Positions 1 to 38,504 of a DNA stretch of 38,504 bases are shown here, piece by piece. Both the position numbers and the translations under genes were made by a program. Source of the DNA: Myxococcota bacterium. Lineage in GTDB: Bacteria; Myxococcota; Myxococcia; Myxococcales; Myxococcaceae. The notes under the pieces were generated by a model that saw nothing but the letters and a program-made list of their open reading frames with translations, made no database searches and was not told the origin of the DNA. The first letter of the stretch is position 1. Each line of letters opens with the position of its first letter. The DNA lies in contig JBMORE010000011.1 of the NCBI GenBank assembly GCA_049322255.1, positions 1-38,504 of the forward strand, read 5' to 3'.

Positions 1-2
1 GC

Positions 3-128
3 ACCTCCGAGTGCGCCAGCAAGGACGGCAACAGCTGCCAGGGGCTGAACGAGTGCAAAGGACAAGGCTGGATCACCGAGCCCTCCGCCGAGTCGTGCAC
101 CAGCAAGGGCGGCACGGTCATCAGCTAA
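3..128 (+). CDS. 3' end of a small Cys-rich peptide, BufA2-like bufferin-type metallophore precursor (5'-truncated by window edge)
   Basis: Manual translation from base 3: TSECASKDGNSCQGLNECKGQGWITEPSAESCTSKGGTVIS*, TAA at 126-128. The C-x-G-x-N-x-C-K-G-x-G-W...C-xx-KGG pattern matches BufA2-type precursors, and an ECF/NrsF pair lies downstream. Not in the ORF track. Confidence 0.7.
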   Translation, partial: TSECASKDGNSCQGLNECKGQGWITEPSAESCTSKGGTVIS

Positions 129-153
129 AGCGCTGCTCCAACGGAGGTGTGAG

Positions 154-618
154 ATGCGGGCACTCGGACTAGCGGTGCTGCTTCTGGCCGGCGGTTGTGG
201 TGGCCAGATGGAGGTGCCGGCCTCGACGGACGAGCTGGAAACGGCGCTGACCGAGCCTGGCCCCCTGATGCGCCCGGGGGACAACTGCCTGCGCTGTCAC
301 AACCCCCAGGGGCAGGCGAGCGCCAAGCCTTGGACCGCGGCCGGCACGGTTTTTCCTGTGGCGGACGCCGGCCGCGACCAAGGTCTGGAGGGTGCACTGG
401 TAAAGCTCACTTCGGTGGACGGGCAAACCGTCACCCTCGTCACCAACCGAGTGGGAAACTTCTACACCGACGCTGCCTTGGGCGAGGGCTTCAAGGTGGA
501 GCTGGAGTGGGAGGGCCGGAGCATCGCCATGTCCAGCCCTCCTCCCGCGGGCTCATGCAACGCCTGCCACTCGCTGCCTCCCGTGGGCGGAGCGCCGGGA
601 CGAATTCGTGTACCTTGA
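154..618 (+). CDS. Lipoprotein with two c-type haem motifs flanking a carboxypeptidase-regulatory-like beta domain (dihaem cytochrome c)
   Basis: Lipobox LAGGC; CLRCH and CNACH motifs; GGAGG RBS upstream. Confidence 0.75.
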   Translation: MRALGLAVLLLAGGCGGQMEVPASTDELETALTEPGPLMRPGDNCLRCHNPQGQASAKPWTAAGTVFPVADAGRDQGLEGALVKLTSVDGQTVTLVTNRVGNFYTDAALGEGFKVELEWEGRSIAMSSPPPAGSCNACHSLPPVGGAPGRIRVP

Positions 619-673
619 GCTGTCCAGGCAGCCTGTCCTAGGGGGAGCGAACGTCCTGATTCATACTCAGGCT

Positions 674-1234
674 GTGAACGCACCCGCGCGCGCCGAAGAG
701 AAGACCGAAGCGACAGACGAGGTGCTCATGGAGCGCTTCATTCAAGGAGACCAAGAGGCCTTCCGTGGGCTCTTCACCCGCTATGCGACGCCGCTGCGGC
801 GTGCGCTCTTACGAATGAGCGGCAGCCCCAGTCAGGCGGACGATTTGTTGCAGATCACCTTCATGTCCGTGGTGCGGGGGCGCGGCCGATTCCAAGCAGG
901 GCGCCGCGTCCGTCCTTGGCTGTTCGCCGTGGCCCTCAACGCCGCGCGGGACATGAAGCGGCGAACCCGGAACGAGCGCCCCAGTGACGACGGCGAGCTG
1001 CCCCTCACCGAGTTGGTCACGCCCCAGACGAGCGACCCGGGCTTGCAGAGGAGAATTTCGCAGGCACTGGGAGAGCTTTCCCAGCCCTTGCGCGAAGCGG
1101 TGGTGCTGCACCACTTCGAGAACCTCTCCTTTTCCGAAATCGCCGAGGTGGCGGGGTGCAGCCAGTCCGCGGCGAAAGTGCGCGCCCATCGTGGGTATGA
1201 GCGGCTCCGAGCCTTGTTGGAGGACGTGCGATGA
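674..1234 (+). CDS. ECF-family RNA polymerase sigma factor (start uncertain: GTG 674 or ATG 728)
   Basis: Region 2 (ADDLLQITF...PWLFAVALNAARD) and region 4 (LREAVVLHHFENLSFSEIAEVAGCSQSAAKVRAHRG); ATGA overlap with the next gene. Confidence 0.92.
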   Translation: MNAPARAEEKTEATDEVLMERFIQGDQEAFRGLFTRYATPLRRALLRMSGSPSQADDLLQITFMSVVRGRGRFQAGRRVRPWLFAVALNAARDMKRRTRNERPSDDGELPLTELVTPQTSDPGLQRRISQALGELSQPLREAVVLHHFENLSFSEIAEVAGCSQSAAKVRAHRGYERLRALLEDVR

Positions 1235-1851
1235 AACCAGAAGCGCTGCAGGCGCAGCTTTTGGAGGAGCTGGCCAGGCACCCGGTTCCGGAGTCTCCGT
1301 GGAGACGGGCCAGGGTGCTGGGGGGCGCGCAAGCGCTGATGGTCGTGGCGGCGGCCGGCTTCGCCTGGGCCCACCCGCCGCTACACGTCTTTGGGTCGGC
1401 GCTGGGGAACGCGATGGAGCTGTCCTTGTTGCTCCTCTTGGCTGCGGGTGGACCTCTCGCGGCTGTTTTGCCTGGCATGCGGGGGCTGCGAACGGCGCTG
1501 CTTGTGGCCGCGGGGTTGGCGCTGGTGCTGCCTTTGGCGATGCACAACGGGGTGGGTGCCGAAGGCCCGCTGTTCGCCAGCGGAGCTCCCTGCGCCGCGC
1601 TCTTGCTCGGATTCTCGGTGGTGCCCGCGGTGGCGGTGGTTTGGTCGGTGAAGGCCTTTGCTTTTCAGCCGCTGCGGGTACTCGTGGGCGCAGCCTCCAG
1701 CGGGGCGGCGGGGCAGCTCGCCCTGGCGCTTCACTGCCCGACGGAGACGGCGCCGCACCTGTCGTTGTTTCACCTTCTTCCGTGGGTGGTCGTCGCCTTG
1801 GTGGTGACGGCGGTGCGAAGCCGGGTGAAGAGCGAAACCTACGTGCCGTGA
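1231..1851 (+). CDS. NrsF/DUF1109-like multi-pass membrane anti-sigma factor
   Basis: About six hydrophobic helices; GAPC and ALHCP...HL..FH motifs; translationally coupled to the ECF sigma. Confidence 0.8.
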   Translation: MKPEALQAQLLEELARHPVPESPWRRARVLGGAQALMVVAAAGFAWAHPPLHVFGSALGNAMELSLLLLLAAGGPLAAVLPGMRGLRTALLVAAGLALVLPLAMHNGVGAEGPLFASGAPCAALLLGFSVVPAVAVVWSVKAFAFQPLRVLVGAASSGAAGQLALALHCPTETAPHLSLFHLLPWVVVALVVTAVRSRVKSETYVP

Positions 1852-1940
1852 TGGCTGGGGAATCTGCGCCCAGAGCCTGAGTGGGTACGTGGAGGTGGGC
1901 CTACCGGCACCCCGACTGCGGTGCATTCGAACCTCTGGCC

Positions 1941-3704
1941 TCAGCCCACCTCGGGCGCAGTGGCGCGCTGCTCGCGCAAGGCGACAGCGATGAACGCGAA
2001 CGCCACCGCGCTGACCGCCAGGTACGGCAGCGCGTGCAGCCGGGGGCCCAAGAGGAGCTTTCCCACTCCGAAGAGCGCTCCGTACACCGAAGCCACCCCG
2101 GCCGCCCACAGTGAGAAGACCCGCGCACCACCGCCGACGGGCTCGCGAGGAAGCCCGCACGCGTCCGCCACCTTCGCCCACCCGAGACCGCCCGGTCGCA
2201 CCCTCCGGTAGAAGCCCTGCAAGGTGGCTGCGCTCTCGGGAGCGGTGCACAACGTCACCGCCACCCAGCCCACGGTGGTGACGGCGGTGGTGACGAGCAT
2301 CAGGTACGCCCCTTGGAGTGGATGGCCGGGGTCGAAGACGCCCAGGGCGGTGAGGGCGACGAAGGTCACCAGCGAAAAGGCCATCGCCGAAATCTCCGAC
2401 CAGGCGTTGATGCGCCACCAGAACCAGCGCAACAGGTACACCGAGCCAGTGCCCGCTCCCAGCGCGATGAGCACCCGCCAGGCGCCCTCCACCGAGCCCA
2501 CCCGGTGCAGGACCCAGGTCGTGCCGGTGGAGAAGAAAAACAGCACCACCGTGGCGGCGCGACAGACGCGCACTGTCTGCGCCGGGGTGGCGTCGGGTCG
2601 CACAAAACGCAGATAGAGGTCGTTGACCAGATAGCTCGCTCCCCAGTTGAGCTGGGTGGAGAGGGTGGACATGTAGGCGGCGGCGAAGGCGGCCACGAAA
2701 AGCCCGCGGACTCCGGCGGGGAGCAGGTCCACCGCGGCCCGCACGTAGGCGGTGGAGGGGTCCGTAAGGCCGGGGTAGAGCACCACTGCCGCCAGCGCGG
2801 TGAGAATCCACGGCCAGGGCCGCACGGCGTAGTGAGCGAGGTTGAACCACAAGGTGGCCAAAAGCCCATCGCGCTCACTGCGCGCGGAAAAGATGCGCTG
2901 GGCGACGTAGCCGCCGCCGCCTGGCTCTGCGCCAGGGTACCAGGTGGCCCACCACTGCACGGTGAGGTAGGCGAGGAAGGCGGTGAGCGGCATCCACCCC
3001 GAGCCGCTGGGGAAGAAGGAAAGCGCCGCCTCGGTGGAGCCGTAGCGCTCGGGGAGGCGGGCCACCAGCGCGTCGAGCCCGCCCACCGCGCGCACGGCGT
3101 AGAAAGCCAGCGCCACGCTCCCGGCCATCGCCACCCCGAACTGGAGGAAGTCGGTCACCACCACTCCCCACAACCCGGAGGCGCTGGAGTAGAGGACGGT
3201 GAGCGCGAAAAGCGCGAGCATCGCCGCGAAGGGAGGCAGCCCCAAGGTGACGGCGAGGATTTTCACCATCGCCAGGTTGACCCAGCCCATCACGATGAGG
3301 TTGATGGGCAGGGCAAGGTAGGCGGCGCGAAAGCCGCGCAAGAGAGCCGCCGGTCGGCCGCCGTAGCGCAGCTCGGTGAGCTCGGCGTCGGTGGTGACAC
3401 CCGCGCGGTGCCACAGGCGCGAGTAGAGAAACACGGTGAGCACTCCGCCGGCGACCATGTTCCACCACACCCAGTTGCCGGCGATGCCGTGCTGGGCCAC
3501 CAGCCCGGTGACCGCCAAAGGGGTGTCAGCGGCGAAGGTGGTGGCGACCATCGAGGTTCCCGCCAGCCACCAAGGCAGCGAGCGCCCGGCAGTGAAGAAC
3601 TCGGCGCCGCTTCGGCCGGCGCGGCGGGCGAAGTAGAGCCCCAGCGCGCCCGAGAGCACGAAGTACCCCGCGACCACCCACCCATCGGCAAAAGAAAGCC
3701 GCAT
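1941..3704 (-). CDS. Sodium:solute symporter (SSS) family transporter
   Basis: FFTAGRSLPWWLAGTSMVATTFAADTPL, VVVTDFLQF, YVAQRIFSARSE, AAYMSTLSTQLNWGASYLVND; many TM helices. Confidence 0.93.
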   Translation of the reverse strand: MRLSFADGWVVAGYFVLSGALGLYFARRAGRSGAEFFTAGRSLPWWLAGTSMVATTFAADTPLAVTGLVAQHGIAGNWVWWNMVAGGVLTVFLYSRLWHRAGVTTDAELTELRYGGRPAALLRGFRAAYLALPINLIVMGWVNLAMVKILAVTLGLPPFAAMLALFALTVLYSSASGLWGVVVTDFLQFGVAMAGSVALAFYAVRAVGGLDALVARLPERYGSTEAALSFFPSGSGWMPLTAFLAYLTVQWWATWYPGAEPGGGGYVAQRIFSARSERDGLLATLWFNLAHYAVRPWPWILTALAAVVLYPGLTDPSTAYVRAAVDLLPAGVRGLFVAAFAAAYMSTLSTQLNWGASYLVNDLYLRFVRPDATPAQTVRVCRAATVVLFFFSTGTTWVLHRVGSVEGAWRVLIALGAGTGSVYLLRWFWWRINAWSEISAMAFSLVTFVALTALGVFDPGHPLQGAYLMLVTTAVTTVGWVAVTLCTAPESAATLQGFYRRVRPGGLGWAKVADACGLPREPVGGGARVFSLWAAGVASVYGALFGVGKLLLGPRLHALPYLAVSAVAFAFIAVALREQRATAPEVG

Positions 3705-3729
3705 CGAAGGAGCGACAGGCTAGCAGCCC

Positions 3730-4890
3730 TCACAGCCAGCTGCGCAGCCGATAGGTGAGCCAGGAGAGCACCTGCTCGAGCAGGGGCCGGTTCCTCCACG
3801 CCTCCAGCGTCACCTGCTCGCACTGGTAGAGGTCCTGGTTGAACATGTCTTCGGCGTGCGCGCCCAGCCGCGAATCCTCGAACAACGCATTCACCTCGAG
3901 GTTTCGCCGCAGAGAGAGGTGATCCAAGTTGGTGGAGCCGACGGTCACCCACTCGCCGTCCACCACCGCGGTCTTGGCGTGCAGCACCCGGCCGTTCCAT
4001 TCGAAGACCCGCACCCCGGCGGCGAGCAGCTTGCCGTAGAGGCCGCGCGCGGCATAGAGCGTCAGCTTCACGTCGGTGGAGGCGGCGAGGATGACCGAGA
4101 CGTCCACTCCCCGGCGGGCCGCCTTGGCCAGCTCCCGCAAGAGGCGCGCGGGCGGAACGAAGTACGCGTGGGTGAGGTGAATGCGGCGCTTCGCCGCCGT
4201 CAGCGCCTCGAGGTACGCGCGGCGGATGTCTTTGCGGTCGTGGTGAAAGTCGTTGCCCAAAAAACGCACCCGCCGGTCGGGGGCGTAGGCGGGCCGTTGA
4301 TAGCGGGCCTCGTCGAGGGGTGCTCCCTTGTGCCGTCGCCAGCTGTCGAGGAAGAGGCGTTCGAGCTCCACCGCCGCCGGTCCCCGCACCCGCACGTGGG
4401 TGTCGCGCCAGCCGTGGCCACCGTCCTCGACCGCGGCGTAGTCGTCGCTGATGTTGAGCCCGCCGGTGAAGGCCACCTTCCCATCCACGACGAGCGACTT
4501 GCGGTGGTTGCGCTGCCTCAAGCGGTTGAGAAGGTCGGCCATTCGGCCGGTCCAGCGCACGGGGCGGAAGGCGAGCGTGCGCACCCCGGCGGAGCGGAGC
4601 TGAAAAAGAAAGGGCTCGCTCACGTTCGAGCCCCAGTCGTCGTACATCAAGCTCACCTCCACTCCCGCGCGCGCCCGTTCGCACAGCGCGGCGGCGAAGC
4701 GGCGGCCGGTGGTGTCCTCGCGCAAGATGTACGTTTGCAAACAGATGGTGGCTTGGGCGGCGGCGATGGCTTCGAGCATCGCCGGGTAGGCCTGGGCGCC
4801 GTCGCGCAAAAGCGCCACCTCGTTGGGGCCGATGTCCACCTCGGCGAAGGGAGCGCGCACTGGCAGCGGAGGATTCGTCTGGAGGGGCAT
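3730..4890 (-). CDS. clsB: Phospholipase D family cardiolipin synthase, ClsB-like (no N-terminal TM anchor)
   Basis: Two HKD motifs (NHRKSLVVDG, LHAKTAVVDG), GWRDTH, GSTNLD; the likely start is ATG 4890 (MPLQTN), not 5205. Confidence 0.85.
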   Translation of the reverse strand: MPLQTNPPLPVRAPFAEVDIGPNEVALLRDGAQAYPAMLEAIAAAQATICLQTYILREDTTGRRFAAALCERARAGVEVSLMYDDWGSNVSEPFLFQLRSAGVRTLAFRPVRWTGRMADLLNRLRQRNHRKSLVVDGKVAFTGGLNISDDYAAVEDGGHGWRDTHVRVRGPAAVELERLFLDSWRRHKGAPLDEARYQRPAYAPDRRVRFLGNDFHHDRKDIRRAYLEALTAAKRRIHLTHAYFVPPARLLRELAKAARRGVDVSVILAASTDVKLTLYAARGLYGKLLAAGVRVFEWNGRVLHAKTAVVDGEWVTVGSTNLDHLSLRRNLEVNALFEDSRLGAHAEDMFNQDLYQCEQVTLEAWRNRPLLEQVLSWLTYRLRSWL

Positions 4891-4910
4891 GGGCGTACGG
4901 CGCGGAAGCT

Positions 4911-6482
4911 TCAGGGGCCCAGAGTCACCGTGACTTCGGTGGGTCCGGCGCCCGCGGTGCCATACCCCTCGACGAAGAGGAAGTAGTCTCCCGGAGCCAA
5001 GGTACGGCTGATGGACTCGGGGGTGGGGGGAAGCTGGTCGTCGCACGCCAGCTCGCTGCCACTCTCGCAAGGCGCCTGCCGCAGGTAGAGGACCGGGTCG
5101 GCCGTGCCGCCATCGACCGCCGCGGTGGTGATGGTCACCTGCCGGGTAGCGCTGAGGGAGAGCAGGTAGACCGCCTCCGGGCTTTGGGGCTCGAAGGGGT
5201 TGCACGAGCCGGAGTAGTCATCGCGCCCCGGTGCCGTGTCGATGACGAAGCGCACGGTGCTCGCGCCGGTGGGGAAGGAGATGGCCCGTGCGCCCGTGCA
5301 TAGGTCGTTGGGCGGGGGAGGAGTGGGGGGCAGAAGCTCAACGCTCACCTCGGTGGGCCCACCGCCGCCGACGTCATAGCTCTCGACGAAGAGAAAGTAG
5401 TCGCCTGCGGGCAGACTGGTGCGCTGGAGGAGCTCCGGGGAGAAGAGCTGGTCGTCGCAGGCGAGCTCCGCGCCGCTTGGGCAGGGAGACTCGCGCAGGT
5501 AGAGCACCGGATCCACCGTCGCGCCCACACCCCGCGCGGTGATGCGCACGTCGTGCGGCTGCGGCAGGGTGAGCCGGTAGACCAGCTCGGGCCCACCGGT
5601 GACGTCGTTGCAGCTGCCCACCGCCTCGTCGCCCGCGCCCGCGGTGTCCACGGTGAAGGTGGTGGAGGTGCCTGCGTCGGGGAAGGCGATGTCGGAGGCG
5701 AGCGCGCAGGTTTCGTTGCCCGGCCCCGAGGGGGGCGCCAAAGAGACAGTCACTTCGGTTCGTCCTCCTCCCGCAGCGCCATACGCGTCGACGAAGAGGA
5801 AGTAATCGCCTGGCGGGAGGCTCTTGAAGGCGAGCCGCTCGGGACCCCCGAGCTGATTTTGGCAGCCCAGCTCGGGGCCGGTCTCACAATCGGCCCGCCG
5901 CAAGTAGAGGGCGGGGTCGGAGCTCGCTCCCGGGGCAGGGTCGCTGGTGAGGGTGACGTCCTGGCTGGTGGACAGGCGGAGGCGGTACACCGCTTCGCCG
6001 CCGTTGGTGGCATTGCAGCTGCCTTGGGCGTCGTCGCGGGCGGACGAGGTATCGACAGTGAAGGTGACGGTGGACGCGCACGGCGGCAGTGGCACCGGGC
6101 GCACGTCGGCGCAGGTCTCGCCGAAGCTGGGCTCGAACCCAGCGTCGGGCGCGGCTTGGCAGAGGCGCGATGCTCGGTCACACATCGGGGTGGGGCAGGT
6201 GCAGTCGGCATCGGAAAGGCACTGCACGCAACGGAGGGTGGTCGAATCGCAGACCGCGGTGGGGGCGGTGCAGGCAGGAACGCAGGTGGAAGCGCCGGCG
6301 TCCACTCCCGCGTCGGAGGTGCCTCCATCGGGCGGCACTCCCGTGGGGTCGATGGGCCGGCACACCCCGTCCTCCGGGTCGCAGTAGCGATCGGCATCAC
6401 AGCGCACGCGCCGGCACTTGTCCGAGGAGCCGCAGCCGGCGGCGAGCGCCGCAAAGCCGAGCGTGAGGAGACATTTGCGCAT
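4911..6482 (-). CDS. Cys-rich surface lipoprotein with three tandem PPC-like beta-sandwich modules
   Basis: Lipobox LAAGC; Cys-rich N-terminus; three modules sharing TFTVDT..DD..GSC, E.VY.L.L, DP.LYLR..C..G.EL.C, L.PGDYFLFV, TEVTV.L. Confidence 0.8.
   Translation of the reverse strand: MRKCLLTLGFAALAAGCGSSDKCRRVRCDADRYCDPEDGVCRPIDPTGVPPDGGTSDAGVDAGASTCVPACTAPTAVCDSTTLRCVQCLSDADCTCPTPMCDRASRLCQAAPDAGFEPSFGETCADVRPVPLPPCASTVTFTVDTSSARDDAQGSCNATNGGEAVYRLRLSTSQDVTLTSDPAPGASSDPALYLRRADCETGPELGCQNQLGGPERLAFKSLPPGDYFLFVDAYGAAGGGRTEVTVSLAPPSGPGNETCALASDIAFPDAGTSTTFTVDTAGAGDEAVGSCNDVTGGPELVYRLTLPQPHDVRITARGVGATVDPVLYLRESPCPSGAELACDDQLFSPELLQRTSLPAGDYFLFVESYDVGGGGPTEVSVELLPPTPPPPNDLCTGARAISFPTGASTVRFVIDTAPGRDDYSGSCNPFEPQSPEAVYLLSLSATRQVTITTAAVDGGTADPVLYLRQAPCESGSELACDDQLPPTPESISRTLAPGDYFLFVEGYGTAGAGPTEVTVTLGP
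4914..6125 (-). repeat. Three intragenic ~400-bp diverged tandem domain repeats (approx. 5730-6125, 5320-5720, 4914-5312)
   Basis: Protein-level repeats; DNA motif cgacgaagag(g/a)aagta recurs near 4970, 5384 and 5788. Confidence 0.8.
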
Positions 6483-6635
6483 GCGCGCGAACTTACATGG
6501 ATCATTCGGACCACGCATGCGGTAGCCGATGCCCTCTCACCGTTGCGCCCAACGCGTCGACGCACACATTCTGGTGCGCGTACACTCACGAGGTTCAGGT
6601 GGTCCCGAAGGCCACCATGAGTGGAGACGCGGCCC

Positions 6636-8702
6636 ATGCGCGAACATTTGCCGGCGGTGGGAAAGCTGATTGCCGTAGCAACCCTGGCGGGGCTCGTCTC
6701 TACGCGCGAGACGAGGGCGGATTCGCCGCGCACGCCCCGACCCAGCGTTGTGCTTTCTCCCAACAAGACGCTGCGGCTCGATGTCACGCCCCTAGACTGG
6801 GGCGCCGCACCGCGTGCCCGCCTGGCGAGGAACACCACCCTCGAGCTGACCGAAGCCGCGAGCGGCAAGCGGCGGTTTCTGGTCGAGACCGACCTCGGTG
6901 ACCCCGACGCGATTCTTGCCGACAGCGGCCACGTGGCGCTGTTCTCCTGGGCCAGGGACGAGCAAGACAAGACGGCGGTGGTGCTGCTGGGGCCGGACGG
7001 CAAGGAAATCCGCCGCCTCGCTCCGTCGGAGTTCATGACCCCCAGCGAGCTGCGGGCCGCCGGCCGCTCGGTCAGCCACCTCAACTGGGAGGTGATGGAC
7101 TTCGTGAACGGCAAGTCCCCGCACCGCTTCGACGCCCAGAGGAAGCACCTGGTGCTCGGCGTGCAGAAAGGAGCGCTCATCCGCTCGGCGCGCGGTCTCG
7201 AAAGTCCCGGCGTCATCGAACGCCGCATAGACCTCGCCACCGGCAAGCTGGTGAATGGGCCGGACCTCACCCCGAAGACGGCGGCCGAGCTGGTGGCCCG
7301 GCTTGAGAAGGCGCAAGGGCCGGCGCGTGACGAGCTCCTGGGTGACCTCGCCCAGCTGCACCCCATGGCGCCCGAGACGCTCGCGCTGTGGCGAAGGCTC
7401 CTCGCAACGCCTGGCGGCGATGCCGCCGACAGGGCACTGGCGCTGCAGCAACTGAGCGCGAAGCCCGACCCACAGGACTTCGCTCGGTTTCGCACCGTGC
7501 TCTTCGATGACCGGGCGCCGGTGCAGGAGCGAACCGCGGCGCTCGGCGGCTTGGCGGCAGCGCTCGATGCCGCCGAACTCAAGCAGCTGTCGGCCTGGCT
7601 CGGCATGCCAGGGCACCCGCTGGCGGCGGCGGTTATTCCGGTGTTGACCCAGCGTGGCCACAAGCCAGCCCTGGAGCCGCTGCTCGGGTACTTCAAGCGG
7701 CTACCCGCCAGTGCCTATGAGCGCGAGCAGGCGCTGGAGAGCGCGCTCATCCTCTCGGACTGGCGCGCCGACGTGGTCGAGCTCGCACTCGCCGATTCAA
7801 GAAGCATTCCGCGCCTCGGCTTCCTGCTCTCGCAGCTGGGAGGGAAGGACCCGGCGCGCGCTCAGCCTATTGCGCTCGCTGCGCTGGCCAGCGCCGACCG
7901 GTCGACGCTGTCGAGCGCGCACAACATCCTCGTCGCCAGCGTGCACCGTAAGGACCCGCAGCGAGAGAAAAACTTCGACGCCCTGCTCAAGGCCGCGGCG
8001 GACCCCGGCTCGCCGGTGGCTAAATCGACGGTCCTCATCTGGAACCTGGCCTCGATGCTCATCGACCAGCAGCGCTTTGCCGAGGCCGAGGAGATGATTC
8101 CCTTGCAGCGCAAGCTCGAGGGCGAACGTGACGAGAATCCAGAGGTGGCGGCGCTGGCGCAGCTGGGCTTTTTGGCTTGGGTGCGCGGCGATGACACGAC
8201 TTGCCTGGAGATGGCGAAGAAGCTCGAGGCCGGGCCCGGAAAAGTCACCGCCTGCCGGCCCGAGTGGCGCGATAAGTACGGGGGCAACGCGCACTGCCAG
8301 CGCGACACCCCGGCGCGCATCGCCGAGAAATTGAAGGAGCGTTGCGGCGGCTCAATTCGCGCCCGCTGCGAGTTGGTCAACCGCTCGACGTTGGAGGTTA
8401 CCCTCACCAACAACAGCTCCGGCCGGATGGTGGCGAGCTCGACCACCGTAGAGCTGACATGGTTTCAGGGTGGCGAGACAATTGTCCTCAGCAGCCGGCA
8501 CCGGACGTGCGCGATGCGCGCCGGGGTCGACCTCGCGCCTGGGCAGTCGCTGAAGCAGCAATGCAAGGTGGAGGTACCGTGGGAGAAGACAGGCTCGTCC
8601 TGGCCGCTGCGGGCCGACGCCGAAGTCACGCTGTGGCTGTCAAACTCGAAAAAGGAGCAGTTGGACCCGTCCACACGCTGCACCGCGTTCGCGAACCCAT
8701 AG
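6636..8702 (+). CDS. Large secreted hypothetical protein: beta-rich N-terminus, HEAT/TPR-like helical middle, Cys-containing Ig-like C-terminus
   Basis: Signal-like N-terminus, Ala/Leu-rich helical repeats, TLEVTLTNNS and LAPGQS Ig-like strands; strong GC3 bias in this frame. Start uncertain (6621 or 6636). Confidence 0.6.
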   Translation: MREHLPAVGKLIAVATLAGLVSTRETRADSPRTPRPSVVLSPNKTLRLDVTPLDWGAAPRARLARNTTLELTEAASGKRRFLVETDLGDPDAILADSGHVALFSWARDEQDKTAVVLLGPDGKEIRRLAPSEFMTPSELRAAGRSVSHLNWEVMDFVNGKSPHRFDAQRKHLVLGVQKGALIRSARGLESPGVIERRIDLATGKLVNGPDLTPKTAAELVARLEKAQGPARDELLGDLAQLHPMAPETLALWRRLLATPGGDAADRALALQQLSAKPDPQDFARFRTVLFDDRAPVQERTAALGGLAAALDAAELKQLSAWLGMPGHPLAAAVIPVLTQRGHKPALEPLLGYFKRLPASAYEREQALESALILSDWRADVVELALADSRSIPRLGFLLSQLGGKDPARAQPIALAALASADRSTLSSAHNILVASVHRKDPQREKNFDALLKAAADPGSPVAKSTVLIWNLASMLIDQQRFAEAEEMIPLQRKLEGERDENPEVAALAQLGFLAWVRGDDTTCLEMAKKLEAGPGKVTACRPEWRDKYGGNAHCQRDTPARIAEKLKERCGGSIRARCELVNRSTLEVTLTNNSSGRMVASSTTVELTWFQGGETIVLSSRHRTCAMRAGVDLAPGQSLKQQCKVEVPWEKTGSSWPLRADAEVTLWLSNSKKEQLDPSTRCTAFANP

Positions 8703-8747
8703 TACGGGGTTGGCCCTCGTTTCCTCCAGAGGCAGCTTCGCTGTCTC

Positions 8748-10535
8748 TCACCCGGCCGCGCGGGAAAGCCCTGCCTCGAGGAGCGCAGCGTAGCGGCCGT
8801 TTCGGGCCACCAGCTCGTCGTGGCTGCCTTGCTCCACCCACGCGCCTCCTTCGAGCACACAGATGACATCCGCGGCGCGCACGGTGGCCAGCCGGTGGGC
8901 GATGACCAGCACGGTACGGCCCTCCATCAGCTCGGCAAGCCCGGCCTGCACCTCTTGTTCCGAGGCGGCGTCGAGCGCCGAGGTGGGCTCGTCGAGCAAA
9001 AGAAGCGACGGCCGTCGCAAGAAGGCGCGGGCAATCGCCAGCCGCTGCCGCTGGCCCCCGGAGAGCCGCGCCCCCCGCTCGCCCACGTTCTCCTCCAGGC
9101 CCTGGGGGAACGCGCGCACGAAGTCGGCGGCGTACGCGCGGCGGAGCGCCTCCCACAGCTCGGGCTCGCCCGCCTCCGGCCGCGCCAGGAGCAGGTTTTG
9201 TCGCACGCTGCCAAAAAAGAGCACCGGTTCCTGGGGTACCCACGCCATCTGCGCGCGCAAGGAGGAACGGGAGAAGCACCGCAGCGGGACGCCGTCCCAA
9301 CGAATCTCTCCCCTCACCGGCGCCACGAAGCCCAGCAGCGCCGACACCACCGTCGACTTGCCCGCCCCTGATGCGCCCACCAGCGCCACCCGCTTGCCCG
9401 CGGGCACGGTCAGCGTCAGCCCGGCGAGGGCCTCGCGGGTGCCGTCGTAGGAGACGCGCACCGCATCGAGCTCCAGCGCGCGCGCCAAAGGGCCCGCGGC
9501 CTCGCCTTCGTCGGAGAGAGGAGGCTCGTCGGCGATTTCGAACAGGCGCTCGGCGGCCCCCACCCCTTGCGCTGCCTGGGCGAAGGTTCCCGAGAGCGCC
9601 TTGAGCGGCTGGTACATGAGCAACGCCGCGGCGAGGAAGGAGAGCAGCTTCTGGGCGAGCTGTGGCTCCGCGGCCACCGCAGAGGCGCCCCCCCAGATAG
9701 CGAGCGCGACCCCGACGATGCCCAGAAGCTCCAGCGTGGGAGTGAAGGCTCCCCGAAGGAAGAGCGAGCGGCGCATCGCCAGGAGGTAACGCGCTTGTTC
9801 CTCATCAAAGCGAGCGAGCGAGCGTTCCTCGCCTCGGTAGGCCAAGACGATGGGGAGGTTGTGCAGGCTCTCGGCGGAAAGCTCGGTGAGCTTCCCCAAG
9901 CTCGCCTGGGTGCGGGTGGCGACCTTTTTCACCGCGCGGGCAAAGCGCGCCACCGGGAGGGCCGCCGCCGGCAGCACCACGAACGCGAGCGCGAACAGCC
10001 GCAGGTCGATGGCCGCGCATACCCCCAGCAGGGCGCACAGCTGCACCGAGTCTTTGAGGTAACTGGCCAGCGCCTGGGTGACTGCGAACTCCACCTGGGC
10101 GACGTCGGCGGTGAAGCGCGACAAAAGCTCCCCCGAGTGCCGCGTCTCGAAAAAGCGCGGCGGAAGCCACAGCAGCCGCTCGTAGATTTGCCGGCGCAGG
10201 TCGGCCACCACCCGCTGCCCCACTGCCTGCATCCACCCGCCTTGCAGCCACTGCGCGCTCGCCTTCACCGCCGCTACCACCAAAAGCGAGAGGGGAAGCT
10301 TCCACGACAGGTCGGTTCCCGACAGTGCCCACGGGCCCACCTGCACCGGCGCCCCTTGGAGAACGCCGGTGAGCAGCGGGCCCATCGCGTACGCGTACGC
10401 GGCGGCGGCGGCGGCAGCGACGAGGGACAGCCCGAGCGCGCCTGCCACCCTCCACCGGTAGGGCCAGACGTAAGCGAGCAGGCGGCGGTAGGTGGAAAGG
10501 CGCGGCACCGGAGGCAATCTACTTTGCTCGCCCAT
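8748..10535 (-). CDS. ABC exporter, fused permease plus ATPase, MsbA-like
   Basis: Walker A GASGAGKST, signature LSGGQRQR, Walker B LLLDEPTSALD, H-loop IAHRL; N-terminal TM domain with SGELLSRFTADV. Confidence 0.93.
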   Translation of the reverse strand: MGEQSRLPPVPRLSTYRRLLAYVWPYRWRVAGALGLSLVAAAAAAAYAYAMGPLLTGVLQGAPVQVGPWALSGTDLSWKLPLSLLVVAAVKASAQWLQGGWMQAVGQRVVADLRRQIYERLLWLPPRFFETRHSGELLSRFTADVAQVEFAVTQALASYLKDSVQLCALLGVCAAIDLRLFALAFVVLPAAALPVARFARAVKKVATRTQASLGKLTELSAESLHNLPIVLAYRGEERSLARFDEEQARYLLAMRRSLFLRGAFTPTLELLGIVGVALAIWGGASAVAAEPQLAQKLLSFLAAALLMYQPLKALSGTFAQAAQGVGAAERLFEIADEPPLSDEGEAAGPLARALELDAVRVSYDGTREALAGLTLTVPAGKRVALVGASGAGKSTVVSALLGFVAPVRGEIRWDGVPLRCFSRSSLRAQMAWVPQEPVLFFGSVRQNLLLARPEAGEPELWEALRRAYAADFVRAFPQGLEENVGERGARLSGGQRQRLAIARAFLRRPSLLLLDEPTSALDAASEQEVQAGLAELMEGRTVLVIAHRLATVRAADVICVLEGGAWVEQGSHDELVARNGRYAALLEAGLSRAAG

Positions 10536-10634
10536 GGCGTGGCGCTTTGAACGCTCGGCTGCTCTGCGTGCCATCGGCCGAGGAAAGGGTTTACCAATTG
10601 CCGCCCGCAATCGAGCGGGTCACCTTTGAGCTCG

Positions 10635-11075
10635 ATGGACACCAACCGTGATTCCGAGGGCGTCTTCTCCCCGGGGTGTGAGCCGGTGGTGGAGGACGAC
10701 GAGCGGCGGCGCCTTTTGTGGCTGATGGCGGAGTACTTCCGCACCTTGGGCTACAGCGACATCAAGGCGCGCTTGCCGGGCTTCGTGCCCCCGCCGGTGC
10801 TCTCGGGCACCCTGGAGGACCACCGCCCCGACTTCACCTGCCGGCAGACCGACACCGCGAAGACGCCCATCATTCTGGAAATCGCCACCGCCACCAGCAT
10901 CGAAGACCCGCGCTCGGAGAACCGCTGGTCGCTGCTCGCCTCGGCGGCCAAGCTCTACAGCGCCGAGCTGCACTTCGTCATTCCCAAGTGGCACCCCAAC
11001 GGCGCGTTGGATCCGCTGTTGCGCCGGCGGCTGTCGCGGATGGACTTGGTGCCCAACCGAGTGTGGAACGTATAG
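10635..11075 (+). CDS. Conserved-looking hypothetical protein with PD-(D/E)xK-like motif
   Basis: RPDFTC...IILEI pattern; good codon bias; 26 bp upstream of dnaJ. Confidence 0.6.
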   Translation: MDTNRDSEGVFSPGCEPVVEDDERRRLLWLMAEYFRTLGYSDIKARLPGFVPPPVLSGTLEDHRPDFTCRQTDTAKTPIILEIATATSIEDPRSENRWSLLASAAKLYSAELHFVIPKWHPNGALDPLLRRRLSRMDLVPNRVWNV

Positions 11076-11101
11076 GCCGCTCCGGTTAAAAGGTGCCGGA
11101 C

Positions 11102-12211
11102 ATGGCGTCTGGCACCAAGCGCGACTACTACGAGATTCTCGGAGTCGACCGCACCGTCGATGCGGCGGCGCTCAAGAGCGCGTACCGCAAGGTGGCGCTC
11201 CAGTACCACCCCGACAGGAACCCCGGCGACCAGCAGGCCGAGGAGAAGTTCAAGGAGGCTTCCGAGGCCTACGAGGTGCTCTCCGACCCGGAGAAGCGCG
11301 CCCGCTACGACCGCTTCGGCCACGCAGGCAATGCCTTCGAGGGCTTCGGCGGTGCGGGCTTCGCCGGCGTCAACATCAACGACATCTTTGGTGACATCTT
11401 CGGCGACATCTTCGGAGGGCGCGGCCGGCGCGGTGGACGTGGGCGAGGGGCCGACCTTCGCTACAATCTGGAAATCTCTTTCGAGGAGGCGGCCTTCGGT
11501 TGCGAGGTGAAGGTCAAGATTCCCCGCCTCAAGCGCTGCGAGGTCTGCGAAGGCACCGGCTCCAAGTCCAAGCAGGTGCGTACCTGCCCCACCTGCGGCG
11601 GCGCCGGCGAGCTGCGTTTCACGCAGGGCTTCTTCTCGGTGTCCCGCCCCTGCACCCAGTGCGGCGGCTCGGGCCAGGCGGTGACCGACCCTTGTGGCAC
11701 TTGCCGCGGCAGTGGCCGGGTGCAGAGCGAGAGCGAGCTGTCGGTGAAGATTCCCTCCGGGGTGGACACCGGCACCCGGGTACGCTTGGCCGGGGAAGGA
11801 GAGCCGGGCGACTTCGGGGGTCCGCCGGGTGACTTGTACGTGGTGGTGCACGTCAAGGAACACCCGCTCTTCGTGCGTGAGGACTACGAAGTGTTGTGCG
11901 AGGTGCCCATCTCCTTCACTCAAGCGGCGCTGGGAGCGCAAATCGACGTCCCCACTCTGGAGGGGAAGGTGAAGATGAAGGTCCCCGCCGGTACCCAGAC
12001 GGGCAAGGTCTTCCGCCTCAAGGGCAAGGGCATTCCCCACCTGCACGGAGGCGGGCGGGGAGACCAGCACGTGCGCGTGACGGTGGAGACGCCCACCGAC
12101 CTCTCCTCCAGGCAACGCGAGCTGCTCGAGGCGTTCGCCGCCATCAGCGGAGAAGAAACCCACCCCCAGTCGAAGAGCTTCTTCGCCAAGGTGCGCGAGT
12201 TGTTCGGCTAG
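11102..12211 (+). CDS. dnaJ: Molecular chaperone DnaJ (class A)
   Basis: J domain with HPD, G/F region with DIF repeats, four CxxCxGxG zinc-finger repeats, C-terminal domain. Confidence 0.98.
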
Positions 12212-12239
12212 GTAGGTCGATGTTTACAATAGAGAACGT

Positions 12240-13472
12240 ATGCGCCTCTGGCTCGCCCTCACGGTGTGCACCTTCTGGGTGTGGGGGTGTACCTGCGGCG
12301 CAAAAGCGACGTGCGCGACGTGGCGCGACTGTCCCTCCGAAGCCGTGTGCCTCTTCAACGGCACCTGCGCGGCCCGGTGCGGCCCCGACCAGTCGTGCGG
12401 AGCGGGAATGCGCTGCTCGGCGGCGGGAGGCTGTATCGACGAGGCCAGCTGCGGCGCCGACGAGGACTGTGAGGCAGGTCACATCTGCACCCCTGGAGGT
12501 TGCACGCTGGGCTGCGAGGAGCGCGGCTGCCTGGGGCACCAGGTGTGTGGGGCGCACGGCCGCTGTGTCACCCCTCCCCCAGACGGAGGCATCGGCGAGG
12601 AGGTGTGTGGTGGCTCGACCTTCAGCGCGACTCGCCGGCCGGCCAACGTGCTTTTTCTGCTCGACGACTCTGGCAGCATGAGTGAGCCCATTTCCAGCAG
12701 GGCGACGAAGTGGTCTGCGGCGACCAGCGCGGTCAGGGCGGTGGCCACCGCCGCGCAAGACGTGGTGCGCTTCGGGCTGGTGCGTTTTCCTGGGCAGGGC
12801 ACAGACTGCCTGGTGTCGGTGGTAGACGTGCCGGTGGCGACCCAGAGCGCCGGCGACATCGCCGCGGCGCTGCGCCGCCCGCCCAGAGGGCCTACTCCCA
12901 TGGCGTCGGCGCTGCAGTTGGCCGCCACCGTGCCGCAGCTCGCCGAGAAAGACGTGCCCGCGCTGGTGATGCTCATCACCGACGGCTATGAAACCTGTGA
13001 AGGCGACCCGGTGGCCGCTACCCGCGACCTCCATGACGCGGGCGTGCGTACCTTCGCGGTGGGCTTTGGCAGAGGAGTCATTCCTTCGCGGCTCACCGAG
13101 ATTGCCCTTGCGGGTGGCACGGCGCGCGCGGGGAGCACCAAGTACTACCAAGCCGACACCGCGCGGCAGCTTCTGACCGCCCTTGATTCGGTGACCGCCT
13201 CGGCGCTGGAGTGCGACTTCGACTTGGAGGACGTTCCGCCCGACCTCGAGCGGCTGCACGTGTTCGTCAACGGCAAGGTGGCGCCTTACGACTCCTCGGG
13301 GGTCGAAGGCTGGCGCTACGACGAGGTGAACAACCGCATCACCTTCCACGGCAACCTGTGCATGCAGGTCAAGGCCAGCGTCAGCGCCAAGGTGAGCATT
13401 CTGTGGGGCTGCCCGCCGCTGGAGACGCAAGGCTCTAGCGGCAGCACCGACGGCGGCCTCAAGTCACAGTAA
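12240..13472 (+). CDS. Cys-rich vWA-domain lipoprotein, resembling CglB-family proteins
   Basis: Lipobox VWGC; Cys-rich repeats; MIDAS DDSGS, TPMASAL, LITDG, TFAVGFG; C-terminal ITFHGNLC...WGCP. Confidence 0.8.
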   Translation: MRLWLALTVCTFWVWGCTCGAKATCATWRDCPSEAVCLFNGTCAARCGPDQSCGAGMRCSAAGGCIDEASCGADEDCEAGHICTPGGCTLGCEERGCLGHQVCGAHGRCVTPPPDGGIGEEVCGGSTFSATRRPANVLFLLDDSGSMSEPISSRATKWSAATSAVRAVATAAQDVVRFGLVRFPGQGTDCLVSVVDVPVATQSAGDIAAALRRPPRGPTPMASALQLAATVPQLAEKDVPALVMLITDGYETCEGDPVAATRDLHDAGVRTFAVGFGRGVIPSRLTEIALAGGTARAGSTKYYQADTARQLLTALDSVTASALECDFDLEDVPPDLERLHVFVNGKVAPYDSSGVEGWRYDEVNNRITFHGNLCMQVKASVSAKVSILWGCPPLETQGSSGSTDGGLKSQ

Positions 13473-13493
13473 GGCGTTGGGAAAGCTCGAGTT

Positions 13494-13508
13494 GGGCATC
13501 GGTCTTGG
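13494..13508 (+). promoter_or_regulatory. Possible sigma54 (-24/-12) promoter
   Basis: GGGCATCGGTCTTGG gives GG-N10-GG, an imperfect TGGCAC-N5-TTGC, about 20 bp before ATG 13529. Confidence 0.3.
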
Positions 13509-13528
13509 TGAATGCCTACCTTCATGCC

Positions 13529-14104
13529 ATGCAGATTCCACTCGAGATTTCCTACCGCGACATCGAACCCTCCGCCGCCATGGACGTCGCCGTGCGCGCG
13601 AAGGCGGCATGGTTGGAGCGCTTCTTTCCGCGCATCGTCGGCTGCCACGTGACGATTGAACGCCCGGGACAGCACCACCATCGGCACGGGAAAGGCGCGC
13701 ATTTCCGCGTTCGCATCGAGCTCGCCGTTCCCGGCGGCCTCTTGGTCGTCGGGCGTGACCCCGCGCGCGCCAAGACGCACGAGGACGCATACCTCGCCAT
13801 CCACGAGGCCTTTCGTGCGATGCGTCGCCAGCTCCAAGACCACGTTCGAAAGCTGCGCGGGGACGTCAAGACACACGTCGGTCCGGCGCGCGCCCGCGTC
13901 GCCACGCTGTTCCGGGAGCGGGGGTACGGCTTCCTCGCCACCGAGGAAGGGCGGGAAATCTACTTTCACCGGGCGAGCGTGCTGGGCGATGCCTTCGACC
14001 GGCTCGAGGTGGGTGACGAGGTGCGGTTCGTCGAAGAGGTGGGTGACGAGGGCCCGCAGGCCAGCACCGTCGAGCGACCGGGCGCTCCGGCCGGGAGCCT
14101 TTAG
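13529..14104 (+). CDS. HPF/RaiA family ribosome-associated protein fused to a cold-shock domain
   Basis: MQIPLEISYR...HEDAYLAIHEAFRAMRRQL (HPF); GYGFLATEEGREIYFHRASV...GPQASTV (CSD RNP motifs). Confidence 0.92.
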   Translation: MQIPLEISYRDIEPSAAMDVAVRAKAAWLERFFPRIVGCHVTIERPGQHHHRHGKGAHFRVRIELAVPGGLLVVGRDPARAKTHEDAYLAIHEAFRAMRRQLQDHVRKLRGDVKTHVGPARARVATLFRERGYGFLATEEGREIYFHRASVLGDAFDRLEVGDEVRFVEEVGDEGPQASTVERPGAPAGSL

Positions 14105-14179
14105 CCAAAGCGTCGAGAAGTCGAACGTCGTGTGTGAAAACGCTTGAGCCGAAAGTGCGAGGCTCTACCGTCCGCTTTC

Positions 14180-15238
14180 ATGGCTGCTCGCGCCCTTGCG
14201 CTGAGGATAGGCCCTTGTCTTTTGGCGCTGTCGTATCCCTTTCGGGCCGAGGCCGCCATCGACGCACGAATCTTCGGGCACGTCGACTTCGGCCTCGAGC
14301 GAGACGACGCCGGAAATGTTCGTTACGCGTTTCAGGTGCCGGAGCTCGACTTGTTCGCAACCGCCAACGGCGGCCGGTGGAGCTTTCTGGGCGAGATCGA
14401 CCTCGAGTACCTCGACACCACGCTGACCGTCGACTTGGAGCGGGTGGAGGTGGGGTACCAGTTCTTCGACGCGTTCAGAGTGCGGGCGGGTCGGTTCCAC
14501 ACCGCTCTGGGCTACTACAACGACGCGTATCATCACGGTGACTTCTTCCTGGTGAGCACCGACAGACCGTTAGCGCTGCAGTTCGAGGATGAAGGAGGGC
14601 TGTTCCCCTCGCACGCGGTCGGTCTTCACTTCGACGGACGGGTGGGTCTGGGGACCGCCGGCAAGCTTCGGTACGACGCCGAGCTGGCCAACGGGCGGGG
14701 AATGCGGCCCGATGAGGTCACCAACGTTCTCGATCCGAACCGCGCCAAGGCGTTCAACCTTCGATTGCGCTTCGAGCCCGCGTGGCCGGCAGGTCTGCTC
14801 GTCGGTGGTCAGCTCTACCGCGACGACATTCGGCTCGAGGAGCCCGAGTCGCGCCAGTTGGTGGAGTGGATAGGCGGAGGCCACCTCGCCTACCTCGAAG
14901 CGCCGCTGCACTTCATCGCGGAGCTCGCGGTCATCCACCACCGCGACGATGCCGCTGCCGCCACTTTTCAGACGCTGACGGGGTCGGTGGAGGCTGCCTA
15001 TCTGGTGTGGGGCGGCCTTCGTCCCTACCTGCGCTACGAGCGCGTCTCGGCTCCCGCCAGCCCCGACCCCTTCTTCGCTTCAGGGAGACTGGCGCGGCTC
15101 GGAAGCTTTCACGCTGTGACTTTGGGCTTGAATTGGAGCGGCGAAAACGTCGCTCTCAAGCTGGAGGGGCAACGGGTGTTCTCGGACCAGGGGGGGAACT
15201 TCGATTCGCTAACCACACAGTGCGCCTTCGGGTTCTGA
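14180..15238 (+). CDS. Outer-membrane beta-barrel, porin-like
   Basis: Signal peptide; amphipathic beta strands; DLERVEVGY and VRAGRFHTALGYYN motifs; C-terminal Phe (AFGF). Start uncertain. Confidence 0.75.
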   Translation: MAARALALRIGPCLLALSYPFRAEAAIDARIFGHVDFGLERDDAGNVRYAFQVPELDLFATANGGRWSFLGEIDLEYLDTTLTVDLERVEVGYQFFDAFRVRAGRFHTALGYYNDAYHHGDFFLVSTDRPLALQFEDEGGLFPSHAVGLHFDGRVGLGTAGKLRYDAELANGRGMRPDEVTNVLDPNRAKAFNLRLRFEPAWPAGLLVGGQLYRDDIRLEEPESRQLVEWIGGGHLAYLEAPLHFIAELAVIHHRDDAAAATFQTLTGSVEAAYLVWGGLRPYLRYERVSAPASPDPFFASGRLARLGSFHAVTLGLNWSGENVALKLEGQRVFSDQGGNFDSLTTQCAFGF

Positions 15239-15248
15239 CGCCTTGCCT

Positions 15249-15698
15249 ATGAGCACCCTCGCCTCGTGTACAGTCTGTCTGACCTTCGGCTGGTTGGTGC
15301 TGAGGGCGGGGAGCGCCAGCGCCTCCGAGACGTTCGTCCTCATCCGAAACTCGGAGAACCCCACTTCTACGCTGAGCCAAAAGCAGCTTCGGGCGATGGC
15401 GGTGGGGGAAGTGAAAGAATGGGACCAAGCGGGGCCACTTCAATGGGTGGTGCTGGAAGAGCCAGGCGCGGACATCGAGTGGCTGGCGAGGGAGGTTTTC
15501 GGAATTCCGGCGGCGGCGCTCCGACGCAAGATGAAGCTGGAAGTGTTCAGGGGCGAGCTTCGACCGCCGCGGACCGCCTCCAGCGAGGCCGAGGTGATTG
15601 ACAAGGTACGCCACAACCGGGGAGCGCTTGCTTTGGTGAGCTCCGAGACAAGCAAGGCCCTGCCCGAGGGAGTGGCAACGATTCAGCTCACGGACTGA
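15249..15698 (+). CDS. Small periplasmic PBP-like protein (phosphate-ABC substrate-binding-like, single domain)
   Basis: Signal peptide; LIRNSENPTSTLSQKQL...W and SEAEVIDKVRHNRGALALV motifs; 10 bp after the porin gene. Confidence 0.7.
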   Translation: MSTLASCTVCLTFGWLVLRAGSASASETFVLIRNSENPTSTLSQKQLRAMAVGEVKEWDQAGPLQWVVLEEPGADIEWLAREVFGIPAAALRRKMKLEVFRGELRPPRTASSEAEVIDKVRHNRGALALVSSETSKALPEGVATIQLTD

Positions 15699-17100
15699 CG
15701 GGAAGACCGATCGGCCAGCGGGGCAGAAAAATACGAAAGGCGGTTCCCCTCTTCTCGTCGCTCTCCACCTCGAGCCTGCCGTCGTGCGAATCGACCAGGC
15801 GCTTCACCGTGGCCAGTCCCAGCCCGTAGCCGCCGCCCAGGGTGGTACCTCGGTAGAATGGTTGAAAAAGCATGGGCATCAGCTCTGGAGGAATGCCGAC
15901 GCCCGTATCGGTGACGGTGAGGAGGACCTGGCGATCTGCGGCTTTGGCGCTCACCTCGACGCGGCGGGGCCCCTCTTCGCGCAAGTATTTCATCGCGTTG
16001 TCCAGGAGATTCCCCATCAGAGAGCGCAAGAGCACCGGGCTCATGGCCACCTCCAACTCCCGCGGAGCTTGCACCACGAGCTCGATGCCCCGCTCGCTCG
16101 CTCTGGGCTGGCACTCGGCCTCCAATTCCAAGAGGACCTCGCGAACGCTGACGTGCGCCCCACGTTCAGGTCGAGCCCCGCTTTGAGCGAAGGCGAGCAT
16201 CGTTGAAATCAGCGCGTCCAGACGTGACAGGCTTCGCTGCGCTCGGGCGAGCACTTCGTCGCTGCGTGCGCGCGCACCCGGAAGGAGCGCGAGCTCCAGG
16301 GCCGTGCGCAGAGCTTGCAGCGGGTTGCGAAGATCATGGGCCACTCGGGAGGCGAAAGCCTCGAGCTCGCTGGCGCGCGCTTCGGCTCCCACGCGGCGTT
16401 CTTGCACGTCCGAGTCGTAGCGTCGCCCGGTGCGTAAGAAGATCGCCAACAAGACGGCGGCACTGATACTGGCGACGACCGCCAGGGTGGTGTTGGCCCG
16501 GCTGGTGCGGCGAAGCGCCAAAAGCTCGTTCTTGGCCGCGTCGCGGGTCTCGCTGGTCTCCAGCTCCATGAGGCGTTGGAAAGCTCCATAGGTCCAAAAT
16601 TCCATTTCCCCTGCGTCGGCCAGGTGCTTGCCCGCAGACGGCCCGTCACCCCGGCGAGCCGCCTCGAGCGCGCGGTCGATGTGTTGGTGCAGCTCGTTCA
16701 TCGCCGAGCGGATGTCCCGCCAGTCGCGAGAGGTCACCAGCTCACGAGGATGACGTTCCTCGTAGGCTGCCGCGGCGGCGAGGCTGTCGTTGAACGCACG
16801 GGAGATAAGATGTTCGAGCTCGGGCCGGTCGCGCGGAGAATCCACATACGAGCGGGCCCAGGCGCGAATGCGGAACTGCTCGTTTCGGAGCGTGTTCAAG
16901 ACTTCGAGGTCGCGCGTGGTGCTCTGGAAGATTTCCATCGTGCCGTCGGAGAGCTGGACGATCCGATAGACCGCGACGATGTTGAGCCCGGCCAGGCCGA
17001 CGAGCAAAGCGACGAAGGAAGCGACCAACGCCACGATCGCCTGGCGCCGCCTCGTCAGCGATGACCCACCCCACAAGGGGGCGGCGGAGGGTTTGGGCAT
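15688..17100 (-). CDS. Membrane sensor histidine kinase (2 TM, four-helix-bundle-like periplasmic domain, HisKA, HATPase_c)
   Basis: H box VAHDLRNPL, N box NLLDNAMKY, G1 DTGVGI, F box LFQPF, G2 GYGLGLA; the likely start is ATG 17100. Confidence 0.92.
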   Translation of the reverse strand: MPKPSAAPLWGGSSLTRRRQAIVALVASFVALLVGLAGLNIVAVYRIVQLSDGTMEIFQSTTRDLEVLNTLRNEQFRIRAWARSYVDSPRDRPELEHLISRAFNDSLAAAAAYEERHPRELVTSRDWRDIRSAMNELHQHIDRALEAARRGDGPSAGKHLADAGEMEFWTYGAFQRLMELETSETRDAAKNELLALRRTSRANTTLAVVASISAAVLLAIFLRTGRRYDSDVQERRVGAEARASELEAFASRVAHDLRNPLQALRTALELALLPGARARSDEVLARAQRSLSRLDALISTMLAFAQSGARPERGAHVSVREVLLELEAECQPRASERGIELVVQAPRELEVAMSPVLLRSLMGNLLDNAMKYLREEGPRRVEVSAKAADRQVLLTVTDTGVGIPPELMPMLFQPFYRGTTLGGGYGLGLATVKRLVDSHDGRLEVESDEKRGTAFRIFLPRWPIGLPVSP

Positions 17101-17120
17101 GAGCCAAACATAGGCGGATC

Positions 17121-17597
17121 TCAGTGCGGAAACAGCGCCGGCCGCTCGGGACGGGCGATGCGCCGAATCGGCTTCCACTTCGAACCGTGCTGCGGTTTCC
17201 AGCGGCCGGACAGCCGCGCCGCCGGTTCGCCTCCCCGGCCGAGCAAATCCAGCAGATCGGTGAGGGTGACGATGCCGACCAGCTTGCCGCCTTCGACGAC
17301 GGGTAGACAGCCGATGGTCCTGGCGCGCAGCAGGTTCGCCGCCTGGCGAACGGTGGTGGTCGGGCTGGCCGTCACCGCCGCCGGGCTCATCCACTCCCCC
17401 ACCGTGGTGCCGCGCCGCTGGGAAGCGCCCTTGGGGCCTCCCAGGTCGCGCTGCGACAAGATGCCGACGATGCGCCGGTCTTCTTGCACCACCAGGTGTC
17501 TGATGCGCTGCACGCGCATCTTGTGAAAGGCCTGTTCGGCGTCGTCGTTCGGTGACGCGGTCTGTACGTCGGTGGTCATTATCTCGTGAAGCCGCAT
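17121..17597 (-). CDS. CBS-domain pair protein
   Basis: IMTTDV..., IRHLVV...VGILSQRDL, IGCLPVVEGGKLVGIVTLTDLL; AAGGAG RBS. Confidence 0.92.
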   Translation of the reverse strand: MRLHEIMTTDVQTASPNDDAEQAFHKMRVQRIRHLVVQEDRRIVGILSQRDLGGPKGASQRRGTTVGEWMSPAAVTASPTTTVRQAANLLRARTIGCLPVVEGGKLVGIVTLTDLLDLLGRGGEPAARLSGRWKPQHGSKWKPIRRIARPERPALFPH

Positions 17598-17608
17598 GTC
17601 CCACTCCT

Positions 17609-18280
17609 TCAGATTGTCTCCACGGGCGCTTCCTGGGCGAGCCTTCGTGCGCGCGCCTGCGTCAGCAAGGCGACGACCTCCTCGTCCGGCACCTGGCTGA
17701 AGTCGTCGTACCAGGCACCGATGGCGTATAGGTACGGGGTGGGCTCCAGGCAGACCGCCTCGTCCGCGAGGCCCTCGAACTGGGGGAGCACGCTCGTCGC
17801 GGCCACCGGCACCGCCAGCACCAGTTTCCTCGGCCCCAGCGCGCGCAGTGACTGGAGGGCGGCGCGCATCGTGCCTCCGGTGGCAATACCGTCATCGACG
17901 ACAATCACCGTGCGGTCCCGTATGGCGGGCGTCGCGCCGCCCGGCCGAAACCGCTGCACCCGCTCGGCGACCTCGGCTTCCTTCGCTTTCGCCGCCGCCT
18001 CGACCTCCTCGGCGGACATCCCCACCGAACGCGTGGACTCTTCGTCGATGACCCGCACGCCCCCTTCGGCGACCGCTCCCACGCCGAATTCTGGAAAGTC
18101 AGGGGCGCCCAGCTTCCGGACGACCCAGACATCCAAGGGAGCCTCGAGCGCCCGCGCGACTTCATTCGCCACGGGAACGCCTCCACGCGGCAGGCCGAGC
18201 ACCAGTGGACGCTCGGTTCGGTAGGAGGACAGGCGACCAGCGAGGCGCCGGCCAGCATCGATACGGTCTACGAATCGCAA
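17609..18280 (-). CDS. Phosphoribosyltransferase (type I PRTase, uncharacterised subfamily)
   Basis: F.DR.DAG..LA, LGLPRGGVPVA, PRPP loop VIVVDDGIATGGT, IGAWYDDFSQV. Confidence 0.92.
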   Translation of the reverse strand: MRFVDRIDAGRRLAGRLSSYRTERPLVLGLPRGGVPVANEVARALEAPLDVWVVRKLGAPDFPEFGVGAVAEGGVRVIDEESTRSVGMSAEEVEAAAKAKEAEVAERVQRFRPGGATPAIRDRTVIVVDDGIATGGTMRAALQSLRALGPRKLVLAVPVAATSVLPQFEGLADEAVCLEPTPYLYAIGAWYDDFSQVPDEEVVALLTQARARRLAQEAPVETI

Positions 18281-18409
18281 ATGCGCTTCCCTTCTTTCGT
18301 CAAAACTTCGGCACGCTGGGCCCCGCGAGCCACCGTCCTGATGCCAGGGACACGGCCTTCGCCCGCTCGGCCGTCGCTTTCAGCGGTGAATGCGCATGCT
18401 TCTTTCGCC

Positions 18410-19624
18410 ATGTCGCCGCAGCCCCTCGACCCTCCTCGTACCAGGCAGCTCATCCTCCGCTCGGTCGATGCACCCCCCACCGGGAAGGGGAGGGTGGAGG
18501 TGGCGGAACGAAAGGGCATCGGCCACCCCGACACCCTCTGCGACGGTGTCGCCGAAGCGGTTTCCGTCGCCTTGAGCCGCCACTACCTCGAGCGCTTCGG
18601 CCGGGTGTTGCACCACAACGTGGACAAGGTGCTCTTACGTGGCGGTCGCGCGCGCGCACATTTCGGCGGCGGCGAAGTCATTGAGCCCATCGACCTCTAC
18701 CTCGCCGGCCGCGTGACAAAGGAGCATCGCGGCGTGCGTGTGCCGGTGGACGAGCTCGCGGTGGAAGCGTGTCGCTCGTGGCTTGGCGCGCACCTTCGCA
18801 CGCTCGATGTCGAGCGGCACATCGTCGTTCATCCCCTCTTTCGCCCTGGGTCGGCCGAGCTCATCGACGTTTTTGAGCGACCGAGGACGGGGGCTCCCCT
18901 GGCCAACGACACTTCTTGCGGCGTGGGTTTCGCTCCCCTCACGTCCCTCGAAAGAGCCGTGCTGGCCGCCGAGGCCGCGCTGAACGACCCTCAGACCAAG
19001 AAACGGCACCCCGAGCTCGGTGAAGACGTCAAGGTCATGGGCATTCGGCGGGGAGCGTCCGTCGAGCTGACGGTGAGCTGCGCGTTCATCGCCGTGTTCG
19101 TGCAGAGCAGCGGCGACTACCTACGGAAGAAAGAGCTCGCCCGCGAAATGGTGGCCAGCGTCACCGGCGCCCAAGACGTCGTCGTCAACGCCGCGGACGA
19201 CCTCGAGCACGAGCGCGTCTACCTCACCGTCACCGGAACGTCGGCCGAATCAGGAGACGACGGCCAGACCGGCCGGGGCAACCGGGCGAACGGGCTCATC
19301 ACTCCCTACCGGCCGATGACGCTCGAGGCTGCCGCGGGGAAGAATCCCCTCAGCCACGTCGGCAAGCTCTACCAGCTGGCCGCCGGCCGAATCGCCAACG
19401 ACAGCGTGCAGCTGTCGGGAGTACGCGAAGCCTTTTGCGTGCTGGTGAGCCAGATTGGCCGACCCGTCGACCAACCCCAGCTCGTCGACTTGGCCTTACG
19501 TCTTCAACCGGGCGAGAGCATCGAGCAGCACTCGCCGCGCTTGGCGGCTCTCGTCCGCGACCATCTGGCGGAGCTGCCAACGCTCTGGCGAGCGTTGCTC
19601 GAAGGGAACCAGCGCGTCTACTGA
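18410..19624 (+). CDS. mat: Methionine adenosyltransferase (SAM synthetase), archaeal-type
   Basis: ERKGIGHPDTLCD, LHHNVDK, LANDTS.GVGFAP, GEDVKVMG, YLTVTGTSAESGDDGQTGRGNR.NGLITP.RPM, AGKNP.SHVGK are hallmark motifs of the archaeal MAT family rather than MetK. Confidence 0.92.
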   Translation: MSPQPLDPPRTRQLILRSVDAPPTGKGRVEVAERKGIGHPDTLCDGVAEAVSVALSRHYLERFGRVLHHNVDKVLLRGGRARAHFGGGEVIEPIDLYLAGRVTKEHRGVRVPVDELAVEACRSWLGAHLRTLDVERHIVVHPLFRPGSAELIDVFERPRTGAPLANDTSCGVGFAPLTSLERAVLAAEAALNDPQTKKRHPELGEDVKVMGIRRGASVELTVSCAFIAVFVQSSGDYLRKKELAREMVASVTGAQDVVVNAADDLEHERVYLTVTGTSAESGDDGQTGRGNRANGLITPYRPMTLEAAAGKNPLSHVGKLYQLAAGRIANDSVQLSGVREAFCVLVSQIGRPVDQPQLVDLALRLQPGESIEQHSPRLAALVRDHLAELPTLWRALLEGNQRVY

Positions 19625-19691
19625 GCGGCCCGTTCCCATGCCTCCTTGCCCGTAGGAGAAGCAGCCGAGTGGAGGCATCGCCCGCCCTCTT

Positions 19692-19708
19692 CGGCCGATG
19701 ATTTGCTA
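19692..19708 (+). promoter_or_regulatory. Possible sigma54-like promoter for the LpoA-like gene
   Basis: CGGCCGATGATTTGCTA gives GG-N10-GC with TTGC at -12, about 17 bp before ATG 19723. Confidence 0.3.
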
Positions 19709-19722
19709 TGCAGCGGTTCTGC

Positions 19723-21798
19723 ATGCGCGGGCTTTCGCTCATCGTGGCGCTCGTGACGCTGGGGCTGTTCGGCTGCCCCAAGACGACCGGGGTGCGCCCG
19801 GACGGCGAGGGCCCCAAGTACGAGGCGAAGAAAGACCCCAAGGCCGACGAGGCGCTGCAGGCCGCCATCCAGACGGCCCAGACGCAAGACTCCCAAGCGG
19901 CGGTGGAGACCTACCTGGCGGTGCGCAAGGCTTTCCCGGAGACCACCGCTGCCCAAGAGGCGCTCTACCGCGCGGGCGTCGTCGCCTTCGAGGCGGGCGA
20001 TTTCGTCACCGCGCGCAGGGCCTTCAACGAGCTGCTCTTCGACAACCCGCTCTTCGAACAAGCGACGGAGGCGAAGCTCAAGCTGGGCCTGGCGGCGCTC
20101 GAAGTGGGAGCGCACCGCGACGCCTACCAGACGCTCTCCTCCTTGGCCGACAAGCTTTCAGGCCCGCAGCGGCTCACCGCCCTCACCGCCGCCGCCCGCG
20201 CTGCCGAAGGGGCACAGCTGTTCGGTGACGCGCTGCGCATCGCCATTCAGTTGGGCGACGAGGCCACCTCCCCCGAGCAGCGCGCCGAGTCCTTGCGTCA
20301 GGTGGAAGCGCTGGTGGAGGGCAAGGTGGGCTTTCTCGACGTGGCCAAGGTGAAGCTCGACTTGCCCTCCACTCACCCGGCGTGGCCCATCCTCACCTTC
20401 AAGCTGGCACGCATCTACTACCACCTGCGCGACTGGGAGCGCCTGGAGGAGACGCTGCAGAGCTTTTTGCGCGAGACGCCCAGTCACCCCTTCGCGCCTC
20501 AGGCCCGCGAGCTGCTCGAGCGCGCCAGCCGGCGCTCCGAGGTGCGGCCCAAGGTGGTGGGGGTGGTGCTGCCGATGAGCGGCCGCTACAAGCCGCTGGG
20601 CGAGGCGGTGATGCGCGGCATCTCCCTGGGGTTTCGGGGCAGCGACCTCGAGGTGGTGGTGAAAGACTCGCAGGGCGACGTGAACTTGGCCGGCAAGCTG
20701 GTCGAGGAGCTCACCTTCGACCACGGTGCCATCGCCCTCATCGGCCCCTTGCTCACCGATGACGCCCGCCGCGCGGCCCTGGTGGCCGAAGAGCTGCAAG
20801 TCCCCATCCTCACCTTGAGCCGCGCCAAGGACATCACCGACATCGGCCCTTACGTGTTTCGCAACATGCTCACCAACGCTCAGCAGGCCAAGGCGCTGGC
20901 GGACTATGCGGTGGGCACCCTGGGGTACAAGAGCTTCGCGGTGCTCTACCCCAACATCCCCTTCGGGGTGGAGCTGGCCAACGGCTTTTGGGACGAGGTG
21001 GTGGCCCGCGGCGGCGAGGTGCGAGGGGCCGAGAGCTACGACCACGACCAGACCACCTACACCACCGAGGTGAAGAAGCTGGTCGGCCGCTACTACCTCG
21101 ACGACCGCGCTGACTACATGGAGAAGCAGCGGGAAATCATGGCTGGAGCAGGCGATGCGTTTCGCAAGCGCAAGGCGATTGAGAAGCTGCGCGGGCAGCT
21201 CGAGCCCGAGGTGGACTTCGAGGCGCTGCTCATTCCCGACGCGTGGGACAGGGTGGGGCTGGTGGCTCCCGCGCTGGCGGTGGAAGACATCATCACCAAC
21301 GCGTGCGACCCGCGCGACCTGGAGAAAATCAAGAAGACCACCGGAAAAACCCGCCTCAAGACGGTGACTTTGCTCGGCACCAACACCTGGACTTCGCCCA
21401 AGGGCCGCTCCGGGCTGCCCGAGCTGGTGGAGCGCGGGGGGAAGTTCGTCACCTGCTCGGTGTACGTCGACGGGTTCTTCGCCGACTCCGCGCGGCCGGC
21501 CACCAAGAAGTTCGTCTCCCTCTTCTCCGAGGCGTACAAGGACGTCACGCCCACCCTGCTCGACGCCATCGGCTACGACGCGGCGAGGATGATTCGCCAG
21601 GTGGCGGAGACGGCCGCACCTCGCACTCGCAACGACCTGCGCGAGCGACTGGCGGCCCTCAAAGACTTCGAGGGGGCCACGGGTACGACTTCCTTCGACG
21701 ACAGGCGAGAGGCGGTCAAACCGCTGTTCTTCATTTCGGTGGACAGCAAAGGCGTCAAAGAGGTGACGCCGGCTCCCAAACCGGCGAGCGGCTCGTGA
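19723..21798 (+). CDS. LpoA/LppC-like penicillin-binding-protein activator lipoprotein (TPR plus periplasmic binding fold)
   Basis: Lipobox LFGC; TPR helices; VGVVLPMSG, LIGPL, GYDAA, FEGATGTTSFD type-1 PBP motifs. Confidence 0.8.
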   Translation: MRGLSLIVALVTLGLFGCPKTTGVRPDGEGPKYEAKKDPKADEALQAAIQTAQTQDSQAAVETYLAVRKAFPETTAAQEALYRAGVVAFEAGDFVTARRAFNELLFDNPLFEQATEAKLKLGLAALEVGAHRDAYQTLSSLADKLSGPQRLTALTAAARAAEGAQLFGDALRIAIQLGDEATSPEQRAESLRQVEALVEGKVGFLDVAKVKLDLPSTHPAWPILTFKLARIYYHLRDWERLEETLQSFLRETPSHPFAPQARELLERASRRSEVRPKVVGVVLPMSGRYKPLGEAVMRGISLGFRGSDLEVVVKDSQGDVNLAGKLVEELTFDHGAIALIGPLLTDDARRAALVAEELQVPILTLSRAKDITDIGPYVFRNMLTNAQQAKALADYAVGTLGYKSFAVLYPNIPFGVELANGFWDEVVARGGEVRGAESYDHDQTTYTTEVKKLVGRYYLDDRADYMEKQREIMAGAGDAFRKRKAIEKLRGQLEPEVDFEALLIPDAWDRVGLVAPALAVEDIITNACDPRDLEKIKKTTGKTRLKTVTLLGTNTWTSPKGRSGLPELVERGGKFVTCSVYVDGFFADSARPATKKFVSLFSEAYKDVTPTLLDAIGYDAARMIRQVAETAAPRTRNDLRERLAALKDFEGATGTTSFDDRREAVKPLFFISVDSKGVKEVTPAPKPASGS

Positions 21799-21845
21799 CG
21801 AGGGGCTTGCGGAGGCCCAGGCTCGTTCCTACCTGCACCGGTGCC

Positions 21846-23465
21846 ATGCTCAACCGTTTTTCTGCCTACCTGCTCTTCGTCTTCGGCGCGCTGGCGGCGC
21901 TCTCCGGTTGCCGCACCACCCAAGCCCTCTCGCCCGGGCTGGTCGCCCAGCTCAAGGACACTCCCCAGGGCTACCTCTCGGGCGAGGTGACCGGCATTCG
22001 CCAGTACGCGCTGATGAACAACCGGGACTTCGTCTACTCGGTGGACATCAGCCCCGGCGGGGAAAAGGCGGCCTTCACCCACTTGGGCCCCAAGACTTTC
22101 CAGCTGGAGACGTGGCGGCTAGAGGGAGAGCCGCGGCAAATCTCCGACAAAGACTTGAACCACTACCAGTATGACGTGGAGTCGCTCGACTTCTCCCCCG
22201 ACGGCAAGACCATCGTCACCGCCAGCCGCGACGGCTCGGTGCGCTTCTTCGCGGCGGAGGACGGTGCGCCCTTGGGGGTCTACGCCACCGAAGAGCCGCT
22301 GGTCTCGGTGGCCTTCCACCCCAGCGGGCACTACGTGGCGGCGGGCAGCGCCAAGGGGCTCATCACCCTCCTCTCCTTCCCCCAGTTGCAGTTCGCCTTC
22401 GAGCAACGCGCCCACGAGGGCGAGGTGCGCAACTTGGTCTTCAGCGCCGAGGGGGTGCTCTACTCGGGTGGTTGGGACAAGAGCATCGTCTCCTTCGACT
22501 CTTCGGAGGAGAAGGTCTCCACCCAGGAGGCGCGTCTGCGCTTCGAGCGGCGCGGGGGCTTGAGCGTGGTGAAAGGCATGGTGAGCGACACGGTGCCGGT
22601 CGCCTTCGCCTTCGACGCCCGGGTGCCCTTCGTCGTCGTCACCAATGAGGTGGCCAAGAAGGCGGGCATCGACGTGCCTTTCCTCAAAGAGACGGTGCAG
22701 CTGGCCACGCCCATGGGCAGCACCCTGGCCCGGGTCGCCCGCGGCCAATCGCTCACCTTCAAGGCGCTCCGGGTGAAGAACGTCGATTTGGCGATTTGCG
22801 ACGCGTGCGTCCCCGGGGAGGCGCTCGGCGTCCTCGGGGAGGCCTTCACTCGGCGTTACGAGGTGGCGTTCGACGAGGTCGCCGGAGAGGCGTTGCTCGC
22901 GGCGAAGGAGAAGAGCGGCGAGGCCCCCACCCAAGCGGTGCTCACCCTGAAGACGAAGAAGCGCTCGAGCTTCGACTGGTACGTGAACGACTTCGCCCTC
23001 GACCGCACCGGGCGGTACTTGGGGGTGGCCTTCTCCGAACAGAAGGCAGAGCGCACCCGCGAGGTGTACGAGCGCGAGAAGAAGGGTGTGGCCGAGCCGT
23101 CGAGCGAGGGCAACGCCGGGGCCATCGTCGACGCACAGACCGGGCTCATCGTGCGCAAGTGGAGCGTGCACCAAGGGGTGGTGGCCACCGCGGCCATCAG
23201 CCCCGACGGCCAGACGTTGGTCACCGGCGGCTGGGACAAGCGCCTGTTGGTCTACACCCCGCTGGAGACCAAGCCCTTGGAGCAGGAGTTCGGCTGGTCG
23301 GTGCGCCGGGTGCGCTTCTCCGACGACGGGCGTTTTCTGGTGGTGGGGGCGTGGACGCCGCAGAACCCGCTGGGGAACCAGGAGAGCAACCCCTCCGCGG
23401 TGGTGTACGAGGTGGGCTACAAGATGCCCCAGGTGCAAGGCGGAGCGACCGCGCTCGCCCGTTGA
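21846..23465 (+). CDS. WD40 beta-propeller lipoprotein with an inserted retropepsin-like domain
   Basis: Lipobox LSGC; WD repeats (FSPDGKTIVTASRDGSV, LYSGGWDKSI, ISPDGQTLVTGGWDK); insert approx. 22527-22900. The real start is ATG 21846, not 21243. Confidence 0.8.
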   Translation: MLNRFSAYLLFVFGALAALSGCRTTQALSPGLVAQLKDTPQGYLSGEVTGIRQYALMNNRDFVYSVDISPGGEKAAFTHLGPKTFQLETWRLEGEPRQISDKDLNHYQYDVESLDFSPDGKTIVTASRDGSVRFFAAEDGAPLGVYATEEPLVSVAFHPSGHYVAAGSAKGLITLLSFPQLQFAFEQRAHEGEVRNLVFSAEGVLYSGGWDKSIVSFDSSEEKVSTQEARLRFERRGGLSVVKGMVSDTVPVAFAFDARVPFVVVTNEVAKKAGIDVPFLKETVQLATPMGSTLARVARGQSLTFKALRVKNVDLAICDACVPGEALGVLGEAFTRRYEVAFDEVAGEALLAAKEKSGEAPTQAVLTLKTKKRSSFDWYVNDFALDRTGRYLGVAFSEQKAERTREVYEREKKGVAEPSSEGNAGAIVDAQTGLIVRKWSVHQGVVATAAISPDGQTLVTGGWDKRLLVYTPLETKPLEQEFGWSVRRVRFSDDGRFLVVGAWTPQNPLGNQESNPSAVVYEVGYKMPQVQGGATALAR

Positions 23466-23522
23466 AAGGCGTTTCTTGCCCGGCAGCCAAAGAAGGTGGA
23501 AAACTTCTTGGGTGAGGTGCGC

Positions 23523-23909
23523 ATGCACGACTTGATTACCGAAGAGCTCACCATTCGCGCTGAGCTGGGCTCCCGGCTTTTGCGGTTGGTCATGACCGGC
23601 AAGAGCTCGAGCCGCGAGCCCGGCAAGCTCTTGACGCCCTTTTTTGCCGAGGCGCTCCAGCGGGCAGCCGCCGCGCGGGCGGCGATCGAGGTGCACTTCG
23701 AGGGGTTGACGCATTTCAACTCATCGACCATCGCGGCGGTGATTCAATTCATCAACGCCGCTCAGGAGCGTCACGTGGCGCTCGCGTTCCACTACGACCC
23801 GGCCCTCAAGTGGCAGGCCCTGTCGTTCGAGGCGCTGCAGCGCGCCATCAAGCCCTTCCAGAAAGGCACCGTTTCGCACGTACGCTTCGTCGAAACACCA
23901 CACGCATGA
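23523..23909 (+). CDS. SiaC/STAS-like partner-switching protein (paralog 2)
   Basis: GKSSSREPGKLLTP, VHFEGLTHFNSST, WQALSFEAL; GAGG RBS; clear paralog of 27206-27577. Confidence 0.65.
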   Translation: MHDLITEELTIRAELGSRLLRLVMTGKSSSREPGKLLTPFFAEALQRAAAARAAIEVHFEGLTHFNSSTIAAVIQFINAAQERHVALAFHYDPALKWQALSFEALQRAIKPFQKGTVSHVRFVETPHA

Positions 23910-24436
23910 ATCGCTGGCTCTTCAACATCGAGCTGCCGATTCTCGACAGCTGGCGCACCATCGAAGTTTTGAGGACGACCGTCCTCAACTGTCTTTCCAC
24001 CGTCTTCGAGAGCGGTGCCTACTGCGAGACGCTGGGGATGATTGTCGCCGAGCTTTTGGAGAACGCGCTCAAGTATGGCCGGCGAGAAGCGGCTGCCAGC
24101 GAGCGGTCGTTTCGCCTCAAGATCACCGGAACCGACGACTCGGTGGAAATCATCGTCTCCAACCCCATTGACCGAGCGACCACCGACCTACAGCGGTTGT
24201 TCGCGGTCGTGGGCGAGCTGGGGGCGAGCGACTCGGCCGAGCGGGTTTATCTCGAACGGCTCCAGAAGGTGGCCTCTGACCGCGCCGCGGTCGGGGGGCT
24301 GGGGCTGGCCCGCATCGCCTACGAATCGGGCAGCAAAGTGTTCGCCGAGGTCGACACCGACGACGTGCTGCAGGTCAAGGTCGTCACCCAGCCGGGAGCG
24401 AGGTTGCCGGTGACCGGCGCAGCAGCACCAAGGTGA
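23906..24436 (+). CDS. SiaB/anti-sigma-factor-like GHKL Ser/Thr kinase (paralog 2)
   Basis: N box ELLENALKYG, G box GGLGLARIAYE, no HisKA domain; ATGA overlap with the upstream gene. Confidence 0.75.
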   Translation: MNRWLFNIELPILDSWRTIEVLRTTVLNCLSTVFESGAYCETLGMIVAELLENALKYGRREAAASERSFRLKITGTDDSVEIIVSNPIDRATTDLQRLFAVVGELGASDSAERVYLERLQKVASDRAAVGGLGLARIAYESGSKVFAEVDTDDVLQVKVVTQPGARLPVTGAAAPR

Positions 24437-25796
24437 TGTCGTCGTCCTGCCGGGCTTGGAAGGAAACCACCTCTTTCAAAATCGCCGAAATCACCTGCTC
24501 GGGTGCGAGGGCGGCCGATTGGGTGAGCACCTGCGACAGGCGCTGTTCGCCGAACATCTCTCCCGCTGGGCTCTGCGCCTCGGTGACGCCGTCGGTGTAC
24601 AAGAGCGCGAGGTCACCCTCGGCGAGGGAGATTTCCTGGTCCTCGACGTGGCCACGGGTGTCGGAAATCATTCCCAGCCAGCAGCCTTGATTCGACACCA
24701 GCTCTGTTCGACCCGACGCCTTGCGGTAGACGAGGATGTCTTGGTGTTTGCCGGCGATGGTGATGCTTTTCTCGCCCAGGCGAATCACGTTGAGGGTCAT
24801 GTACCGGTGGGTGTTCAGCCGGGAGATGTTTTCGTGGATGGCGCCGTTGATGGCGCAAAACAGCTCGGACGGTCGCAGCCCCGGCCGCTGCGTCACCGTG
24901 GTGAGGATGCTGGTCTGGGTCATCATCATCACCAGACCGGACTCGACACCATGGCCCGAGACGTCGCCAATCGCCACCCACCGCTCGCCGGTCACGGTTT
25001 CGACGAAGTCGTAATAGTCACCGCCTACCTCGGCGGCGGGCTGCATCAGCGCACAAACCTCGAAGTTGCCCAGCCGCCGGTTCTTCGGCAAGAGCGCGGT
25101 CTGAATTCTCTTGGCGACCTCCATCTCGCCCCACAGCGCGTCGCGGGCGGCCTTGAGCTCTGCACGTGAGCGATCGAGGTGGCGGTTGGTGTCGAGGAGC
25201 TCGGCGCGCAGCCAGAACTCCTGCTCGATGAGGCGGTGCTTGGTGTGGTTGATCGCCACTGCGATGACCACGGTGGAGCCGAGGAAGTAGAGGTTGTTGA
25301 TCACCGTCTGCACATGAGGCGGCCCGCCGAAAAGAGCGTTGTAGACGACGTACATCCCCAAGACGAGCCCGCCGTTGGCTGCCGAGTGCACCGCGCGCCA
25401 CGGCAGCAAGAGGTTCACCGCGACGATGACCAGAATGAGCCCGGCGTAGTAGCTCGAGTCGAAGCCGCCGAGGTCGACCGTCATCTTGACGATCATTCCG
25501 CCCACCAGCGCGGTGAACAGGTACCCGTGCAGGTACGAACCGGGCGATGGCTGCGTTTTGCGGATCACCAAGTATTGCGCCAGCACCGCCACCGTCACCA
25601 CGAGCCGGTACCAGAAGAACTTGCTGAGCAGCTCCGCCGGCATGGTGAAGTAGTCGAGGACGAAGAAGAGCGGGATGAGGCAAAACCCCAAGGTGGTGAC
25701 GATGCGAGACCACGAGTGAATGAGGCCGTCGCGATAGAGGGCGAAGGCATCCCGCCCGGGCGAGGAGGAGGCGGCGGGAGAGAGGGGCGAGGTCAT
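24384..25796 (-). CDS. Membrane-bound PP2C/SpoIIE (RsbU/SiaA-like) phosphatase with a multi-TM sensor domain
   Basis: About six TM helices, coiled coil, then AKRIQTALLP, VGGDYYD, IGDVSGHG, LYTDGVTEA, DDITLV. Confidence 0.92.
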   Translation of the reverse strand: MTSPLSPAASSSPGRDAFALYRDGLIHSWSRIVTTLGFCLIPLFFVLDYFTMPAELLSKFFWYRLVVTVAVLAQYLVIRKTQPSPGSYLHGYLFTALVGGMIVKMTVDLGGFDSSYYAGLILVIVAVNLLLPWRAVHSAANGGLVLGMYVVYNALFGGPPHVQTVINNLYFLGSTVVIAVAINHTKHRLIEQEFWLRAELLDTNRHLDRSRAELKAARDALWGEMEVAKRIQTALLPKNRRLGNFEVCALMQPAAEVGGDYYDFVETVTGERWVAIGDVSGHGVESGLVMMMTQTSILTTVTQRPGLRPSELFCAINGAIHENISRLNTHRYMTLNVIRLGEKSITIAGKHQDILVYRKASGRTELVSNQGCWLGMISDTRGHVEDQEISLAEGDLALLYTDGVTEAQSPAGEMFGEQRLSQVLTQSAALAPEQVISAILKEVVSFQARQDDDITLVLLRRSPATSLPAG

Positions 25797-25815
25797 GGTC
25801 GTCGCGCAACGAGTT

Positions 25816-27216
25816 CTAACCGACCTTGTCCACTTGTAGAAACATCTGTGCGCCCGACTCGTCGAAAGAAACCGACGCCCGCTGGGCAGGCAACCCCGAG
25901 GTCAGCTCGAGGAGCTCGGCGTCGGTACGGTAGTAGAGCACCCAGTCCATCCAGTATTCCATGTAAGTGCGGGTGCGGTTGTTGGTGTGGTAGTTGCCGA
26001 TCACCAACGAGCCTCCCGGAACGAGCAGCTCGAACAGCTTGGTCAGAATCGCCCGCGCCACCGGTGGGGTGAGGTAGTCGAAAAGGCCCATCGAGTAGAT
26101 GAAGTGAAAGCGCCCGAACCGCTCGTCGAGCCGGGTGGTCTTGAGCATCGTCCGCACCGAGTCGTTGAAGTATTGGATTCGGATGGGCACGTCGCGGGCG
26201 GCTTCAATCTTTTCGACTCCGGCGCGGGCACAGGCGAGCGCCTCCGGGTCTTGGTCGAGCAGGGCGCAGTGGAAGCGCTCGAAGTCGGCGGGGTCGAGAT
26301 AGATGTCCTGCAGCTCCCACGCGGGTCCCGAGGCCACCGAAAAGATGCGCATCACTCCCGAAGGGAAGCGGGAGGCGACCGAGCGCAGCACTCGAGGTAT
26401 CAGCCTGCGCCGGTTGCGTACCGCCTGCGCCGCCTGAGTCTCGAGGGGGTGCTTGTGCAAAAGCTTGTTGAAGATGTAGCGGCCCTCGAACCGGTTCTCG
26501 TAAATCATCCGCATCATCTCGGCATCGCCGGCGTAGCCGCGGGGCTTGAGGTTGGTACGCTTGAGGAACTCCGAGCCGAGAATGAAGTGCCAGGCCTTGC
26601 GCCGCAGATAGAAGCCGTGCCGCTCATGCTCGGCCTTGTCGAACCCCTTCACCAGTTCGCCGAGCTGCTCCAGCTGGGCATCGAAGAATTGGAAGAGGTT
26701 TCGGCCCTCGGTGGTCAGCAGCGCCGCCTGCGCCGGCTCGGCCACGCACGCAGGCTCGTTGGCGAGGATGCGGTCCTGCTCGTCGAAGAACTTCTTGTAG
26801 ACGGCGAGGTCGTACAGGGAGCGCGAGACGAAGTCCTTGAGCTCGGGCCGAATGCCGTCTTTTTGGGCCAGCACCAGGGGAAGGTTCTGGAAGAAGCCCT
26901 TTAGATTCACCAGCTTGCCGTCCGCCAGCAGGGCGTGGCAGTCGAAGACGTCCTCGAGGAACAGCAGCCTGCCGGCGAACCCCTGTCGGGTGTACTCGAC
27001 GTGAAGCCGGCACGAGGAAAGCTCGACCGTCTGACGCGCGGCGGCGACCTTCAGGCGGGGAAAGATGGTGCGGTCGGGCGGCGGTGGGTTCTTGGCGAAG
27101 GAGACGTACAGCGACAGCCGCGAGGCGTAGCGAAGCGTGACGGGCAAAAGCTCGCCCTCGTGCTCAATCCACCCGTCGAGCGCGATGCCATCGAGGGTTT
27201 GAGGCTCAGCGGCCAA
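25816..27216 (-). CDS. Class I SAM-dependent methyltransferase, PhcB-like, with a degenerate PilZ-like N-terminal domain (TTG start, uncertain)
   Basis: KPRGYAGDAEMM, AQAVRNR, motif I FSVASGPAWE, LLDQDPEAL, FIYSMGLFDYL, LVPGGSLVIGNY, MEYWMDWVLYYR. Confidence 0.85.
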   Translation of the reverse strand: MAAEPQTLDGIALDGWIEHEGELLPVTLRYASRLSLYVSFAKNPPPPDRTIFPRLKVAAARQTVELSSCRLHVEYTRQGFAGRLLFLEDVFDCHALLADGKLVNLKGFFQNLPLVLAQKDGIRPELKDFVSRSLYDLAVYKKFFDEQDRILANEPACVAEPAQAALLTTEGRNLFQFFDAQLEQLGELVKGFDKAEHERHGFYLRRKAWHFILGSEFLKRTNLKPRGYAGDAEMMRMIYENRFEGRYIFNKLLHKHPLETQAAQAVRNRRRLIPRVLRSVASRFPSGVMRIFSVASGPAWELQDIYLDPADFERFHCALLDQDPEALACARAGVEKIEAARDVPIRIQYFNDSVRTMLKTTRLDERFGRFHFIYSMGLFDYLTPPVARAILTKLFELLVPGGSLVIGNYHTNNRTRTYMEYWMDWVLYYRTDAELLELTSGLPAQRASVSFDESGAQMFLQVDKVG

Positions 27217-27577
27217 GGAGGCGAATCCGCCCGTCGGGGGTTTCGAACGCCTTGAGCGCCGAAAAGCTCAAGGCCTGCCAGCGCAGGGCCTGGCTGAACT
27301 CGAGGAGCACCCGGCCCTGCCCCTTGGTCGCCTCGTCGAGCATCTTCACGATCGGCGCGAAGGTCGACGAGTTCATGTACTCGAGGCTGGTGAAGTCGAG
27401 CGTCAGACGCTTGCCGGCCGCCAGGCTGCGACCGAGCGCCTGGGTGAGCACGGGCATCAGCAAACGCCCCGGCTCGCGGTCGTTGCTCTTGCCTCTCCAC
27501 ACCAGTCGAAGCTCGTCGCCCGACTCCTGCTGCTCGATGGAGAGCTCCTTGTCGCCGAGGTTCTCTTGCGAGGACAT
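27206..27577 (-). CDS. SiaC/STAS-like partner-switching protein (paralog 1)
   Basis: WRGKSNDREPGRLLMP, LDFTSLEYMNSST, WQALSFSAL; overlaps the methyltransferase start by 11 bp. Confidence 0.7.
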   Translation of the reverse strand: MSSQENLGDKELSIEQQESGDELRLVWRGKSNDREPGRLLMPVLTQALGRSLAAGKRLTLDFTSLEYMNSSTFAPIVKMLDEATKGQGRVLLEFSQALRWQALSFSALKAFETPDGRIRLLGR

Positions 27578-27586
27578 ATGTTGCCT

Positions 27587-28069
27587 TCAGCGATGGTACA
27601 CGGCGGACACCGCCAGGATGTTGGACTCGTTGACGTAGAAATCAAGAACACACTGGCCCTCGTAGGCGATGCGCGTCAGCCCCAAGCCGCTGCGTGCGGG
27701 CGAGAAGGGCTGCGCGGACAGCTCCTTGAGCTTTTCCACGTACGCCTCGAACGGGTTCTGGTAACCGCGAATCCACTGGATGGTGGCGTCGAAGCCTTTC
27801 AAGCTGGAAGTGGCCGAGTCGATCGGGTTCTTCACCTCGATGGTGATGTCGGTCGCGCTCACCATCACCGAAAAATCAATCGCGTCGCGGGTGCCGTCGT
27901 AGCTTCCGTACTTCACCGCGTTCTCGAGCAGCTCCCGCGCGGCCATGCACAACGCATAAGAGACGTCCGGGTTGAGGCCGTTCGCTCCGAACAGGCGCAT
28001 GCAGTCATCCCAGGTTCCCTGGATCAGCTCCCAATCTGGCTTGAGGCGCAGCTCCAAGCGGCCGCTCAT
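27587..28069 (-). CDS. SiaB/anti-sigma-factor-like GHKL Ser/Thr kinase (paralog 1)
   Basis: ELLENAVKYG, IEVKNP, SGLGLTRIAYE; GAGGA RBS; 9 bp gap to the next gene. Confidence 0.78.
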   Translation of the reverse strand: MSGRLELRLKPDWELIQGTWDDCMRLFGANGLNPDVSYALCMAARELLENAVKYGSYDGTRDAIDFSVMVSATDITIEVKNPIDSATSSLKGFDATIQWIRGYQNPFEAYVEKLKELSAQPFSPARSGLGLTRIAYEGQCVLDFYVNESNILAVSAVYHR

Positions 28070-28159
28070 CTCGTGCTTCCTCTACGAGGTGTGGCGAGCG
28101 TCCGGCACCGGGGTCGCTCAGTCAAGCTGTATTGAACGAGCTCGTCTCCGCGCGCTGTG

Positions 28160-28849
28160 TCAGAAATTGAGGAACACCCGCTCTTTGGGCAACCCGCGTC
28201 GCTCCAGCGCTTCGGTCACCCCCTGCACCATCGCCTTTTGCCCGACCACGAAGGCCACCGCCCCGTCCACGTTCACCTCGCCCAGGTGGGCCTGCACGTA
28301 GCCGGTGAGCCCGTTCCACCCCGAGCGGCCGGGCTGGCTCACCGTGCGCACCACCCGAATGCGGGCGCGCTCCCACTCCTTGAGCTCCTCTTGGTAAGCG
28401 AAGGCCGCCGGGGTACGGACGCCGAAGAAGAGGGTCACTTCGCCGAAGGCCTCGCGCTCCCGGCGAATGGTTTCGATGGCCGAGCGAATGGCGCCGATGC
28501 CCGAGCCGGTGGCGAAGAGCAAGACGTTCTTCCCCTTGGCTGCCTCGAGAGGAAACCCCTTGCCCAAAGGAGCGCTGATTCGCACCAGGCTGCCCACCTT
28601 CGCCTGCGCCAGCGCGGTGGCCAGCGGCGAGCCGGCCTTGATGAGGAGCTCGAAGTGGTGGCCGTCGCCAGGCGCGGAGGCGATGGCGAAGTACCCCTCT
28701 CCCACCCCGTCGAGCGAGAGCTTGACGTATTGGCCGGGCAGCTGGTGCGCCTCCCCCAGCCCGGTGCCCTCCACATCGAGCACCAGGTGGAACAGCTGGT
28801 CGGCCGCGGGAGTGTTTTCTTCCACCTTCGCCTGGTGCCAGTCGCTCAT
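28160..28849 (-). CDS. Ferredoxin-NADP reductase-like FAD/NAD(P)-binding oxidoreductase
   Basis: PGQYV, YFAIASAP, APLGKGF, FATGSGIGAIRS, GYVQ, C-terminal NF. Confidence 0.88.
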   Translation of the reverse strand: MSDWHQAKVEENTPAADQLFHLVLDVEGTGLGEAHQLPGQYVKLSLDGVGEGYFAIASAPGDGHHFELLIKAGSPLATALAQAKVGSLVRISAPLGKGFPLEAAKGKNVLLFATGSGIGAIRSAIETIRREREAFGEVTLFFGVRTPAAFAYQEELKEWERARIRVVRTVSQPGRSGWNGLTGYVQAHLGEVNVDGAVAFVVGQKAMVQGVTEALERRGLPKERVFLNF

Positions 28850-28901
28850 GCGGCAGTTTCTACACCGGTGCGGTGAAGGCTGCTGCTAGCATCGGCCGCT
28901 G

Positions 28902-29678
28902 TTGCGACTGCGCGGCCTGATCGGGCTCTTGCTTTTCTCGCTGGGGACGGCCGGAGTGGTCGCCCCGCTTCTTTACTTCTACACCTCCAGCCAGCTGCCC
29001 CCGATGGAGAGCGAGCTGGACATCGAGAGGCTGCTTCGGCTCGACATCGAAAGCGAGCGCATGCGGTTGAAGCTGTCGCAGTACGACCGCGACGCGGTGA
29101 CGGTGACCTTCGAGCGTCCCGACTTTTCCAGACTGCCCAAAGACCTGGTGGGCCTCTACCTCTCGCAGCGCCGCTGCCCCGCCTACTTTCAGACGGCTCG
29201 CGAGGAGGGTGCCGCGTGGGCCTGGCGCATGCTCGTCGGCCTGGTGAGCCTCGAGCCTGGCGGCGAGGGCGGGTGCGAACGGCTTTTTGCGCTGCGGCTG
29301 GCCAAGCGCCTGGGCGCCCGGGGGGCGCTGCAACTTTCAGTGGGCGCGCACCGAATTCACTCCTTGCTGGAGAAGGACCAGCTCATCGCCTACGACCTGT
29401 TCTCGATGTGGTTCGAGCCAGGGTGGGTAGGGGTCGACCACCTGGCCCACAAGTTGTTCAAGAAGCGGCTCGAGCGGCTGAGGCTCTCCGAGTTGGCCGA
29501 GCTGATGCTCGCCTTGCCGCCGCACAACTACTACCGGCAGATGCGCGACTGCCAAAACCCTACCCTTCTTCGGCAGAACCGCGACAGCCTGCTCAAAGAC
29601 TTGTCGCGTGATGCGCTCGTTTCCGAAGAGCAAGTGCGGAGCGCGATGGCTCACCCGGTAGCGTGCACGATGCGGTAG
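28902..29678 (+). CDS. Degenerate transglycosylase (GT51)-like membrane-anchored protein
   Basis: N-terminal TM; LAKRL, GVDHLAHKLFKKRLERLRLSELAEL, RQNRDSLL resemble GT51 motifs, but the EDxxF motif is absent. Confidence 0.6.
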   Translation: MRLRGLIGLLLFSLGTAGVVAPLLYFYTSSQLPPMESELDIERLLRLDIESERMRLKLSQYDRDAVTVTFERPDFSRLPKDLVGLYLSQRRCPAYFQTAREEGAAWAWRMLVGLVSLEPGGEGGCERLFALRLAKRLGARGALQLSVGAHRIHSLLEKDQLIAYDLFSMWFEPGWVGVDHLAHKLFKKRLERLRLSELAELMLALPPHNYYRQMRDCQNPTLLRQNRDSLLKDLSRDALVSEEQVRSAMAHPVACTMR

Positions 29679-29700
29679 GCGCGATGGGTTTTTCGCAGGG

Positions 29701-31296
29701 TCAGCGCCTGAACTTCTCCGGCAGCGGACGGATGTGGGTCTCGTCGCTGCTGGAGGAATCCTCCCCTCCAGTCCGCGGCCGCCGCACGGGAGCCCCGGTA
29801 GGACGCGCCGCCGGCTTCACGCTCGCTGGCCGCCGCGTGGGAGCCATGGTGCGCACGTCGTTGGTTTCTTGCAGGGCGTCGTTGAGCAGCTCGTCGGCGA
29901 TTTCCACCTTAGGCTCGTTGGGGTCGACCAGCGGGCGCTCGGGAGGGAACGGGTTCTCGGTGGGGGGTGGGGTGGCATCCTCGTCGGGGAGGGTTCGCGA
30001 GGCAGCGCGCGCGGCCGCGGGCGCCGGCTTGGGTCTAGCCCCCGGCGCTTTGGCCTCGGCCTTGAGCTTGCGCTCGAAGGCGTGCCACTGGTCTTTGAAG
30101 CTCTCGGGGTCGGGTTGTCCCTTCTCGCGGTGCTTGAGCGAGCTCGCCCAACGCACTTGGTGGTCTTCCCCCATATGGTAGGCGGGAGGCGGTGGCACCC
30201 CGTAGCTGGCGGGGTCGAAGAACTTCTCGTCCAGGTCGGAAAACCCGTGCGCTCGTGCCTTGGCGATGAAGGTAGGGAGGATGCCGGTGGGCGAGTGGTA
30301 GCCGAGCACCTTCCCGTCTTCGTCCCTGGCCACTTGAGTGAAGACGAACAAGTCCTGCGTGCGGTAGTCACCTTTTTCGGTGAGCGGGAGCACCTCGGCG
30401 ATGTGGGTCGTCTTGCGGCTGCCGTCGAGGAGTCGCTCACAGCAAATGACCACGTTGATCGCGCTCGCCACCAGCGCGCGCACCGCCACCATGGGCAGCT
30501 CCACTCCGCTCATCAGGCACAGGCTCTCCACACGCCGTAGGGTGTCGGTGGGAGTGTTGGCGTGGGTGGTGGCCATCGAGCCGCCGTGGCCGGTGTTCAT
30601 CGCCTGCACCAGGTGAAAGGCCTCGCCCCCGCGAACTTCGCCCACCACGATACGGTCGGGCCGAAGCCGCAAAGCAGAGTGCAGCAAGTCGCCCATGTTC
30701 ACTTCGCCCTTGCCGAACTTGTCGGCAACGCGGCTCTCGAAGGAGACCAGGTGGTCTTGGACGAGCCGAAGCTCGGCCGAGTCCTCGATGGTGAGAATGC
30801 GTTCTTCGTTGGGGATGAGCGAGGAAAGGATGTTGAGCAGGGTGGTCTTGCCCGAGCTGGTACCCCCGGCGACGATGACGTTGAGCTTGAGGCGAATGGC
30901 CGCCTCGATGAGCCGCGCCATCTCTGGGGTCATCGACTTGAACTGGAGCAGCGCGTCGATGCCCAGCTTTTCCCGAAAGAACTTGCGGATGGCGATGGTG
31001 GTGCCTTTGCGCGCGACGGGCGGGAGCACCACGTGAATGCGGCTGCCGTCGGGGAGCCGGGCGTCGAGACGAGGGCGCTCGTCGCTGAGCGGGCGGCCCA
31101 CGAATTGGGCGATGTTGCGCGCCGCTCCGAGCAGGCCCTCTTCGGTGAAGCGCGCCTCGACCCTGACCAGCTTGCCTTTTCGCTCGACCCAGATGTCCTC
31201 GGGGCCGTTGATCATGATCTCGCTCACCGACTCGTCGTCGAGGTAGGCGAGCACGGGCTTCAAGAAAGCCCGTAGCGACTCGGTGTACATCGTCAT
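29701..31296 (-). CDS. cpaF: CpaF/TadA family secretion ATPase with a long Pro-rich C-terminal tail
   Basis: SEIMING, DARLPDGSRI, Walker A GGTSSGKTT, TIEDSAEL, LRLRPDRIVVGEVRGGEA, AMNTGHGGSMATTHAN. Confidence 0.92.
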   Translation of the reverse strand: MTMYTESLRAFLKPVLAYLDDESVSEIMINGPEDIWVERKGKLVRVEARFTEEGLLGAARNIAQFVGRPLSDERPRLDARLPDGSRIHVVLPPVARKGTTIAIRKFFREKLGIDALLQFKSMTPEMARLIEAAIRLKLNVIVAGGTSSGKTTLLNILSSLIPNEERILTIEDSAELRLVQDHLVSFESRVADKFGKGEVNMGDLLHSALRLRPDRIVVGEVRGGEAFHLVQAMNTGHGGSMATTHANTPTDTLRRVESLCLMSGVELPMVAVRALVASAINVVICCERLLDGSRKTTHIAEVLPLTEKGDYRTQDLFVFTQVARDEDGKVLGYHSPTGILPTFIAKARAHGFSDLDEKFFDPASYGVPPPPAYHMGEDHQVRWASSLKHREKGQPDPESFKDQWHAFERKLKAEAKAPGARPKPAPAAARAASRTLPDEDATPPPTENPFPPERPLVDPNEPKVEIADELLNDALQETNDVRTMAPTRRPASVKPAARPTGAPVRRPRTGGEDSSSSDETHIRPLPEKFRR

Positions 31297-31355
31297 GGTG
31301 GCCACGATGCTACCCTGTCGTCACGTCGAGAGCGACGGCGCTTGAAGGAGCGGAC

Positions 31356-31997
31356 ATGGCGAGCAAACGGACGAAAAAGAAGGGCGCGGCGACGAAAAAG
31401 GTTTCCCCCAAACGGGTCGAGGTGCATCGCTTCGAAAAGCCACCTGCCCACCGCGGGCGGGCCTTGCCCATCGAGGTCGATCCGCGGCGAGTCGAGGAGG
31501 CGGTGGCCAAAATCAAAGACGAGCTGGTGCACTGGGCGAACAAAGGCCGCTTCACCAAGGTGCGCTTCAAGTTCCGCGGTAAACAGCTGCTCCCCGACAT
31601 ACCGCTGGCCGCGGTGGTCGCCGCCGAGGGGCTGACATTCTATTGGGGCGGCATCTTGCGGGCGCTGCTGTTCAACCTCGCCGGCAAGACGGTGCTCGAC
31701 GTCGAGCTGGTGAACGACTCGGAGAAGCGCATTCAAAAAGGGAAGGAGGCGATTCTCTCCGGCGAGGTCGAGGCGGCGCTGGCGCTCTTCCGCGAGGCGG
31801 CGGCGATGGACCGCGACAACCCTGCCGCCCACCTGAACCTCGGCGTGGCCCTCAAGCTCAAGGGCGAGCTTTCGGCAGCGCGGGAAGCGATGGAGCGCGC
31901 CAAGTCGCTCGACCCGGAAGGCCCGGTGGGGGCGGAAGCAGAACGGCTGCTTTCTTCGATGCAGGTGAGCGAAGGGGCGCTCGCCGGTACCCGCTGA
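31356..31997 (+). CDS. Hypothetical protein with C-terminal TPR repeats
   Basis: AAGGAG RBS; AHLNLGVALKLKGELSAAREAMERA TPR motif. Confidence 0.8.
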   Translation: MASKRTKKKGAATKKVSPKRVEVHRFEKPPAHRGRALPIEVDPRRVEEAVAKIKDELVHWANKGRFTKVRFKFRGKQLLPDIPLAAVVAAEGLTFYWGGILRALLFNLAGKTVLDVELVNDSEKRIQKGKEAILSGEVEAALALFREAAAMDRDNPAAHLNLGVALKLKGELSAAREAMERAKSLDPEGPVGAEAERLLSSMQVSEGALAGTR

Positions 31998-32000
31998 ATC

Positions 32001-32420
32001 TCAGCCGGTCGCCTGGGTGGCCAACTTCCGGAGCTCACGCAAGGCTCCGAGCTCAGCCGTATACGCGCGGTGCAGCCGCTCGAGATCGAGCTGCGTGTAG
32101 ATATGAGCGAGCACGTTACGAAGTCCCGCCCAGCCTTCGAGCTCATGGGCCAGGGGGGCAGGTAACACTCCCGACCGCGCAAGGAGAACGAAAGCTTCAC
32201 GATAAGAGGAGGCAGGGCCGAGCTTCCTGTTGGCGAGCAGAACCTCGGCGATGTCGATGGCTGATTGGGCGGCGACGTACAGCGCGTTCGACACCATGCG
32301 GAAGGCGTGGCGATCTGTCATCAACCGTTCGAGCGGTACCTCGCGGGCGTATTGTTCGAGGTCGGCAAGCGCCTCATCCAGCGAGCGTAGGAGCACGGCC
32401 AGCTGCTCTCGCTGGGTCAC
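32001..32420 (-). CDS. hepT: HepT-like (DUF86/HEPN) RNase toxin
   Basis: Rx4HxY motif RNVLAHIY; AIDIA and PASSYREAF; GTGA overlap with the upstream NTase gene. Confidence 0.9.
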   Translation of the reverse strand: MTQREQLAVLLRSLDEALADLEQYAREVPLERLMTDRHAFRMVSNALYVAAQSAIDIAEVLLANRKLGPASSYREAFVLLARSGVLPAPLAHELEGWAGLRNVLAHIYTQLDLERLHRAYTAELGALRELRKLATQATG

Positions 32421-32857
32421 CGCGAGACTCCCAACACCCGGTCCACTTGGCGATGCCAGAAGGGGGCGAAGTCATGCCATTCACTCGCCCAACGCGCTTC
32501 GAGCACCACGCGCTCGTCCTCGCTTCTCACGTGGAGCCGGCGGCCCTCGGAGAGGACGGCAAAGCGAAAAGGAGGCGATGCTCCGTTGAGCGGCCTCACG
32601 TCGAGCGGGAGGACAGGATGCGTCTTGGCCTCGATCGCTGCCGCCACCCGGGCACAAGACGCGAACATCGCAGCGGAACTGGGCACGTCGGCGAAATAGA
32701 GGGCGAGGTCGATGTCACGGGCCGGTTCATCGCGAGCGACGGAGCCATGCAGATACGCCACGACCACCGAGGGCTCTCGGGCACACGCCTGCGCTGCCGC
32801 CCTACAGAGGGCGACCACTTCCTCGTTGGACAACCGTTGCCGCGCCACTTCCTGCAT
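32417..32857 (-). CDS. mntA: MntA-like minimal nucleotidyltransferase antitoxin
   Basis: VAYLHGSVARDEPARDIDLAL (GS...DxD), LDVRPLNGASP. Confidence 0.88.
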   Translation of the reverse strand: MQEVARQRLSNEEVVALCRAAAQACAREPSVVVAYLHGSVARDEPARDIDLALYFADVPSSAAMFASCARVAAAIEAKTHPVLPLDVRPLNGASPPFRFAVLSEGRRLHVRSEDERVVLEARWASEWHDFAPFWHRQVDRVLGVSR

Positions 32858-32936
32858 GGGCGCTCAATTTAGGCCGCTGAGGAGATGACCGCAAAGCTGC
32901 CTTGGGCATAAGCGGTGGACATGGGAGGATGCGTGC

Positions 32937-33335
32937 ATGCTCGCGGCACTTCTGACCTTGATGGTCGCCCAAGCGCCCCAAGCGAATGTGCCCCGTGCCG
33001 AGGTGTCGGGGCTGCGCCGTTACGCGTGGATTCCTGCTGCTGCGGGTGCCGGGCTCCTCGCCACGGGCGGCTACTTTTTCTACGTGAAAGAACAGAAGGC
33101 CGCTGCGCTGCGCCGCCGCGGCGACTCACGTCTCCTCGTCGACCAAGCGGTGAAAGCCAAAGACGACGGCATTGCCGCCGAGGGAACGGGCATCATCCTC
33201 TCCCTCTTCGGGTGCGTCGCCCTCGCCACCGGCGGCGCCCTGTACTTCCTGGGCGCGCCCGACGCTCCGCTCGCCCTCACACCTGCCCTGGTGCCGGGAG
33301 GTGGAGGACTTGTCATCGAGGGGAAATGGCGTTAG
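32937..33335 (+). CDS. Hypothetical membrane or secreted protein
   Basis: Signal-like N-terminus, two Gly-rich hydrophobic helices, terminal GGLVIEGKW beta motif; GGAGG upstream. Confidence 0.6.
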   Translation: MLAALLTLMVAQAPQANVPRAEVSGLRRYAWIPAAAGAGLLATGGYFFYVKEQKAAALRRRGDSRLLVDQAVKAKDDGIAAEGTGIILSLFGCVALATGGALYFLGAPDAPLALTPALVPGGGGLVIEGKWR

Positions 33336-33347
33336 CCCACCCTTGCC

Positions 33348-36053
33348 ATGGCCGATGACACCCTCGAAAAGCCGCCCGCTCCGCCGCCTCCTGGAGATGC
33401 GGGCAACCTGATTCCGGTCACCATCGAGGACGAGATGCGCAAGTCGTATCTCGACTACTCGATGAGCGTCATCATCGGGCGCGCCCTGCCCGACGTGCGC
33501 GACGGCCTAAAGCCGGTGCACCGGCGCATCCTCTACGCGATGTTCGACGAGGGGTTGCTCCACAACCGCAAGTACTCCAAGTGCGCCGGCGTGGTGGGCG
33601 AGGTCTTGAAGAAGTACCACCCCCACGGCGACGCCTCCGTCTACGACGCCCTGGTGCGGCTGGCCCAGCCGTGGAACCTGCGCTACCTGCTCGTCGATGG
33701 GCAGGGAAACTTCGGCTCGGTGGACGGTGACTCGGCGGCGGCCTACCGCTACACCGAGAGCCGGATGACGGCGCTCGCCGAGATGATGCTCGCCGACATC
33801 GACAAGGAAACCGTCGACTTCGGTCCCAACTTCGACGGCGCGACCACCGAGCCCTTGGTGCTCCCCACCCGCTTTCCCAATCTCCTGGTCAACGGTTCTT
33901 CGGGCATCGCGGTGGGTATGACCACCAACATCCCCCCGCACAACATGGCGGAGGTGCTTGATGCCACCGTGCACCTCATCGACAACCCCAAGGCGTCGAT
34001 CGCCGAACTGATGAAGCTGGTGCCCGGCCCCGACTTTCCCACCGCGGGGTTCATCAGCGGGCGGGAGGGGATTCAGAAGGCCTACGAAACCGGGCGCGGG
34101 CACATCGTGATGCGCGCGCGCACCGACATCGAGGTACAGAAGAAGACCGAGCGTGAGAGCATCATCGTCACCGAGATTCCCTACCAGGTGAACAAGGCGC
34201 GGCTCATCGAGCGCATCGCCGAGCTGGTGCGGGACAAGAAAATCGATGGCATCAGCGACGTTCGCGACGAGAGCGATCGTCACGGCATGCGGGTGGTCAT
34301 CGAGCTCAAGCGCGACGCCATCAGCGGGGTGGTGCTCAACAACCTCTTCGCCCTGACCCCGATGCAGTCGTCGTTCGGCATCGTCCTTCTGGCCATCGAC
34401 CAGGGCACCCCGCGCACCCTGAACTTGAAAGAGTTGCTCGAGCGCTTCGTGCTCCACCGCCGGGAGGTGGTCACCCGGCGCAGCCGCTTCGAGCTCAAGA
34501 AGGCGGAAGGCCGGCTGCACATCGTCGAGGGTCTGCTGGTCGCGCAGGACATCATCGACCACGTCATCACCATCATCCGCCGCTCGAAGGACGTGGACGA
34601 GGCGCGCTGGGGTCTGATGCACGTGCTCTCGCCCTCGCTCTACCAGCACCCGCGCTTCCAGGACCTGCCCAAGCTCGACGTGGCGGCGGCCAAGGCGCAG
34701 ATGCAGAAGCTCTCCGAGCGCGCCAAGGCCGACGAGCCCGCCTTCCCCGGGCTGGCACACGACTATGCCGCCGGCGGCTTCTCCGAGGAGCAGGCGAAGA
34801 ACATTCTCGACATGCGGCTGCAGCGCTTGACCGGCATGCAGCGCGACGAGCTCTACAAAGAGCTGCTCGACCTGGTACGCGACATCGTGCGGCTGCGCGA
34901 CATCCTCGCCAACGAGGCCAGCCTGCTCAACGTCATCAAGGCCGAGCTGGCCGAGGTGAAGGAGAAGTTCGGCGACGCGCGGCGCACCGAGCTCATCGGC
35001 GACGTGGGCGAAATCTCCACTGAAGACCTCATCGCCGAGGAGCCGATGGTGGTCACCCTCTCCCACGCCGGCTACGTCAAGCGCAGCCCGCTCACCGAGT
35101 ACCGGGCGCAAAAGCGTGGCGGCCGGGGCAAGACCGGCGCGGCGACCAAGGAAGACGATTTCGTCTCCGACATCTTCGTCGCCTCCACCCACGCTTACCT
35201 GATGCCCATCACCACCCGCGGCCGGCTCTATTGGCTCAAGGTGCACGAGATTCCGCAGGCCGGGCGCACCGCGCGGGGGAAAGCCATCGTCAACCTGGTG
35301 CAGTTCGGCCAGGACGAGAAGCTCGCCCAGGTGCTGGTGACCAAGGAGTTCTCCGAGAACCGCTACGTGTTCTTCGTCACCAAGCGCGGAGTGGTGAAGC
35401 GCACCGACCTGACCGCGTTCGCCAACGTGCGTTCCAGCGGCATCATCGCCTTGGGTATCGAGGACGGCGACAGCCTGGTGGCGGTGAAGATTACCGACGG
35501 CACCAAGGACGTGCTCCTCTCCACCGCTCAAGGCATGAGCATCCGCTTCCCGGAGGAAGAGGTGCGCTCGATGGGCCGCGCTGCCTATGGAGTCAAGGGC
35601 ATCACTCTCGAGGAGGGCGACTACGTGGTGGGCGCCGACCTGGTGGAGAAGGGCACCACCATTCTCACCGTCACCGAGAATGGTTACGGCAAGCGTACCG
35701 AGGAGGGCGAGTACCGGGTGCAGGGCCGCGGGGGGAAGGGAATCATCGACATCAAGACCACCGAGCGCAACGGCCGGGTGGTGGGCGTGGCGCAGGTGAA
35801 GGATGAGGACGAGGTGATGCTCGTCACCAACGGCGGCATGCTCATTCGTATGAAGGTGAAGGAGATTTCGGTCATCGGGCGCAACACCCAGGGGGTGCGG
35901 CTCATCTCCCTGGAGAGCGCCAGCGAGAAGGTGGCGGCGGTGTCGCGCTTGCCCGAGAGTGCCGCCGAGGCAGAGGAAGGCGGGGAGACCGGGAGTGGAG
36001 CGGGCCCTGGGATCGTTGCCGAAACAGAGGAACCCTCCGAGCCCAACGCTTAG
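33348..36053 (+). CDS. gyrA: DNA gyrase subunit A
   Basis: [33 protein letters not shown], catalytic AAYRYTE, GyrA box QKRGGRG, CTD pinwheel repeats, acidic tail. Confidence 0.99.
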
Positions 36054-36445
36054 ACCGGTTTCGCTCGCGCCACGTCCGTGTGTGAGAAGTCGTTTCCTTT
36101 GTAGAGGAGCGGTTCACCACGCACGACGGCCAGAGCGTAGGCAAAGCAATCGCCAAAGTTGAGGGCTGCGGGGTGACGCCCTTTCCCGAACCGACTGAAC
36201 GCTCCGCGCGCTGTTCGAGCGTGGAGGAGATCCACAGCCACGGGTTCAATCGCCGCTCGTTCTAGAAAGAGATCGAGATCTCGTGTGCCCTCGGCGCCAA
36301 AGCGCGTTTCGATCACGATCGACGACTCGACGAGATTCGCTACGGAGATGACGCAGGCGTCCGCATCCTCGATGAGCTCATTGAAGGCACGGCGTTCTGG
36401 CTCATCGAGCAAGATCGCTAGAAGAGCCGAGGTATCAATCACCAT
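36050..36445 (-). CDS. vapC: VapC PIN-domain toxin
   Basis: [15 protein letters not shown] in [25 protein letters not shown]; start ATG 36445. Confidence 0.95.
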
Positions 36446-36698
36446 GACCGGGGAGCCCGTGTTCGTCGTACCCGAGGATTTCGTCAGGGTTCCTGGCATC
36501 GCGCACAGGCAACTTGGCGCAGTGCGTGGCGATGGCGTCAAGCTCGTCTGCCAACCTTCGATGGGAACGTTCGCGACGCAGACGTGCCAACCGATCTCGC
36601 AACGCCCGCGTCACCGCCTCCGTCTTTGTCTCCCCGGTGAGACGAGCGAGTGCCTCCGCGAGCTTCTCAGCCTCGGGATTTCGAATGTTGAGAGCCAT
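36435..36698 (-). CDS. vapB: VapB antitoxin (Rv0623-like, RHH)
   Basis: MALNIRNPEAEKLA..LA..TGETKTEAV..AL, EILGYDEHGLP; overlaps vapC by 11 bp. Confidence 0.93.
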   Translation of the reverse strand: MALNIRNPEAEKLAEALARLTGETKTEAVTRALRDRLARLRRERSHRRLADELDAIATHCAKLPVRDARNPDEILGYDEHGLPGHGD

Positions 36699-36707
36699 GC
36701 TTTACGC

Positions 36708-36731
36708 CTACACGAAGTGCTACACATGTAG
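36708..36731. promoter_or_regulatory. Probable VapBC autoregulatory operator
   Basis: CTACAC direct repeat (36708, 36720) and inverted repeat CTACA-ca-TGTAG (36720-36731), 10-33 bp upstream of the vapB start in an AT-rich patch. Confidence 0.55.
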
Positions 36732-36777
36732 TAAGATTCTTGAACAAACGCAAGGGATGGTCTCTCTGGCCGACCTG

Positions 36778-36996
36778 ATGCCCAACGGCGACTTCGAACG
36801 AATCTTCGCAGCTCTTGCGAACGAGAAGGTCCGATACCTGGTGGTTGGAGGGGTGGCCGCGATCGAATTCGCTGACGCCGCCACCCGAGAGCGGTGGGTG
36901 ACGGAGAAGGGGCTCACGGTGTTCTCTTTGGTTAGGACGAGGAGGACATCCGAGCTAGAGGCCATCGCTCGGCTGGAGGCAGAAGATGCCGAGTGA
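36778..36996 (+). pseudogene. Internally deleted nucleotidyltransferase-family gene
   Basis: FERIFAALANEKVRYLVVGGVA is followed directly by FADAATRERWVTEKGLTVFSL and then ELEAIARLE; the LHG..R.T.DxD catalytic segment and most of the C-half are missing. Confidence 0.65.
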
Positions 36997-37168
36997 ACGG
37001 CCGCCTTCGCCGTGGGACACCCACCGTGACGACCAGCGGCGCGCGTGGCTCGAGTTGTCCCCTGAGCAGCGTCTCCGGCTCGTCGAACAGCTCAAGGCGT
37101 TCTGTGGAAAGTACTTGGGCGCGGCCCGACGCAGGCACGCTACGGTACCGCGCTCTCGAGAGCCTTGA
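36986..37168 (+). CDS. Small hypothetical protein, probable partner of the NTase remnant
   Basis: GGAGG RBS; overlaps the upstream ORF; W..H...Q...WL.LSPEQRL..VE.L pattern typical of small NTase-associated proteins. Confidence 0.55.
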   Translation: MPSERPPSPWDTHRDDQRRAWLELSPEQRLRLVEQLKAFCGKYLGAARRRHATVPRSREP

Positions 37169-37288
37169 CGCAGAGCGCAAGGTTTCGCACGTGGTACCCG
37201 AGGGTCGGACGCGAAAGAAACTTTACATCACACCTGGTCGATAACCTCATCAAGGCGGGCAAAGCGTGCCGCGGCCAGGAGGCTGATC

Positions 37289-37696
37289 ATGGCGATTTCG
37301 AATTGGGTGAAACGGACCGTTGCAGAGTCGGAGCGGCGTCGGGCGCAGACGCCGGTGGGGTGGGCGACCGATGACCAAGGAGGACCCGCGGTACCCTTCC
37401 GGTGGGGCCGCGCTTTGCGCAAGCTGCCTCGCGAGACCCGTCAGGCGGCGGCCAATCGGCAGCTGAACAACGCCCGCAACGACCTCTGGGAGGCCTCGCA
37501 CCTCGATTTGACCGCGACCATTTTGGACATCGAATCGCGCGCCGTGCGGCCAGGAGAAGGTCCCGTGGGCAAGGCCGCCGCCGTGGGTTTTGCCGCGGTG
37601 ACGGGTGGCGTGGCCGATACGTTTCAGGTCGTCTGGCGTACCCTTACTGCCGGGGTGCGCGGAACGGCCGCGCTGTACCACAAGGCGCTGGGCTGA
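37289..37696 (+). CDS. Hypothetical protein
   Basis: AGGAGG RBS, ATG start, 135 aa, converges on ppk2. Confidence 0.6.
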   Translation: MAISNWVKRTVAESERRRAQTPVGWATDDQGGPAVPFRWGRALRKLPRETRQAAANRQLNNARNDLWEASHLDLTATILDIESRAVRPGEGPVGKAAAVGFAAVTGGVADTFQVVWRTLTAGVRGTAALYHKALG

Positions 37697-37709
37697 CGTC
37701 CGCGGCGGG

Positions 37710-38504
37710 TTACGCCACCGCCTGCTTCAGCACTTTCACGCAGGTGCGCAGGATTTCTAGCCGCGCGTGGCGCTTGTCGTTGCCGGCGATGAGGTGCCAG
37801 GACGCGTCGGGGCGGTGGGTGCGGTCGAGCATCTCCTGAAGGGCAAGCTCGTAGTCGGCCCACCTCTTTCGGTTGCGCCAGTCCTCGGGGCCGATTTTGA
37901 AGCTCTTCACCGGGTCTGCCTCGCGCGCCTTGAAGCGCTCAAGCTGGGTGTCTTGGTCGATGTGGATGAAGAACTTGGCCAGGGTGACGCCGTCGCTGGT
38001 GAGCATCGTCTCGAAGGCGTTGATTTCGTCGTAGGCGCGGCTCCAGGCGGCGCGGTCGGCGAAGCCTTCGACGCGCTCCACCAGCACCCGGCCGTACCAG
38101 CTGCGATCGAAGATGGCGATTTCTCCCTGGTCGGGCAGCCGCATCACGAAGCGCCACAACCACTGCTGGCGTGCCTCGGCATCCCGGGGCGCGGCGATCG
38201 GCCACACCTTGTAACCGCGCGGATCCATCTGCGCGGTGAGCCGCTTGATGGCGCCGCCTTTCCCCGCCGCGTCCCATCCCTCGAACACCAGGACGGCCTT
38301 GCGCTTCTTCACGAAGGTCTGCACTTGGAGCGCGAAGAGCTTCTTCTGCAGCTTCTCCAGCTCTTTCTCGTACGCCTTCTTCTCGACCTTCGCCCCGAGG
38401 TCGACCTGCGAGAGCTTCAGGCTGCCGGGCGGGTGGAGCTTGAAGAAGAAGGCCTCGGGAGTGTCGTCGGCGGGCTTGTCTTGCGCGGGTTTCTTCTTGG
38501 CCAT
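37710..38504 (-). CDS. ppk2: Polyphosphate kinase 2 family protein (single domain)
   Basis: FEGWDAAGKGGAIKR, FDRSWYGRVLVERVEG, EINAFE, KFFIHI, DKRHARL. Confidence 0.93.
   Translation of the reverse strand: MAKKKPAQDKPADDTPEAFFFKLHPPGSLKLSQVDLGAKVEKKAYEKELEKLQKKLFALQVQTFVKKRKAVLVFEGWDAAGKGGAIKRLTAQMDPRGYKVWPIAAPRDAEARQQWLWRFVMRLPDQGEIAIFDRSWYGRVLVERVEGFADRAAWSRAYDEINAFETMLTSDGVTLAKFFIHIDQDTQLERFKAREADPVKSFKIGPEDWRNRKRWADYELALQEMLDRTHRPDASWHLIAGNDKRHARLEILRTCVKVLKQAVA

Follow-up and report, generated by a model that had tools for sequence, protein, structure and literature searches.

A conserved cassette in Myxococcota that couples a distant PhcB homologue to a membrane sensor phosphatase and a putative serine partner switch

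We identified a compact gene cassette in a 38,504-nucleotide stretch of myxobacterial DNA (the window) in which a PhcB-like methyltransferase is encoded together with a membrane phosphatase, a small kinase and a STAS-like protein. This four-gene linkage is far beyond chance in the loci surveyed. Comparison with known proteins suggests that the cassette is probably a Phc-like autoinducer circuit whose output has been swapped, such that the signal would be read by serine partner switching. A sequence-only reading had proposed a methyl-ester synthase wired to a sensor phosphatase and a partner switch. The homologies, the linkage and the key residues support that outline in part, and PhcB orthology, strict Sia identity and a second kinase pair as a core part are given up.

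Organization of the locus

The cassette is a tightly spaced run on the minus strand with intervals of 9, -11 and 19 bp. Its first gene (27587..28069) encodes kinase 1, a 160 aa GHKL-fold Ser/Thr kinase-like protein related to slr1658, SiaB and SpoIIAB. It is followed by STAS-like phosphoprotein 1 (27206..27577; 123 aa, with the predicted phospho-acceptor Ser70 at 27368-27370), by a class I SAM methyltransferase and putative signal synthase (25816..27216; 466 aa, TTG start), and by the membrane sensor phosphatase (24384..25796; 470 aa), which combines a six-helix sensor, a coiled linker and a PP2C/SpoIIE domain. An accessory pair on the plus strand meets the run head-on. STAS-like phosphoprotein 2 (23523..23909; 128 aa, predicted phospho-acceptor Ser67 at 23721-23723) is joined by an ATGA overlap to the translationally coupled kinase 2 (23906..24436; 176 aa), a paralogue of kinase 1, and the 3' ends of the kinase 2 and phosphatase genes overlap by 53 bp. 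All six ORFs lie where the sequence-only reading had placed them.

That reading also described the cluster as lacking SiaD, a sigma factor and a response regulator, and the same holds beyond it: the 22 other window ORFs scanned include no gene for a response regulator, a sigma factor or a GGDEF protein. The closest signaling gene in the window is an unrelated histidine kinase (15688-17604), and the cassette is flanked by genes for an oxidoreductase and a WD40 protein. A search for sigma-70 promoters at the locus yielded none, and terminator-like sites are at chance level.

The methyltransferase and the membrane sensor

The methyltransferase carries the motif KPRGYAGD at residue 224 and is the only member of its family in the source genome. 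Pairwise alignment with Cupriavidus PhcB (463 aa) gives 29% identity over 270 aa (E 9e-28), and the family profile matches PhcB across positions 76-480 (E 1e-75 to 1e-79). The two proteins are of equal length and share a three-domain layout of PilZ-fold barrel, helical bundle and Rossmann domain (model pLDDT 89). On the basis of these alignments, the enzyme and Cupriavidus/Ralstonia PhcB are distantly homologous. In the enzyme tree (like the sensor tree, a quick or FastTree version), the PP2C-linked enzymes and the PhcB group form separate clades, each with SH-aLRT support of 100. The branch joining all long, sensor-linked enzymes has a support of 79, and a 65-row tree places the short enzymes beside the PP2C clade. 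The catalytic domain of the window enzyme is barely nearer to the PhcB clade (median 103.5 bits) than to short members without a sensor (97 bits). Because of this and its placement in its own clade, the phylogeny indicates that the methyltransferase is not a PhcB orthologue. Thus, the earlier assignment to PhcB stands as homology and fails as orthology.

Searching solved structures by sequence gave no useful match for the methyltransferase. Its best structural neighbor is an uncharacterized Bordetella protein (3ocj; Z 20.4, rmsd 3.0, 250 residues aligned), and the other top neighbors are mostly small-molecule methyltransferases. As to the earlier concern that the enzyme might group with methyltransferases other than PhcB, its clade does lie outside the PhcB orthologues, yet its fold is mostly nearest to enzymes acting on small molecules. 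A plasmid collection contained only partial relatives, none reaching 80% query coverage, and the C. metallidurans megaplasmid gave no match.

A feature absent from the sequence-only reading is the N-terminal PilZ-fold domain of the methyltransferase (26959..27183, minus strand; residues about 12-86). Pfam offers no name for this domain or for the membrane domain of the phosphatase, and Foldseek with the N-terminal model (pLDDT 94) returned no match at E 0.001. The 12 top structural matches are moderate (Z 5.9-8.4, rmsd 2.8-3.9, 77-95 residues aligned) and comprise 11 PilZ-containing c-di-GMP receptors or cellulose synthases plus c-di-GMP-bound PA0012. PilZ receptors bind c-di-GMP through the motifs RxxxR and D/NxSxxG. 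Unlike these receptors, the methyltransferase has the barrel without the binding motifs: RxxxR and D/NxS/TxxG occur in 0/49 cassette enzymes and are likewise missing from PhcB, whereas distant relatives of the methyltransferase retain them (9/9 and 19/20).

The C-terminal part of the sensor phosphatase matches Pfam SpoIIE (E 1e-36) and has intact metal-site motifs (GGDYYD at 258, GDVSGHG at 277, YTDG at 400 and DDIT at 452). Hydropathy indicates six hydrophobic segments in the N-terminal part, and the sensor domain spans residues about 25-185 (25242..25724, minus strand), with conserved intramembrane residues D48, R64, S114, Y116-Y117 and N168. A sensor profile built solely from myxobacterial-type loci finds one match per genome in five Cupriavidus/Ralstonia genomes (E about 1e-21), in each case 65-123 bp behind the PhcB match, and the 90% cluster of the gene at this position carries the name PhcS. 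Judged by these profile matches, the sensor domain of PhcS and the membrane domain of the phosphatase are homologous. An Atlas structure match (TM 0.93) is named MASE8; the MASE8 profile (PF20968) matches 0/21 members at E 0.1. The proposal that a sensor phosphatase replaces the histidine kinase is thus borne out in its domain order, a SpoIIE domain behind a PhcS-homologous membrane domain, which by sequence would serve to read the signal.

The cassette therefore resembles phcBSRQ of Ralstonia and Cupriavidus in its methyltransferase and in the homologous sensor directly downstream. It differs in that its sensor is fused to PP2C rather than to HisKA/HATPase, in lacking a PhcR or PhcQ receiver gene, and in having a kinase/STAS pair ahead of the synthase, where PhcB has no STAS partner. 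Membership in Phc was rejected on the position of the enzyme outside the PhcB clade, the PP2C output and the missing PhcR/PhcQ. Phc signaling between cells uses methyl 3-hydroxymyristate/palmitate. In the part of a Pseudomonadota survey available to us, the phc cluster is restricted to Betaproteobacteria (PMC10653808), whereas the cassette occurs in Myxococcota and on low-GC metagenomic contigs.

Putative switch proteins and conservation of the cassette

Kinases 1 and 2 are paralogues (30% identity, E 2e-18), as are STAS 1 and STAS 2 (39% identity, E 2e-21). Kinase 1 has an N-box (ELLEN at 46) and a GLGL box at 128, and lacks the DxGxG box. Since this box is missing in 50/52 kinases, catalysis by them is only putative. 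The best PDB match of the kinase family profile is 6kko_A (E 5e-4 over profile positions 16-147). The STAS profile matches the anti-sigma antagonist TM1442 (E 3e-4) and DUF1987/SiaC (E 0.09). Ser70 of STAS 1 aligns opposite SiaC Thr68 and is invariant in 31/31 aligned rows, and Ser67 of STAS 2, which occupies the corresponding position, is invariant in 28/28.

The best-scoring named families are the NCBIfam slr1658 and slr1659 superfamilies (NF047703 and NF047705; Synechocystis), for 38/38 kinases and 31/31 STAS proteins scanned. The window proteins nonetheless fall well under the cut-off of 100 bits: 44 and 40 bits for the kinases (E 2e-11 and 3e-10) and 27 and 26 bits for the STAS proteins (E 6e-6 for STAS 1). 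In the available portion of the literature on Slr1658, the protein is known solely by the way in which a mutant recovers from iron limitation, and no signal synthase is mentioned (PMC7555055).

Resemblance to SiaABCD of Pseudomonas aeruginosa extends to a membrane PP2C, a small GHKL kinase and a STAS-like phosphoprotein with its serine at the SiaC Thr68 position. A GGDEF gene is co-directional with the cassette in 5/49 loci and encodes a related protein in each. The Sia models, however, score far under their cut-offs (SiaA 61 against 700, SiaB 21 against 85, SiaC E 0.005 for 1/31; SiaB-family E 2e-4 for kinase 2, also under the cut-off). The cascade named Sia-type in the sequence-only reading thus retains its catalytic and phospho-acceptor residues and is Sia-like by resemblance only, with slr1658/slr1659 nearer. 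Unlike SiaABCD, the cassette has a PhcS-like input domain and a synthase in the operon, and there is no cyclase at the window locus. Membership in Sia was rejected on the model scores and the lack of SiaD at the locus. The same three protein folds make up RsbU-RsbV-RsbW and SpoIIE-SpoIIAA-SpoIIAB, from which the cassette differs in having no sigma factor, kinases without the DxGxG box, and a putative self-made ligand as input.

We surveyed 49 loci from 44 GTDB Myxococcota genomes, as well as metagenomic loci. Among the former, the sensor lies directly behind the methyltransferase in 48/49, a kinase is upstream in all 47 with room for one, and a STAS protein is present in 47/49. In metagenomes, the sensor accompanies the enzyme in 60/61 loci with room and all four parts occur together in 31/33, in cassettes with GC contents from 0.34 to 0.74. 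The linkage proposed earlier is thus conserved. One cassette (L186) has no sensor adjoining the enzyme, and four full-length relatives of the methyltransferase (L023, L327, L330 and L331) also lack an adjacent one. As a control, no sensor was found near short family members (0/14). The head-on STAS/kinase pair was rejected as a core part: a convergent STAS gene is found behind the PP2C gene in 22/49 loci, and extra kinases in only 3/49.

The attachment of the sensor varies. At the first set of distant loci it is fused to a histidine kinase or cyclase (9/9), and it is present in 16/20 further distant loci. A second sensor copy occurs in 33/59 low-GC cassettes, fused to a kinase, cyclase, HD-GYP, MCP or CheA-like domain. 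One locus (L334) has a sensor-kinase-receiver-PP2C arrangement, and the source genome encodes an orphan sensor histidine kinase on another contig (C164). The sensor and enzyme trees recover the same four groups, which is partly expected because the genes are adjacent. In four genomes that have a PP2C-type pair as well as a kinase-type pair, the sequences sort by system.

Clustering of 611 ORFs from 50 loci revealed no conserved fifth or output gene; the one cluster to emerge was a mixture of kinases, cyclases and regulators. The cassette-linked GGDEF cyclase family was not found in the source genome. Among the neighbors scanned (62 of 127 after de-duplication, 184 before; E 1e-25), no gene dedicated to fatty acids or polyketides recurs and no ketosynthase family is present; single genes for an acyl-CoA ligase, an acyl-CoA dehydrogenase and a cyclopropane synthase were seen once each.

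Proposed circuit, alternatives and significance

In the favored explanation, the methyltransferase would transfer a methyl group from SAM to a hydrophobic carboxylic acid. This acid is probably a (hydroxy) fatty acid, and the product would be a membrane-permeant methyl ester. Given the homology to PhcS and the co-inheritance of sensor and enzyme, this ester may bind inside the six-helix domain and alter the activity of the attached PP2C via the coiled linker. By analogy with Sia and Rsb, the degree to which Ser70 of the STAS protein is phosphorylated would depend on the phosphatase together with a kinase of the SiaB/SpoIIAB-like kind that is constitutively active. The STAS protein would be either held by this kinase or freed for a partner usually encoded away from the cassette. 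In some genomes one family of cyclases accompanies the cassette, which makes a diguanylate cyclase, as found in Sia, the best candidate partner. A parallel branch would be formed by the second STAS/kinase pair.

The kinase/STAS/PP2C trio could instead tune the signal circuit as a feedback arm, for example with the STAS protein taking over the role of c-di-GMP at the degenerate PilZ domain, and with the response passing through other sensor copies fused to kinases or cyclases. We regard this as unlikely. The missing fixed output gene, the STAS gene immediately before the synthase in 31/49 loci, the c-di-GMP motifs gone from all cassette enzymes and kept in distant ones, the second sensors with conventional outputs in low-GC cassettes and the orphan sensor kinase of the source genome are all consistent with it. 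Yet the motifs are also missing from PhcB, for which there is no STAS partner, STAS does not adjoin the synthase in 18/49 loci, and extra STAS copies and the linked cyclase suggest downstream targets. Similarly improbable, in our judgment, is a cell-autonomous readout, in which the enzyme would methylate a lipid of the membrane or an intermediate of fatty-acid metabolism that is not released, and the sensor would monitor the supply of SAM or fatty acids; this would not amount to signaling between cells. The conserved polar residues inside the membrane helices mean that the ligand could derive from the cell's own membrane, and the deep divergence from PhcB points the same way. However, enzyme-less orphan sensors such as that on C164 are expected of listeners, and in the accessible parts of the sources the only characterized enzyme/sensor pair of the PhcB/PhcS type produces and senses a signal that is secreted (PMC6989110, PMC10653808).

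A CheR-like role in adaptation, with a protein (the sensor or STAS, for instance) as the substrate of the methyltransferase, seems to us very improbable. A weak Pfam CheR match (E 0.022), the constant presence of a membrane receptor beside the enzyme and the fact that PilZ domains regulate CheR in Pseudomonas speak for it, but PhcB gives an equally weak match (E 0.043), the structural neighbors are 3ocj and mostly small-molecule methyltransferases, and the cytoplasmic part of the receptor varies freely while the pairing persists.

Beyond the swapped-output circuit itself, we tentatively raise the possibility, short of an even chance in our estimation, that the cassette represents a widespread new class of quorum sensing. 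Here a Phc-type lipid methyl ester would be read by a membrane Ser/Thr phosphatase and partner switching, with the PhcS-type domain as a modular autoinducer receptor having at least six outputs, often two per operon. These outputs would be histidine kinase, PP2C, nucleotide cyclase, HD-GYP, chemoreceptor and CheA-like kinase, and the PP2C form may derive from a sensor-kinase-receiver-PP2C intermediate like L334.

As the sequence-only reading had supposed, we found no published description of a cassette with a PhcB-like synthase and a PP2C sensor (most subscription journals and supplements lay outside the search), and the same search found no Phc studies outside Burkholderiales. To our knowledge, quorum signals are read by histidine kinases, by transcription factors that bind the ligand, or by cyclic-nucleotide enzymes; if true, a receptor phosphatase that acts on a serine partner switch would be a new wiring. 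That the synthase-sensor pair has a second output, unrelated to that of Phc, gives access to the ligand of the PhcS membrane domain (candidate residues D48, R64, Y116 and N168) and to variation in ligand specificity, and the cassette is small, self-contained and could be rebuilt in a laboratory strain. The proposed circuit would also provide a function for the uncharacterized slr1658/slr1659-like proteins. The cassette thus points to a way in which myxobacteria and other bacteria may sense a chemical of their own making. If the new-class reading is true, uncultured myxobacteria would have a diffusible autoinducer, and the Ralstonia system would be one branch of a much older family.

Organization and conservation of the cassette

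The cassette lies on the minus strand and comprises a kinase (kinase 1, 27587-28069), a STAS protein (STAS 1, 27206-27577), a methyltransferase (25816-27216) and a PP2C phosphatase (24384-25796) with a membrane sensor domain (25242-25724). It is met head-on by a plus-strand pair, STAS 2 (23523-23909) and kinase 2 (23906-24436). The six ORFs proposed in the sequence-only reading, with their strands and gaps of 9, -11 and 19 bp, were borne out on the window sequence. The contig is part of a 4.85-Mb genome (99.6% complete), and the closest named homologue of the methyltransferase among the matches listed (76% identity) bears the label Myxococcaceae, pointing to Myxococcota. Cassette GC is 0.63-0.64, vs 0.65-0.70 across most of the window.

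The neighbors of the cassette encode an NAD-binding oxidoreductase and a WD40 protein; at 21783-23465 (+), a retroviral-type aspartyl protease domain is inserted among WD40 repeats. An archaeal-type S-adenosylmethionine synthetase (PF01941, E 8e-145; 18281-19624, +) is encoded 4 kb from the cassette, with no counterpart among the other 49 cassette loci. Elsewhere in the window, gyrA is flanked by a nucleotidyltransferase/HepT-like toxin-antitoxin pair and a PIN-domain gene (32001-32857 and 36050-36541, both minus strand).

Across the phylum, 104 of 401 genomes have a member of the methyltransferase family (E 1e-30), a count that includes the window's genome (G000) and G231, an unpublished genome that enters no other result. 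We compared 49 loci from 44 genomes and eight families: all nine matches below 1e-100 from the first search and 40 of the 49 below 1e-90 from the phylum search, excluding the window's own genome, G231, six genomes already represented and one short contig. The four-gene linkage is conserved: the sensor lies downstream of the enzyme in 48/49 loci, a PP2C domain is present in 45 of the 46 with room, kinase 1 is upstream in all 47 with room, and a STAS protein was found in 47/49 (between kinase and enzyme in 31), although, as related genomes are not independent, there were fewer events than these counts suggest. Since a second, convergent STAS gene occurs in only 22/49 loci and extra kinases in 3/49, the head-on pair is accessory. 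The linkage extends to metagenomes, where, among the best 80 of at least 581 matches, the sensor adjoins the enzyme in 60 of 61 loci with room (PP2C-fused in 51) and all four parts occur in 31 of 33 having both flanks. GC is below 56% in 59 of these 80, pointing to hosts outside the high-GC myxobacteria. Few genomes of the order (17 of 151) have the STAS family, and it is tied to the cassette, as 21 of its 25 matches there adjoin a cassette gene. A third, orphan STAS protein of this family, with its serine motif intact, is encoded elsewhere in the window's genome (contig C62, 13465-13887, +).

Relationship to PhcB and PhcS

A search with the methyltransferase gave 1188 matches among 7999 scored candidates, and many of the 120 listed are named 'extracellular factor 3-hydroxypalmitic acid methyl ester biosynthesis protein' by JGI. 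Such a pipeline label is a mere lead, and we therefore compared the enzyme with authentic PhcB. It has exactly one match per genome in all five named Cupriavidus/Ralstonia genomes; the matches in C. necator and C. alkaliphilus belong to 90% clusters with entries called 'SAM-dependent methyltransferase PhcB', and the cluster of the adjacent gene includes 'sensor histidine kinase PhcS'. Residue 22 of the Cupriavidus match is Arg, in agreement with the phcB R22C site published in PMC6989110. Aligned pairwise with Cupriavidus PhcB, the window enzyme shares 29% identity across 270 aa (E 9e-28), and a family profile of 17 rows aligns with PhcB over positions 76-480. In the enzyme tree, whose deep nodes are weak, PP2C-linked enzymes and the PhcB group form two separate clades; the window enzyme has a median score of 103.5 bits against the PhcB group vs 97 against short, sensor-less members. 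Judged by these comparisons, the "PhcB-like" assignment holds as homology and fails as orthology.

The phosphatase has six hydrophobic segments. An Atlas structure match suggested MASE8 for this membrane domain, and Pfam gave no MASE8 match for any of 21 sensor-domain members. A sensor profile that contained no PhcS, only sequences from 21 loci of the order and phylum to which the window belongs, found a single match per genome in all five Cupriavidus/Ralstonia genomes (E 1.5e-20 to 1.7e-22), placed 65-123 bp downstream of the PhcB match on the same strand. Compared pairwise, the sensor and PhcS are weakly similar (E 2e-5) and have L47-D48, R64, M105, S114, Y116, G119 and F171 in common. D48 and R64 are conserved in 206/206 collected domains, a set that includes duplicates and was chosen in part by a YYAG motif.

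The predicted methyltransferase structure (pLDDT 89) consists of a beta-barrel, a long helical bundle and a Rossmann domain. Searched by itself, the barrel finds PilZ domains as top structural matches, with moderate Z. PilZ domains bind c-di-GMP through a D/NxS/TxxG motif, which is missing from all 49 cassette enzymes and from PhcB, and retained in 9/9 and 19/20 more distant relatives. Three full-length PilZ-methyltransferases with the motif intact (L327, L330, L331) have no sensor inside their 9-kb loci. The PilZ-like domain gives a weak alignment (13%) with the N-terminus of Cupriavidus PhcB (L156, 1426-2814), a region that contains the published R22C site; the accessible portions of the literature make no mention of a PilZ-like domain in PhcB.

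The kinase, STAS and phosphatase components

The small proteins had been likened to SiaB and SiaC. The SiaB-family model matches 6/38 kinases and the SiaC model 1/31 STAS proteins, and the slr1658 and slr1659 superfamily models match 38/38 and 31/31, respectively; the window's own kinases and STAS proteins score under every family cut-off. The best solved match of the kinase profile is 6kko_A, presumably SiaB, which was co-crystallized with DUF1987/SiaC. The kinases retain the N-box and GLGL box; DxGxG is missing in 50/52, and also from 6kko_A at the aligned position. The PP2C metal-site motifs are intact. STAS Ser70 aligns opposite Thr68 of SiaC (PMC7647112).

A GGDEF family is co-directional with the cassette in 5/49 loci (two families; L039, L162, L175, L187, L194) and was found neither in the window's genome nor in the metagenomic loci. 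These proteins share an unnamed N-terminal domain of ~150 aa; in the L194 protein the active site is degenerate.

One sensor, several outputs

The sensor stays with the enzyme while the output changes. All of the first nine distant relatives (31-37% identity) have this sensor behind the enzyme; eight of the sensors are fused to a hybrid histidine kinase and one to a cyclase. It is present in 16 of 20 further distant loci (15 kinases, one cut short), the others having three full-length enzymes and one short; near short family members it was found in 0/14. Four genomes hold PP2C-type and kinase-type pairs together. Enzyme and sensor trees resolve into four matching groups (Mantel r 0.91 for the full set and 0.67 inside the PP2C group); such matching is partly usual for adjacent genes, yet within a genome each pair groups with its own system.

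In the 80 metagenomic loci (the best of at least 581 matches), a further sensor copy with another output occurs in 33 of the 59 low-GC cassettes and in none of the 21 high-GC ones: kinase (20), cyclase (9), HD-GYP (2), CheA-like protein (1) or chemoreceptor (1), classes assigned by motif with one example each verified in Pfam. In two of the 33 (L281, L282) this copy is the sole sensor. In the low-GC loci L217-L224 and L231, a sensor-cyclase gene sits between the methyltransferase and sensor-PP2C genes. At L334 (2720-8993; G108, contig C21), a kinase-type PilZ-methyltransferase precedes a sensor-HisKA-HATPase-receiver-PP2C protein, followed by STAS-like, kinase-like and receiver-Ser/Thr kinase genes; this wiring is either an intermediate or a second independent origin. 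The window's genome has a single copy of the enzyme and, on contig C164 (3428-4699, -), a histidine kinase that bears this six-helix sensor (E 1e-34) but is an orphan, as no methyltransferase gene lies alongside; it is a candidate second reader of the signal.

We consider it reasonably probable that the methyltransferase makes a methyl ester, which would bind the membrane domain of the sensor; binding would control the PP2C phosphatase and hence serine switching on STAS, whose partner would be encoded in trans and is most likely a c-di-GMP enzyme. The kinase/STAS/PP2C trio could instead be a feedback arm, in keeping with the lack of a fixed output gene across the cassette loci examined; we regard this reading as unlikely. 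Sensing of lipids within the cell, with the same enzyme and sensor, seems similarly doubtful. Protein methylation is very improbable: the top solved match of the methyltransferase model is an uncharacterized Bordetella protein, and those that follow are mostly small-molecule methyltransferases.

In the papers searched we found no description of this hybrid architecture, as the sequence-only reading had supposed. The input side of the cassette resembles Phc and its output side Sia/Rsb, but the cassette belongs to neither system.
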